Source of the DNA: a bacterium
GTDB taxonomy: Bacteria > UBA8248
Direction of reading: 5' to 3'
Assembly (NCBI GenBank): GCA_965219955.1
Contig: OZ244799.1
Location: 1,696,001-1,760,000, forward strand
DNA: 64,000 bases
Shown one piece after another: positions 1-64,000 of the stretch. Under the pieces are notes generated by a model, which did no database searches, was not told the origin of the DNA, and saw nothing but the letters and a program-made list of their open reading frames with translations. The stretch's first letter is position 1. Each line of letters opens with the position of its first letter. The translations under genes were made by a program, and so were the position numbers.

Positions 1-320
1 CTGAGGGCGTCGATGGGGTCATTCACGTCGAACTCTTCGCTATCGCCCTCCTGCGTGATGCGAACCCGCTTCCCTTTGCTCTCGAAGATGAGGTAGGGCT
101 CGCTTCCCAAAAAGGTGTACCTCGCCCACTTCTCCCCGCCCTCGACGCTTTCGAGCAGAAACGAATAGGAGCCGTCCGCGATTTTCAGGTAGGCGGACAC
201 CGGCGTATCGAGATCGGCGAGAATCTCGCGGTAGACCGGAATGATGTTTCCCCGCTCGCAGAGGCGGAGAAAAGTCTCCTTGTCCGGCAGATGATGTTCC
301 GGGTTCGTTTTCATTTTCAT
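1..320 (-). CDS. trpE: Anthranilate synthase component I, N-terminal part (runs off the window start)
   Basis: Manual translation from the ATG at 320: [72 protein letters not shown], which has the TrpE-type DTPVSAY and [12 protein letters not shown] motifs. Not present in the ORF track. Confidence 0.9.
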
Positions 321-360
321 ACGAGGCATCGTCTTGCGAGCGATGCCTATCCTCCATCAT

Positions 361-397
361 AAAAAAAGCCACGGGACCGAACGGGCCGCCATGGCTT
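361..397 (-). terminator. Intrinsic terminator of the putative trp attenuator
   Basis: Minus strand AAGCCATGG-(CGGCCCGTTCGGTC)-CCGTGGCTT followed by a T run, about 40 nt upstream of trpE. Confidence 0.7.
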
Positions 398-431
398 GGG
401 GATTCACTTTCAAAAATTCAGACAACAACCC

Positions 432-503
432 TTACGGCGCACCTCCAGATTTGGCGGAGCATCGCCAGGGCCAAGCCTCCATATATGTTTCCCGCGTTCC
501 CAT
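432..503 (-). CDS. trpL: Putative trp operon leader peptide (MGTRETYMEAWPWRCSAKSGGAP)
   Basis: 23-aa ORF with W-P-W, preceded by GAGG and followed by a terminator hairpin upstream of trpE. Confidence 0.6.
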   Translation of the reverse strand: MGTRETYMEAWPWRCSAKSGGAP

Positions 504-570
504 CCGTTGCCATCCTCATACTTGAGATTACCGCTGCTCCGAGGAAGATACCCAAATTTGGGAGAAATGG

Positions 571-1371
571 TCAAGCGTCGGTTTCTTCGGGCCCCGGCGC
601 GGCCGCAGGCGGCAGCTTTTCGCCATAGTCCACGCTGAGCAGCGCCAGCCCCTGAGGCGGGGCGTTGACGCCCGCAAGGGTCCTGTTTTTTCCCGCGAGC
701 ACCTCCCGCACGGAATCGGCCTCGCGCTCCCCGCGGCCCACCTCCACCAGGACGCCGGCCAGGTTCCTCACCATGTGGCGCAAGAATCCTTCCGCCGTCG
801 CCTCGATGACCACTTCATCGCCCGCCCGCTCCACGCCCAGGCGCTCCAGGCGGCGCACGGTGTCCTCGGGCCTCCCCTTCTCCCGGCAGAAGCTGGCGAA
901 ATCATGCTCTCCCTCCAGTATCGCGGCCGCCCGGCGCATCGCCTCGACGTCGAGGCGCTTTCTTACGTGCCAGGTGTATGGATGGCGGATGGCGCTCGGC
1001 GAGCTGCGGTTCAGGATGCGGTAGCGGTAGGTCTTGCGAACGGCGTCGAACTGGGCGTGAAAACCGCCCACGGCTTCCCGGCAGTCGAAAATCGAGACGT
1101 CACGGCCCATCATGGTGTTGAGACCGATTCGCACCTTGTAGGGCTCGATTCGAGAGCGCGTGTGAAAGTGCGCCACCTGCCCCCAGGCGTGGACGCCGGC
1201 GTCGGTGCGGCCCGAGCCGATGATCCGTATCGGCTCCCCGCACATCCTCAAAAGCGCGGCCTCGATTTCGCTCTGGACGGTTCTCTGGCCGGGCTGGGTC
1301 TGCCAGCCGTGAAAATTCGTGCCCTCGTATTCAATCCACAGGACGAGGCAGCGGGTGTTTTCGGTGCTCAT
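571..1371 (-). CDS. truA: tRNA pseudouridine(38-40) synthase
   Basis: YEGTNFHGWQ, GSGRTDAGVHA, FLRHMVR and APPQGL motifs. Confidence 0.95.
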   Translation of the reverse strand: MSTENTRCLVLWIEYEGTNFHGWQTQPGQRTVQSEIEAALLRMCGEPIRIIGSGRTDAGVHAWGQVAHFHTRSRIEPYKVRIGLNTMMGRDVSIFDCREAVGGFHAQFDAVRKTYRYRILNRSSPSAIRHPYTWHVRKRLDVEAMRRAAAILEGEHDFASFCREKGRPEDTVRRLERLGVERAGDEVVIEATAEGFLRHMVRNLAGVLVEVGRGEREADSVREVLAGKNRTLAGVNAPPQGLALLSVDYGEKLPPAAAPGPEETDA

Positions 1372-1374
1372 CGG

Positions 1375-4239
<2,865 letters not shown>

Positions 4240-4297
4240 GTGCTCTCCCGGCGCGCGCCGCCGCGCGGGGCCTGCCAAAGGCGAGGCGATGAGCGGG

Positions 4298-5071
4298 CTA
4301 GTAAAAGATGAGCCCGCCCGTCACGTTGATGTCCTGGGCGGTCATGTGAGCGGCCTCCTCGGAAGCCAGGAAAACGCACAAGGCGGCGTGATCCTCCGAG
4401 TCGACGAGCGTCTTGAGCGCCGCCGGCGCGGTGAAGGTCGCCTTCGCCTCCTCGAAGGTCGTGCCGAAGCTCTGCGCCATGTTCTCGATGACGCTGTCGA
4501 TCCTGGGGCCGGAAGTGGCTCCCGGGCACACCGCGTTCACCGTGACGCCGTATTCGCCGAGCTCGAACGCGAGGGTGCGCGTCAGGCCGATGACCGCCAT
4601 CTTGGACGCCGTATAGGGCGTGCGGTTCGGCAGCGGGCGCTTGCCGCTCATCGAACTGATATTGAGGATGCGCCCGTATCTGTTTTTCTTCAACGTGGGG
4701 ATGACGTGCTTCGTCATCAGGAACGTGCCCGTGACGTTCACGTCGAAGCACTGCTCCCAATCCTCGCGCGTCACGTCCTCGCACGCCTTCGTGGGGCCGG
4801 CGACGCCGGAGTTGTTCACGAGGATGTCGATGGTCCCGAACTCGGCGAGCGTCTTCTCGACGAGCGCCTTTATCGCCGTTTCGTCCGTCAAGTCCGTAGG
4901 GACGACGAGGGAGGCGCCGTCCGGCATCTCGGCGGCGGCGGCCTCCAGATTCGCGACCGAGCGCGCTGCGAGCACGACCTTCGCCCCCTCGCGCGCGAAC
5001 GTGAGCGCGATGACTTTTCCGATTCCCTGCCCCGCCCCGGTGACGATGGCGACTTTATCCTTCAAACGCAT
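4298..5071 (-). CDS. SDR family NAD(P)-dependent oxidoreductase
   Basis: [13 protein letters not shown] and YxxSK motifs; start at [12 protein letters not shown]. Confidence 0.9.
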
Positions 5072-5108
5072 TTTATGACATCTCCCGATGTTTCGAGTAT
5101 ATGTATTT

Positions 5109-5531
5109 CTATTCCGATGCGGGCAGTTCCACACCCGGGAACCAGTAGCCCAGTTCAAAGGCGGCGGTATCGGGCGCGTCGGAGCCGTGCGTGGAGTTGC
5201 GCTCGATGCTCTCGCCGAACTCCGCGCGAATCGTTCCCGGCTCGGCCTCCGCGGGGTTCGTGGCGCCCATCACGTCGCGCCAGTGCTTGATGGCGTCCTC
5301 GCGCTCGAGGGCCAGTACCACCGTGCGCCCCGAGGACATAAACGTCGTGAGGTCGCCGAAGAAGGGGCGTTCCCTGTGAACGGCGTAAAAACCCTCCGCC
5401 TGCGCTTTCGACATGTGGACGAGCCTCATGCCCAGAATCCCGAAACCCTCCTCCTCGATGCGCGAGAGAATCCTGCCGCTTAATCCGCGCGCGGTGGCGT
5501 CGGGTTTGATCATCGCGAACGTGCGTTCCAT
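5109..5531 (-). CDS. ndk: Nucleoside-diphosphate kinase
   Basis: [11 protein letters not shown] and RNSTHGSD motifs. Confidence 0.96.
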
Positions 5532-5558
5532 GTGTCCTTTCCCTTTCCGTGAATGACG

Positions 5559-6455
5559 TTATGCCTTGCCCAGCGCTTTGGCCATAGTGAGGCCCATCTC
5601 GGCCGGGCTTTCGGTGACGTGAATCCCGCATTCGGACATGACCCGCATCTTCTCTGCCGCGGTGCCTTCCCCGCCCGAGATGATCGCGCCCGCGTGGCCC
5701 ATCCGCCGGCCCGGAGGCGCCGTCTGGCCCGCGATGAAACCCACGAGCGGCTTCGTGACGTTCTCCTTCGCCCAGCGCGCCGCGTCCTGCTCGGCGGTTC
5801 CGCCGATCTCGCCGATCATGATGATGGCCTCGGTCGCAGGATCCTCCTCGAACATGCGCAAGAGGTCGATATACATCGTGCCGATGATGGGGTCTCCGCC
5901 GATGCCCACGCAAGTGGTCTGGCCCAGGCCCTGCTCGGTGAGTTGGGCGACGACCTCGTAGGTGAGCGTGCCGCTCTTCGAGATGACGCCGATGGTGCCT
6001 TCCTTGTGGATGTGGCCCGGCATGATGCCCATCTTGCAGCCGCCCGGCGTGATGACGCCCGGACAGTTGGGGCCGATGAGCACCGCGCCGCTATCCTCGA
6101 TGTGCCGCTTCACGTACACCATGTCGCGCACCGGGATGCCCTCGGTGATGCACACCACGAGAGGGAGCCCGGCGTCCACGGATTCGACGACGGCGTCCGC
6201 CGCAAAGGGGGGCGGCACGAAGATGAGCGAGGCGTTCGCGCCCGTCTCGCGGGCCGCTTCGGCCACCGTGTTGAACACGGGCACCCCGTCCGCCTCCTGA
6301 CCGCCCTTGCCGGGCGTCACGCCGGCCACCACCGCGCCGCCGCCGCCCGCGAACTCGCGGCTGTATTTTTGACACTGCCCGGCGTGAAAGCCTCCCTCGC
6401 GCCCGGTGATGCCCTGCACGAGGATGCGCGTCTCCTTGTCAACCAGAATACTCAA
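5559..6455 (-). CDS. sucD: Succinyl-CoA synthetase alpha subunit
   Basis: VQGITG, GPNCPG and the RMGHAGA phosphohistidine motif. Confidence 0.96.
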
Positions 6456-6466
6456 AACCAGACCCC

Positions 6467-7627
6467 CTAGCGGTTAAGGGCCGCTACCACCTTTTCGGCG
6501 GAATCGGCCATGCCATTGCCCACGGTGAAATCGAGACCCGAGCCCTCGAGAATCTCGCGGCCCTTCTCCACGTTCGTCCCCTCCATGCGGATGATGATGG
6601 GCACGTTCACGTTCACGGTCTTGACCGCCTCCACGACGCCCTCCGCCAGAATGTCACAGCGCAGGATGCCGCCGAAGATGTTGATGAAGACGGCCTGCAC
6701 GTCCGGATCGTCCATGAGGATGCGGAAGGCGTTCTCCACCATCTCCTTGCTCGCGCCGCCGCCCACGTCGAGGAAGTTCGCGGGCGCAGCGCCCGCGAGC
6801 TTGATGATGTCCATCGTCGCCATGGCGAGACCCGCGCCGTTCACCATGCAGGCCACCGAGCCGTCGAGCTTGATATAGTTGAGGTTGAATTTGGAGGCCT
6901 CGACCTCGAGCGGGTCCTCTTCGTCCTCATCGCGCATCGCGGCCACCTCCTCGTGGCGGTAGAGCGCGTTGTCGTCGAAGTTCACCTTGGCGTCGAGCGC
7001 GAGGATGCGGCCGTCTTTCGTCTGCACCAGGGGGTTGATCTCGACCAGCGAGGCGTCCATCTCGTCGTAGAACCGGTAGAGGTTCGTGACGAACTTCGTC
7101 CCCTCGCGGACGAGGTCGGCGGGCAAACCCAGCCCGTAGGCCACGCGGCGCGCGGTCGAGGGCCAGACGGAGAGCGCCGGGTCGACGGGCACCTTGAGGA
7201 GTTTTTCGGGCGTTTTCGCGGCCACCTCCTCGATGTCCATCCCGCCCTCGGTGCTCGCCATGACGGTGGGGCGGCCCGTGGCGCGGTCGAGCACGATACC
7301 GAGATACAACTCGCGCTCGATGTCGCTCGCCTCCTCCACCCAGACCTTCTTGACGAGGCGGCCTTCCGGCCCCGTCTGGTGCGTCACCAGCGTCATCCCC
7401 AGAATCTGCGAGGCCGCCCCTTTCGCCTCAGCAGGTGATCCGGCCAGCTTGACGCCGCCGCCCTTGCCTCGTCCCCCTGCGTGGATTTGCGCCTTGACGA
7501 CCACCGTCCCGCCCAGATCCTCGGCGATGCGCTCGGCCTCTTCCGCCGTCTCGGCGACTCCGCCCCTCGGGACGGCCACGCCGTACTTCGCGAGCAACTC
7601 CTTGCCCTGATACTCGTGGATGTTCAT
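6467..7627 (-). CDS. sucC: Succinyl-CoA synthetase beta subunit
   Basis: [24 protein letters not shown] and [11 protein letters not shown] motifs. Confidence 0.96.
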
Positions 7628-7702
7628 CCAACTCCTCCAGAATCAATGCGGTAAATACATTTCAACGCTGAACTTTCAAGCACAAAAGAAATCGTATATT
7701 TC

Positions 7703-7817
7703 TGTAGGGACAACCCTCCGTGGTTGTCCTTTGTCAGGTTGTCGGACAGGCACGGAGGCCTGTCCCTACAGTCGCCATTCAAAAGGTCTTGTAGGTCGGA
7801 CATGTATGTCCGACATA
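7703..7817. repeat. GTAG-type REP doublet plus a single REP
   Basis: TGTAGGGACAACCCTCCGTGGTTGTCC...GGACAGGCACGGAGGCCTGTCCCTACA, then GTAGGTCGGACATGTATGTCCGAC. The doublet recurs at about 33920, 46270, 55450 and 55724. Confidence 0.8.
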
Positions 7818-7887
7818 TATGCGACCCCTACACGACCAATCATACCCTCTCGCGCCAAGCTCTCGTCTTGCCCGGCCGCCATATTGA

Positions 7888-8029
7888 CCTCACCCTGAGT
7901 AGCCGCCGAAGGCGGCGTATCGAAGGGCGCCCCCCTTCGAAAAGCTCGGGGCAGGCTCCCTCGACAAGCTCAATATGCGCCCCGGTCCTCCCTCGATACG
8001 GCGCGCAAGCGCGCCTACTCGGGATGAGG
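7888..8029. repeat. Palindromic intergenic element
   Basis: Ends CCTCACCCTGAGTAG and CTACTCGGGATGAGG are complementary, with internal hairpins (GCCGCCGAAGGCGGC, GGCGCGCAAGCGCGCC). Confidence 0.65.
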
Positions 8030-8106
8030 GCAAGGAGCGTCGTCGCGCACCATCATTCCCTGAAAACCGCGCCATGAACACCAGGACCGAAACGCACGAG
8101 CGCCCC

Positions 8107-8652
8107 TTACTTTGCGAACGCCTTGTAACCTTCGGCGAAAATATCCTTCCCGCGGCTGTCCACCGCGACCACGACCGGGAATTTCTCGACCACGAGTCTT
8201 CGAATCGCCTCGGTCCCCAAATCCTCATAAGCGATGAGTTCGACCTCCTTGATCCGCTTCGCCAGCAGGGCGGCCGTTCCGCCGATGGCGGCGAAGTAGA
8301 CCGCCCGGTGTCTGGCGATAGCCTCCACGACCGCCGGGCTCCTGCCCCCCTTGCCTATCATCCCGGTGAGGCCGAGTTCCAGCATCCTGGGCGTATAGGC
8401 GTCCATGCGGCCGCTCGTCGTGGGCCCCGCCGAGCCGATGACGGCGCCCGGCTTGGGCGGCGTCGGCCCCACGTAGTAGAGCACCTGGCCCGCCACGTCG
8501 ATGGGCAGCGGCTCTCCGCGCGCCGCGTCCTCCAGCATCCGCTTGTGGGCCGCGTCGCGCGCCGTGTAGAGAACGCCGCTCAACTCGCACATATCCCCCA
8601 TCGAGAGGGATTCCACAACCCCAGGGCTCAGCGGTAGGTCTATCGACTGCAT
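8107..8652 (-). CDS. Fe-S hydro-lyase (class I fumarate hydratase/tartrate dehydratase) beta subunit
   Basis: TARDAAHKR, GPTTSGRMD and DLGTEA motifs; TCA cluster context. Confidence 0.9.
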   Translation of the reverse strand: MQSIDLPLSPGVVESLSMGDMCELSGVLYTARDAAHKRMLEDAARGEPLPIDVAGQVLYYVGPTPPKPGAVIGSAGPTTSGRMDAYTPRMLELGLTGMIGKGGRSPAVVEAIARHRAVYFAAIGGTAALLAKRIKEVELIAYEDLGTEAIRRLVVEKFPVVVAVDSRGKDIFAEGYKAFAK

Positions 8653-8653
8653 C

Positions 8654-9496
8654 CTAAAGGACCACCTCGGCGTGGCGGTGCGCGTGGCACTCCACGTTCA
8701 CGCAGATCGGAAGCGCTCCGATGTGGCAGGCGTAGGTTTCGACGTGCACGGCGATGCAGGTGGTGTCCCCGCCCATGCCCATCGGCCCCACGCCGGTCTT
8801 GTTCACCGCTTCCAGTATATCCCCTTCGAGTTCGGCCACGAGCGGGTCGGGGTTGGGCGCGCCCAGTTCGCGGAAAAGCGCCCATTTCGCCTGGAGCGCC
8901 GCCTTTTCGATCGAACCGCCCAGGCCGACCCCCAACAGAACCGGCGGGCATGGATTCCCCCCGGAATTGAAAACGTGATCGACGATGGTGCGGATGACGC
9001 CCTCTCTGCCGTCCGAGGGTTTGAGCATGCGCGCCATGCTCATGTTCTCCGCCCCGGTTCCCTTCGCGGCGAAATAGAGTTTCAGGCGGTCGCCCTCGAC
9101 GACGCGGTAGTGGATGACGGCGGGCGTGTTGTCCTTTGTGTTCACGCGCCGGAGCGGGTCGTTGACCACAGAACCGCGCAGATAGCCGTCGCGATAGCCC
9201 CGGCGAATCCCTTCGTTGATGGCGTCCTCCAGCAACCCGCCCTCGATGCGGACGTCCTGACCTATTTCTGCGAACACGATGGAAACGCCCGTGTCCTGGC
9301 AATAGGGGACGCGCTCTGCGGATGCGAGGGCCGCATTCTCGGTGATCTGGTCGAGCACCATGAGACCGAGAGACGAGGTTTCACCGGCCTTCGCCTCTTC
9401 GACCTTGCGCACGTAGGCGGGGTCGACGTGGTAGTTCGACTCGATGGACATCTCGCGAATCCTGGACGTCACCTCGCTTGCGTCTATCGTTCGCAT
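8654..9496 (-). CDS. Fe-S hydro-lyase (class I fumarate hydratase) alpha subunit
   Basis: CQDTG, GNPCPP and CHAHRH motifs. Confidence 0.9.
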   Translation of the reverse strand: MRTIDASEVTSRIREMSIESNYHVDPAYVRKVEEAKAGETSSLGLMVLDQITENAALASAERVPYCQDTGVSIVFAEIGQDVRIEGGLLEDAINEGIRRGYRDGYLRGSVVNDPLRRVNTKDNTPAVIHYRVVEGDRLKLYFAAKGTGAENMSMARMLKPSDGREGVIRTIVDHVFNSGGNPCPPVLLGVGLGGSIEKAALQAKWALFRELGAPNPDPLVAELEGDILEAVNKTGVGPMGMGGDTTCIAVHVETYACHIGALPICVNVECHAHRHAEVVL

Positions 9497-9536
9497 GGCC
9501 CGCCTGTCCGTTGCCGGTCGTCTATGAACGACGCGT

Positions 9537-11740
<2,204 letters not shown>

Positions 11741-12191
11741 TCACTGCTCCCTTTAAGTTTCGTCATGCGAGAAAAAACGTCGCCTGAAATACGAGTAAAA
11801 CGGAATGCCGGTTCTCTTGTTATATAAAATCCGCCGAACGCCCCCGAAAGAATTTCCGGGACAATATGTTCATCACACCCTCAAACGAACTTTACCGACC
11901 TCTCCTTATCACGTCCCCCGCTCTGACGCCAGCCGGGGGGAGAAGAATTTTTCATCTCCCGGAGGCCCCGGAATCCGGCTGGAATATCGAGAGCGATTTT
12001 GATAGGGTGCGGGTGATTTTCAGGCGCTGAAAAGCCGGTCGGAAAAGGTGAAAAATTCGATAAAATCAGATAAATTCACGGTGTTTTTCGATAAATTTCG
12101 GAAGGATGACTGAGGCGCGCTGCACCAGGAACACTCTCATAAAACTCGTTCAGAGTCAAGCAGTTATCCTCCCCCCGAGGCGCGGTATCCC

Positions 12192-13025
12192 ATGGCGCAT
12201 CGCAGAAGACCAAAACTCGGCCAACACTTCCTGCACGAGAAGAGGTATCTCTCTCAAATCGTTGATTTGGCGGATATTACGCCGGATGAAGACGTGCTCG
12301 AAATCGGCGCCGGCGAAGGGGCCCTCACGCGGTGCCTCCTCGCCGCCGGCGCCATCGTCCACGGCATCGAGATAGACGACGCACTCATCCCCGCGCTCAA
12401 AAAGATGGAGGATGAACACGCTCGATTTCACCTGATCCACGGCGACGCGTTAGAAATCGACTACACCGCTCTCCCCGAGAAGATGAAATTGGTGGCGAAT
12501 CTGCCCTATCAGGTCGCTTCGGCGATAATCTCGCAACTCACTGAAAAGATTGAGCGATTCCCTCTCATGGTATTGATGGTGCAGCGTGAAGTGGGCGAGA
12601 GGCTTTGTGCTGAACCGGGTGGCAAGGATTATGGCTCACTCACTCTTTGGGTAGGGTATCGATATCAGACGAAACTCTGCCAGGTGGTGCCTCCAGGCGC
12701 TTTTCGGCCACCACCGAAGGTCGACTCCGCGATTATGTGTCTAGAGGCGAGGAAGAAGCCTCAAGTGGAGGTGGGGGATGAGAATCTCTATTTCCGCATC
12801 ATCCAGGCGGGTTTCGCGCACCGCAGAAAGACTCTGTTTAATAATCTCAAATCATTGAATCTAAATGAATTAAAAAACATGCAAGAACCCTTCTCAAACC
12901 CGGAGACTTGGCGGAACCTTCTCGAAAGAACAGGCATCGACCCCAGTCGGCGAGCCGAGACCCTGGACGCTCAAGAATTCGCGACAATTGCCCGAGCCGT
13001 GGAATCACTTACAAGGAACAAGTAG
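12192..13025 (+). CDS. rsmA: 16S rRNA m6,2A dimethyltransferase
   Basis: LGQHFL, LEIGAGEG, ANLPY and FRPPPKVDS motifs. Confidence 0.95.
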   Translation: MAHRRRPKLGQHFLHEKRYLSQIVDLADITPDEDVLEIGAGEGALTRCLLAAGAIVHGIEIDDALIPALKKMEDEHARFHLIHGDALEIDYTALPEKMKLVANLPYQVASAIISQLTEKIERFPLMVLMVQREVGERLCAEPGGKDYGSLTLWVGYRYQTKLCQVVPPGAFRPPPKVDSAIMCLEARKKPQVEVGDENLYFRIIQAGFAHRRKTLFNNLKSLNLNELKNMQEPFSNPETWRNLLERTGIDPSRRAETLDAQEFATIARAVESLTRNK

Positions 13026-13028
13026 GCT

Positions 13029-13919
13029 TTGGCTATCAGAATTTTGATTTACCGAATGGGAGCATTCGGGGACACACTACTATTGGCTTTATTATTCAAA
13101 CAGTTAGGTAATCACTACGGAGATGCTCATATCACTCTGGCTGCAAACCCCAATTATGCAGCCCCGCTACTTGACTCGGGGTTGATTCACGAAATTCTTG
13201 ATGGGGGCTCATCCCCCTTCCACCTCCTGTATAATGCTCGACCACAAGAAAACGACGCTCTGTGTCGACTTATCAAACGCTATGATATGTGTATGTTCTA
13301 CACTTCGGACATGTCGGGAGAACTCGCCAAACGCTTGAGTTCAAACGGGTTGGAGCACTGCCGGGTACATCCACCATTTCCTCCCCCCTCGGAAGAAATT
13401 CATATCTGTGAGTGGATGATGCGTCCATGGCCATTTTGGGACGCTTCCAAAGGCGAGAAAATCACACTCATTCCTTCACAGAATCATTTAATTTTAGCTG
13501 ATAAAGTATTGAATGAATTTGGAATAGATGATGATTTCTTTCTCATCCATCCAGGCGGCGGGGGAAAGAACAAATGGATTCCCCTTCCGATTCTCGACAC
13601 AATGGTGCGAAAGCAAGCTGATGAAACAGGTCAGCTACCTGTCGTTATAGAAGGGCCAGCGGATTCAGTTGTTTGCGAGGAATTTCAAAGGCTGTTTGAT
13701 GATTCCATTCCGGTACTCAAGGATACTACACCCAAAGTTCTAAGCGCTCTTCTTTCAAAGTCTTCCGGATATTTTGGAGGGGATTCCGGCGTTTCCCACC
13801 TCGCATCTCTTTATGCGCCGCGTGCCACGATATTATATGGCCCAGATTCCAACATGCGGATTTGGCGTCCAATAGGCTCTGGCACACTCTGTATTCCATG
13901 GGAAACAATGAAGAGTTGA
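13029..13919 (+). CDS. Glycosyltransferase family 9 (ADP-heptose transferase-like)
   Basis: GAFGD, HPGGG..KW and GGDSGVSHLA motifs. Confidence 0.75.
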   Translation: MAIRILIYRMGAFGDTLLLALLFKQLGNHYGDAHITLAANPNYAAPLLDSGLIHEILDGGSSPFHLLYNARPQENDALCRLIKRYDMCMFYTSDMSGELAKRLSSNGLEHCRVHPPFPPPSEEIHICEWMMRPWPFWDASKGEKITLIPSQNHLILADKVLNEFGIDDDFFLIHPGGGGKNKWIPLPILDTMVRKQADETGQLPVVIEGPADSVVCEEFQRLFDDSIPVLKDTTPKVLSALLSKSSGYFGGDSGVSHLASLYAPRATILYGPDSNMRIWRPIGSGTLCIPWETMKS

Positions 13920-13980
13920 TCTTGCTTTTTTCTTGCAATTATTTTGGGCAGGAGAAGCGCAACTTCAACAATAACAAAAA

Positions 13981-14709
13981 TCAATCAATAAGGTTCGCCA
14001 GCCTGCCCCAGCGCGGTGAACCCGAATCCCCGTTCCATGACCAGTAAATCATGAAAGCGGAACCACGGATCTTATCGTCCCAACACGGCGCTGACCATAA
14101 CGAACAAGGAAAAGGCAACCCAAATGCATAGCCCGCAAAACGGATAGGTATATGATTCTCGCGCTCACCCATTTTCAAAAAACCCCAAAAACGGCTGTCT
14201 TGACTATTGTTTCGATTATCCCCCAGCATGAATAAGTGCCCAGGCGGAACTTTTTGCGGCCCCCATTTGCTCTCAAAACCTACAGCGGTACCATTGGGCT
14301 TAAAACGCACATATTTTTCATCCAGCGGCACACATTGTTCCGGTGTGTTCGGGGTGGCACAGTTGATAAACACTTTTTCCCCACGAACCATCACCTCCTC
14401 ACCCGATAACGCAATGACGCGCTTGATAAAATCCCGTCGTTCATCCTTAGGAAACCTGAACACGATAATGTCTCCGCGTTTAGGTTCGCGGAACCAAAAA
14501 ATAAATTTATTGACAAGTATATGGTCTCCGACGAGAAGAGTATTTTCCATCGAACCCGAGGGAATCTTGAATGCTTGCACTACAAAGGTGCGCACAAACA
14601 TAGCCAGTAACAAAGCTATGACTATTGCTTCAGCATATTCGCGAAAAGTTGATTTGGATTTACGTTTACGTTTCGCGCTTTTGCCTGTTGCTAAATCGGC
14701 ATCCGACAC
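13981..14709 (-). CDS. lepB: Signal peptidase I
   Basis: IPSGSMENTL, FIKRVI and GDNRNNSQDSR motifs; downstream of lepA. Confidence 0.95.
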   Translation of the reverse strand: MSDADLATGKSAKRKRKSKSTFREYAEAIVIALLLAMFVRTFVVQAFKIPSGSMENTLLVGDHILVNKFIFWFREPKRGDIIVFRFPKDERRDFIKRVIALSGEEVMVRGEKVFINCATPNTPEQCVPLDEKYVRFKPNGTAVGFESKWGPQKVPPGHLFMLGDNRNNSQDSRFWGFLKMGERENHIPIRFAGYAFGLPFPCSLWSAPCWDDKIRGSAFMIYWSWNGDSGSPRWGRLANLID

Positions 14710-14711
14710 GT

Positions 14712-16514
14712 TTACTCCTTGCCCACATCCAAAACAGCCATAAATGCTTCTTGAGGCACTTCAACGGTACCGATATTCTTCATGCGTTTCTTCCCTTCTC
14801 GCTGCTTTTCCAGCAACTTGCGTTTTCGCGTGATATCACCACCATAGCACTTCGCGGTCACATCTTTTCTCAACGCACGAATCGTCTCCCGCGCAATCAC
14901 CCGGTTCCCAACCGCGGCTTGTATGATGACCTCAAACATTTGCCTCGGGATGATTTCTTTCATTTTTTGCACCAGCGCCCGGCCATGATAGTAAGCTTTC
15001 TCCTTGTGAATGATCGTCGAAAATGGATCTATCGGCTGTCCGTTAAGCAGGACATCAAGTTTGACCACATCCGCCGAGCGGTAATCCAGGTGCTCATAGT
15101 CAAAACTCGCGTATCCGCGAGAAACAGATTTTAACTTGTCGTAAAAATCGAAAAGAATTTCACTAAACGGTAGTTCGTAGACGATTTGCACAGTCGCCGT
15201 GTCGATATATTCCATAGAGCGCTGTATGCCCCGCTTCTCCTGTGCCAATTTGAGCACGGCGCCCACATATTCCGAGGGCACAAGAATAGTGCCCAAAATG
15301 AAAGGCTCCTCTATCGATTCAATCCTTGACAGTTCGGGCAACTTAGCTGGACTATCAATTTCCTCCACCGTAGCGTCACTGAGCAGAACGCGAAAGATCA
15401 CCGTCGGAGCTGTTATGATGAGTGTCAGATCGTATTCGCGCTCCAGCCTCTCGCGAATAATTTCCATGTGAAGAAGGCCCAAAAATCCACATCTGAAACC
15501 AAACCCCAAAGCTACCGACGTCTCGGGAGCATAGGTAAAGGCCGAATCGTTCAGTCTGAGTTTTTCGAGCGCCGTTCTTAAGTCTTCATACTCCGCGCTA
15601 TCCGCCGCATATAAACCGCTAAATACCATCGCTTTCGGCTCCTGAAAGCCTTGGATGGCCTCACGCGCAGGGTTTTTGGCAAGCGTAATGGTGTCACCTA
15701 CCCGTGTATCGCTCACCTCGCGTATCGAAGCAGACAAAATTCCCACTTCGCCCGGCCCAAGTTCTTTCATTTTTACTTCATGAGGCGTAAATGTACTTAA
15801 ACTCAGAACTTGATATTCCTTGCCAGTAGACATAAAACGTACGATATCGCCCTTGCGAATTGTCCCCTCGAACATCCGGAAGAGTGGAATGGCGCCTTGG
15901 TAGGAATCATACCAAGAATCTATCACGAGTCCTTGAACCGAACCTTGCATCTCCCCGCTTGGAGGCGGCACTCGCTCAACGATTGCTTCAAGTAGTGAAT
16001 CCACACCTTCGCCTTGTTTCGCGCTCACCAGAAGGCATTCATCCCGGTCAATTCCGATGACGTCTTCCATTTGCTTCACCACGCGTTCAGGATCCGCCGC
16101 CGGCAGATCGATTTTGTTGACCACCGGGATAATGGCTAAATCCTGCTCTAAAGCAAGGTATGCATTCGCCACCGTTTGGGCCTGGATACCCTGGGTGGCG
16201 TCGACCAGCAGCAAAGCACCCTCGCAGGCCTGAAGGCTCCTGGAAACTTCATAACTGAAATCCACATGACCGGGCGTATCTATGAGGTTAAAGACATATT
16301 CTTCGCCCCTATCCGATCTGTAGAAGATCCGCACCGTCGCCGCCTTGATCGTGATGCCTCGCTCCTGTTCCAAGTCCATGGAATCCAAAACCTGAGAAGA
16401 CATTTCACGCTTTGAAAGCGCCCCGGTCATTTCCAGAATGCGATCCGCCAGGGTGGATTTTCCGTGGTCTATATGAGCGATAATTGAAAAATTCCTGATT
16501 CGATCGATGTTCAC
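14712..16514 (-). CDS. lepA: Elongation factor 4
   Basis: [17 protein letters not shown] and [17 protein letters not shown] motifs. Confidence 0.97.
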
Positions 16515-16795
16515 GGCCGGAAGAAATCTCTCTGGGAAGGCGAATGGCGCGAATGCCGAAATTGCGTGAGCCTGCTTGAAATTTTATTTCCGCTCTTCGA
16601 TTTCTGGTTACCTGCAAATACAGCAGTAGATAAACCTACTATTTTCACAGGTGATCAGGCGAACACGCTATATCAAACTTGTCCAACCTTGGTCAAATTG
16701 TTTGCCCCCGGATATACACGATGTTAGCATATGCAAAGTGCAGTGTTTCAGTCATTTATGCGTAATCCGCACCCACGATTAGGGCACACTTAACC

Positions 16796-18205
16796 ATGCG
16801 TTGCCGTAGCCTGCATGTTTTAACCCACCTCTCCATATTATGGTTGTTCTGCTTATTTTGCGCCTCGCCAGCATCGGCGGAGCCGCATCTATTTGGTAGT
16901 CGTCTCATTATCGATGCGGCCAAAAAGTTACAACCTTCAGTTGTACATATTCGTGTAAAACCAAAAGGAATGGAAGGCAATCCGTTACTCAACCTTTTCG
17001 GGAGAGGCCGTCAAAAAGACAACCCTCCAAAATTTGATCAGGGCGATGCGCCCTTTAGCGGGCACTATAACGTGGGATCTGGAATCATTGTCTCACAAGA
17101 AGGTCATATCTTAACGAATCACCACGTTATCAAGAATGCGCAAGAAATTATGGTCAAACTCCATGAAGGGGAGGAATTCTCAGCCCGTTTACTTGGTGTG
17201 GACGATAAAACAGATCTTGCCCTGCTGAAAATAAAACCGACTCAAAAACTCCAGGAAGCATCTCTCGGAGATTCCGATAAAATAGAAGTCGGGCAGTGGG
17301 TTATAGCAATAGGTAGTCCATTCGGTTTGGCGAATTCCCTATCCGTGGGAATAGTCAGCGCAAAGGGTAGGGACTTGAAAGAAGGTCCTTTTGATGAATA
17401 CCTCCAAACCGACGCATCAATTAACCCTGGCAACTCCGGTGGCCCACTTGCAAATACGGAAGGCGTCGTAATCGGCGTCAACACAGCGATATTTTCCAGC
17501 GGATCGCGCGCCTGGAGTCTGGGCATCGGATTCGCTATCCCGATCAACCAGGCCAAAGCCGTTATCGATTCCCTTCGCCACAAAGGCTATCCGGTGCGGG
17601 GTCGTCTGGGTGCGGCCATATCCGCAGTCCCCCGGCAAGAGGGAAAGAATCTGGGCTTAGCCCGCTTCGAGGGCGCCAAGCTCACGCAAGTTACTCGCGG
17701 CGGCCCTGCAGATCGTGCCGGCTTGCGTAGGGGAGATGTCGTGGTTGAATTCGACGGCAAATCTGTAAGCACATGGCAGAGCCTTCCCCGCATAGTAGCT
17801 CGCACGAAACCAAATTCCCTTGTGTTGGTAAAATATTATCGCGAAAAGCGCCTCGAAAGTGTCTATATCCGCATAGGAAGTCGGCCTGAAGCGCCCCATT
17901 CTCGAAAGGTGACCAACCATAAGTACATGGGAATGAAGGTAGAAATGCTTACCCCACATCTCGCCCAGCGTTTCGGATTGACATATGAGGAGAATAAATT
18001 GGTGGTCTCCTCGATTCTCAGAGGCGGCATTGCTGAGCTTAGCGGAATCAGGCCCGGCGATGAAATCGAGGAGGTTAACCATAAACCTGTAAAAACTATA
18101 GAGGAATTTCAGTTGCTTGTTGACAAATCACGCCTCGAGGGCTCCGTGCTCCTCCTTTTGAAGAGAAAAGAAACAAACCTATTCGCTGCTCTTCAAATCA
18201 AGTAA
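16796..18205 (+). CDS. DegP/DegQ (Do) family serine endoprotease with two PDZ domains
   Basis: Signal peptide, TNHHV, DLALL and INPGNSGGPL motifs, two PDZ-like repeats. Confidence 0.92.
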   Translation: MRCRSLHVLTHLSILWLFCLFCASPASAEPHLFGSRLIIDAAKKLQPSVVHIRVKPKGMEGNPLLNLFGRGRQKDNPPKFDQGDAPFSGHYNVGSGIIVSQEGHILTNHHVIKNAQEIMVKLHEGEEFSARLLGVDDKTDLALLKIKPTQKLQEASLGDSDKIEVGQWVIAIGSPFGLANSLSVGIVSAKGRDLKEGPFDEYLQTDASINPGNSGGPLANTEGVVIGVNTAIFSSGSRAWSLGIGFAIPINQAKAVIDSLRHKGYPVRGRLGAAISAVPRQEGKNLGLARFEGAKLTQVTRGGPADRAGLRRGDVVVEFDGKSVSTWQSLPRIVARTKPNSLVLVKYYREKRLESVYIRIGSRPEAPHSRKVTNHKYMGMKVEMLTPHLAQRFGLTYEENKLVVSSILRGGIAELSGIRPGDEIEEVNHKPVKTIEEFQLLVDKSRLEGSVLLLLKRKETNLFAALQIK

Positions 18206-18299
18206 CACCTGCACTCAAACCAAAATGATGCAAAAGTCTTTATAGCGAATTTCCTTTGCTTTTAGGTCTAGCTCTCGAAATTCGATTGAAACGTGAATT

Positions 18300-19442
18300 T
18301 CATGAACCCAACCATCGCTCATGTTGTTGGAGCGCGTAGCGGTCCGTCATTCCTGCAACATAATCACAAACCATTCGATGCCTCCCTTCCACTCTCTCGA
18401 GTCTACGTACATGCTCCGGAATCTTATGGGGTTCGACGATGTACAACTGAAACAATCCATTCAATGTTTTTCGAGCGCTTTGTTCTAATTTCATGACGCG
18501 CTCGTTTTTATACATCCGCGTCATCAAAAACCGTTTGAGTTCGATGTTTTTCTCATTCATCTCCTCGCCGAAAACAACCACATCATGCCCATTCTCTCTG
18601 ACATCCGAAATATCTTGCATATTCCGAGTCTTAATTCGCTCGCATGTGGATGTGATGATATCTTGTACTTGTGAGTTGATAATCCTGCGAATGGTGTCGT
18701 GCTTACTCTCCCGCCAGGAAGAATTAGGAAACGATTTTTTTGAGCTTTCGTAGTGTTCGCGCCAAAGGCGCGTATCCTGCAAATCTTCCGGTTCAAACAG
18801 CCGGGACGAAAGGCCATCATCCAAATCATGATTGTTATATGCAATCTCATCGGCCACATCGACCACTTGTGCCTCAAGGCTGGGAGAGATTGTATTCGTC
18901 AGACCCGGAGGCATCGGTCCTTCGTAGCGGTGAAGATATTTTATGATTCCCTCACGCGTTTCCCATGTCAGGTTCAAACCCGGGAACGATGGGTAACGCT
19001 TTTCCAAAGCTTCGACGATTCTGAGGGCTTGTAAATTATGTTCAAACCCGCCGTGCTCTTTCATCAGTTCATCTAAAACTTTCTCTCCGGCATGCCCGAA
19101 TGGCGGGTGGCCTAAATCGTGCGCAAGGGCAACAGCCTCGGCAAGTTCTTCATTCAAGCCCAGCGCACGCGCGATTGATCGAGCGATTTGGCTCACTTCT
19201 ATGGTGTGCGTCAAACGTGTTCGATAATGATCCCCCTCATGATTCACAAAGACCTGTGTTTTGTATTCAAGTCTCCTGAACGCTTGCGTATGGATGATTC
19301 TGTCACGATCACGCTGAAAGGCTGTCCTCATGTCATGTTCAGGCTCCGGGTGTAGCCTCCCGAGACTATCGGCGCTATGCGCAGCATAAGGGGCCAGCAG
19401 GTGTTTTTCCCGCTCCTCGATGGAAACTCGAGTGTTGTTCAT
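18300..19442 (-). CDS. dgt: Deoxyguanosinetriphosphate triphosphohydrolase-like HD protein
   Basis: FQRDRDRI, RTRLTH, HDLGHPPFGHAGE and DYVAGMTDRYA motifs. Confidence 0.92.
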   Translation of the reverse strand: MNNTRVSIEEREKHLLAPYAAHSADSLGRLHPEPEHDMRTAFQRDRDRIIHTQAFRRLEYKTQVFVNHEGDHYRTRLTHTIEVSQIARSIARALGLNEELAEAVALAHDLGHPPFGHAGEKVLDELMKEHGGFEHNLQALRIVEALEKRYPSFPGLNLTWETREGIIKYLHRYEGPMPPGLTNTISPSLEAQVVDVADEIAYNNHDLDDGLSSRLFEPEDLQDTRLWREHYESSKKSFPNSSWRESKHDTIRRIINSQVQDIITSTCERIKTRNMQDISDVRENGHDVVVFGEEMNEKNIELKRFLMTRMYKNERVMKLEQSARKTLNGLFQLYIVEPHKIPEHVRRLERVEGRHRMVCDYVAGMTDRYALQQHERWLGS

Positions 19443-19463
19443 AAACGTACCTAACTCTCAAAA

Positions 19464-20399
19464 TCAGTCTGTATCACCAGCGGGCGGAATACCCGCGCGC
19501 CATGCGGCAAATAAATAAGTCGTTGCAAGAGAAGCCCATGGATGCCACCTGTCAGCTTGCATGCGTGCCGTCTTTTCGTCCACACGCTCTTCTCCAAAGC
19601 AGAAACGCGCCACGACCTTCTGGACTCCCAAATCACCACCAGGGAATACCTCTACGCGGCCAAGCGCCCGAAACAACATTTGCTCCGCTGTCCAGCGACC
19701 CACGCCTCGTATCTCGGTCAAGCGAGCTACCGCTTCATCTATCGTGAGAATACGCAGCTCATTCTCATCCAAGCGGTCCTCCAGAGCAGCACGCGCCACG
19801 TCAATCACATATTCGGCTTTTCGTTCCGAGAATTGCATAGAGCGAAAAGTGGACACCCGAGCTCGGGCCAAACGCTCCGGACGCGGAAATGCGTAATGCG
19901 TCTTCCCGTCGACTCGTAATTTTCTTCCCCATCGCTTCACCATACGCCCCCGTATGGCGCCGGCGAACGTTAAATTCACCTGTTGCGCCGTTATCGCCGT
20001 AACCAGGGCTTCGAACACGCTCAGGTATCGTATGGGCTTGAGCCCCCTGAATTTTTTCACAACCGGAGCCAAATTCGCATCCTCTTCCGCCATTTTGTAA
20101 AACGCTCTCAAATCAAGATCAAACGCAAAAATATGCTCGATTGCTTCTAAACCTGCCTTTTGGGCCGATTTCGTCATCCGCCCTTCCGTGGTCATTCGAA
20201 GTCGAATCGAGTTCCGGCCTTCGACTTCTTTTTCGGCTTCCAACAAAACCAAATCGCCTTTCTCATCTTCTACTAGCCTGCGGTACACCCCATCCATGTA
20301 GGAATTGACGAACTCCTCTCTGGAAACACGGAACCGCAACAAGCTCTCGTGAAACAAGAAAGGTTCAGGGGGATGTAGAATTTTGGTTACAGACCCCAT
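19464..20399 (-). CDS. alkA: DNA-3-methyladenine glycosylase II (AlkA family)
   Basis: ITAQQV, the HhH motif RGVGRWTA and FPGGDLG. Confidence 0.85.
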   Translation of the reverse strand: MGSVTKILHPPEPFLFHESLLRFRVSREEFVNSYMDGVYRRLVEDEKGDLVLLEAEKEVEGRNSIRLRMTTEGRMTKSAQKAGLEAIEHIFAFDLDLRAFYKMAEEDANLAPVVKKFRGLKPIRYLSVFEALVTAITAQQVNLTFAGAIRGRMVKRWGRKLRVDGKTHYAFPRPERLARARVSTFRSMQFSERKAEYVIDVARAALEDRLDENELRILTIDEAVARLTEIRGVGRWTAEQMLFRALGRVEVFPGGDLGVQKVVARFCFGEERVDEKTARMQADRWHPWASLATTYLFAAWRAGIPPAGDTD

Positions 20400-20400
20400 G

Positions 20401-21174
20401 CTATTCCACCATCCGTCTGCTCACCAAAACACAGGCGACAGTCAAGAATAAGAATGTAAAACCGAGCAGTAGCGAAAAGTGCCAAATAAAATTCTCAACG
20501 TGTCCATAAATAAACAAGCCGCGCGAAATTCGCACCGCATGCGTGAGCGGGAGAGCCTCGGACAACCGTTCCACCCAAATCGGAAGACCCTTGATGGGAA
20601 ACAATGTGCCGGCGAAGAAAAACATCGGCATGACGATGGCGGAGAAATAAAAGTTGAAAAACGAAAAACTATGAGCCAACGATGTCGCAATGAGTCCCAA
20701 GGCTGCGAACATCACCGCCTCGATAAACAGAATCGGGAGAATCGCCACCGCCCACCATGAACCCACCAGACCGAACAAACTTAAAACTACCAACATCAAT
20801 GTCGAACCAATCAACGCACGGCTGGCGCACCAGAGAAGATCGCCCAATACGATATCGCCTACCGTAAGCGGAGCCATCAGCATGGACTCATAGATATTTT
20901 GAATTCTCATCCTCGAATAAGCCCCGTACGTGGATTCATACGTGGCATTCCACATCGCGACGGAAACCATCAACCCGGGGCCTATGAACTGCGCATATGA
21001 AATACCGTCCAAACTCGGCACCAACCGGCCGAGCCCATAACCAAACGCCACCAGCCACAGAATGTGCTCGCCCAGGTTGCCGGCCCATTCCGCCAAGTAG
21101 AAAGAGCGGTAGTACACCAGATGACGAACCCAGACGCGAAAGGCGCGATGGCTCGGAGCCTGGGGGAAAAGCAT
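20401..21174 (-). CDS. ABC-2 type exporter permease (NodJ-like)
   Basis: About 6 TM segments and PMFFFAGTLFP; coupled to the ATPase gene. Confidence 0.85.
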   Translation of the reverse strand: MLFPQAPSHRAFRVWVRHLVYYRSFYLAEWAGNLGEHILWLVAFGYGLGRLVPSLDGISYAQFIGPGLMVSVAMWNATYESTYGAYSRMRIQNIYESMLMAPLTVGDIVLGDLLWCASRALIGSTLMLVVLSLFGLVGSWWAVAILPILFIEAVMFAALGLIATSLAHSFSFFNFYFSAIVMPMFFFAGTLFPIKGLPIWVERLSEALPLTHAVRISRGLFIYGHVENFIWHFSLLLGFTFLFLTVACVLVSRRMVE

Positions 21175-22103
21175 TAATCCCGAAGCTCCCTGCCCGTGAG
21201 TTTCAGAAACAAATCCTCCAGGGTGGCGGGTCTTCTCAAAAAATCCTTCCGGCCGCGAGAAATCAAATGCTCCATGACTCCCGTCCCATTGCGGCTATAC
21301 AGATACAATATATCGGCAACGACCTCAGTGGTTACGGAAAGACCCTGCAACGAGTCCAGAAACTCTGCCGAAGCACCACCTTTCAATTCGTAGACTTCAT
21401 CGCCCACTTTTTCATGAACCAGGGTTTGCGGCGGCCCCTCGACAAGAAATTTCCCCCCGTCCATGATGCCGATGCGGTCGCACATCTGCGCCGCCTCCTC
21501 CATGTAATGCGTGGTGAGGAGGATGGTCAGACCCTGCGCCTTGAGCTCGCGGAGCCTGTGCCAGACAAGGTGTCTCGCCTGCGGATCGAGGCCGGTGGTG
21601 GGCTCGTCCAGAATCAGGAATTTCGGCTCATGAATCAGCGCGCGCGCGATGTGGAGACGCCGCTTCATGCCGCCGGAGAGGGTCTTGATTTGTGAATCCC
21701 ATTTTTCGCGAAGCTGCATGAAATCGAGCAGATACTCGATGCGGGACAATGACGCTTGCTTGGAAATACTGAAAAATCCGGCATAGACCCAAAGGTTTTC
21801 ATATACGGTCAGATCACGATCCAGCGTATCTTCTTGCGACACGATGCCCATCTGGGCGCGGATGAGCCGACTCTGGGTTGCCACATCCCTGCCCAACACC
21901 CTCAGAGAGCCTGAGTCAGGCTCAACGGCTCCATGCAGCATTTTGATTGTTGTGGTTTTACCGGCTCCGTTCGGACCCAGAATCCCGAAACATTCTCCGG
22001 TTTCAACCTGCAGCGAGACGCCATCGACGGCTTTGAGGGTTCCGAAGGATTTCTCGATGCCCCGGGCGTCTATCACGAATCCAGGCAACGAACACTCCAC
22101 CAA
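21174..22103 (-). CDS. ABC exporter ATP-binding protein (NodI-like)
   Basis: GPNGAGKTT, LSGGMKRR and LDEPTTGLD motifs. Confidence 0.9.
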   Translation of the reverse strand: MVECSLPGFVIDARGIEKSFGTLKAVDGVSLQVETGECFGILGPNGAGKTTTIKMLHGAVEPDSGSLRVLGRDVATQSRLIRAQMGIVSQEDTLDRDLTVYENLWVYAGFFSISKQASLSRIEYLLDFMQLREKWDSQIKTLSGGMKRRLHIARALIHEPKFLILDEPTTGLDPQARHLVWHRLRELKAQGLTILLTTHYMEEAAQMCDRIGIMDGGKFLVEGPPQTLVHEKVGDEVYELKGGASAEFLDSLQGLSVTTEVVADILYLYSRNGTGVMEHLISRGRKDFLRRPATLEDLFLKLTGRELRD

Positions 22104-22114
22104 CGTGGACGGTT

Positions 22115-23365
22115 CTACAAACCGCGAAGGCGCTCGGCCTCCGCGATTCGTTCAATGGCAAGAATGAAGGCCGCCGTACGAAAAGACACTTGTTTCTCCT
22201 CCGCGAGTTCATACACTTCCGAGGTGGCGCGCGACATGATTTTGCCCAGTTCGCCGTTCACCCGCTCTTCATCCCAGCCGAATTGCTGGATATTCTGAAC
22301 CCATTCAAAATACGAGACCGTCACGCCGCCGGAACTCGCCAACACGTCCGGGATCAGCATGACGTTCCCGCCATCGACCAGAATGTTTTCTCCCTCTTCT
22401 GTTACGGGGGCATTGGCCGCTTCGAGAATAACCCGGGCTTTCACGTTTGCCGCGTTGCGGGCATGAATAACGCCGCCCAGAGCCGCCGGAAGCAAGATGT
22501 CCACATCGAGCGCCAGAAGCTCTTCATTGGTGATCTGCTCGACTCCCCCAAGACCTTCGAGTGTACCTGCTTCCTTTCGGTGTGCTGCGGCAGCTTCGAT
22601 GTCGATGCCGTCGCCATTGAAATAAGCGCCCCTGCTGCCCGAAATCGCCACCACCTTTACTCCAAGCTCCTTGATGAATCTGGCGGCGAAAGAGCCGACG
22701 TTCCCGAAACCTTGGATCGCCGCCGTCATGACCGCCGGGTCCCAACCCTCCTTTTTCGCAATCTCCTCAAACACCATCACGGCGCCCCGCCCCGTGGCGG
22801 CCTCCCTCCCCGGAGAACCGCCCATGGCCAAGGGTTTGCCGGTGACGCAAGCCGGCGCATACCCGTGCCGACTGCTGTATTCATCGAAAATCCACGCCAT
22901 CACCTGCGCATTCGTGTTCACGTCGGGGGCGGGAACATCGCGGTACGGCCCCAGAATGTGGCCGATGCGCGCGATGAATTTTCTGGTCAGCCGCTCCAGT
23001 TCATACACGCTGAGCTCTTTCACGTTGACGGTGATGCCTCCTTTTCCACCGCCGAAGGGGATGTTGACCAGAGCCGTCTTCCAGGCCATCAGGGCCGAGA
23101 GCCCGCGCACCTCGTCCATGTCCACTTCGTGGTGGTAGCGGATTCCGCCCTTGAAAGGCCCCCGGGAGCCGTTGAACTGGACGCGGTAGCCCTCCCAGAC
23201 GCCCAGGGAGCCGTCGTCCCTGCGGATGGGGAGCTCGACTCTCACCTCACGAAATGGAGTCTTGAGGAGAAGCTGCGTTTCATCGTCCAAACCGATGAGT
23301 CCAGCTGCCCGGTCGAACTGCGCGCTTGCGGTTTCGAATACGCTGACTCGCTCGTCTTGGGACAT
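22115..23365 (-). CDS. gdhA: Glu/Leu/Phe/Val dehydrogenase (probable glutamate dehydrogenase)
   Basis: GPFKGGIRY, GGGKGG, PAPDVNT, QGFGNVG and SYFEWVQN motifs. Confidence 0.9.
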   Translation of the reverse strand: MSQDERVSVFETASAQFDRAAGLIGLDDETQLLLKTPFREVRVELPIRRDDGSLGVWEGYRVQFNGSRGPFKGGIRYHHEVDMDEVRGLSALMAWKTALVNIPFGGGKGGITVNVKELSVYELERLTRKFIARIGHILGPYRDVPAPDVNTNAQVMAWIFDEYSSRHGYAPACVTGKPLAMGGSPGREAATGRGAVMVFEEIAKKEGWDPAVMTAAIQGFGNVGSFAARFIKELGVKVVAISGSRGAYFNGDGIDIEAAAAHRKEAGTLEGLGGVEQITNEELLALDVDILLPAALGGVIHARNAANVKARVILEAANAPVTEEGENILVDGGNVMLIPDVLASSGGVTVSYFEWVQNIQQFGWDEERVNGELGKIMSRATSEVYELAEEKQVSFRTAAFILAIERIAEAERLRGL

Positions 23366-23445
23366 GATCTTCCCTCCCCTGGAAATTCCCTGAAAGGACG
23401 GAGCGCGAATCAGGCGGCGAGAGAGTATTACTCAGCCTCGAGGGA

Positions 23446-23676
23446 TCAGTGGCACGAACACATGCCTCCGCAGCCGCCCCCGCCGGCCGAGTATCCACTG
23501 GAAACCGGAGCCGCAGCAGCAGCGCCCGAAGTGGATTTGGCGAACAAGGAAAGTTTCTTGTGAACCTTCTTCGAGCCGCATTCAGGGCATTCGACCCGCT
23601 CGGCGGCTTGCGCGGATGAAACGATGGTCTCGAAATCTTTCTCACAGCTTCCGCAAAGGAATTCATACATCGGCAT
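23446..23676 (-). CDS. FmdB family zinc-ribbon protein
   Basis: MPMYEFLCGSC...CPECGS with a Cys-rich tail. Confidence 0.85.
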   Translation of the reverse strand: MPMYEFLCGSCEKDFETIVSSAQAAERVECPECGSKKVHKKLSLFAKSTSGAAAAAPVSSGYSAGGGGCGGMCSCH

Positions 23677-23699
23677 GATTTTTCTGGCCTCCAGATGAG

Positions 23700-24350
23700 T
23701 CAGCGCATTTCATTGGCGCGGCGCCAATCCGCCAAAAATTTCTCCAACCCGATATCCGTCAGAGGATGCTTGAGCAACTGCGCGATCACCCCGAAGGGGA
23801 CCGTCGCGACGTCCGCCCCCATCTTAGCGGCGTCGAGCAGGTGGATCGGCGTGCGAACGCTCGCCACCAGCACCTCGGTGGCGTAGTCGTAGTTCTCGAA
23901 AATCTGAACGATATCGCTCACGATCTGCATGCCAGGGTTCGAGATGTCGTCCAGCCGGCCCACGAAGGGGCTCACGAACGAAGCCCCCGCCTTGGCGGCC
24001 AGCATCGCCTGCGCCGGGCTGAAGATGAGCGTGACGTTCGTGTTGATGTTCTCCTCGCGCATGGCCTTGACGGCGCGCAGGCCCTCGACGCCCACCGGAA
24101 CCTTCACCACGACGTTCTCGTGAATCGCGGCCAGCTCACGGCCTTCTTCGACCATCTCCTTCCACTCCGTGGCGATGACTTCCGCGCTCACCGGCCCGTC
24201 GACCACCCCGCATATCTCCTTGATCCTCGTGTGGTGGTCCGCGCCCTCTTTCGCGATGAGCGATGGGTTCGTCGTCACGCCGTCCAGGATGCCGGTGGAC
24301 GCCGCCTCGGTGATCTCCTCCAGGTTCGCCGTATCGATGAATATCTTCAT
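23700..24350 (-). CDS. tal: Transaldolase / fructose-6-phosphate aldolase (FSA-type)
   Basis: [16 protein letters not shown] and SPFVGRLDD motifs. Confidence 0.92.
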
Positions 24351-25108
24351 GGTATCTCCCGCCGGACGTGTTCATTCCCCCCGCGGGGCCGCGCCCCGCA
24401 TCTGAGAAGATGACGCGGCTGCGCCCAAATGTCAATATGACGGGGGTGCGGATTGTAGAGGGAAATGCGGGGGAATGCGCCGGGTTGCGCTCAACTTATC
24501 CGATCTGCGGGCTGATGCGGGGTTGCGAAAAAACTTTTTTATCCGGTACATTTCGAAAAATAATCCATCATCTGCTTTATATTATTCATATAACTAGTTG
24601 AATAAATACGAAATATCTCTTTTTATCCGGTTCGATAAATTTCCGTTAATTTATCTGTATTTATCCAATTTTATCGTATTGTTCGGGAATTCCCGGTTCA
24701 CGCCCGCGTGCCCGCCAGGCCTGCTCTCCAGCGCCCGGCCGGAGGCGCCGATGCCCGGAAGGCGCGCGAAACTCTCCCGCCTCCCCGGATGCGCCGGGGT
24801 GAACGGCCCGCATGAAATTCGCTTCGTCATCGTCTCATCCTCCTGAAAGCGCCGCTAGGGATTCACCGGCCCGTCTCCGTGAAGAGGCCGGGACGCTTCG
24901 CCACCCTACCAAACCCCCGCCGCACGCAAGAACGGCAATTGCGGGCAAATGCGCTTTCCCCTTTATGTGAAAATTTCCTGGGGATAAAAGATAAAAAACC
25001 GCCGAACCAAGATGATAAGCCGACGAATCGCGATAAATTCCCGAACAAAAACCGGGGCGACCAGGGAGACGCGCCGCAGGGATGCCGATCTTCCCTGGGG
25101 AAGGGGAA

Positions 25109-25450
25109 TTGAAAAAGCCCCTCTCATCGGGGGATAAACGCACCCCCCTACCCCTCTTTGTCAGGCGCTGTTGAAAAAGCCCGTATCAAAGAAGCAACCC
25201 TCCTTGTCGGGGGATAAAGGCAACCCCCCCTACCCCCCCTTGTCAGGGGGCAAGAAAGAGCAAAACCCTTCACCACGGCGGCGGGGGGGGGCGCGCCTTT
25301 TTTTACCCCCCTGTCAAGGGGGGGTAGGGGGGGTTGGTTTTCAAGGAGAGAGCCTGCGCCGCCCGGCCTGGGATATTGCTCGTCATTCCGGTGTCGGAGC
25401 CGAACGCAGAGGAAGGGTTCACCGGAATGACGGCTCTCTGCGAACACCGT
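25109..25450. repeat. Cluster of palindromic repeats (GCTGTTGAAAAAG ends, CCCCCCTACCCCCCTT hairpins, GTCATTCCGG...CCGGAATGAC)
   Basis: Same motifs as at 27.6, 33.6, 46.1 and 55.3 kb. Confidence 0.7.
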
Positions 25451-25467
25451 ATAGCTTCCCATCCCGC

Positions 25468-25704
25468 TCAGGGGGTTTTCTTGCCGGCGATGAAAGCATC
25501 GAAATCAAAAGGCGTCGCCCGGCCGGACGCCTCGCCTTCGATGAGCGCATCGCGCAGGGCACTCACCCTGGCTTCGTGCTCTTCGAGCAGGCGCAGCCCG
25601 GCGCGCACCACGTCGCTGGCCGAGTTGTAGCGGCCCGACGCAACGCGCTCTTCGATGAAACCCACGAAATGATCCCCGAGTGAAACCGACGTATTGCGCG
25701 GCAT
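25468..25704 (-). CDS. ParD-family (RHH) antitoxin, orphan
   Basis: NTSVSLGDHF..FI...VASGRYNSASDVVRAGLRLLE; no parE downstream. Confidence 0.88.
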   Translation of the reverse strand: MPRNTSVSLGDHFVGFIEERVASGRYNSASDVVRAGLRLLEEHEARVSALRDALIEGEASGRATPFDFDAFIAGKKTP

Positions 25705-25794
25705 GAGAAGCCCCCCTTCACAGCCAGTACACCAAGAATGGGTATGCGCGCAAAGGTTTCATGTCACGCGAACTCAGCATGGCTCGCCTCCATC

Positions 25795-25879
25795 CGCCGG
25801 AATGACGGCCGATTGCGATCATTGTTAAGCGGCCTGGCAGCAATTGAACTTTCGTAGGGGCGGACCTAAGTGTCCGCCC
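25795..25879. repeat. 85-bp composite repeat, copy 1 (ends in a GTAG REP)
   Basis: Ungapped manual alignment to 27757-27841 with about 15 mismatches. Confidence 0.8.
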
Positions 25880-25915
25880 AGCCGTTCGTGAACGACCCCG
25901 TGCCGGATCGCTTCC

Positions 25916-26221
25916 CTACGCCGTCGTTTCGCGCGGCTTCACCCGCTTGGCGATCTCGCGGCCCTGCACGACCTCGGCCCGGCGAAGCTCCCAGGTCTTC
26001 TGCAGGTTCATCCAGAGTTCGGGCGTGGTTCCGAAATACCGCGCAAGACGCAGCGTCGTGTCCGCGCTCACGCCACGCCGGCCGTTCAGTATCTTCGTGA
26101 TCCGGTTCACCGGCACGCCCAGCGCCTTCGAGAGCGCATTGGCCGAGAGTTCCAGCGCGCCCATTTCCTCGCGCAGTATCTCGCCCGGATGCACCGGCCT
26201 CATTTTGTTCTTTGCGTTCAT
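25916..26221 (-). CDS. higA: HigA family addiction module antitoxin
   Basis: MRPVHPGEILREE, LRLARYFGTTPELWMNLQ. Confidence 0.92.
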   Translation of the reverse strand: MNAKNKMRPVHPGEILREEMGALELSANALSKALGVPVNRITKILNGRRGVSADTTLRLARYFGTTPELWMNLQKTWELRRAEVVQGREIAKRVKPRETTA

Positions 26222-26233
26222 CGGCCTGTTCCT

Positions 26234-26295
26234 TCAATGGTAGTCCACAATCTCCACGTCATGCGGTCCGTCGTCTTGCAGGCGAAGGAGATTGC
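26234..26295 (-). pseudogene. higB: HigB toxin C-terminal remnant
   Basis: Reads ..ISFA/(frameshift)QDDGPHDVEIVDYH*, the typical HigB C-terminus, just upstream of higA; the 5' part is replaced by a REP. Confidence 0.7.
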
Positions 26296-26326
26296 GTAGG
26301 GGCAGGCCCCTGTGCCTGCCCGCTTT

Positions 26327-26569
26327 TCATGAACGGCCCTTAGCCTCGGCGGCTGAGTCTGTAATGGCGTCCTCCGCCAGTTGTGAGAGATGCCTGCGAA
26401 GCGATTCTTTCGTGTCGAAGGTTTGGAACCGCCCCTCCTCGATGTCGGCGATCCCGACATCGGCTGCCTCGCGCAGGGTCTGCAGGCGAGCCCCGTCCTC
26501 CGCGGCCTGACGCTCCAGGGGGCGGATGCCTCCCTTGAGCAAGCGCGATTTCCCGGTGGGCCGCTTCAT
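26327..26569 (-). pseudogene. ParD-like antitoxin, apparently N-terminally truncated
   Basis: GIRPLERQAAEDGARLQTLREAADVGIADIEEGRF resembles the ParD C-terminal half; the RHH N-terminus is not recognisable. Confidence 0.55.
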
Positions 26570-27111
26570 TTTCGCCCGCCGCTTGAGGGGGAAAACCCGA
26601 TTCTGCCTTTTTTCTCCAGCTCGGGCGGGGCCATGAGTCCCCGGATGGCTTCGAAAACGACCTTGAACTGCTTGTCATATTTCTTCTCCAGAGCGGAGAA
26701 CTTGCGCGCGAGGTCGGCATGGCTCGCCTGCATCCGCCGCAACTCCACGAAGGCGCGCATGATCTCGATGTTCACCCGAATCGCCCGCTCGCTGCGAAGT
26801 ACGCTTGAGAGCATGGCGACCCCCTGTTCGGTGAACGCATAAGGCGGGTAACGCCTGCCGCCCCAACTTGAGGTCACAATTTGTGACCTCAAGTCGCCGA
26901 ACTCCTGTTTCGTAAGCCTGAAGGTGAAATCCGCCGGGAAGCGCTCGATGTTCCTCCTGACGGCTTGCAGGAAGACCTTGGTTTCGACGCCGTAGGGGGC
27001 GGCCAAGTCGGCATCCAGCATGACTTTCAGATCGCGGATGAGATGGATGGACCGTTCGATACGCTCCAGAGGCGCGGAAGGAGCAACTTCGTTCTTTTTC
27101 CTGGTTCCCAC
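26566..27111 (-). CDS. ORF6N domain DNA-binding protein
   Basis: [15 protein letters not shown]...[13 protein letters not shown] and [18 protein letters not shown] motifs. Confidence 0.88.
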
Positions 27112-27429
27112 ACTCCGATCCCCTCAGGTCGTCAGTAACGGCGGCGAACCGACACCCCCTGCGCCTCGGCCCTTTCGAGCGTCGGCATGTCGAGGGTCCT
27201 CATGGAATCGGTACGAACAGACTACGCCAATCGCCTCCAAGGAGCAAAACGATTTCAGCGTGGTTAAATCCCCGGCTCGTAAAGAATTTTTCGTAGGGGT
27301 GTCGAACTTCCCCGAGGAGGGGGAGTTCGAGTGTGTCCGCCCGCCTTGGGGTCGCCGCCTCGTCGTCATTCCGGTGTCAATCCCGATTGAAGAATGAGGG
27401 ACTGAGGAATCCAGAACAGATGAGTTTGA

Positions 27430-27560
27430 TAACGCCTGCCGCTCCAACTTGAGATCACAATTTGTGATCTCAAATCCTCGAATTCGGGTTTTGTGAGTCG
27501 AAAGGTGAAGTCTGCCGGAAAGCGATCAATGTTCCTTTTGACGGACATTAAGAAGACTTC
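27430..27560 (-). pseudogene. Fragment of a second ORF6N gene
   Basis: [43 protein letters not shown] is closely similar to the internal part of 26566-27111 and is flanked by repeats. Confidence 0.75.
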
Positions 27561-27626
27561 GCTGGAATCACTCCTCCCTTGAGGGTCTGTTGAGAAAGCC
27601 CTCCTCGCTCGGAGTTGACCACCGCC

Positions 27627-27770
27627 GTCATTCCGGCGAATGCCGGAATCCAGAACCAAGGCAAGTGAATATCTTATAGCTTTTCATTCCCTCATTGATT
27701 AGGAGACAAGCAGGAAAATCAAAAGGCAAAAAACAAATTCCCTGGATTCCGGCATGCGCCGGAATGACGG
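27627..27770. repeat. GTCATTCCGG...CCGGAATGAC palindromic element
   Basis: GTCATTCCGGCGAATGCCGGAATCCAG ... CTGGATTCCGGCATGCGCCGGAATGAC inverted ends around an AT-rich spacer. Confidence 0.75.
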
Positions 27771-27841
27771 CTATCTGCGATTATTGTTAAGCGGGTAGGA
27801 AGGAAATGAACTTCCGTAAGGGCGGACCTAAGCGTCCGCCT
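27757..27841. repeat. 85-bp composite repeat, copy 2
   Basis: Direct repeat of 25795-25879. Confidence 0.8.
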
Positions 27842-27856
27842 CCGCAGAGGTGCGCG

Positions 27857-28756
27857 TTAGGCCGCCCTATGTCCCTTGCATATCGCACACTGGCATCCCG
27901 CATCCGTGAAGTGACGAACCCCTACCACACGTCTGCGATTTCGATCTGCACGAGTGTATATTTTGTTGAATAGCGTCGTCTCTCCATTCTCCACAAATCG
28001 CCGCAACGAATAGCTGCAGAGGTCGGCGATCTGAACCATGCTGGTCAGTTGACTGTCGACGAACAGTGGCGTCTCGATGATTCTCTCAATCCTCGTCCAA
28101 AGAGTCCCTTTCCGTTGAAATTCCCTCATTAGCTGCGTATGTTTTTTTTCAACGGTTTCGTTGTTGTCATGAACAATAAGTCCATAATTCCTCTGACCAT
28201 TCGTATCATCCGTGTTCTGGAGATATTGCTCGAATCTGGATATTACTTGTTCGAATGCTTGTTCATCCACGGGAGATTGCGCTCGTTGCGGGTCAAAATG
28301 AATCTTGTCTATGCACTCTGCGAACAATCGGGCGAATCCCCATCTTGAAACGCAATCCGCTATCTCGGCTAGAAAATTTTGACGCTCTTGCAAGGTCATG
28401 TGGATGTACGCTTCCGTCTTCGCATAATTTTTTCTGGTTTGATGATAAGTCCGACTGTTGTTTGAATTCTGAAGTCGGAGAAGTTCTCTTGTTCGATATC
28501 TCCGAACTTCCGACTCTCTTTGCATACGACTAAGGTTATTGAAGTTGTTGATTCGAGTTTGCTCCAGGTACTTCCTTAGCATCCATGCAGTGTGTATTTC
28601 CGCATTATCGAGGCCGTATCGACGTTTAATAATCGTAATTTCACGATCTGCGTCCCGCCAGTGCCAGATAGGCAATGAGAGCCCTGCGAGGACGAAGTGA
28701 GATGTGTTGCCAGGAATATCGGAGGTCCCAGATTCATCAATGTAGCAAAGATACAT
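27857..28756 (-). CDS. DUF3800 domain-containing protein
   Basis: N-terminal YIDESG and C-terminal FVDS..TSMVQIADLCSY, characteristic of DUF3800; AGGAGG RBS; low GC. Confidence 0.85.
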   Translation of the reverse strand: MYLCYIDESGTSDIPGNTSHFVLAGLSLPIWHWRDADREITIIKRRYGLDNAEIHTAWMLRKYLEQTRINNFNNLSRMQRESEVRRYRTRELLRLQNSNNSRTYHQTRKNYAKTEAYIHMTLQERQNFLAEIADCVSRWGFARLFAECIDKIHFDPQRAQSPVDEQAFEQVISRFEQYLQNTDDTNGQRNYGLIVHDNNETVEKKHTQLMREFQRKGTLWTRIERIIETPLFVDSQLTSMVQIADLCSYSLRRFVENGETTLFNKIYTRADRNRRRVVGVRHFTDAGCQCAICKGHRAA

Positions 28757-28780
28757 CGAATCAACCTCCTGATTTTGGAC

Positions 28781-28860
28781 AAAAAAAAGCGACTGGGCTT
28801 TTAGGGCCTTAGGCCCTAAGACGAGACGCTTGGCGACTCATCCCAGACGCTGTTTGAGTC
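28781..28860 (-). ncRNA. Putative DUF3800-associated three-way-junction RNA
   Basis: Closing stem AGCG.CTGGG/CCCAG.CGCT, hairpins GATGAG.CGC-CAA-GCG.CTCGTC and TTAGGGCC-TAA-GGCCCTAA, then T8. Confidence 0.65.
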
Positions 28861-28915
28861 CTAATATATCATTACACTGAAGTCAAGCGCAAAATTCACC
28901 CACTTATCATCTCCC

Positions 28916-29650
28916 CTACCCCCCCAACCGCTTATACGCCTCCGTGTCTCTTAACGGGGAGTCGGGCTTGACGCCCTCGGCGGGGGTTTTGCCTTCGGAG
29001 TCTTTCGCGGCGGGGTCGGCGCCGGCGTCGAGCAGGGCCTCGACCACCGCGAGGATGACGCCGTCTTTCGCCGCTGCGTAGTGGAGGGGGGTTCGCACGC
29101 GCTTGTCGCGCACGTCGGGGTTCGCGCCCGCCGCGAGCAGGGCCTTCACGATGGCGGGGGCCGAACTGCGCATCCCCGCCCAGTGCAGCGGCGCCAGGCC
29201 CTTCCTGTCCGGCGTGTTTACCCGGGCGCCCCCCCGCACCAGGATCTCCACGACGTCCGAGGCTTCGCCGAACGCCGCCGCCGCGTGCAGGGCCGTCCAT
29301 CCGAATATGCCCTCCGCGTTCGGGTCGGCGCCGGCGTCCAGCAGGGTCGTCACGATCCCGGGAGCCGCGTTGAACGCCACCGCCGTGTGGAGGGGCGTCG
29401 CTCCTCTCTCATCCGGCGCGTTCGGGTCGGCCCCGGCCCGCGTCAAGGCGGTCAGCACCGCCGGATTATCGGCGAAGCATGCCGCCCAGTGGAGCGGCGT
29501 CCATCCTTTATTGTCCCGCGCGTTCACCTCGGCCCCGGCCTCGAGCAGGCCCCCCACGATTTCGGGGGCGCCGTCGTCCATCACCGCACGGTGCAAGGCC
29601 GTGGCTCCGTCTTCACCCCGCGCGTTCGGGCCGCTTGCTTCCGTAGACAT
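28916..29650 (-). CDS. Ankyrin repeat protein
   Basis: About 6 repeats of G.TPLH.AA......V..LL.AGADPNA. Confidence 0.92.
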   Translation of the reverse strand: MSTEASGPNARGEDGATALHRAVMDDGAPEIVGGLLEAGAEVNARDNKGWTPLHWAACFADNPAVLTALTRAGADPNAPDERGATPLHTAVAFNAAPGIVTTLLDAGADPNAEGIFGWTALHAAAAFGEASDVVEILVRGGARVNTPDRKGLAPLHWAGMRSSAPAIVKALLAAGANPDVRDKRVRTPLHYAAAKDGVILAVVEALLDAGADPAAKDSEGKTPAEGVKPDSPLRDTEAYKRLGG

Positions 29651-29787
29651 CGTGTTCTCCCGTTTTGCGATCGCCCCGCACTTGAACTTCCGGCGTCCGG
29701 GTCTTCACGAGGCGCTCGCCTGGGTCCTTTCGTTATGTATCGAACCGCATGAAACCAACTATATACGAGAAACCGAAAAAATGCGTC

Positions 29788-30060
29788 TTAATCCTCCGCC
29801 CCGGGCGGGCCGCCTCGCTCATTGAACTTCTCCGCGCACGCCACGCTGCAGAACGAGTGCCTGCCGCCGCCCGCGCGCTTCGTAATCGCGATGCGCGAGG
29901 GAAAGAACGTCGCACACTCGGGACAGTTCAGCATCTCATCGTCCAGGCCGCCCTCGGCTTCCCGATTTTTTCGCCCGGCGATTCCCGAACCGGTAAGCAG
30001 ACTGCGTATAAGATAGAATATCAGCCACGATAAAACCAGATAAAAAAAGAATCGAAACAT
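29788..30060 (-). CDS. Small membrane-anchored Zn-binding protein (PP0621/TRASH-like)
   Basis: N-terminal TM helix followed by CPEC...FCSVAC. Confidence 0.65.
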   Translation of the reverse strand: MFRFFFYLVLSWLIFYLIRSLLTGSGIAGRKNREAEGGLDDEMLNCPECATFFPSRIAITKRAGGGRHSFCSVACAEKFNERGGPPGAED

Positions 30061-30134
30061 GCGCCGGGCCTCACGAGGTGCAGCGAGATTCGGAAAAGCG
30101 ATACTCTACACTCTGGATCGCAAGATGGGAATCG

Positions 30135-33100
30135 CTAGGCGCGCGCGAGCGCGGGCGCCTTCGCGTGGTAATCCTGCAGGGAGCGCACCGAATACTCGTT
30201 CTCGCGCAGAATGCGTATGGCGCGGATGGCCGCCTGGCCGGCGGCGAGCGTGGTGCAATAGAAGATGTTCCTCAAAAGCGCCGTCCTGCGGATGGAGTAG
30301 CTGTCCTTTATCGACTGCTTGCCCGCCGTGGTGTTGAGCACGAACTGCACCTCCCCCGCCTCCATCCGGTCCACGACGTGGCCCGGCTCGCCGTCGGTCA
30401 CCTTGTGGACGAAGTCCGCCTCGATGCCGTTGGCCAGGAGCGCCGCCCTCGTGCCCGCCGTGGCCACGAGGGAGAAGCCCAGTTCGACGAGCAGCTGCGC
30501 CAGGGGGATGATGGCCGCCTTGTCCCCGTCGCGAACGGAGATGAACGCCCGGCCTTCCAGGGGCAGGACGGAGCCGGCTCCTTCTTGCGCTTTCAGGAAT
30601 GCCGTGGGGAAATCCGCCCCCAGCCCCATCACCTCGCCGGTCGATTTCATCTCGGGGCCCAGGATCACGTCCACACCGGGGAACTTCTTGAACGGGAACA
30701 CCGCCTCCTTCACGCCGAAATGGCGCGGCTCCACGTCGTGATCCAGGCCGAGCGCGGGGAGCGTCTCCCCCGCCATGGCCCGGGCGGCGACCTTGGCGAA
30801 GGGCACGCCGACCACCTTGCTCACGTAGGGCACCGTGCGGCTCGCGCGCGGGTTCACCTCCAGGATGAAAACCTGGCGCTTGTGGACCGCGAACTGCACG
30901 TTGTTCAGGCCCACGACGCCCAATGATTTCGCCAGAATCCGCGTCTGGCGCTTGAGCTCTTCCACGATGTCGGGGCCGAGCGTGTAGGGGGGGATCGAAC
31001 AGGCCGAATCGCCGCTGTGGATCCCCGCCTCCTCGATGTGCTCCATCACGCCCGCGATAATGACGTTCTCCCCGTCCGATACCGCGTCCACGTCCACCTC
31101 CACGGCGTCTTCCAAAAACCTGTCGATGAGCACGGGCCGCTCGGCGGAGGCGCGGACGGCGTCGCGCATATAGGCAGCGAGTTCATCCGCGTCGTGGACG
31201 AGCGCCATGGCCCGCCCGCCGAGCACGTAGCTGGGCCGCATGAGCACGGGGTAGCCGATGGCGTTCGCTATCGCGAGCGCGTCTTCCGTATTCGTCGCCG
31301 TGCCCGAGGGCGGCTGGGTGAGGTGGAGTTCCTTGAGCAGGTGGCTGAAGCGGTCGCGATCTTCGGTCAGGTCGATGCTCTCGGGCGAGGTTCCCAGAAT
31401 CGGCGCGCCCGCTTCCTTGAGCGCCAGGGCGAGCTTGAGCGGCGTCTGTCCCCCGAACTGCACGATGACGCCAGCGGGTTTTTCGCGGTGGATGATTTCG
31501 AGCACGTCCTCGAGCGTCAGGGGTTCGAAGTAGAGCCTGTCGCTGGTATCGTAATCCGTGCTCACCGTCTCGGGGTTGCAATTCACCATGATGGCCTCGA
31601 AACCCGCTTCGGCGAGCGCCGTCACGGCGTGGACGCAGCAGTAGTCGAACTCGATGCCCTGCCCGATGCGGTTGGGGCCGCCGCCCAGAATGATGATCTT
31701 CTCGCGCGCGGTCGGCGGGGCCTCGTCTTCCTGCTCGTAGGTGGAATAGAGATAGGGCGTGTGGGCCTCGAATTCCGCGGCGCAGGTATCCACCTGCTTG
31801 TAGACGGGCCGGACGCCCAGGCGGCCCCGCGCGTCGCGGACCGCGCTCTCCGCCACCCCCTGCCTTCCGGCGATCTCCAAGTCGCTGAAGCCGTTTTGCT
31901 TCAAGTAGCGGAGGCGGAACGCATCGTCCAGAAGACCGGGCGCGCTCAAGTCTTCCTCCAGTTCCACGAGTTCGGCCAGGTGCGCCAGAAACCACGGGTC
32001 GACGCCAGAGGCGCGGTATATCGCATCTTCCGTCCATCCCTCCCTGTAGGCGCGGGCGATTGTCCAGAGGCGATCGGGGCCGGGTATACTCAATCCCTGC
32101 AAAATCAATTTCTTGCGTTCTTCTTCCGAGAATCCTTCGAGCTCCTGGGGATTGGGGTCCGCCAGGCCGTAGCGGTCGATCTCGAGCGAGCGGACGGCCT
32201 TCATGAGCGATTCCCTAAAGGTTCTGCCGATGGACATCACCTCCCCGACCGAGCGCATCTGGGTGTCGAGGACGGGGGGCGTCTCGGGGAATTTCTCGAA
32301 CGTGAAGCGCGGTATCTTCGTGACGCAGTAATCGATGGACGGCTCGAAAGAGGCGGGCGTCTGGCGGGTGATGTCGTTGGGTATCTCATCGAGCGTGAGG
32401 CCCACGGCGAGCTTGGCGGCTATCTTCGCGATGGGAAAGCCCGTGGCCTTGCTCGCAAGGGCCGAGCTTCGCGACACCCTGGGGTTCATCTCGATGACGA
32501 CCATCCGGCCGTCGGTGGGACTCAGGCCGAACTGGATGTTCGAGCCGCCGCACTCGACCCCGACTTTCCGGATGCAGGCGATGGCCGCGTCGCGCATCGT
32601 CTGGTATTCGCGGTCGGAGAGCGTCTGCGCGGGGGCGACGGTGATGGAATCGCCCGTGTGGACGCCCATGGGGTCCAAGTTCTCGATGGAGCAGATGATG
32701 GAGACGTTGTCCTTCAAGTCCCGCATCACTTCGAGTTCGAACTCCTTCCAGCCCAGGACGCTCTCTTCCAAGAGCACCTGATCCACCGGGCTTTCGGAAA
32801 GCGCCCAGGCGAGTTTCTCCTCAAACTCATCCTCGGTGAACGCCACGGCCCCGCCCGAGCCGCCCAGCGTGAAGGCGGGCCGAAGGATAATCGGGAAGCC
32901 GATGTCGCGCGCCGCCGTCCAGCCCTCCGTCATCGTGGTGACGACCTCGCTCCGGGGGAGATCCAGACCTATCTCGCGCATCGCCTTCTTGAAGAGGTCC
33001 CTGTCCTCTGCGCAGCGGATGGCGGGCAGCTTCGCGCCGATGAGTTCCACGCCCCAGGCTTCGAGGGCGCCGCTCTCGGCGAGAGCCACCGCCGTGTTCA

Positions 33101-33386
33101 GTCCCGTCTGGCCGCCCATGGTGGGCAGCAGGGCGTCGGGGCGCTCTTTCCTGATGATCTCCTCCACCACCCTGGGCGTGATGGGCTCCACGTAGGTGGC
33201 GTCGGCCATCTCGGGGTCGGTCATGATGGTGGCGGGGTTCGAGTTCACCAGCACCACCTCGTAGCCCTCCTCGCGCAGGGCCTTGCACGCCTGCGCGCCC
33301 GAATAGTCGAACTCGCACGCCTGCCCGATGACGATGGGGCCGGAGCCTATGATGAGAATTTTCGATATGTCCGTTCTTTTCGGCAT
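30135..33386 (-). CDS. carB: Carbamoyl-phosphate synthase large subunit
   Basis: [28 protein letters not shown], duplicated ATP-grasp domains and an MGS domain. Confidence 0.97.
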
Positions 33387-33577
33387 GAATCAGGCCACCC
33401 GCTTGAAAATGGAAAATATAAAGGGCGTTTCAAATTCCCGCTGATGAAATCGCCTCCCCGCGCCTCCCGGTTTCCGGGAATGATATGCTTCGGCTGACAA
33501 CTCCTTTTCGCCGGTCAATTCATATTTCTTCTCCGAAACCACGCTCCGCCGCCTGGGTTTTCCCACTCCCCCCTTGA

Positions 33578-33846
33578 GGGGTCTGTTGATAATGCCCACA
33601 CAAGGAGCGCGCTGCCTTTCACTCCCCCCTTGAGGGGGAGTAGCAGAAGCCGAGCGGTTTGTGCGAAGGCTGATGCGTGGGGGGTAAAATGCGTTTTATC
33701 GCCATTCCGGATTATACCCCACCACCGAATCGCTTTCGGGCTTACGCCCTCAACTCTTCGACTCCCCCTCAAGGGGGGAGTGATTTCTTCTCTCTCGTCA
33801 GTTGCCTGAATTCCCAAATTCGCTCCAGGGGGCTTTCAACAGTCCC
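33578..33846. mobile_element. MITE-like element with hairpin cargo between carA and carB
   Basis: Imperfect inverted ends GGGGTCTGTTGATAATGCCC / GGGGGCTTTCAACAGTCCC enclosing two ACTCCCCC-TTGA-GGGGGAGT type hairpins. Confidence 0.55.
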
Positions 33847-33919
33847 TCGAGGATCGGGCATCTCCCCTTAGGGATGCCCGACCCTAAGGAAGGGAATCCC
33901 GATCATCATATTATTCACC

Positions 33920-33978
33920 GTAGGGACAGGCCTCCGTGCCTGTCCTGACGAAGGACAACCACGGAGGGTTGTCCCTAC
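33920..33978. repeat. GTAG-type REP doublet
   Basis: GTAGGGACAGGCCTCCGTGCCTGTCCTGACGAAGGACAACCACGGAGGGTTGTCCCTAC, one mismatch to 55450-55508. Confidence 0.85.
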
Positions 33979-34044
33979 AAAACCATCGCGCCTTGCCGTA
34001 CCTTTCAATTGCTCATCGTCCTTATAAGAATCCGTGCGCATCCC

Positions 34045-35136
34045 TCACTCCCCCACGCAGAAGCTGAAGAACGCATCGAACAGCGCGCCCGCGTCGTGCG
34101 GGCCGGGGCAGGCCTCGGGGTGGTACTGCACGCTGAACACTTTGGGAGATTCGGACCTGAGACCCTCGCAGGTCTTGTCGTTGAGAGACGAATGCGTAAC
34201 CGCCACGCCCGCGGGCAGGCTATCCGGGTCCACGGCGAACGAGTGGTTCTGCGAGGTGATGTCCACCTTTTTCGTGCTCAAATCCTGAACGGGATGGTTC
34301 GCCCCGTGGTGGCCGAATTTTAACTTATACGTCCTCCCGCCCAGGGCCTGTGCGAGGATCTGGTGCCCGAGACAAATGCCCACCACCGGAACCCGGCCCA
34401 TGATCGATTTCACGTTCTCGACGACGTAGCCGAGCGCCGCCGGGTCGCCGGGTCCGTTCGAGAGGAAAACGGCGGCGGGCTTTCTCGCCAGCACGCTCTC
34501 TGCGGTCTCCGAAGCGGGCACGATTTCGAGATCGAACCTTTGGCCCAGTTCCCGGAAAATGTTGTCCTTGGCCCCCAGGTCGTAGGCCACGCAGAGCGGG
34601 CGGCCCTTGCGCTCGCCGTATGCGTGCGCGGCCTCGCAGGTGACGTCGCGCACCATGTCGCGCCCGTCGAGCCCCGGACTCGCCTTGGCGCGCGCGATGA
34701 GGTTTTCTTCGTCCAGATCCGTTGAGGAGAGTATCGCCCGTAGAGCGCCCGCTTCCCGGATGTGGCGCGTGAGCGCGCGCGTGTCGACGCCCTCGATGCC
34801 CGGAACGCCCTGTCTTTTGAGATAGGAATCCAGGTCCTCGTTCGCCCGGAAGTTGCTGTGCCGCCTGCAGACTTCCTTCACGATGAAGGCCTCGACCCAG
34901 GCGCGGCGGGATTCCTCATCGCCGGGGATGACGCCGTAATTCCCGATGTGGGGATACGTCATCACCACCATCTGGCCGCGGTAGGAGGGGTCGGTGAGCA
35001 CCTCCTGGTAGCCCGTCATCGCCGTGTTGAAGACGAGTTCGCCCTCCGCGTCCGCGTCCGCCCCGAAACTTGCGCCCCGGAAGACTCTGCCGTCCTCCAG
35101 GGCCAGGAGCGCCGGTTTGATTTTCCGTCCTCTCAT
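34045..35136 (-). CDS. carA: Carbamoyl-phosphate synthase small subunit
   Basis: GELVFNTAMTGYQEVLTDPSY, SNGPGDP, GICLGHQ and QYHPEA motifs; ATGA overlap with the pyrC stop. Confidence 0.96.
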   Translation of the reverse strand: MRGRKIKPALLALEDGRVFRGASFGADADAEGELVFNTAMTGYQEVLTDPSYRGQMVVMTYPHIGNYGVIPGDEESRRAWVEAFIVKEVCRRHSNFRANEDLDSYLKRQGVPGIEGVDTRALTRHIREAGALRAILSSTDLDEENLIARAKASPGLDGRDMVRDVTCEAAHAYGERKGRPLCVAYDLGAKDNIFRELGQRFDLEIVPASETAESVLARKPAAVFLSNGPGDPAALGYVVENVKSIMGRVPVVGICLGHQILAQALGGRTYKLKFGHHGANHPVQDLSTKKVDITSQNHSFAVDPDSLPAGVAVTHSSLNDKTCEGLRSESPKVFSVQYHPEACPGPHDAGALFDAFFSFCVGE

Positions 35137-36455
35137 GTGGTGAGCGCCTCCTGCCCGCGGATTTTCATTTCGCCTTCGAGCCTGCTCATCCGCACGTCCC
35201 CCCCGACGACCGTGGCGACGGCGCACCCTGTGAGCTTCCAGCCCGCGAAGGGGGTGTTCCTGCCGTTGCTCTCGAAGGCGTCGGGGTCGACGGTGATTTC
35301 GCGCCCGGGGTCCAGGATCGTCACGTCGCCCGGAGCGCCCTCTTTGAGCGTGCCGTGGGGCAGCCCGAGCACCTCGCACGGCCCCGCCGTGAATTTGGCG
35401 ATCATCTCGGGCAATGTGAGCACGCCCCCGTCCACGAGCCTGTCCAGCGCGAGCGACACGGCCGTCTCCAGCCCCACGATCCCGAACGGCACGGCGTCGA
35501 ACTCCCTTTGGGTCTCCGCCTCGTAGTGCGGCGCGTGATCGGACGCGATGGCGGATATCGTGCCGTCTTTCAGGCCCTCCAGCAGCGCCGCCCTGTTCGC
35601 CTCGTCCCGCAGCGGAGGCGCCATCTTGGCGGCCGAGTCGAAGCCGTGAATCACCTCGTCCGTAAGGGAGAAATGGTGCGGCGTCACCTCCGCCGTCACG
35701 CGGACCCCGCGCGCCCGCGCCTCCCGCACCAGGTCCACCGCGCCCGCGGAGGAGATATGCAGGATGTGGAGCCTGCCGCCGGTCAACTCCGCCAGGCGGA
35801 TGTCGCGGTAGACGCAGATGTCCTCGCTCGCCGCCGGGTTGCCAGCGAGGCCGAGCAGGGTGGAGACCGCCCCCTCGTTCATCACCTTGCCGCCCGAGAG
35901 CGACATGTCCTCCGCGTGGTCGAGCACGCTCACGCCGAGCATGCCGGCGTATTCCAGGGCCGCGCGCATCAGCGCCGCCGTCCTGACGGGCACACCGTCG
36001 TCGCTGAAGGCCACCGCGCCCGCCTCTATCTGCTCGGCCATCTCGCTCAGTTCTTCGCCCTCGAGGCCCACCGAGACCGAGCCGACCGGGAACACGCGGC
36101 AGGCGCCCACCTCGCGCGCGCGCTTGAGTATCCGCTCGGTGATGGAGCTCGTATCGTTCACCGGGTCGGTGTTCGCCATGCACGCCACGCCGGTGAAGCC
36201 GCCCGCGGCGGCGGCGCGGGTGCCGCTCTCGATGTCTTCCTTGTACTCCTGCCCCGGTTCGCGGAAATGGACGTGCATGTCGATGAACCCGGGCGCGACG
36301 ACGAGTCCTTCCGCTTCAATAATCTCATCCCCGCCGCGCGGCAGGATGTTCTTCTTCCTGTGGGCGACCTTTCCCTCCTCGATCAGGATGTCGCATTTCT
36401 CATCGACGCCGTCCGCGGGGTCGATGAGGCGTCCTCCCTTAATGAGCAACGGCAT
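35133..36455 (-). CDS. pyrC: Dihydroorotase
   Basis: [14 protein letters not shown] and ASDHAPH motifs; pyr operon context. Confidence 0.93.
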
Positions 36456-37458
36456 CTCGCACCTCCTCCCGCGATTTTTCAGGCTCCGCGGCGTCCGCCC
36501 CCTCCGTCGCCGCATCCCCCGGCTCCTCTTCTTTTTTCACCGAGAGGAGGTAGAGGATCGCCATGCGGCAGGCGACGCCGTATTCGACCTGCTCCAGGAT
36601 GACGGAGAACGGCCCGTCGGCCACGTCGGGGGACATCTCCACGCCCCGGTTGATGGGTCCGGGGTGCATGATGAGCAGGTCCCGCTTCGCCCCCTGGAGC
36701 TTCTTCTTGGTGATCCCGTAGGTGTTGGCGTATTCGCGCGCGCTGGGGAAGGCGCTCCCCGCGCCCCTTTCGAGCTGGATCCGGAGCGCGATGAGCACGT
36801 CCGCCCCGTCGATGGCCTCATCGAGCCGCGTCGTCACGCGCGCGCCGAGGCAGTCGACCTCGGCGGGCAGCATCGTGGAGGGGCCGCAGAAGGTGACGTT
36901 CGCGCCCAGCTTCAGGAGGCCGGCCACGTTCGAGCGCGCCACGCGGCTGTGCGCGATGTCCCCCACGACCGAGACGTTCAGGCCCTTGAACTTCTCCTTG
37001 TGCTCCCGGATGGTGTAGAGGTCGAGCAGCGCCTGCGTGGGATGCTCGTGGCAGCCGTCGCCCGCGTTCACGACGGCGCAGTCGAGCTCCCTCCCCAGAT
37101 AGGCGGGCGCGCCCGACGCCCAGTGCCGCACGACGAGCACGTCGGTGGCCATCGCCTCGATGTTCCTCGCCGTGTCGCGCAGGGTTTCCCCCTTGGCCGC
37201 CGAACTCGTGGAGACCGAGAGGTTGATGACGTCCGCCGAGAGGCGCTTGCCCGCGATCTCGAACGAGGCGCGCGTGCGCGTGCTGTTCTCGAAGAACAGG
37301 TTGACGATGGTCTTTCCCCGCAGCGTGGGCACTTTCTTGATGTCGCGCTCGTTGATCTCGCGGAACGAGTCGGTCTGATCGAGCAGGAACGTGATTTCCC
37401 CGGGCTCGAGTTCGCGGATCGAGAGCAAATCCTTCCTTCGGTATGTCTCCATGTTCAT
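36439..37458 (-). CDS. pyrB: Aspartate carbamoyltransferase catalytic subunit
   Basis: [16 protein letters not shown] and MHPGP motifs. Confidence 0.95.
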
Positions 37459-37494
37459 ATCCCCCCCCTGTAACGCCCGGGCCACCGGGCATAT

Positions 37495-38016
37495 TTATCG
37501 CTTGAAAACGGCATCCTGGCCGTCGGTCTCCTCCAGATGCACCCGCACCTCCTCGGGATGGACCGCCTCGATGTTCTTCCCGACGAAATCGGCGCGGATG
37601 GGCAGTTCGCGTCCTCCCCTGTCCACCAGGATGGCGAGCCGCACCCTCCGGGGGCGGCCGAAGCCCACGAGCGCGGCCAAGGCGGCGCGCGCCGTGCGGC
37701 CCGTGTAGAGCACGTCGTCGACCAAAACGACGTCCTTGCCCTCGCACGAGAAGGGGAGGTCCGTTTTCTTGAGGCTGGTTCTCACCCCGCCCGCCTGGTT
37801 CAGGTCGTCGCGGTAGAGCGTCACGTCGAGCGCGCCCACGAGCGGATGCACGCCCACGAGAGACTGGAGTTCCCGGGCCAGCCTCTCCGCGAGAGGCACG
37901 CCCCTCGTGCGGACCCCGATGAACACCAGGTCCGACAGATCGGCCGTTCGCTCGATAATCTCATGCGAGAGGCGCCTCAGGGTGCGCCTCAGCTGCTCGG
38001 CGTCGAGTTGTTTCAT
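37495..38016 (-). CDS. pyrR: Bifunctional pyr operon regulator / uracil PRTase
   Basis: LRRLSHEIIE, TLYRDD, LVDDVLYTGRT and RELPIRADFVG motifs. Confidence 0.93.
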   Translation of the reverse strand: MKQLDAEQLRRTLRRLSHEIIERTADLSDLVFIGVRTRGVPLAERLARELQSLVGVHPLVGALDVTLYRDDLNQAGGVRTSLKKTDLPFSCEGKDVVLVDDVLYTGRTARAALAALVGFGRPRRVRLAILVDRGGRELPIRADFVGKNIEAVHPEEVRVHLEETDGQDAVFKR

Positions 38017-38064
38017 CGTCAAAGCGAAACCCGGCCTTCGGGCGGTTGCTCGTCAAAAAGGAAC

Positions 38065-38097
38065 AAAAAAAACTCCATGCCCACAGGGCATGGAGTT
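38065..38097 (-). terminator. pyr attenuator terminator
   Basis: AACTCCATGCCC-TGT-GGGCATGGAGTT followed by a T run. Confidence 0.85.
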
Positions 38098-38137
38098 CCG
38101 GGAAAAGGCGAGAGAATGGCAAGCATCCGCGTTTCCT

Positions 38138-38168
38138 CCTTCGCCGCCTCACGGGACGACATTAAAGG
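38138..38168 (-). promoter_or_regulatory. PyrR-binding RNA hairpin
   Basis: CCTTTAATGTCGTCCCGTGAGGCGGCGAAGG matches the PyrR site consensus (CUUUAA...GUCCNGNGAGGY). Confidence 0.8.
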
Positions 38169-38267
38169 GGAATTTCTATGTCACCATGTCATTTCCGCCC
38201 GGCGATGCATGCAACCGGGAAGTTCCGGTAAAACTAGCAGTCTTTCCGGGAAAGAGCAAGGGCGGAC

Positions 38268-38582
38268 TCAGGAGCGCTTCAAAAAATCCATCGGCGCGCC
38301 CGAGAGGCTCTCCCTCTCATCGAGAGCGTGGGCGGACTCCTCCAGTACCTCGAAGAGGCCGGAGGCGTCTTTTTTCGACAAATTGCGCCTCGCCTCCCCC
38401 AATACGCGGATGCGCAGGGTCTTGTTCTCGAGCCTGAGCCTCAGCACATCCCCGATTTCCACCCGGGAAGAGGCTTTGGCCGTTTTTCCCTCGATTTCCA
38501 CCGCACCCGTATCCGCCATGCTTTTGGCGAGGGGACGGCGCTTGACCAGACGGCTGTAGCGCAAAAACTGGTCGAGGCGCAT
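38268..38582 (-). CDS. S4 domain RNA-binding protein (RqcP/YabO/Hsp15-like)
   Basis: MRLDQFL..SRLVKRR..AK.....G.V.I.GK.AK.S..V..GD. Confidence 0.85.
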   Translation of the reverse strand: MRLDQFLRYSRLVKRRPLAKSMADTGAVEIEGKTAKASSRVEIGDVLRLRLENKTLRIRVLGEARRNLSKKDASGLFEVLEESAHALDERESLSGAPMDFLKRS

Positions 38583-38591
38583 TTTACGTCA

Positions 38592-40097
38592 TCATTGGGT
38601 GATTTCTTTGGGATCCGCCACGATGCTGCGCGTCTTCTGGACCTCCACCTCGAAATCGAGCCGCGCGGCCTTGTTGTCCGTTTCGAAGGACATTTTCTTC
38701 GCCCCGGCTTTCTGCTCTTCGCCGCCGCCTTTCGACTGATCCGAGAACGCCTTGATCATATCCGCAAAGCTGATTTTGCCGATATACGAGTCGGGCAGCA
38801 GGTACACGTAGCGGAACAAATAGAGATTCGCCGAAGGATCGGGATTCACGAACAGCCGGTTCCCCGCCTCGAGGGCCCCGATGACGTCTTTCCCCACAGC
38901 GGCCCCCTCGCCCACTGTCACCCTGCCCGATTTCCAGCGGGGCTTGTCCCTGTTCGAGCCGTAGGCCCACAAAACCCTGTCCCGCCCGAACAACCCCCCG
39001 CGTTGTTTGAGCTTGATGCCGACCAGCCTGAAGCTAATCTGCTCGCGAACGTCCTTGAACACGGAAGACAAGCCGCCGGGCGTAGCGACGGGGTCGTAGC
39101 TGATTTCGAGAAAAGCGGCTCTTTTGAGTTCCGTTATCCACTCGCGGCGTCTCTTGGTGAATTTTTCCTTGAAGAGTTTGTCGCGGATCCTGCCGGACAC
39201 CCTGTCGAGGGTAATCACAGTCCCCGGCTTCACCTCATCGACGTGGATGACGTGAAAGCCCACCCTCGTTCTCGTCGGCTTGCTCGTCTCACCCTTCGCC
39301 GTCGAGAAAATGAGTTGTTCGAGTTCGGGGAAAACCTCGCCTTTCTTCACGGAGCCCAAAGCGCCGCCCCGGCTTCGGGCGGGACCTTCGGAATACTTCT
39401 CGGCCAACCGGGGGAAATCAGCACCCGGCTTCGTGGCCTCCTCGTATGCGAGGTCCGCTTTTTTGCGCTGCGCTTCGATTTCCGCGGCGGAGGCGGCCTT
39501 GTCCACGGGAAAGAAAATCTGCCGCACCGTCCGGTGCTCGGCCTCACGGTAGTCATCGGAATGCGCGTCGTAATAATCCGCTATTTCCTGATCCACCACC
39601 GAGACGCGCACGCCGACTTCCATGTTCTCCACTTTTCGCGCCAGCAGCTTCTTGCGAAGCTCATCGCGGTATTTCTCCATCGTCATTCCCTGCGAATCCA
39701 AAAAGGCGCGCAGTCCGGCCGTCGTCGTCTTGTTCTGGCGAAGTATGCCCGCGACCGCGTTTTCAACCTCTTTTTCGCTGACGTTCAGTTCGAGAGCAGA
39801 GGAGCGTTTCAAGATGAGTTTGCTCTGGATCATGGCGTCGAGCGCCTCGAGTTCGAGTTCGCGAATCCGCCGGTTCAGCTGCTCTCCCCTGTAATTCCTC
39901 CTCAACTCGTCGACGCGCGGTTTCACGAATTCCTGAAGTTCCGAAAGCATGATGATGTCATCGTCAACCTTCGCGATGATTCTCTCGATCGTCACGGCGG
40001 AGGCGGCCGCCGGGGCGGTGGCCGCCGGAAGGAGCCCGCCCGCCAGGGCGAAAAGCGCAATCGCCAGAACGCAAAACCGCCTAGCCCGATACGACAT
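38592..40097 (-). CDS. SurA-like peptidylprolyl isomerase with a C-terminal extension
   Basis: Signal peptide, IERIIAKVDDDIIMLSEL (SurA N-domain) and a parvulin domain (LAEKYSEGP..GGALG, GFHVI). Start uncertain (40097 or 40133). Confidence 0.8.
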   Translation of the reverse strand: MSYRARRFCVLAIALFALAGGLLPAATAPAAASAVTIERIIAKVDDDIIMLSELQEFVKPRVDELRRNYRGEQLNRRIRELELEALDAMIQSKLILKRSSALELNVSEKEVENAVAGILRQNKTTTAGLRAFLDSQGMTMEKYRDELRKKLLARKVENMEVGVRVSVVDQEIADYYDAHSDDYREAEHRTVRQIFFPVDKAASAAEIEAQRKKADLAYEEATKPGADFPRLAEKYSEGPARSRGGALGSVKKGEVFPELEQLIFSTAKGETSKPTRTRVGFHVIHVDEVKPGTVITLDRVSGRIRDKLFKEKFTKRRREWITELKRAAFLEISYDPVATPGGLSSVFKDVREQISFRLVGIKLKQRGGLFGRDRVLWAYGSNRDKPRWKSGRVTVGEGAAVGKDVIGALEAGNRLFVNPDPSANLYLFRYVYLLPDSYIGKISFADMIKAFSDQSKGGGEEQKAGAKKMSFETDNKAARLDFEVEVQKTRSIVADPKEITQ

Positions 40098-41064
40098 TTT
40101 CAAGATTTTCCGGATAATATTTGATTTTTGCATTTCGCTTGAGTTCTCCGAGCCAACTCTCGAGCCGCGCTCTTCCCTTGTCGGCCAGCAACCGTTTCTT
40201 GATGTTCTCCTTCACGGACGCCAAAGTTTTCTGGAACGGCAGCCTTCTCTCCGAAACCTCCAGAAGATGGAAACCCGCCGGGCTCCTGACGACCCGGCTC
40301 ACCTCGTTCAAGTTCAATGATTCCACCACGTTCTCGATGTTTTCGGGTAGTTCTCCCTGCTGGAAATAACCGAGATCGCCCCCGATGCTGCTTTCGGGGC
40401 CGATGGAATGTTTCTGCGCCAAAGACGCAAACGATTTCCCATCGAGAAGAAGCTTTCTCAACCGGGAAGCCAGTTTAGCCGAAGGGACGACGATTTGGCG
40501 AACACGCAGGCGCCTTCCGACCCGGAATTTCTCCTTGTTGAGGTTGTAGTAATCCTCTATCTCCGAGTCTGAGACCTTCAGCTTCGAATACACTTCCTTT
40601 TCCAGAAGATGTTCAATCTCTAGCGTCTCGCGCATCGTCTTGAGCCAAAACTCCTCGTCGACCCCCTGGTCCTTCATGATGGTATTCAAATCCACCTGGC
40701 CATATTGGCGGCGAATGAATTCGACGAAGCGCTTCACTTTCCCCTCGCTCACATATTCGCCCGTCTCCCGGAAACGCTGGAGCAGGAGGCGTCTTTCCAC
40801 GAGTTGATCCAGCAGAACCCTGGATATGGATATTTCGGCTTTACCCTCCATTCCCTGCTCCCCACGCGCCATGTAATGCGCGCGGACGTCCTGCCGGGTA
40901 ATCGGCTCCCCGTTCACCTGCGCCAGCAGGGCTCCTTTTTTCTCGCTGTTCGTCTGAAACGAAGAATCACAACCCGCCGCGATGAGCAACGCCACCCAAC
41001 AAGCCCACGCCCACCGGGTTCGACCGCCTCGAATCAGACGCCGCGCGCTCCTTTCATTTTCCAT
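40081..41064 (-). CDS. Parvulin/PrsA-type peptidylprolyl isomerase, probable lipoprotein
   Basis: Lipobox AAGC, LAQVNGEPIT, F.SLAQKHS...GGDLGY and GFHLL motifs. Confidence 0.82.
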   Translation of the reverse strand: MENERSARRLIRGGRTRWAWACWVALLIAAGCDSSFQTNSEKKGALLAQVNGEPITRQDVRAHYMARGEQGMEGKAEISISRVLLDQLVERRLLLQRFRETGEYVSEGKVKRFVEFIRRQYGQVDLNTIMKDQGVDEEFWLKTMRETLEIEHLLEKEVYSKLKVSDSEIEDYYNLNKEKFRVGRRLRVRQIVVPSAKLASRLRKLLLDGKSFASLAQKHSIGPESSIGGDLGYFQQGELPENIENVVESLNLNEVSRVVRSPAGFHLLEVSERRLPFQKTLASVKENIKKRLLADKGRARLESWLGELKRNAKIKYYPENLENVVSG

Positions 41065-41074
41065 GATGAGAGCC

Positions 41075-44000
41075 TCATGCTCCTTCCGCCGCCAACTCGC
41101 CTTCGGAAACCTTGCACACTTCCAAAGCATCCAGCACCTGAACGAGAAAGTCAAAATCCTCCGGCCAGCGCCCGCTGATGCTCGCGCGGAAAGCATGCGC
41201 GTCGGTGAAGACCATGCCCGGCATATCGAGGAAAGCGGCCGTCAACTCATAGTCGCCCGGAAAAATCTCCATTTGCGCCTCCTTCCCGCGAACGTGGAGG
41301 GATTTGATTCCGCAATGGCGGGCGCGCAAGCGGATTTCCCCCAGTTGCAGAAGGTGGAGGGCCCGCACCGGCATGGCTCCGTATTTATCCTGTAGCTCCA
41401 CGCCCAGTTCCCTCAATTCCACCGGCTCCTGCGCCGATGCGATTCGGCGATATACGTCGAGCCGCTCGGCCTGGGCCGGAATCCAGGAAGGAGGCAGCGT
41501 GCCGGTCACCGGCGCGACGATCTCGGGTTCACGGCGCTCGACGGCCTCGCCCTTGGCCTCCTGCACGACTTCCTCCAGAAGGCGGCAATACATGTCGAAC
41601 CCCACCGCCGCGATTTGCCCCGATTGCCGATGCCCGAGCAAGTGGCCTGCGCCGCGAATCTCCAGATCGCGCATGGCCAGCTTGAAGCCGGCTCCCAGTT
41701 CGCTCAACTCCTCCAGGGCCTGGAGGCGTTCTCTGGCCTGCTTCGTCAGGGAGCCGGCACCCGAGACCAGAAGGTAGGCGTGCGCCTGGAACCTGTCGCG
41801 CCCCACGCGGCCGCGCAACTGGTATAGCTGCGCCATGCCGAACGTGTCCGCCCGGTTGATCACGATCGTGTTGACCGAGGGGATGTCCAGGCCGCTTTCG
41901 ATGATCGTGGTGCAAAGCAGCACGTCGGCCCTTCGGGTCACGAACTGCTCCATCACCTCTTCGAGCTCTCTTTCCTTCATCTGGCCGTGACCCACCAGGA
42001 TTCGCGCGTCGGGCGCCAGCTTCTGCAGGAGCCGCCGCATGGCGGGGAGGCTCTGCACGCGGTTGTGCACGAAAAACGCCTGCCCTCCCCGGTCGATTTC
42101 CTTGGTGATGGCGTCTTTGATGAGTTTTTCGCTGAAGCGCGAGATATACGTGCGCGGCGCGACCCTGTGGCGCGGGGGCGTTTCGATGACGCTCAGGTCG
42201 CGCGTTCCCGAGAGCGCCATCTCCAGGGTCCGGGGAATGGGCGTTGCGGTGAGCGTCAGAACGTCCACGTTGACACGGAGCTTCTTGAGCTTCTCCTTGT
42301 GGGAAACGCCGAAGCGGTGTTCCTCGTCGATCACCAACAGCCCCAGATCGCGAAACGACACGTCTTTTTGCAACAGCCGGTGGGTGCCGATAACGATGTC
42401 CACACGCCCGGCGGAGAGCCCCTCCACCACCACGTTCTGTTCTTTTCTGCTCCTGAAGCGCGAGAGCATCTCCACGTGAACCGGCAGCGATTCGAAGCGC
42501 TTTCGAAAGGTGTCCCAATGCTGGTGCGCCAGCAGGGTGGTCGGCACGATGACGGCGACCTGCTTGCCCGCCGAAATCGCCCGGGCGGCGGCTCTGAGCG
42601 CAACTTCCGTCTTTCCGTACCCTACATCCCCGCAGATGAGGCGATCCATCGGTCGGGCGCGCTCCATATCCTCCAGCACGACGCGAATGGCCTGTTCCTG
42701 ATCGGGCGTTTCCTCGAACCCGAAGCCGGCGGATATCTCATGATCGAAAGCGCCTTCCGCCGAAAAGGCATGCCCCTCGGCGGCGCTTCGCTCCGAATAC
42801 AAACGCACCAGATCGCGGGCGATTCCCTGAAGCGATTTCTTGACGTTGTTCTTCGTCTTGTTCCAGCGGTTTCCGCCCAGCTTGTCGAGAGGCGGCCCGA
42901 TTCCGCCTCCCCGGTATTTGTGGATGCGCTCGACGTCGTCCATCGGGACGTAGAGTTTGTCGCCTCCCGCATACTGGAGGGTGAGAAATTCGTTCTCACC
43001 GTCGAGATGCTCGATGACGCGCGTACCCATATAGCGGCCCACGCCGTGCTCCACGTGCACCACGAGGTCGTTTTCATTCAGGTCCTTGAAGCCCTCGCCG
43101 GGCTTCGATTGCGGGAGGCGCCGTGAATCCCGGCCCAAAGCGCCGACCAGCAGGTCCTGCGCGCGAAAGAACACCCGATGCTCTTCGGGCAGCCGGAAGC
43201 CGGCGCCGAGTTTCCCTACCGCCAGAACGACGTCGTGACGCCCGTCGATGAGCGAGGCGCCCTCGGGCAAAATTTCCACGCCCACCTCATGCTCGCGCAA
43301 CAGCGCCTGTATCCTGAGCGCGAGGGTCCTCTCCTCCGCAACGATGACGACGCTGTCATTCTCCCGGCGCCATGAACGCAGCTGGCCGACGAACGCCTCC
43401 ACCCGCCCCCGGAAGGGGTTGATGTTTTCCGCGCGCAAGGCCCCGCCCGCCTCGAAGCCATTATTGGGATCCGGGGCGTCCAGTCCCAGCGAATCGAACT
43501 CGAGGCGCGGCCAGATGGAGAGTTCCTCGCGAATTTCCTCCGGCGCGAGCCACAAGCGCACGGGCGCGAAGGAGACGAGGCCCCTTTCGGGCGCAAGACG
43601 CGCCTCCTCGTTCACTTCGTCCCACATCTTCTCCATCGCTTCATCGAGGGTTTCCGCCTCGTTCAAAATCCAAAGCGCGCTTCCGGGCGCCACGTCGAAC
43701 AAGGTCGTCATGTCGGACAGGAACATGGGCGCGAGACCCTCCGCCCCCGAAAAATACCCGTCCTCTTCCAGGTATTCGAGAAGGCGTTCGACCCGTTCAC
43801 TCGTTTCCGGCCCACCGGCTTCCGAAAGGGCGCGGCGGCCCCTCTCCCGTTCTTCCGGGGAGAAAACAATCTCTTTCGATGGAAAGACGTCCACGCTTTG
43901 CAGCGTGTCCAGGTTCCGCTGCGTCTGGGGATTGAAGTTTCTGAGGGAGTCGATTTCATCCCCGCGAAACTCCAGGCGCGTCGGATACGCGTTCTGGGGG

Positions 44001-44536
44001 GAGAAGAAATCCAGAATGCCGCCTCTCACGGCATATTCTCCGGGGGATTCGACCAGCGACCTCCTTTGGTACATCAGCGATTCGAGCGAACCGATGAACG
44101 GGTCGCGCTCAATCGCCACCCCTTCGCGCAAGTGAATCATGGCGTCGTCCAGCCGCTCGGGCGGAGGCACTCTCGTCCCCATGGCCGATACGCTCATCAG
44201 CACGACGCCTCGCTCCCCGCTGCGTAAAAACCGCAGCGCGGACATCCTCTCGCCGACGACTTCACTGGATGGGGACAACCGGGAGAAGGGATACACGTCC
44301 CATGCCGGAAAACCCAGGATCGGCAAGCCCTGCGCCCCCGAAGCGCCGACGAAAAGCTCCATATTCGCCTTAATCAGGTCGAGGCGACGCTGCTCCCCCT
44401 CGACGAAAATCACGGGCCCGGCGTGTTCGCGCGCAATCCTGACCAGCCACCAGGCGATTGACGCATCGTTCGCGCCACGCAGGGCAATCCGCCTGGCCCC
44501 GTTCATTTTCCGAGGCAGTAGAAAGGATTCATTCAT
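41075..44536 (-). CDS. mfd: Transcription-repair coupling factor
   Basis: CarD-like domain, GDVGYGKT, DEEHRFG, QLRGRVGR and RDLEIRGAG motifs. Confidence 0.96.
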   Translation of the reverse strand: MNESFLLPRKMNGARRIALRGANDASIAWWLVRIAREHAGPVIFVEGEQRRLDLIKANMELFVGASGAQGLPILGFPAWDVYPFSRLSPSSEVVGERMSALRFLRSGERGVVLMSVSAMGTRVPPPERLDDAMIHLREGVAIERDPFIGSLESLMYQRRSLVESPGEYAVRGGILDFFSPQNAYPTRLEFRGDEIDSLRNFNPQTQRNLDTLQSVDVFPSKEIVFSPEERERGRRALSEAGGPETSERVERLLEYLEEDGYFSGAEGLAPMFLSDMTTLFDVAPGSALWILNEAETLDEAMEKMWDEVNEEARLAPERGLVSFAPVRLWLAPEEIREELSIWPRLEFDSLGLDAPDPNNGFEAGGALRAENINPFRGRVEAFVGQLRSWRRENDSVVIVAEERTLALRIQALLREHEVGVEILPEGASLIDGRHDVVLAVGKLGAGFRLPEEHRVFFRAQDLLVGALGRDSRRLPQSKPGEGFKDLNENDLVVHVEHGVGRYMGTRVIEHLDGENEFLTLQYAGGDKLYVPMDDVERIHKYRGGGIGPPLDKLGGNRWNKTKNNVKKSLQGIARDLVRLYSERSAAEGHAFSAEGAFDHEISAGFGFEETPDQEQAIRVVLEDMERARPMDRLICGDVGYGKTEVALRAAARAISAGKQVAVIVPTTLLAHQHWDTFRKRFESLPVHVEMLSRFRSRKEQNVVVEGLSAGRVDIVIGTHRLLQKDVSFRDLGLLVIDEEHRFGVSHKEKLKKLRVNVDVLTLTATPIPRTLEMALSGTRDLSVIETPPRHRVAPRTYISRFSEKLIKDAITKEIDRGGQAFFVHNRVQSLPAMRRLLQKLAPDARILVGHGQMKERELEEVMEQFVTRRADVLLCTTIIESGLDIPSVNTIVINRADTFGMAQLYQLRGRVGRDRFQAHAYLLVSGAGSLTKQARERLQALEELSELGAGFKLAMRDLEIRGAGHLLGHRQSGQIAAVGFDMYCRLLEEVVQEAKGEAVERREPEIVAPVTGTLPPSWIPAQAERLDVYRRIASAQEPVELRELGVELQDKYGAMPVRALHLLQLGEIRLRARHCGIKSLHVRGKEAQMEIFPGDYELTAAFLDMPGMVFTDAHAFRASISGRWPEDFDFLVQVLDALEVCKVSEGELAAEGA

Positions 44537-44624
44537 GACGTGAATATTCAGATTTCAAATCGAACATCAGGCAGCAAAGTATGTCTGAGCATCTCGTATC
44601 GCATGAAAATTTCAGAAAGAACGC

Positions 44625-45944
44625 TTAATTCAAATACTTCTTCGTGATCATGAAATCCCGGAGCACGTTGGAAGACTTCTTGGGCAGCGCGACCTCAGCA
44701 CCGTTCAAGGATACCTGCGTTCCCGCGATGTTCCCCACGGTAAGCGCGAATTTTTCAGACGCCTTCCAATTCCTTTCCTTGCCCGCCAGCAAGAGGAGTT
44801 CTTCCGTATTTTTCGCATCGACCACGATTCGCAGCCATGTGTCTTCCGTCGCAAAAATCTTGAGACTCAGAGGGAGTTCTTCAGAAGCCGCAGGAGCCGG
44901 AGTCTCTTCCGCCGGAGCCGCCGGGGCCTGCTGTCCCTGTGGCGCCGCTTGAGCATTCGACGGGGTGTTGAGGGCTACCTTCTGCTCGGTTGAAGCGCTC
45001 GCTTGAGAGGAAGCGTCCGGCGAAGCCGGAATACCCGCCTGAGTCGCGGGGTTTTGCGTGGCAGGCGGACCCTCTCGAGACGAGGGTTCTTCCCGTGCAA
45101 CGGGAGCCTCCTCGACCTGGGCGCTCACCTGAACCGGTGGACTTTCCTGCGCCTGAGCCGGCGGGCTTTCTTGCGTCACGGATGCGTCCCGGACAGGAGG
45201 GGGCTCCTCAGCCACACGATTCTCCCGTGCGGGGGCGCTCGCTTGAACCGCAGGCTCCTCCTGGGCGGAAGAGGGTTTTTCCGCCTTCTCCGAAACCGGA
45301 GGCTCCTTCAAATTCACCGTCGAGGCGGGAGGACGACCCTCTTCGGGAGCCTTTCCCTCGACAACGTCGGTTTCTTTCCCCGCTCCGACCTCATTTTTCG
45401 CCTTCTCACTCGCTCCATTCAGCAGAGGGATCTTGTCCGCCACGGGCGCAACCGCGGTCCTGATCCTGCCGACAATCGATCCAATCGGAACAAGCTGCTC
45501 CGTTCTCCCTTTCATGAACCACAGGAGTCCGCCGCCGGCGACGAGAAAAATCAATACGAAAGCAATGGTTGCAACGGATGAGAACCGATTTACTCCGGAA
45601 ACGGGGCTGAAGCGGGTTTGGACCTCGGGCTCCAGCTCGTATGCTTCCAATGGGACTCCGCCCGCAATCTCTTGTTTATAGCTCGCGGCAACGGTCGTGC
45701 TGTCCACGCCGACCGCATCCGCAAAAGCGCGGATGAAACCCAGACCCACCGGCCCCGCAGGCAATTTATCGAAATCACCGGTTTCGATACTTTCCAGGTA
45801 ATATGTACGGATTCGCGTCTTCTCGGAGATCGAACGAAGGGGTATCTCCTTTTCCTCGCGCAAACGACGCAAGAAAGGCCCCACACCATCTTTTTCTATT
45901 TGTTCCATCAGTCTCGGGTCGAGCTCATCCATCACGCGCCCCAT
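44625..45944 (-). CDS. rodZ: RodZ-like helix-turn-helix membrane protein
   Basis: N-terminal HTH, one TM helix, a Pro/Ala/Glu-rich linker and a C-terminal DUF4115-like domain (TWLRIVVD...GNIAG). Confidence 0.8.
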   Translation of the reverse strand: MGRVMDELDPRLMEQIEKDGVGPFLRRLREEKEIPLRSISEKTRIRTYYLESIETGDFDKLPAGPVGLGFIRAFADAVGVDSTTVAASYKQEIAGGVPLEAYELEPEVQTRFSPVSGVNRFSSVATIAFVLIFLVAGGGLLWFMKGRTEQLVPIGSIVGRIRTAVAPVADKIPLLNGASEKAKNEVGAGKETDVVEGKAPEEGRPPASTVNLKEPPVSEKAEKPSSAQEEPAVQASAPARENRVAEEPPPVRDASVTQESPPAQAQESPPVQVSAQVEEAPVAREEPSSREGPPATQNPATQAGIPASPDASSQASASTEQKVALNTPSNAQAAPQGQQAPAAPAEETPAPAASEELPLSLKIFATEDTWLRIVVDAKNTEELLLLAGKERNWKASEKFALTVGNIAGTQVSLNGAEVALPKKSSNVLRDFMITKKYLN

Positions 45945-46222
45945 TTCACCAAATTCAACAGAAACGACCCGAATTATGGGATCGAGTCTATTTCATAATC
46001 GGGTCGAAAGTCAATGTTTGAAAAACGGGAACCGCCTCTTTCCGGGGCTGTTGAAAAAGCTTCTCCGTTGGAATTGACGATTCGTTTCGCGTGCGCCCGG
46101 ATTCGAGCGTCGTTACGGAGACGGCTGATGCGGTTCGCCACGAAGCCGTCATTCCGGAATGCGCCGGCATGACGAGCGAATACCGCGCCCGTTGCAGGGG
46201 CGGTTCGCGAACCGCCCCTACG

Positions 46223-46386
46223 GGGGCTGTTGAAAAAGTCCTCTCAAGCGGTGGGGATAAGATGGTTTTGTAGGGACAACCCTCCGTGGTTGTCCTTTGC
46301 GGGATGGTTGCCGTCAGGACAGGCACGGAGGCCTGTCCCTACGGCGAACAATCTCGAAGGTCGGATAGGGCTTTTTCAACGACCCC
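46223..46386. mobile_element. MITE-like element carrying a REP doublet
   Basis: Inverted ends GGGGCTGTTGAAAAAGTCC / GGGCTTTTTCAACGACCCC enclose the REP doublet at 46270-46342. Confidence 0.65.
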
Positions 46387-46444
46387 CTTTCGGGGCGGAT
46401 ATGGCCTTTGAGTGAGGAGACAGCAGGTAATCTTTGCGAAAAAT

Positions 46445-47314
46445 TTACGAAATCATGGAGAGAATCAGGGGCGTTACGTGGCAGATGCTCGGATTCGCGG
46501 CATCCGACAGCAAGGTGTCCGCACCTTTCCCGTAGAGCAATATGGGTACGGGGTTTCCGGTGTGCGCGGAGGTTTCCATGTCCTCCACGTTGCCGTGATC
46601 GCTGCTGAGAACGAACGTATCTTCATCCGGGTCGAGCCGCCGGAGCGCGGCCTGCAGGAAGCGGTTCAAGTCCGCCAGAACTTCAGCGGCCTCCTCCACG
46701 GTTCCGCGGTGTCCGACGTGGTCGGTCTTAAAAAACTCATAGACCAGCAAATCCTTTGCGCGCGCCATATCTCCCAGGCGAGCGCCCGCCTCCCCTGCGT
46801 CCAGCGTCGCGACATCATGGCCCTGCTCGACGATAATCGCGTTCGTGTAGTCGCGGTAAACGGCCCTCCCCTCGACGAGATCCTCGAGGCGGTTCAGCCG
46901 CATTCCCGCGCTCTCGGCCATCACCGTGGTCACCGAGCGGATGCGGTTTCTGCCGCGCATGAAAAAACGGGGCGTATACGTGTTGGCGAACCCGACGGCG
47001 GCACCTCTCTCGCGGGCGCGCCTCAAGAGTCCGTTTCGGGCGATGATGCGGCGCAACTGCGTATTCGGCAGTGCCTGAATGTGCCTTCCCACCGCCTTGG
47101 GCGCGTTCACGCCCGTGAACAAGGCGGTCCCGCCCGTCGCGCTCTGGGGGATACCCTCGACGCCGAGGCAGGCGTCCGCCTCGATGAGGCGGAAACCGGC
47201 CGTCTCGTTTCCGCACAAAAGCCCCAGCGGAGGCTCCTTCACGCGGGAGAGCGGATTGCCCGGCGCAGGCGGTGCGATCCCCAGGCCGTCCACGAACACG
47301 AAAAGAACGGACAT
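46445..47314 (-). CDS. Alkaline phosphatase superfamily metalloenzyme (phosphoglycerate mutase-like)
   Basis: [26 protein letters not shown] and HTGNPVP motifs. Confidence 0.8.
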
Positions 47315-47315
47315 G

Positions 47316-48335
47316 CTACAGCGTTCTTCCGGCGGCCTCTGCGAAAACCTTGAGTTCATCGACGAGGGCGGCGAACTTCTCGGGTTTGAGCGACTGCGGC
47401 CCGTCGCTCATCGCCCTCTCGGGTTCGGGGTGCATCTCCAGCATCAGGCCGTCCGCCCCGACGGCCACGGACGCCTTCGCCAGGGGCGCGACGAACCGCC
47501 AGGCGCCCGCCGCGTGGCTCGGGTCCACCACGACCGGCAAATGCGTCTGCTCCTTGAGCACGGGCACGGCGCTGATGTCCAGCGTGTTGCGCGTGGCCGT
47601 CTCGAAGGTGCGTATCCCCCGCTCGCACAGCACGACGTTCGGGTTCCCCTGGCTCATGATGTATTCGGCCGACATCAGGAACTCTTCGATGGTCGTGGAC
47701 ATGCCGCGCTTCAGGAAAATGGTCTTCTTCGTCTTGCCGACTTTTTTCAGCAGCGAGAAGTTCTGCACGTTGCGCGCGCCGATTTGCAGCACGTCCGCAT
47801 ACTCGCAGCACACGTCGATGTCTTCTGAATCCATGACTTCCGTCTGGATGGGAAGCCCCGTCTTCTCGCGCGCCTCGGCGAGGAGCTTCAGGCCTTCTTC
47901 CGCCATGCCCTGGAAGCTGTAAGGGGAGGTGCGCGGCTTGTAGGCGCCGCCTCTCAGGACGTGGCCGCCACCCGTTTTGACCACATCGGCGGATTCCATG
48001 ATCTGCTCCCTGCTCTCCACGGAGCACGGCCCGCCGACGATGATGATTTGATCACCCCCGATTTCCACTCCCTCGCCCATCGGCAACTGGCTGCGCTCGG
48101 GCCTTCCCTCCGCGCTCGCCAGTTTGAAGGGCTTGAGAATGGGCATCGCGCTTTCCACTCCATTCAAAGAAACAAGTGATTCCAGCATGTATTTCCCCCG
48201 TTCATCCCCGATGGCACCGATCACCGTACGCTCCACCCCTTTGATGACGTGCTCCTTGTAGCCGAGTTCATTGATCCTGCCGATGGCGTTCTGAATTTCC
48301 TCATCCGTCGCGCCCTGCTTCATCACGATAATCAA
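47316..48335 (-). CDS. aroF: 3-deoxy-7-phosphoheptulonate (DAHP) synthase, type I-beta with N-terminal regulatory domain
   Basis: [23 protein letters not shown] and DPSH motifs. Confidence 0.93.
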
Positions 48336-48378
48336 GATAAATCTCCTTTTTCCCTCTCGGAACTCTCATGTAATCATC

Positions 48379-48411
48379 AAAAAAAATCGCCGTGAGGCTC
48401 TCCCACGGCGA
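48379..48411 (-). terminator. aroF attenuator terminator
   Basis: TCGCCGTGGG-AGAGC-CTCACGGCGA followed by T8. Confidence 0.85.
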
Positions 48412-48465
48412 GTGTTTCTCTATTTGACCGTGGCGCCGGGCTGCCCGCCCGCCGCCGTTCGTTTT

Positions 48466-48546
48466 CTACATAACGGCGCGCGGACGGACGGGGATAAAGC
48501 CGAAAAAGCAATACCCGCCGCAATATCTTCTCATCGTCCGCATCAT
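48466..48546 (-). CDS. Phe/Tyr-rich leader peptide (MMRTMRRYCGGYCFFGFIPVRPRAVM)
   Basis: 26-aa ORF with 2 Tyr and 3 Phe, a GAGG RBS, and alternative hairpins upstream of aroF. Confidence 0.7.
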   Translation of the reverse strand: MMRTMRRYCGGYCFFGFIPVRPRAVM

Positions 48547-48650
48547 GACCGCCTCTGGAATCTCAGGAAATTGCATTCGTATCGAAAAAGCGCCTTAAGA
48601 TAATCCCGCAAACTTACATGAGTCAACCCCTTGGACGCGGATATTTCAGA

Positions 48651-49817
48651 TTATTTCGGCCTCCGCGCCACTTCGGTGAGTCTTCGCCGATCCTTCCCCG
48701 ACGGTCTGAGCAGCCTGCCCCCCAGGACCACGTGCGTCGCCTCGAGCATCCGGTCCCCCGTGCGCCGTGACCCCATGGCGTCCTCGAATACGAACCTGCC
48801 CTCCTTCACCCGGAACACGGCGACGTCGCCCCGCGCGCCTTTCTTGAGCGTCCCCACCTCCCCCTTGAGGCCAATCCACTCGGCCGCCGTCTGCGTGCTG
48901 AGGCGCACCACCTCCGCAAGGGGGAGCCCCAGGGCCAGGAACTTGCTCATGAGGCTGGGAAAATCATACACCGGGCCGTGGATGCAGTGCGTATGGAGGT
49001 CCGTGCTCAGGTTCCCCGGCATCAGGCCCTGCGCCATGGCTTGCTCCATGATCTCGAAGCTGAAGCTCGAGCGCCCGTGCGCCACGTCGAGCAGCACGCC
49101 GGAATCCCTCGCCTCCCACACCGCGCGGCGCACCCGGCCCCGTGCGTCGAGTATGTTCTCCCGCCTGCCGTGAAAGGCGTGCGTGAGCACGTCGCCCGGA
49201 CGCAGCCGCTTCAGGATGCTCGGCAAAGAGGAAGGCGTGTCACCCACGTGCGCCATGAGGGGGACTTTCAGGAACTCCGCCGCTTCGAGCGCCGCATCCA
49301 GGGGTTTGGCGCCGCTTCGCTCCACCACGTTATCGCTCAAGCGCACCTTCATGCCGATCAGGTATTTCCGGTGCTTCTGGTAACAATCCACCGCCCTGTC
49401 GGCGCGCAGCGCGCGCATGTCGATGTTCTCGCCGAGGCCGTCTATCAGGAGCCCGCCTTCAGAGATGTTCAAGTACGCGCGCACCGTCGGGCGCGCTTTC
49501 TCCAGGAACCATTCCTGGAAACCCGGGTACGTCTGCGCGCCGGCGCTGCCCGTATCGACCGCCGTCGTGACGCCGCGCGAGAGCATGGCGGTTTCCAAAT
49601 TCACGCCGTAGTGCGTAAAGCCCTCATAAAAATGGCAGTGGAGGTCGACCAGGCCGGGGGTGACGATTTTTCCCCGCGCGTTGAGCGTCTGCCTGCCCCT
49701 CGGCTCGACGTGGGGAGCGACTCTCCGCACGCGGCCGCGAACGATCTCCACGTCCATCGTCCCCTCCAGACCCTGCGAGGGATCGACCACGTATCCGCCG
49801 CGAATGACGAGGTCCAT
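48651..49817 (-). CDS. Amidohydrolase/deacetylase family metallohydrolase (dihydroorotase-like)
   Basis: PGLVDLHCH, GVTTAVDTGSAG, THAFHG and STDLH motifs. Confidence 0.85.
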   Translation of the reverse strand: MDLVIRGGYVVDPSQGLEGTMDVEIVRGRVRRVAPHVEPRGRQTLNARGKIVTPGLVDLHCHFYEGFTHYGVNLETAMLSRGVTTAVDTGSAGAQTYPGFQEWFLEKARPTVRAYLNISEGGLLIDGLGENIDMRALRADRAVDCYQKHRKYLIGMKVRLSDNVVERSGAKPLDAALEAAEFLKVPLMAHVGDTPSSLPSILKRLRPGDVLTHAFHGRRENILDARGRVRRAVWEARDSGVLLDVAHGRSSFSFEIMEQAMAQGLMPGNLSTDLHTHCIHGPVYDFPSLMSKFLALGLPLAEVVRLSTQTAAEWIGLKGEVGTLKKGARGDVAVFRVKEGRFVFEDAMGSRRTGDRMLEATHVVLGGRLLRPSGKDRRRLTEVARRPK

Positions 49818-50030
49818 GCGCAAGACTCCTCAAGCGAAAAGGGCGCATGCCGAGAGCTTCGGCGAACGCCTGAGCGAACGAAATTGGATCCGGGGCATTA
49901 TTCCTCCGCAAGCGTTGAGGCGCAATCGCTGCGAAGAGGGATGAAACGCCTCCCGCGTAAATCGACGCAAAATTGACAAAGCGAAAGCGTGAAATTATAT
50001 TGCGGATACCCATGGACAAGGAGAAACGAG

Positions 50031-50210
50031 ATGGGCCGGAACGTCGCGAAGAATCTCGAAGATGTCGCGGACCACGAGGAAACCGGAGAGTTCGAAGACG
50101 CCGTCGACGCCGAAATGGCCGAGAAAATACTGAGAGATATCGAAAAAGGGCGTGAGAAACTCGTATCGGGAAAAGAATTAACCGAGACCCTTGATCGCAT
50201 CACCATCTAA
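50031..50210 (+). CDS. Small acidic hypothetical protein, antitoxin-like
   Basis: AGGAG RBS; EDAVDAEMAEKILRDIEKGREKLVS resembles the C-terminus of RelB/DUF6290-type antitoxins. Confidence 0.4.
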   Translation: MGRNVAKNLEDVADHEETGEFEDAVDAEMAEKILRDIEKGREKLVSGKELTETLDRITI

Positions 50211-50317
50211 TGGCTGAGAAGGAACTGTTCATTAACTTATCGAAATAAAATGATGCAAGGCCTCCATCAGCTTGCCCGTCTCACTCCAATCCAAAATCAA
50301 ACCGCTGGAGCCATGAA

Positions 50318-51490
50318 ATGAGTCTGCAAACGGAAACCACGCTGCAATTCGACCTCGACGAAACCCAGAAGATGCTCCGCCAGACGGTGCGCGAACTCTC
50401 GGAGCGCTACATCGCCCCGCGGGCCGCCGACATCGACGAGAACGAGGAATACCCAGAAGACATCTACCAGCTCCAGAAAGAACACGGCCTGCTCGGCATC
50501 TTCTTCCCCGAGGAATACGGGGGCGGCGGCATGGGCTTTCTGGGCGGCTGCATCGCCATCGAGGAGATCGCGCGCGTCTGCTCGAACTCTCCGCTGTTCA
50601 TCGTGCTCAACATGCTATCGAGCCGCGTCATCGACCTGAGCGGCACGCAGGAGCAGAAAGACCACTACATGACGGGCCTGGCGAAGGGCGAACTCAGGGG
50701 CTCCTACGCCCTCACCGAGCCCCACGCGGGCTCGGACGCCGGCAACATCCGCACGCGCGCCGTCAAGGAGGGCGACGAGTGGGTCATCAACGGCACGAAG
50801 TGCTTCTGCACGGGGCCCGACAAGGCGGACTTCATCACCGTCGCCGCCAAGACGGACCCCCACGCGGGCACGCGCGGCATCACCTACTACATCGTGCCCA
50901 CCGACGCGCCGGGCTTCAGCATCGCCAAGCACGAGCGCAAGATGGGGATGCGCGGCATCGCCACCTGCATGCTCAACCTCGACAACGTGGCCGTCCCGCT
51001 CGAGAACCAGGTGGGCGATCTGAACGGGGGCTTCAAGACCGCGATGATCGGCTTCAACCAGATGCGGCCCGCCATCGGCTCGCGCGCGGTGGGTCTGGCC
51101 CAGGGATGCCTCGACTACGCGGCGAACTACGCCAAGGAGCGCGAGGCGTTCGGCAAGCCCATCGCCCAGCACCAGGCCGTGCAGTTCATGCTGGCGGACA
51201 TGTTCATGGACATCGAGGCGGCGCGGCTGCTCGTCTACCGCGCGGCGGCGATGGTGGACGCCGGCCGGATCGGCAAGGAGAACGCCAGGTACTTCTCGAC
51301 GGCCAAGACCTACGCGGCCGACATGGCGATGAAGTGCGCGATAGACGGCATTCAGGTCCTCGGCGGGGCGGGCTACATGAAGGACCACCCGCTAGAGCGG
51401 TTCATGCGCGACGCCAAGCAAATCCAGATCGTCGAGGGAACGAGCCAGATACAGCGGATGATCATCGCCCGGAACCTGCTCGACCTCTAG
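50318..51490 (+). CDS. Acyl-CoA dehydrogenase (paralog 1)
   Basis: ALTEPHAGSD, WVINGTK, KMGMRG, REAFGKPI and IVEGTSQIQR motifs. Confidence 0.93.
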   Translation: MSLQTETTLQFDLDETQKMLRQTVRELSERYIAPRAADIDENEEYPEDIYQLQKEHGLLGIFFPEEYGGGGMGFLGGCIAIEEIARVCSNSPLFIVLNMLSSRVIDLSGTQEQKDHYMTGLAKGELRGSYALTEPHAGSDAGNIRTRAVKEGDEWVINGTKCFCTGPDKADFITVAAKTDPHAGTRGITYYIVPTDAPGFSIAKHERKMGMRGIATCMLNLDNVAVPLENQVGDLNGGFKTAMIGFNQMRPAIGSRAVGLAQGCLDYAANYAKEREAFGKPIAQHQAVQFMLADMFMDIEAARLLVYRAAAMVDAGRIGKENARYFSTAKTYAADMAMKCAIDGIQVLGGAGYMKDHPLERFMRDAKQIQIVEGTSQIQRMIIARNLLDL

Positions 51491-51503
51491 GGGCAAGCCG
51501 GGG

Positions 51504-52670
51504 GTGACGGGTAAGGTGGATACAGGGGGCGCGTTCGAACTTGACGAAGCCCAGCGGATGCTGGCCGAGACGGTGTATGAACTGAGCCGACGCCACGTCG
51601 CGCCCCGCGCCGCTGCGATCGACGAGAACGACGAATACCCCGAAGACGTATTCCAGCTCTTGAAATCCCACGATCTGCTCGGCCTCTACGTTCCCGAAGC
51701 CTACGGCGGGGCGGGTCTGGGCATTCTGGAAACCTGCCTCGCCATCGAGCAGATGGCGCGGTTTTGCTCGAACTCCCCTCTTTTCTTCTCCGTCCACCTG
51801 CTCGCCACGCGCCCCGTCGCCATCGGCGGAAGCGAGGAGCAAAAGCGAACCTATCTCACCGGCGTCGCGCGGGGCGAATTGCGGCCCGCCTTCTCGCTCA
51901 CCGAGCCGCACGCGGGTTCTGACGCCGCGAACATATCGACGCGGGCGATACGGGACGGCGACTCGTGGGTCATCAACGGCGCCAAATGCTACTGCACGGG
52001 CTCGAGCGTTGCGGACTTCATCACCGTGGCGGCGAAAACGGAACCAGATAAAGGGGCGAAGGGCATATCGTTCTTCATCGTTCCCAGGGGGGAATTCCGC
52101 GTGGGCCGACATGAGCGCAAGATGGGGATGCGGGGCATCCCGACTTGTGAGGTGTTTCTCGAAAACGCGCGCGTACCGCTTGAAAACATGATCGGCGAGC
52201 AAGGCCTCGGCTTCAAGACGGCCATGCTGGGCTTCAACCAGGCGCGGCCCGCCATCGGCGCGCGGGGCGTGGGCCTGGCGCAGGGGTGTCTCGATTACGC
52301 ATCTGAATACGCCAGGGAGCGCGTAGCCTTCGGCAAGCCCATCGCCCAGCACCAGGCCGTGCAGTTCATGCTCGCCGACATGTTCATGGAAACCGAGGCG
52401 GCCCGTCTGCTCGTTTACCGCGCCGCCTCGATGGTGGATAATGGCCGCTACCGGAAAGAAGACGTGCATTTCATCTGCGCCGCGAAATGCTACGCCACCG
52501 ACGCCGCCATGAAGGCCGCCGTGGACGGCGTTCAGGTGCTCGGCGGCGCGGGCTACATGATGGACCATCCGCTCGAGCGGTTCATGAGAGACGCGAAGCA
52601 GTTGCAGATTATCGAGGGGACCAACCAGATCCAGCGCATGGTCATCGCCCAGAATTTATTGAGCTTATAG
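51504..52670 (+). CDS. Acyl-CoA dehydrogenase (paralog 2)
   Basis: SLTEPHAGSD and IIEGTNQIQR motifs; highly similar to paralog 1. Confidence 0.93.
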   Translation: MTGKVDTGGAFELDEAQRMLAETVYELSRRHVAPRAAAIDENDEYPEDVFQLLKSHDLLGLYVPEAYGGAGLGILETCLAIEQMARFCSNSPLFFSVHLLATRPVAIGGSEEQKRTYLTGVARGELRPAFSLTEPHAGSDAANISTRAIRDGDSWVINGAKCYCTGSSVADFITVAAKTEPDKGAKGISFFIVPRGEFRVGRHERKMGMRGIPTCEVFLENARVPLENMIGEQGLGFKTAMLGFNQARPAIGARGVGLAQGCLDYASEYARERVAFGKPIAQHQAVQFMLADMFMETEAARLLVYRAASMVDNGRYRKEDVHFICAAKCYATDAAMKAAVDGVQVLGGAGYMMDHPLERFMRDAKQLQIIEGTNQIQRMVIAQNLLSL

Positions 52671-52699
52671 TTTTTCGTTCCCCATTACGGAGATTCGAG

Positions 52700-53308
52700 A
52701 TGAGCCAGATGATCGAAATCGTAAAACCCACCTCTTTCGTCCGCGCGGGCGACCACCCCCTGGCGGAGCGGCCCGAAGACCTGGGGGGTCTCAAAGTCGG
52801 CTTTTTCCACAACAACAAGCCCAACGCCGACGTCCTTCTCGAGCGGATCGAGGAGTTGTTCGCCCAGGAGGACGAGACGCTGCGCTTCATCCGGTGGGGA
52901 AAGCCGAACCCCACCCTGCCCGAGGATCGCATCGAGGAATTCATCGCACAGGTGGACGTCGCCGTCTGCGCGGTGGGGGACTGAGGGAGCTGCACGTCAT
53001 GGAGTATCCATGACTCGGTGGAGATGGAAAAAGCGGGCGTTCCGACGGCCACGTTCTGCTCCAGTGAATTCTCGGCCCTGGGCGCGAACGAGAGAACGGC
53101 CTTGGGGATGCCCGGCCTCCCGATAGTCGTCGTGGCGCACCCGGTGGGCGGCATCGCGCCCGACCAGGCGCGCGCCCTGGGCGACGGCGCGGCGGGAGAG
53201 GTTCGGCGCATCCTCACGGGCGATGCCGAATCGCTCAGAAAAGAATACCGGGAGCGCGAATACGTCCCGCCCCGCAAGACGGTGCGCCACAAGGCGCTCT
53301 TCGCATAG
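52700..53308 (+). CDS. UGSC-family selenoprotein (Sec at codon 95, TGA 52982-52984)
   Basis: The ORFs ending at 52984 and starting at 53018 are in the same frame; readthrough gives AVGD-U-GSCTSWSIHD (UxxC); a hairpin begins 11 nt after the TGA. Confidence 0.85.
52993..53020 (+). promoter_or_regulatory. Bacterial SECIS-like element
   Basis: Perfect 8-bp stem GTCATGGA-GTA-TCCATGAC with a G-starting loop, extended by CAC/GTG. Confidence 0.75.
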
Positions 53309-53320
53309 GCGGGCTTCGGT

Positions 53321-54397
53321 GTGAATGACCACTCCCAGGAAAATCTCGCGTTCGAGAACGAACGCGTGAAGGTTCGCGACACGCCCGAGGCGATGGCGCG
53401 CCTGCTCGAAGCCCGGGGCTGGGGCGATGGTCTGCCCGTCGTTCCCCCCACGCCCGAGCGCGTCGCCCGGATGGTGGAGGGCGCAGGGCTCGCGCCCGAT
53501 GCGGAAATCGGCCTCATGCCCCCACGTCAGGGAGTCATCTCCACCGAGGCCCTCGCCGTGAACGCCGTGATGGCCGGCTGTCATCCGTCTTACATGCCCG
53601 TTCTGGTGGCCGCGGTCCGGGCGGTGCTGGCGCCCGAGTTCTCGCTCCACGCGATTCAGGCGACGACCCACCCGGTGGCGCCCCTCATCATCGTGAACGG
53701 CCCCATCGTCGGGGAAATCGGACTGAACGCGGAATATGGGTGCTTCGCCCCCGGAAACCGGGCGAACGCGACGATTGGCCGCGCGATGCGCCTGGCGCTC
53801 CTGAACGTGGGCGGCGCGAGCCCGGGCGTACTGGACCGCGCCACCCAAGGATCACCTGCGAAATACGCGTTCTGCATCGCCGAGAACGAGGCGGCCTCCC
53901 CCTGGGAGCCGCTGCATGTGGAGCGCGGCTTTGCGCCCGATGAGAGCGCCGTGACGCTCGTGGGCTGCGAGGGCCCCCACAACGTCAACGACCACGTGAG
54001 CCACACGGCGGAGGGCATCCTCGCCACCGCCGCCGACACGATGTCCATCATGGGGAGCAACAATTTCTACCTGCGCGGAGAACCCGTTCTCGCCTTGGGC
54101 CCCGAGCACGCGGCGACCATCGCGGGAGACGGCCTCACGAAGGCGGACGTGAAGGAGAGAATTTTCGAACTCGCCCGTAAGCCCGTGCGCCGGCTCAGGC
54201 GCGGCGCCATGTGGGGAATGCAGACCTGGGGCGAGGAAATAGCCGAACACGAAGACGACGATGATTTCGAGATCCCGCTTCTGGACGAACCGGACGATTT
54301 GCTCCTCATCGTGACGGGCGGGGCCGGCAAGCATTCGTGCTACATGCCCACCTTCGGCCCCACGCGCTCGGTGACCGGGCGAATCGATATGGTCTGA
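53321..54397 (+). CDS. Conserved hypothetical protein, UGSC-associated family
   Basis: GWGDGLPVVPPTPERV, AVNAVMAGC, NRANATIGRA and ENE..SPWEPLHVERG motifs; 12 nt downstream of the UGSC gene. Confidence 0.75.
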   Translation: MNDHSQENLAFENERVKVRDTPEAMARLLEARGWGDGLPVVPPTPERVARMVEGAGLAPDAEIGLMPPRQGVISTEALAVNAVMAGCHPSYMPVLVAAVRAVLAPEFSLHAIQATTHPVAPLIIVNGPIVGEIGLNAEYGCFAPGNRANATIGRAMRLALLNVGGASPGVLDRATQGSPAKYAFCIAENEAASPWEPLHVERGFAPDESAVTLVGCEGPHNVNDHVSHTAEGILATAADTMSIMGSNNFYLRGEPVLALGPEHAATIAGDGLTKADVKERIFELARKPVRRLRRGAMWGMQTWGEEIAEHEDDDDFEIPLLDEPDDLLLIVTGGAGKHSCYMPTFGPTRSVTGRIDMV

Positions 54398-54492
54398 GGA
54401 AAGCAGGAGTTCCCGACATCAGAGAAAGACGCCGCTATCGAATCGGTCGGAGATGACCCTCAAAAGGGAGGGTATCGCCGCGAATCGCTCTT

Positions 54493-55101
54493 TCAGGAAG
54501 CCTGCGAAACCGGGACCGGCGGCGGCAAAAGAGCCTCGGCCTGCTCCACGACGGATTCCAGAAAGCTCTCATCGGGGGAGACGCGCGACAGCACCCTGAG
54601 ACCCAGAAAAAGACCAAGCAAAGATTTTGCAGTCTGCTCCGGATCGACTTCAGGAGAAATCTCGCCGTTGGCCTGGCCCCGCTCGATGGAAGCGCGGAGA
54701 AACTCCGCCATGCCGGCGAACGCGCCGGCCACGAACGAAGCCACCTCCGGATCGTGCGCACCAAGCTCCAGGGCAACGTTTACTTCGAGGCAGCCGTCGC
54801 TCGAACCACTATCTATCACCTCCGAAGCGGCGGACTCGAACACGGACAGCACCGCCTTTCTCGGCGAGGCATGTTTTTCGAGCTCCTTGATCGGCGCCTC
54901 GCGATAGAGTTGGTCGTAGCGGCGAAGCGCCCGCAAGAACATCTCGCGCTTATCTCCAAACGCGTGGTACAAGCTCCCTCTGAAAAGGCCTGTGGCGTTC
55001 TCGAGATCTCGAATCGACGTTGCCGAATAGCCGTAACGCCAGAATTGGTTCATCGCTTTCATCAAAACCTCGTCCATATCGAACTTCGGCAGTTTTCCCA
55101 T
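54493..55101 (-). CDS. TetR/AcrR family transcriptional regulator
   Basis: FWRYGYSATSIRDLE.ATGL.RGSLYHAFGDK HTH; GCL motif in the C-terminal domain. Confidence 0.9.
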   Translation of the reverse strand: MGKLPKFDMDEVLMKAMNQFWRYGYSATSIRDLENATGLFRGSLYHAFGDKREMFLRALRRYDQLYREAPIKELEKHASPRKAVLSVFESAASEVIDSGSSDGCLEVNVALELGAHDPEVASFVAGAFAGMAEFLRASIERGQANGEISPEVDPEQTAKSLLGLFLGLRVLSRVSPDESFLESVVEQAEALLPPPVPVSQAS

Positions 55102-55245
55102 GGGTCCTCTCTCCATTTGCCTGGTGAAGCGCAAATTCCCTCGCATGTCACATCCCGGTTTGGCGGATCCGATCATAAAATCGAACAAATATCGCCCCAG
55201 ATTAGCACACGAAAAAGCCCATTTCACGAAAAATCGCACCCTGTC

Positions 55246-55856
55246 GGCGCTGTTGAAAACCACCCCCTGTCCCCCCTTTTCAAAGGGATAAAGGCAATGG
55301 ACCTCGACGAGGGGGGAGGTGGATGGAAAAACCCCTCTGACAAGGGGCTGTTGAAAAAGTCCTTCTTGTCAGGGGACAAAGGCACCCCCCCCTACCCCCC
55401 CTTGTCAGGGTTGTTGAAAAAGTCCTGATGAACGGAGATCGCAGGTTTTGTAGGGACAGGCCTCAGTGCCTGTCCTGACGAAGGACAACCACGGAGGGTT
55501 GTCCCTACAACCGCCAATCCTACTTTATCCGGCTTTTTCAACAGCCCCTTGTCAGGGGTCAAACGCGAGTGATGAACGAGCGTTTGCATAAGCCATTGAC
55601 GAGAAACACATCGTCTTGCAAAACCTCCCTCTTCGGTCGGTTTTGACCCCTGAAAAGGGGGGGTAGGGGGGGGCCTTTCAACAAATGAGGGGGCAATCGA
55701 ACCGACCGAGGAGGCGCCGCCCCGTAGGGACAGGCCTCCATGCCTGTCCTGATTCGAACCATCCTGCAAAAAGGACAACCACGGAGGGCGGGACAACCCC
55801 AAAGGGTTGTCCCTACAACCGCAACACCGACTGACGAGGGGTTTTTCAAAACCCCG
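55246..55856. repeat. Dense nested cluster of MITE-like ends, CCCCCCTACCCCCC hairpins and REP doublets
   Basis: Several (C/T)TGTTGAAAA and TTTTTCAA ends; REP doublets at 55450-55508 and about 55724-55816. Confidence 0.8.
55408..55547. mobile_element. MITE-like element with REP cargo and a target-site duplication
   Basis: GGGTTGTTGAAAAAGTCC / GGCTTTTTCAACAGCCC flanked on both sides by CTTGTCA (55401-55407 and 55548-55554). Confidence 0.7.
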
Positions 55857-55945
55857 TTCGCGTTGCCTCGGGATCGGCCCCGTGTTAGATTCCCTTCTCT
55901 GGGGAAGATGACCTTTCTTTTGATGAGATGCGAGGGGGAGAACCC

Positions 55946-56338
55946 ATGGCGAAACAACAAATCAACTCCGATAAGGTAAAGCCGGTCGCCGCGTATTCGA
56001 CGGGCTGGAAGGTATCGAACGGACATCTCATCATGCTGGCGGGACAGGTGGCGGTCGACGTGGACGGCAACACCGTCGGAGGCGACGACATCAGGGGCCA
56101 GACCCGGCAGGTGTACGAGAACATCAAGTTCGCGCTGGAGGCGACGGGCGCCGGGATGGCGGACATCATCCGCCTGACCGTCTATATCACCGACCCTGCG
56201 AATGTCCCGGGGTGCATGGAGGTGCGGCAGACATATTTCAGCGAGCCGTACCCGGCGAGTACGCTCCTGGTCGTGAGCGGCCTGGCGAAACCCGAATGGC
56301 TCATCGAGATAGACGCGATCGCCTTCGTGGAAGACTAG
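55946..56338 (+). CDS. Rid (YjgF/YER057c/UK114) family protein
   Basis: LAGQV, QTRQVYENI, PAST and LIEIDAIA motifs. Confidence 0.88.
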   Translation: MAKQQINSDKVKPVAAYSTGWKVSNGHLIMLAGQVAVDVDGNTVGGDDIRGQTRQVYENIKFALEATGAGMADIIRLTVYITDPANVPGCMEVRQTYFSEPYPASTLLVVSGLAKPEWLIEIDAIAFVED

Positions 56339-56342
56339 AAGC

Positions 56343-57197
56343 ATGAGCAGCCGCAGGTCCATCGCCGAAACGCTCGTGCTCGTCAAGGGAGGCGGCGACC
56401 TCGCCACCGGCGTGGCGCATCGTCTGCACCGCGCGGGTTTTCCGGTCGTGATCACCGAAATCGAAAACCCCACCATGGTGAGGCGCACCGTCTCCTTCGC
56501 CGAGTGTCTGTATGCGGATGGGTGGAGAGTGGAGGGCGTGACCTCCGCCCGCGCGGCCGGCGAGACGCCCGCGGAAAAAGCAGAGAACGCGCGCGCCATT
56601 CTTGATGCCGGTTCGGTTCCGGTGATGGTGGATCCGCGCGCCGAGGTGGTCGCTCATCTTCGGCCCGCCGTCGTGGTCGATGCGATTCTCGCGAAGCGAA
56701 ACCTCGGCACGCGCATCGACGACGCGGAGGTCGTTATCGGCCTGGGGCCGGGATTCACGGCGGGCGTCGATTGCCACGCCGTGGTCGAGACCTCCCGGGG
56801 ACACGACCTGGGACGTGTGATCCTGGAGGGCGCCGCGAAGCCGAACACCGGCGTTCCGGGCCCGATCGGCGGCTACACCACCGAGCGGCTGCTGCGGGCG
56901 CCCAAAGCCGGCGTATTCACCTCCATCGCCAAAATCGGCGACGCGGTGCGCGCCGGAGAGGCCGTCGCCCGCGTGGACGACGCCGAAGTGACCTCCGCCA
57001 TCGACGGCGTTTTGCGCGGGCTCCTGAGAGACGGCATCGAGGTGAGCGCGGGCTTCAAGGTGGGCGACGTCGACCCGAGGGCCGAGCCCGCCCATTGCCA
57101 CACGATATCGGATAAATCGCGCGCCATCGGCGGCGGCGCGCTCGAGGCCATCATGATGTTCCTGTTCGGCGTTTCAGCCATGGAGTATGCGAATTGA
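56343..57197 (+). CDS. yqeB: Selenium-dependent molybdenum cofactor biosynthesis protein YqeB
   Basis: VKGGGDLATGVA, VDAILAKRNLGT, IGLGPGF, VETSRGHDLG, KVGDVDPR and ISDKSRAIGGG motifs. Confidence 0.9.
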   Translation: MSSRRSIAETLVLVKGGGDLATGVAHRLHRAGFPVVITEIENPTMVRRTVSFAECLYADGWRVEGVTSARAAGETPAEKAENARAILDAGSVPVMVDPRAEVVAHLRPAVVVDAILAKRNLGTRIDDAEVVIGLGPGFTAGVDCHAVVETSRGHDLGRVILEGAAKPNTGVPGPIGGYTTERLLRAPKAGVFTSIAKIGDAVRAGEAVARVDDAEVTSAIDGVLRGLLRDGIEVSAGFKVGDVDPRAEPAHCHTISDKSRAIGGGALEAIMMFLFGVSAMEYAN

Positions 57198-58078
57198 CTA
57201 CCGAAATATTGAGTGAAACCGTGGAAAACGGCGCCTACCGCATCGGGCGCAGCGAAATCCCCATCAACGAGACCAACGGCAACTCCTTCGTCCCCCCGGC
57301 GCAGTTCTATCTGGCGGCGGGCGACGCGCTCGAGCGAATCGCGTGGGCGGTGAGCAGCAACCTGCCCGTCCTCCTCGTGGGGGAGACCGGCGTCGGCAAG
57401 ACCCTCTCGGTGCGCCACCTCGCCCACATGACCAACAACGGCTTCCGGCGCGTGAACCTGAACGGCATGACCACGGTCGATGAGTTCGTGGGCAAGCTGA
57501 TGATCAACGAACAGGGCACCTACTGGGTGAACGGCATCCTGGTCGACGCCATGGAATCGGGCGACTGGCTGCTCATCGACGAGATCAACGCGTGCCTGCC
57601 GGAAATCGCCTTTTGCCTGCACAGCCTGCTCGACGACGACCGCATGATCGTCTTGTCCGAATACGACGGACGCATCGTCAAGCCCCACCCGAACTTCCGG
57701 CTCTTCGCCAGCATGAACCCGCACGAGGACCGCAGATACGGCGGCACCAAGCCCCTGAACGAGGCGCTTCTGGACCGCTTCCCGGTCACCGTGAAGATGA
57801 ACTACCTGCCTTTCGAGGCGGAAGTCGAGGTCATCATGCAGCAGAGCGGGAACCACGATGAGGAACTCGTCAAGCGCATGGTGCGCGTGGGCCACGACGT
57901 GCGCGAGGCCATGCAGAACGAAAAGGTGTTCTGCACGTTCAGCACCCGGCGCCTCATCGACTGGGCGCGCATGGCGGCGCAGTTCGACCCCATGGAAGCC
58001 GCCGTCTCGACCATTTTCAGCAAGGTCAACTCTTTCGACGCCAAAGTGCTCGAGGACATCGTAGACAACCACTTCTAG
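57194..58078 (+). CDS. MoxR-clade AAA+ ATPase (CbbQ/NirQ/NorQ/CobS-like)
   Basis: Walker A GETGVGKT, Walker B LLIDE, ASMNP, LNEALLDRF and C-terminal FSTRRLIDW; TTG start overlaps the yqeB stop. Confidence 0.88.
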   Translation: MTTEILSETVENGAYRIGRSEIPINETNGNSFVPPAQFYLAAGDALERIAWAVSSNLPVLLVGETGVGKTLSVRHLAHMTNNGFRRVNLNGMTTVDEFVGKLMINEQGTYWVNGILVDAMESGDWLLIDEINACLPEIAFCLHSLLDDDRMIVLSEYDGRIVKPHPNFRLFASMNPHEDRRYGGTKPLNEALLDRFPVTVKMNYLPFEAEVEVIMQQSGNHDEELVKRMVRVGHDVREAMQNEKVFCTFSTRRLIDWARMAAQFDPMEAAVSTIFSKVNSFDAKVLEDIVDNHF

Positions 58079-58092
58079 CCGGGAGATGAGGC

Positions 58093-59865
58093 ATGGAACG
58101 CCGACGCGCCCGTCTCGAAGCGCTCGCGCAGGTGACCGCGCACGATTACGACCTCGCCCTGAACTTCGGCCCCAAGGCGAAGAACGGCGAAGACGCCATT
58201 CACGTCGAGGACCCCGAACAGACCCTGGCGCGCCTGGGCGGCGGACTCAACGACGAGCACGTCTTGAGATTCCAGAAGGGCATGACGCTCATCGAGGTGG
58301 CCCACAAAATCCACGGCACGTTCCCCTGGGCGGGCCGCGCCGCGCTCGCGAACCGCGAGAGGCCGGGCTTGTTTCACATCTGGCACACGCTCGAGGACGC
58401 GCGGTGCGAAAACCGCCTCGCGGAATCGCTGCCCGGCACCAAGAAGAATTTCCGCGCCTTCATCCTCCCGGCCATCGAGGCGGCCCAGCGCAACCAGATG
58501 AGCGGGCAACTCCCCCTGTTTCTCCAGATCCAGTGGGGAATCTACCTCGCCGGGATCGGGCAGACGCCCGGCGTCCCCTCCTCCCGGCCCGGGGATTTGC
58601 CCGCGGCCTGGTTCGATACCGCCGTCGTTCAGATTTTTCACAGGCTCATCCCGCTGGTAGACCGCGCCTGCGCCGCCGATGACCCCAAAACCGCCTTCGA
58701 TTGCGCCAACGAGATTTATGACGCCATCCAGCGGTATCTCACCGAAGATCAACTCTCCCGGATGAGCGACGATCAGGATTTATCGGAAATTCCCGAGGAA
58801 ATTCTGCAGAAGATCGAGAGCCAGAACCTGGAGGGCGACGATGACGAAGCGCTCGAGATGCTCCACCCCGAGGCGGCGGAGGAAATCGACGAGGAAGACG
58901 TGGGCGAGCAGGTCGAACTCAGCCCCGAGGAACTCGCGGCGCTCGGGCACTGGGCCGCGCCCTGGTTCGAACTCGAAGGGAACAAGAAGGAAATCCACCC
59001 CACCGCCGAGCACCCTGATGAGCGCACCATCGTGTTGCCGCCCGAGGGCAAGGCCGAGGAATACGCGGCGGTCATCGACAACGCGGGCAGCCACATCAAG
59101 GTGCTGGTGTGGAAGCTCATGCAGATCATCCAGGAGAGAACCTATACCCGGTTCAGCGGCTCGCACCGTTCGGGCAAGCTGAACCTCCCGAAGCTGTGGA
59201 AGCAGCGGCTGGGGAAATTCCATCTCTTCCACCGGAAAGAAGAGCCCGAGAAGCTCGACGTGTGCTTCACGCTGCTCGTGGACGAGAGCGGCAGCATGAA
59301 CCGCGAGTCGAAGTACATGGCCGCCAGGGAAGCGACCATATTCTTCGCCGAGGCGCTCGACCGCCTCGACGTGCCCTTCGAGGTCATCGGCTATTCCACC
59401 GAGAGTTCGGAAGCCGCCATGGCGGCGGCCCTCGGCCACATCCCCGCGTTCAAGTTCCGGCACATCCGGCACTCGCCGCTCCAGCACCGCATCTACAAGG
59501 GTTTCGAGGATCATTTCGCCCAGGTCAAGAACAGGCTCGTCAACATCTACCCGCGCTTCAACAACTGGGACGAGGAACACCTGCTCTTCGCCTACCGCAG
59601 GCTCATCCAGCGGCCCGAGGAGGAGAAAATCATCATCATCACCTCCGACGGCCAGCCCAACGGGGACGCGACCCACCTCGTGAACACGGTGAACCGGCTC
59701 CAGAAGCTCGGGGTGCGCGTCATCGGCGTCGGCGTGGTGGACCCCTTCGTGGAGCAGATCTACCCCAACCACATCGTGGTGCAGGACCTCTCCCAGCTTT
59801 CCACCGAACTCGTGAACATCCTGAGGCGCGAATTGCTCGGCGGCCTGGAGAGCCGCAATTGGTAG
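58093..59865 (+). CDS. vWA domain protein (CobT/NorD/CbbO-like AAA+ partner)
   Basis: MIDAS DESGSM and TSDGQP, an acidic linker, and an N-terminal LEDARCE motif. Confidence 0.85.
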   Translation: MERRRARLEALAQVTAHDYDLALNFGPKAKNGEDAIHVEDPEQTLARLGGGLNDEHVLRFQKGMTLIEVAHKIHGTFPWAGRAALANRERPGLFHIWHTLEDARCENRLAESLPGTKKNFRAFILPAIEAAQRNQMSGQLPLFLQIQWGIYLAGIGQTPGVPSSRPGDLPAAWFDTAVVQIFHRLIPLVDRACAADDPKTAFDCANEIYDAIQRYLTEDQLSRMSDDQDLSEIPEEILQKIESQNLEGDDDEALEMLHPEAAEEIDEEDVGEQVELSPEELAALGHWAAPWFELEGNKKEIHPTAEHPDERTIVLPPEGKAEEYAAVIDNAGSHIKVLVWKLMQIIQERTYTRFSGSHRSGKLNLPKLWKQRLGKFHLFHRKEEPEKLDVCFTLLVDESGSMNRESKYMAAREATIFFAEALDRLDVPFEVIGYSTESSEAAMAAALGHIPAFKFRHIRHSPLQHRIYKGFEDHFAQVKNRLVNIYPRFNNWDEEHLLFAYRRLIQRPEEEKIIIITSDGQPNGDATHLVNTVNRLQKLGVRVIGVGVVDPFVEQIYPNHIVVQDLSQLSTELVNILRRELLGGLESRNW

Positions 59866-60686
59866 CGGAAGACGACGTCGTTCGCTCCCTCGGGGTCGCG
59901 CCGGGCCAGAGCGTCGCGGCGGTCGGCGGAGGCGGAAAGACGAGCCTGCTGACGGCCATCGCCAGGCAGTTTCATGCGCAAAGCGGAAAACCGGCGATTC
60001 TCACGACGACGACGAAGATTTTCGCGCCGCTCCCCGAGGAAGGGCTCGGGCTCGCCCTGGGCGACATCGATACGCTCTCCAAAAACCTCCGCCCCTACAC
60101 GGGCGCGTGCGGCGTCTCGTGGTTCGCCCGCAGCCGCGAGGGAAAAGCGCCGGTTCCGGGCCGGGAGAGCGAGCGGCGCATGAAGCTGAGTGGATTTGCG
60201 CCCTCAGAAATCGAACGCCTGAAGCTCGCCGACGCCCTCACGCTCATCGAGGCGGACGGCGCGAGGAGACTGCCCATCAAGGCGCCGGGGCCTGATGAAC
60301 CCGTATTGCCCGAAGGCCTCGACGCCGTATTGGGCGTCGTGGGACTCGACGCGCTGGGCGCGCCATTGAGGGAGTCGCACGTTTTTCGCCCCGAGGCGCT
60401 CGCTCGAATCTGCGGCCTGGGGTCCGGTGAGGAGATAACGGCCCAAGCCGTCGGGAGATTGTGCGCGCATCCTGATGGTCTTTTTCACAAGGCGGAGGCC
60501 GGCGCGCGCAAATGGATTATCTTGAACAAGGCCGATCTGGAAACCTCGCTGGAAAAACTCGAAAAAACGGCCTATACTATATGGGAGTTGGCCGGAAAGC
60601 CTCATGGTCCGGCGGACGGCATCCTCTTCACATCTTGTATGAACAACGAATGTGAAGTATTCATGCGGATCGCATCGGATACGTAG
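59859..60686 (+). CDS. yqeC: Selenium cofactor biosynthesis protein YqeC
   Basis: VGGGGKTSL, LTTTTKI, IEADGARRLPIKAP...EPV and ILNKAD motifs; TTG start with a GGAG RBS overlapping the vWA stop. Confidence 0.85.
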   Translation: MVAEDDVVRSLGVAPGQSVAAVGGGGKTSLLTAIARQFHAQSGKPAILTTTTKIFAPLPEEGLGLALGDIDTLSKNLRPYTGACGVSWFARSREGKAPVPGRESERRMKLSGFAPSEIERLKLADALTLIEADGARRLPIKAPGPDEPVLPEGLDAVLGVVGLDALGAPLRESHVFRPEALARICGLGSGEEITAQAVGRLCAHPDGLFHKAEAGARKWIILNKADLETSLEKLEKTAYTIWELAGKPHGPADGILFTSCMNNECEVFMRIASDT

Positions 60687-60717
60687 CGATCATCACTTCA
60701 CGTAGGCGGAGCAAGCA

Positions 60718-61863
60718 ATGAGCAAGGACGTTTTCAGGGAAATGGCGAAGCTCAAGGGAGACGGCCAGAGCGGCGCGCTCGCCACCGTCGTGGCCCGCAA
60801 GGGGTCCGCGCCCATGAGCGGCGATGCGAAGATGCTCGTGCGTGAGGACGGCAGCACGGAAGGTACCGTCGGCGGCGGTTGTCTCGAGGCCGAGGTGTGG
60901 GAAACCGCGATGAGCGTCCTGGAAACGGGCGAACCCGAAAAGCTCCGCTTCGACCTCACCCAGCAGGAAGCCGAAGACAGCGGCCACATCTGCGGCGGCG
61001 TGGTGGAGATACTCGTGGAGCCGTTCCAGGCGTTTCAGGCGGATTTGCTCGATGAGATCAACCGCATCAGGAACCATGGCGGCAGCGCGGCGCTGGCGAC
61101 CATCGTTCAGCCGGGCGATCTCGACGTCCCGGCGCCGGAAGCAAGAAAAATGCTGTTCAGGCGCGACGGCAGCGCCTTGGGCGAGATTCCCAACTATTCA
61201 ACGGAGATATGGGCGGAGAGCACCCAAATCATCCGCAACGGCAGCCCCACGCTCCTGCAGTTCAACACGGACGCCGCACGGGCAGGCGGGAAAAGATCCA
61301 CGCTCGAAGAAGCTACGGAAATTTTCGTCGAACCCATATCCGGCCAGCCCCTCGTCTATATCTTCGGCGGCGGGCACGTGTCGTTCTGCGTCGCGCAGGC
61401 GGCCTATCTCGCTGGCTTCAGGGTCTCGATCGTCGAGGACAGGCCCTCGTTCGCCAACAAGGAGCGCTTCCCGATGGCGGAGTCGTTCTTCGTCGGCGAA
61501 TTCCCCGATATTTTCGAGAAAATCCCGGTTGACGAGTCCGACTACCTGGCCATCATCACGCGGGGCCATTCGAACGACGAGGTCGTCCTCGAATGGGCGA
61601 TGGAGACGCCCGCGCGCTATATCGGGATGATCGGCTCCAAGAGCAAGGTGCTGCTCACCTATCGCCACCTCCAGGACAAGGGCTACGACAGAGGCGAGCT
61701 CATCGAGCGCGTCCACGCGCCCATAGGTCTCGACATCGGCGCCGATACGCCGGGCGAGATAGGCGTCGCCATCGTCGCCGAACTCATCAGGCATCGCCGT
61801 CAGGGCGAGGCGCAGAGTGAGGGCACGGGCAGCAAACGGGTGCAACTCAGAAGAAAATCTTAA
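60718..61863 (+). CDS. xdhC: XdhC/CoxF family molybdenum cofactor insertion chaperone
   Basis: GSAP, GTVGGGCLE, ICGG, FGGGHV, YIGMIGS and HAPIGLDIGA.TP.EI motifs. Confidence 0.9.
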   Translation: MSKDVFREMAKLKGDGQSGALATVVARKGSAPMSGDAKMLVREDGSTEGTVGGGCLEAEVWETAMSVLETGEPEKLRFDLTQQEAEDSGHICGGVVEILVEPFQAFQADLLDEINRIRNHGGSAALATIVQPGDLDVPAPEARKMLFRRDGSALGEIPNYSTEIWAESTQIIRNGSPTLLQFNTDAARAGGKRSTLEEATEIFVEPISGQPLVYIFGGGHVSFCVAQAAYLAGFRVSIVEDRPSFANKERFPMAESFFVGEFPDIFEKIPVDESDYLAIITRGHSNDEVVLEWAMETPARYIGMIGSKSKVLLTYRHLQDKGYDRGELIERVHAPIGLDIGADTPGEIGVAIVAELIRHRRQGEAQSEGTGSKRVQLRRKS

Positions 61864-61944
61864 AGTTCCACGCCGCAATCGGCCCATACGAGGGGGCCGC
61901 ACTCCTTATTACCCGGGACCCGAAGCGAGCATATCGCAAGAGTC

Positions 61945-62700
61945 ATGGGTTATCTCCGCAGGCTCATCGGCGCAGCGACGGACTTCCTCATCCCCCCGAA
62001 GTGCCTCTTGTGTTCGGCTTCGATGGAGATCGGCGCTCCCCATGCGATATGCGCCCCCTGCACGGAAGCCTTCGAGCGCTTTGAACCCCCCTGGTGTCCC
62101 AGGTGCGGCAATCCTTTCCACTCCCTGACCACCCTCACCCATTCCCCGGCCCACGTCTGCGCGGATTGTCTGGAAAGCGGGCATCACTACGACATGGCCC
62201 GCGCCGTCGGCGCGTATGAGGACTCGCTGCGCGAAGCGGTCCACCTCTTCAAGTTCCAGGGCTTCACGAAGCTCGCGCGCGAGTTCGCACCCCATCTCGC
62301 AAAACTCGCGGCAGAGGAATTTGGTACCGGAGAAAACGCCCGAAACGTATTGGTGACTCACGTGCCCATCGACCCCGCCCGCTGGAGGACGAGAGGCTTC
62401 GATCAGGCGATGCTGCTCGCCCTCATGACGGCGGAACGTCTGGGCGTCCCCCACATGGACCTCCTCGAGCGCGCGAAGGCGACCCGCTCGCAGACGGGCC
62501 TCTCCGCAAGGGAGCGGCGCCGCAACATGCGGGGCGTCTTCCGGGTTCGCGCAAACAAGGCGAGTCCGGAAATCGAGGCGGCCACCTGCATTCTGGTAGA
62601 CGACGTCGTCACGACCGGCTCGACCGCCTCGGCCTGCGCCCGAGAACTCAAAAAAGCGGGCGCCGAAGCCGTGCACCTGCTGACGATATGCCGATCTTGA
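61945..62700 (+). CDS. comF: ComF family protein (double zinc ribbon plus PRTase)
   Basis: Four CxxC pairs, RGFDQA and LVDDVVTTGST. Confidence 0.9.
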   Translation: MGYLRRLIGAATDFLIPPKCLLCSASMEIGAPHAICAPCTEAFERFEPPWCPRCGNPFHSLTTLTHSPAHVCADCLESGHHYDMARAVGAYEDSLREAVHLFKFQGFTKLAREFAPHLAKLAAEEFGTGENARNVLVTHVPIDPARWRTRGFDQAMLLALMTAERLGVPHMDLLERAKATRSQTGLSARERRRNMRGVFRVRANKASPEIEAATCILVDDVVTTGSTASACARELKKAGAEAVHLLTICRS

Positions 62701-62974
62701 GAGGCGCTTTTGTAGCGCGACCTGTCCCTACGGGTTAGGGCATCAAAAAGTCACAAGCAAAAATAATGAAATCAAGCAAATATGACGCAAGCCGTAAAAA
62801 CTATTTCGTTGACAACAAATAAGTTGACAACAAATTTGTTGCATGATTGCATTCGACGGATTTGTCGAACCGTAAGGAGATTTGCGCAAGGAAATCTTAT
62901 GAAATCATCCACTGTTCGCATGAGAGTTTTGCGAAGAATACGTTTGAGTTCCAGGGAAAGATAAGGGATATAAA

Positions 62975-63802
62975 ATGCAAGATCAGTACGTGGGTGATGT
63001 AGGAGATTTCGGCAAATATGGTTTGCTTCGCGCAATCACACAACCCAGCATCACGAAGACAGGCGGATCAGAAACCTTGAGTCTCGGCGTTGTCTGGTAC
63101 CGCCATCCCGACGAACAAAACAACGATGGGAGCAAAATTAATTATCTTGGGACCTCCAAGCAAGCTAACTTTCGGAGTTGTGATCCGGAACTGTATGACT
63201 GCCTAGCTAAGATCGTAAGATATGACCCCTGCACAAAGACCGCGAAGGGCAACAGGAAGATATCAAGAATTGAGAATAGCAAGACACTCGGCTCCAAAAC
63301 CCGTTTTTGGGGCAAGACATGTCCTAGTGGAGACCCTGTTGCTCGCAAAAAATGGCACCGAGAAACATTGGAAAATTTGAAGAAATGCGACTTAGTATTC
63401 CTAGACCCAGATAATGGCCTGAGTCTGAAATGCGACCAACAGTCTGTCAGTGGAAAACATGCGTATCTCGCGGAGGTGCTGAGCTTTGTTTCTCAAGGAA
63501 ACGCAGTAATTTTCTACCATCACCCTGACAGGAGAAAAAATACTCTCACCGACAAATCGTCACACGACAGGCAAATTGAAGACCTTGCAAAATATATTGC
63601 TCGCAAATTAGATAACAATCATCATGTGTCGGCTTTTCGCTATCGAAGAGGCACTTCTCGAGCATTTTTCGTCATTTGGCCCGTAGCTCGGGGTGAAGTG
63701 TTCAAGCCCCGAATTCAAGCAGTAGGAAATGGTTTATGGAGCAAGAAAAACCATTTCGAACTTACCGTGACTTCTTTACGTGGGAAAAAACGCACAAAGT
63801 AA
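62975..63802 (+). CDS. Hypothetical protein, low GC
   Basis: 275-aa ORF; MQDQYVGDVGDFGKYGLLR and DLVFLDPDNGL resemble a methyltransferase-like conserved hypothetical family. Confidence 0.7.
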   Translation: MQDQYVGDVGDFGKYGLLRAITQPSITKTGGSETLSLGVVWYRHPDEQNNDGSKINYLGTSKQANFRSCDPELYDCLAKIVRYDPCTKTAKGNRKISRIENSKTLGSKTRFWGKTCPSGDPVARKKWHRETLENLKKCDLVFLDPDNGLSLKCDQQSVSGKHAYLAEVLSFVSQGNAVIFYHHPDRRKNTLTDKSSHDRQIEDLAKYIARKLDNNHHVSAFRYRRGTSRAFFVIWPVARGEVFKPRIQAVGNGLWSKKNHFELTVTSLRGKKRTK

Positions 63803-63820
63803 CAAAAACGCAGGAGTTTA

Positions 63821-63845
63821 GGCGGACACAGAGGTCCGCCCCTAC
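63821..63845. repeat. Single GTAG-type REP
   Basis: GGCGGACACAGAGGTCCGCCCCTAC, the same type as 25854-25879 and 27816-27840. Confidence 0.75.
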
Positions 63846-63891
63846 GACTAAATATGAGACCTGTGTTGCCAGCGTTACTCCAGAGTTTCAC

Positions 63892-64000
63892 TTACCCTCC
63901 GTCGTTTACAACCATCCTCGCCGCGAGGATGAGCGCATCGGCCATGCTGGAGGGGTCGGCAATACCCTGCCCGGCGATGGGGAATCCCGTCCCGTGCTCG
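63892..64000 (-). CDS. pdxA: PdxA family (4-hydroxythreonine-4-phosphate dehydrogenase), C-terminal end
   Basis: EHGTGFPIAGQGIADPSSMADALILAARM* resembles the PdxA C-terminal DHGTAFDIAG.G.A motif. Confidence 0.75.
   Translation of the reverse strand, partial: EHGTGFPIAGQGIADPSSMADALILAARMVVNDGG

Follow-up and report, generated by a model that had tools for sequence, protein, structure and literature searches.

A probable helper pair for molybdenum hydroxylase maturation within a yqeB-yqeC-xdhC operon

Described motor-adaptor and selenium-cofactor systems

YqeB is a marker of selenium-dependent molybdenum hydroxylases and a factor that they require. Passages of PMC11448449 describe selD-dependent purine use by C. 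difficile that requires yqeB, and refer to selenium in these hydroxylases as a labile cofactor. According to parts of PMC2276186, other lineages have YqeB either fused to XdhC or encoded next to it, and the rows of its Table 1 available to us contain no AAA+/vWA pair.

CobS/CobT is the motor-adaptor of the aerobic cobaltochelatase CobNST. The logic of motor, adaptor and client that we propose below is also attributed, in the accessible parts of the literature, to NorQ/NorD (FeB insertion, NO reductase) and CbbQ/CbbO (Rubisco activase). CoxD/CoxE, in the sections of PMC4240915 and PMC2997495 at hand, is the only AAA+/VWA pair described for a xanthine-oxidase-family enzyme. On pHCG3, an ATPase, a VWA protein and an XdhC-family protein follow coxMSL in the same order as at our locus; we assigned the names CoxD, CoxE and CoxF from this gene order, and the record labels read MoxR family ATPase, VWA domain-containing protein and XdhC family protein. 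A literature search found no published description of the present pair in molybdenum hydroxylase maturation or of its gene arrangement, as the first-pass annotation of this DNA had claimed.

Gene layout of the locus

The window is the full 64 kb stretch of DNA that was analysed, and all gene coordinates are positions in it. On its + strand, rid, yqeB, an AAA+ gene, a vWA gene, yqeC and xdhC follow one another with gaps of 4, -4, 14, -7 and 31 nt. The order, strand and gaps given in the first-pass annotation were recovered for all six genes, and its gene identities were right. The operon and its flanks are as follows.

54493-55263, - strand: TetR-family gene with TetR Pfam matches, divergent from rid
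55264..55927, + strand: leader of 664 nt between the divergent TetR-family gene and rid, with palindromic repeats throughout
55946..56338, + strand: rid (RidA/YjgF family), PF01042 Ribonuc_L-PSP at 93.3 bits
56343..57197, + strand: yqeB, TIGR03309 at 367.7 bits (cut-off 220)
57194..58078, + strand: AAA+ ATPase of the CobS/NorQ/CbbQ (AAA_5) branch, AAA_5 at 100.5 bits and CbbQ_C at 40.5 bits
58093..59865, + strand: CobT-related vWA protein, CobT_C at 68.1 bits and VWA at 29.6 bits
59859..60686, + strand: yqeC with a TTG start, TIGR03172 at 162.7 bits (cut-off 73) and PF19842 at 120 bits
60718..61863, + strand: xdhC-family Moco chaperone, XdhC_CoxI at 92.8 bits and XdhC_C at 126.4 bits
61945..62700, + strand: ComF/GntX-family phosphoribosyltransferase, DZR_2 and Pribosyltran, 81 nt 3' of xdhC

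The junctions were read from the DNA. The TAG of rid is followed after 4 nt by the ATG of yqeB. The TGA stop of yqeB and the TTG start of the AAA+ gene share the tetranucleotide TTGA, with GGAG 8 nt upstream, and the TAG of the AAA+ gene is separated from the ATG of the vWA gene by 14 nt that include GGAG. The vWA gene (TAG) and yqeC (TTG) overlap by 7 nt. Such overlaps may cause translational coupling.

In passing the NCBIfam equivalog cut-offs, YqeB and YqeC resemble the products of classical yqeB/yqeC/xdhC loci (E. coli, C. difficile, Enterococcus, haloarchaea). All 18 YqeB sequences compared share H251 and C252; YqeC is a selenium cofactor biosynthesis protein with the P-loop GGGGKT. An XdhC-family gene is likewise clustered at the selenium-cofactor loci of Collinsella, Peptoclostridium and Haloterrigena, and in parts of PMC2276186. 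The protein here scores 309 bits against NF045664 (XdhC_rel_AOR), below the cut-off of 350, and shares 29% identity with the XdhC-family protein encoded at the coxF position on pHCG3. Its N-domain is duplicated, with residues 2-103 and 109-211 both aligning to the N-terminus of that protein. Unlike the classical loci, this one has yqeB separated from xdhC by the pair and yqeC, and no selD or hydroxylase gene is nearby. No xanthine-oxidase-family gene was detected in the 64 kb window. A gene 3 kb upstream, read with an in-frame TGA, encodes a UGSC selenoprotein and adds to the selenium context.

Relatives and neighbourhoods of the pair

The closest solved relatives of the pair are CobS and CobT, followed by NorQ and CbbQ. 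Against PDB chains, the AAA+ protein scores 99.5 bits with CobS, 80 with NorQ and 79 with CbbQ; its hhalign scores are 176 for CobS, 143 for NorQ and 60 for CoxD, and the hhalign value against a plasmid NorQ reference is 99.4%. Both ATPase motifs, Walker A (GETGVGKT, residues 63-70) and Walker B (D129-E130), are conserved without exception across 20 sequences. The protein shares the AAA_5 plus CbbQ_C architecture of NorQ and CbbQ, whereas the reference CobS lacks CbbQ_C at E<=0.001; conversely, true CobS has a CobS_N domain and the AAA+ protein has none.

In the vWA protein, an acidic linker (about residues 225-285) connects an N-domain to a CobT_C-type VWA domain. We take D397, S399, S401, T436 and D519, invariant in 27 sequences, to be its MIDAS residues, after a passage of a CobT preprint and general knowledge. 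Profile positions 92-575 match CobT chain 9UKA_G (E 4e-27), and the hhalign probability is 98.8% for CobT, 64% for NorD (E 6e-5) and 2.8% for CoxE. The available CobT text gives CobT the same layout: the N-domain shares the motif W/F..E/D-A-R-x-E, and an acidic linker leads to a VWA domain of the CobT_C type that bears a MIDAS. A language-model look-alike search, queried with the N-terminal part of a 68%-identical vWA homologue, lists a CobT-domain cluster at 0.95, which we treat as a lead only. The pair nevertheless differs from true cobaltochelatase subunits: it scores 88 bits against TIGR01650 (CobS, cut-off 559) and 59 against TIGR01651 (CobT, cut-off 759), and the CobT N-domain Pfam model gives 16 bits in the vWA protein versus 313 in true CobT. 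The match to NorD is confined to the VWA core.

The pair is not orthologous to CoxD/CoxE. The vWA protein has no VWA_CoxE Pfam match (true CoxE gives 288 bits), neither protein was found by tblastn in the first 50 kb of pHCG3 (E<=1e-3), and no copper site is implied for the pair. The hhalign, PDB and Pfam matches thus agree with the earlier view of the two proteins as CbbQ/NorQ/CobS-like and CobT-like rather than CoxD/CoxE-like. NorQ/NorD and CbbQ/CbbO have other clients and other neighbourhoods.

We scanned one genome per species, with 80 of 129 relatives listed, and found at least 69 loci with orthologues of the pair: 38 of Nitrospinota or Tectimicrobiota type (group A), 5 in group B and 26 in Chloroflexota (group C). 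The three groups form one clade in an AAA+ tree (SH-aLRT 83), with B and C as sisters at 98, apart from the CoxD, NorQ (two), GvpN, CobS and two other references; this was a quick search with saturated reference branches.

Among group A loci holding the flank, yqeB lies upstream of the AAA+ gene in 33/33 and yqeC-xdhC downstream in 36/36, which holds for vWA proteins with as little as 52% identity; because many of the loci are closely related, the independent observations number far fewer than 33. Because the same order recurs in all flank-holding Nitrospinota-type relatives, the yqeB-AAA-vWA-yqeC-xdhC arrangement is more than chance. No group A locus (0/38) has a xanthine-oxidase-family gene within 10 kb. 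All five group B loci have yqeB-AAA-vWA, and two of them carry xanthine-oxidase FAD and large-subunit genes 3.4-4.6 kb downstream.

The group C pair directly follows a four-gene xanthine-oxidase-family enzyme, similar to the placement of CoxD/CoxE behind structural genes. Of the 22 loci that include the AAA+ gene, 21 have such genes upstream of it (the exception, L047, has none in its 1149 nt upstream), and all four subunit genes are present wherever at least 7.6 kb of upstream DNA is available (17/17). Like that of nicotinate dehydrogenase, its best match (3HRD_A, 233 bits; next 164), the large subunit is split. Downstream, xdhC occurs at 5.8-7.2 kb in 12 of 20 loci with enough DNA. Neither yqeB nor yqeC was found within 10 kb in the 26 loci, and 35 ORFs scanned in four of them included no selenium genes, so the pair needs no neighbouring selenium genes. 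The common denominator of the pair's family is the molybdo-hydroxylase, not selenium.

Overall, yqeB lies directly upstream of the AAA+ gene in 43 of the 69 orthologous loci listed, so the orthologues are not mostly away from yqeB/yqeC/xdhC. With the others behind xanthine-oxidase-family genes, the idea of a chaperone for this enzyme family gains independent comparative support. The first-pass annotation had proposed a selenium counterpart of CoxDEF; its xanthine-oxidase-family client is favoured by the group C context, and its selenium-specific role is not, since group C has neither yqeB nor yqeC within 10 kb. Conversely, annotation and tblastn revealed no matches to the pair within 8-9 kb at four yqeB loci of other lineages (Collinsella, Peptoclostridium, Haloterrigena, Thermomicrobium), so YqeB systems do not generally include the pair. 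As a specificity control, tblastn at 11 more distant CobT_C-type loci (24-29% identity) detected no Mo-related gene nearby; distant loci L072 and L078 lie amid mobile-element genes, and no Mo gene was seen at L069 and L073.

Possible roles of the pair

The pair is probably an undescribed helper for molybdenum hydroxylase maturation, given that it is embedded in a Se-Mo cofactor maturation operon at this locus and that its orthologues in another phylum adjoin molybdenum hydroxylase genes. On balance, we lean towards a motor-adaptor chaperone whose clients would be xanthine-oxidase-family molybdenum hydroxylases. Since the yqeB-yqeC-xdhC operon encloses the pair here and in the Nitrospinota-type relatives, the cofactor handled at this locus would most likely be the selenium-bearing one, and the pair is best read as recruited here into the selenium branch of molybdoenzyme maturation. 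What follows on complex formation, the client, the sequence of events and the specificity for selenium is inferred. On the model of the solved relatives, a hexamer of the AAA+ ATPase would grip the vWA adaptor, whose MIDAS-bearing VWA domain and N-domain would dock on the folded apo-enzyme. ATP hydrolysis would open the active-site funnel, and XdhC would then deliver the molybdenum cofactor, or the terminal ligand would be finished in place. YqeB and YqeC would supply the selenium step, XdhC would carry the cofactor, and the genes of the client enzyme would lie elsewhere in the genome.

The pair could instead reopen mature hydroxylases stripped of a labile S/Se ligand, which XdhC, YqeB and YqeC would restore, as CbbQ/CbbO acts on inhibited Rubisco. 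This reading draws on the same family and context evidence as an assembly chaperone does, CbbQ is among the solved AAA+ relatives, and selenium is described as labile in the passages cited above. The sequence holds nothing that separates repair from first assembly, but the top-scoring solved relatives, CobS/CobT and NorQ/NorD, are insertion machines in the portions of the literature available, and we consider such a reactivase unlikely. Another candidate substrate is the cofactor itself, bound to XdhC or YqeB, with selenium installed before insertion rather than on the apo-enzyme, comparable to CobS/CobT driving CobN. In groups A and B, all 38 loci holding the flank have yqeB immediately before the AAA+ gene, and parsimony on the quick tree makes this linkage ancestral. 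The vWA protein is also a homologue of CobT, which in the CobT passages at hand docks on CobN, the subunit that holds the substrate, and YqeB adjacency to XdhC was seen in loci examined here as well as in the study cited. However, the 26 Chloroflexota pairs stand behind structural genes with no yqeB near and with xdhC about 6 kb off or not found, which makes action on the cofactor improbable.

A role unrelated to molybdenum enzymes, as a true cobaltochelatase CobS/CobT or a general MoxR-type chaperone in an incidental location, would fit the top NCBIfam and PDB matches (CobS and CobT) and the labels 'cobaltochelatase CobS' or 'CobT-related' that some sources give to members. The sub-threshold equivalog scores and the missing CobS_N domain argue against it, as do the lack of a CobN-type Pfam match among the ORFs scanned in the window and a Mo-related neighbourhood (yqeB, yqeC and xdhC, or xanthine-oxidase-family genes) that is kept across two phyla while other neighbours vary. 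We regard it as very improbable.

The ComF/GntX-family gene lies 3' of xdhC in 29/38 Nitrospinota-type loci listed, several others being cut, and is absent from group B and C neighbourhoods; it is probably a conserved neighbour and not part of the system. The leader (repeats D1-D6 and I1-I13) may be the operon's promoter region. It contains no sigma-70-like site and no Rfam match at E<=1, and hence no Moco riboswitch at that threshold. The RidA/YjgF protein scores 74 bits against TIGR00004, below the cut-off of 106. The reading frame begins at 55928; its second ATG, at 55946, is the likely start and has the better upstream GGGGGAG. The gene was seen in 25/33 Nitrospinota-type loci holding the upstream flank and is thus facultative.

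The operon and its selenium context

ORF listing and translation of the window revealed six co-directional genes in the operon region.

Genes of the operon, with coordinates, strand and profile matches
55928/55946-56338 (+), rid
56343-57197 (+), yqeB; TIGR03309 at 367.7 bits (equivalog cut-off 220)
57194-58078 (+), AAA+ ATPase; AAA_5 at 100.5 bits (cut-off 22) and CbbQ_C at 40.5 bits
58093-59865 (+), vWA protein; CobT_C at 68 bits
59859-60686 (+), yqeC, TTG start; TIGR03172 at 162.7 bits (equivalog cut-off 73.05)
60718-61863 (+), xdhC-family gene; XdhC_CoxI at 92.8 bits and XdhC_C at 126.4 bits

We re-read the DNA and obtained junction gaps identical to those of the first-pass annotation (4, -4, 14, -7 and 31 nt). 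The vWA gene begins 14 nt past the end of the ATPase gene, and a GGAG motif precedes the starts of both. The overlapping genes are probably translationally coupled. The selenium-trait markers YqeB and YqeC both scored above their NCBIfam equivalog cut-offs. The xdhC product has both XdhC-family Pfam domains (the XdhC_CoxI N-domain and the XdhC_C Rossmann domain), and its nearest named subfamily is NF045664 ('XdhC family aldehyde oxidoreductase maturation factor'), whose cut-off of 350 bits it misses with a score of 309. Its XdhC_CoxI-like N-terminal domain is duplicated in tandem, as residues 2-103 and 109-211 each align to the N-terminus of the XdhC-family protein of pHCG3, the plasmid with the coxMSL region.

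A ComF-family gene lies 81 nt downstream of xdhC. Upstream of rid is a 664-nt leader rich in repeats, with a divergent TetR-family gene on its far side. No promoter-like site was found in the leader, and terminator-like sites were rarer than in shuffles. Between 54000 and 64000, no riboswitch or other Rfam family was found at E<=1, save one sub-threshold match to a CRISPR repeat family inside xdhC (61169-61194, +; 27.1 bits vs a gathering score of 39), which we take as chance. Two copies of an intergenic 29-nt palindrome lie in the leader, which contains several further direct and inverted repeats. The palindrome, which looks like a REP-type element, has five copies in the window vs zero expected in shuffles.

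Copies of the 29-nt palindromic repeat
55450-55478
55724-55752
33920-33948
46314-46342 (-)
7741-7769 (-)

The window carries a UGSC-family selenoprotein gene at 52700-53308 (+), with an in-frame TGA at 52982-52984 within the UGSC motif (NF041046, 135.7 bits vs a cut-off of 125). It is flanked by two acyl-CoA dehydrogenase genes and an unassigned 358-aa ORF, a block that is syntenic in many related loci. Given this in-frame TGA selenoprotein gene, the organism therefore uses selenium. A UGSC selenoprotein implies Sec decoding and hence SelD, which the host genome is predicted to encode. A Pfam scan of 36 further window ORFs detected no xanthine-oxidase-family enzyme, CobN or selD.

Affinities of the ATPase and the vWA protein

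The Walker A (GETGVGKT) and Walker B (D129-E130) motifs of the ATPase were invariant in 20 sequences. Among solved structures, the ATPase matched midasin AAA domains, followed by CobS (99.5 bits), NorQ (~80), CbbQ (79) and a MoxR-like protein (46.6). A search of a 1.84-billion-protein representative library paralleled these midasin matches. The best 150 of 12102 matches were almost all giant multi-AAA, midasin-like proteins, 2000-7500 aa long and each matching in 6-11 stretches, and therefore offered no usable outgroups.

In the vWA protein, D397-x-S399-x-S401, T436 and D519 were invariant in 27 aligned sequences. We read these residues as a complete MIDAS by comparison with that of CobT, described in a 2026 preprint (10.64898/2026.07.21.739949). 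Positions 92-575 of the vWA family profile align with the CobT chain 9UKA_G (E 4e-27), a stretch that takes in the N-domain motif, the acidic linker and the VWA domain. A language-model look-alike search with the N-terminal part of a 68%-identical homologue listed a CobT-domain cluster at 0.95, which we treat as a lead. A search for fused, longer versions of the vWA protein turned up none, a result of little weight.

We compared the pair with references translated from annotated plasmid records: pHCG3 (in the order coxMSL, MoxR-family ATPase, VWA protein, XdhC-family protein), the Sagittula nor cluster and the Rhizobium cobS-cobT pair. The AAA+ protein scored 176 against CobS, 143 against NorQ and 60 against CoxD in hhalign; the vWA protein gave probabilities of 98.8% with CobT, 64% with NorD and 2.8% with CoxE. 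The pHCG3 CoxE matched VWA_CoxE (PF05762) at 287.9 bits, whereas the vWA protein of the window had no PF05762 match. These scores and the absence of VWA_CoxE agree with the first-pass view of the pair as CbbQ/NorQ/CobS- and CobT-like, not CoxD/E-like. CoxD of pHCG3 matched AAA_5 (49.5 bits) better than AAA_3 (25.8 bits), which does not bear out an assignment of CoxD to the AAA_3 type. In CoxD/CoxE/CoxF an XdhC-like gene follows the pair; in the window an XdhC-family gene comes after yqeC.

The pair is also distinct from CobS/CobT proper. Its members scored far under the equivalog cut-offs (88.1 vs 558.55 bits for TIGR01650 and 59 vs 759.05 bits for TIGR01651). The reference CobS carries CobS_N (60 bits), whereas the ATPase of the window has no match to this model (PF12556). 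The CobT N-domain model PF06213 gave 16 bits for the vWA protein (cut-off 26.1) but 313 bits for the reference CobT. None of the 48 window ORFs scanned had a CobN-type Pfam match. We rejected a true cobaltochelatase CobS/CobT on the equivalog cut-offs, the missing CobS_N and the lack of a CobN-type match in the scanned window ORFs. Because the pair fails both as a CoxD/CoxE type and as CobS/CobT proper, it is a separate family inside the CobS/CobT-NorQ/CbbQ branch. Neither NCBIfam nor Pfam has a model dedicated to this family, whose members go by generic names in their sources ('MoxR family ATPase', 'VWA domain-containing protein', 'CobT-related').

Neighbourhoods of the pair across relatives

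Only 49 relatives of similar length to the vWA protein were found in a 5.8-billion-protein collection, mostly from metagenome bins of Nitrospinota or Tectomicrobia. We aligned 27 of these and scanned one genome per species with the resulting profile, which gave 129 relatives in total. The best 80 of the 129 loci were sorted into groups A to D. Neighbours were called by tblastn with proteins of the window and of two related loci, and a subset of the loci was also searched with Pfam and NCBIfam. The AAA+ and vWA genes were adjacent in every locus of groups A, B and C that holds both.

Group A comprises 38 loci, many of them near-identical, with vWA proteins 52-98% identical, from Nitrospinota or Tectimicrobiota where the phylum is named. 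yqeB lies directly upstream in all 33 loci holding the AAA+ gene, and yqeC followed by xdhC is found in all 36 with downstream DNA. No xanthine-oxidase-family gene was detected by tblastn within 10 kb in any of the 38. The five loci of group B (vWA 40-46% identical) all have the order yqeB-AAA-vWA, and YqeB of the two scanned (L039 and L042) scored 376-378 bits. Neither yqeC nor xdhC was found within the DNA covered around these five loci. An ornithine-cyclodeaminase-family gene follows in four, and genes for xanthine-oxidase FAD and large subunits lie 3.4-4.6 kb downstream in two. At L039, a formate-dehydrogenase-like molybdopterin-oxidoreductase gene (13530-15876), flanked by the ornithine-cyclodeaminase-like gene on one side and the xanthine-oxidase-family genes on the other, appears in two or three pieces; a frameshift, Sec codon or assembly error might explain the breaks.

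Group C consists of 26 Chloroflexota loci, with vWA proteins 33-38% identical over their full length and AAA+ proteins 62-68% identical. yqeB and yqeC were absent within 10 kb in all 26. In 21 of the 22 loci holding it, the AAA+ gene comes directly after xanthine-oxidase-family structural genes, the location of the pair in CoxD/CoxE/CoxF; the window has no such structural genes. L047, a locus of this group, had no such gene in the 1149 nt upstream covered. Wherever the upstream DNA extends to 7.6 kb or more (17 loci), genes for the FAD, 2Fe-2S and two half-size molybdopterin subunits are all present. Of the 20 loci with sufficient DNA, 12 have a downstream xdhC at a distance of 5.8-7.2 kb. The best solved match of the N-terminal half-subunit was nicotinate dehydrogenase (3HRD_A, 233 bits over the whole 425 residues; the next match scored 164). 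Nicotinate dehydrogenase carries a Mo=Se site. Among 35 ORFs scanned across four group C loci, no selenium gene was found, and selenium does not appear to be a feature common to all neighbourhoods of the pair family. The surrounding genes (KduI/IolB, xylose-isomerase-like barrels, aldehyde and 2-hydroxyacid dehydrogenases and a transketolase-like protein) look like sugar-acid or inositol-type catabolism.

Conserved Chloroflexota cluster (group C locus L043, 4349-18882, and other group C loci)
First block: KduI/IolB, DHDPS-like, ADH and metallo-beta-lactamase-fold genes
Middle: 3-hydroxyisobutyrate-DH-like gene, four-subunit nicotinate-dehydrogenase-like enzyme, AAA+, vWA
End: aldehyde DH, 2-hydroxyacid DH, TIM-barrel and transketolase-like genes, xdhC

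The 11 loci of group D are more distant (24-29% identical, VWA domain only). Two from Bacillota (L072 and L078) sit amid plasmid or phage genes (PcfK, PcfJ, YqaJ, RecD-like), a third (L073) has just an AAA+/CobT_C pair and a glutamine amidotransferase, and the archaeal L069 adjoins nucleotidyltransferase/HEPN genes. No Mo-related neighbour was found in any of the 11 by tblastn, or by Pfam on selected loci. Because group D loci have no such neighbours, the link to molybdo-hydroxylase genes is a property of the orthologous family, not of CobT-like proteins at large. The closest plasmid-borne AAA+ protein (Burkholderia, 36% identity) has no Mo-related gene among its annotated neighbours.

A quick maximum-likelihood tree of 39 AAA+ proteins from groups A-C and seven references, whose branches were saturated, separated all 39 from the references (SH-aLRT 83). 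Groups B and C each formed a clade (99 and 100) and were sisters (98). Since groups A and B both carry yqeB directly upstream, we infer that yqeB-AAA-vWA is ancestral and that Chloroflexota later moved the pair beside structural genes, a scenario of fewest changes on a weakly supported root.

As a reverse control, a tblastn search with YqeB of the window against plasmid records returned 26 records. Four diverse loci were examined, from Collinsella, Peptoclostridium, Haloterrigena and Thermomicrobium (a weaker match). The first three have yqeB together with yqeC and XdhC-family genes. Peptoclostridium and Haloterrigena also have hydroxylase subunit genes, with mocA in the former locus and selD in the latter. 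None of the four has an AAA+/vWA gene by annotation or tblastn (E<=1e-3), and the available rows of Table 1 in PMC2276186 do not list the pair at yqeB loci. In the yqeB system, the pair is an extra component restricted to particular lineages. In C. difficile, selD-dependent growth on xanthine and urate needs yqeB, with yqeC largely dispensable (PMC11448449), in agreement with groups A and B, where yqeB is the gene more tightly linked to the pair.

Possible role of the pair and other features of the window

The relatives of the pair have known clients: CobN for CobS/CobT (10.64898/2026.07.21.739949), NO reductase for NorQ/NorD (PMC9976466, PMC13036017), Rubisco for CbbQ/CbbO (PMC4660213) and CO dehydrogenase for CoxD/CoxE (PMC4240915). 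Their common logic is a hexameric motor with a VWA adaptor that docks on the client, leading to a metal or cofactor step. By analogy, in what we propose as the most likely reading, the AAA+ protein would be a hexameric motor holding the vWA adaptor, which would dock on a xanthine-oxidase-family hydroxylase. XdhC would supply the cofactor and, at the operon of the window, the selenium step would fall to YqeB and YqeC.

PMC11448449 describes the loading of the molybdenum cofactor with its labile, catalytically essential selenium as the pathway of selenium use that is understood least, and states that no mechanism is known for YqeB and YqeC. The pair could instead have a repair role, acting on hydroxylases that have lost a labile ligand, which we consider unlikely. 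It also seems improbable that the pair works on the XdhC- or YqeB-bound cofactor instead of the enzyme. A role unrelated to molybdenum enzymes altogether is very hard to credit. A more specific proposal is possible, if doubtful: that yqeB-AAA+-vWA is an ancestral triad and the first ATP-driven machine that (re)installs the labile Se ligand of molybdenum hydroxylases. In that case YqeB and the XdhC-bound cofactor would be docked onto the opened enzyme by the CobT-like adaptor. The Chloroflexota nicotinate-dehydrogenase-like enzymes that carry the pair would contain selenium as well, and their genomes would encode yqeB, yqeC and selD at other sites.

In a search of a full-text literature collection (main texts for bioRxiv), no AAA+/VWA pair tied to yqeB, yqeC or nicotinate-dehydrogenase-like enzymes was found, in line with the earlier statement that the arrangement had no prior description. 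The sole AAA+/VWA precedent found was CoxD/CoxE for CO dehydrogenase. The operon links yqeB, yqeC and xdhC to an ATP-driven motor-adaptor, and solved relatives of the pair put cobalt into corrin and iron into NO reductase. Together, these provide a concrete hypothesis that can be put to the test, and they define the genes from which the system could be reconstituted. If a role as a motor-adaptor chaperone for hydroxylases is true, the pair would be a second AAA+/VWA system for xanthine-oxidase-family enzymes, non-orthologous to CoxD/CoxE and irrespective of selenium, and the CobS/CobT lineage would gain a non-tetrapyrrole client. The pair could also aid heterologous expression of molybdo-hydroxylases that are hard to mature.

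Elsewhere in the window, two regions (~12000-22000 and 62000-64000) have a G+C content of 0.48-0.53 vs 0.58-0.67 in the rest. The first contains housekeeping-type genes (rRNA dimethylase, LepA, HtrA-like protease, ABC transporter); a 275-aa ORF in the second (62975-63802) had no family match in Pfam or NCBIfam. A cluster at 25900-29650 (-) encodes an HTH protein, an ORF6N-domain protein, a DUF3800 protein and a 244-aa ankyrin-repeat protein, and has a mobile or symbiosis-like flavour.
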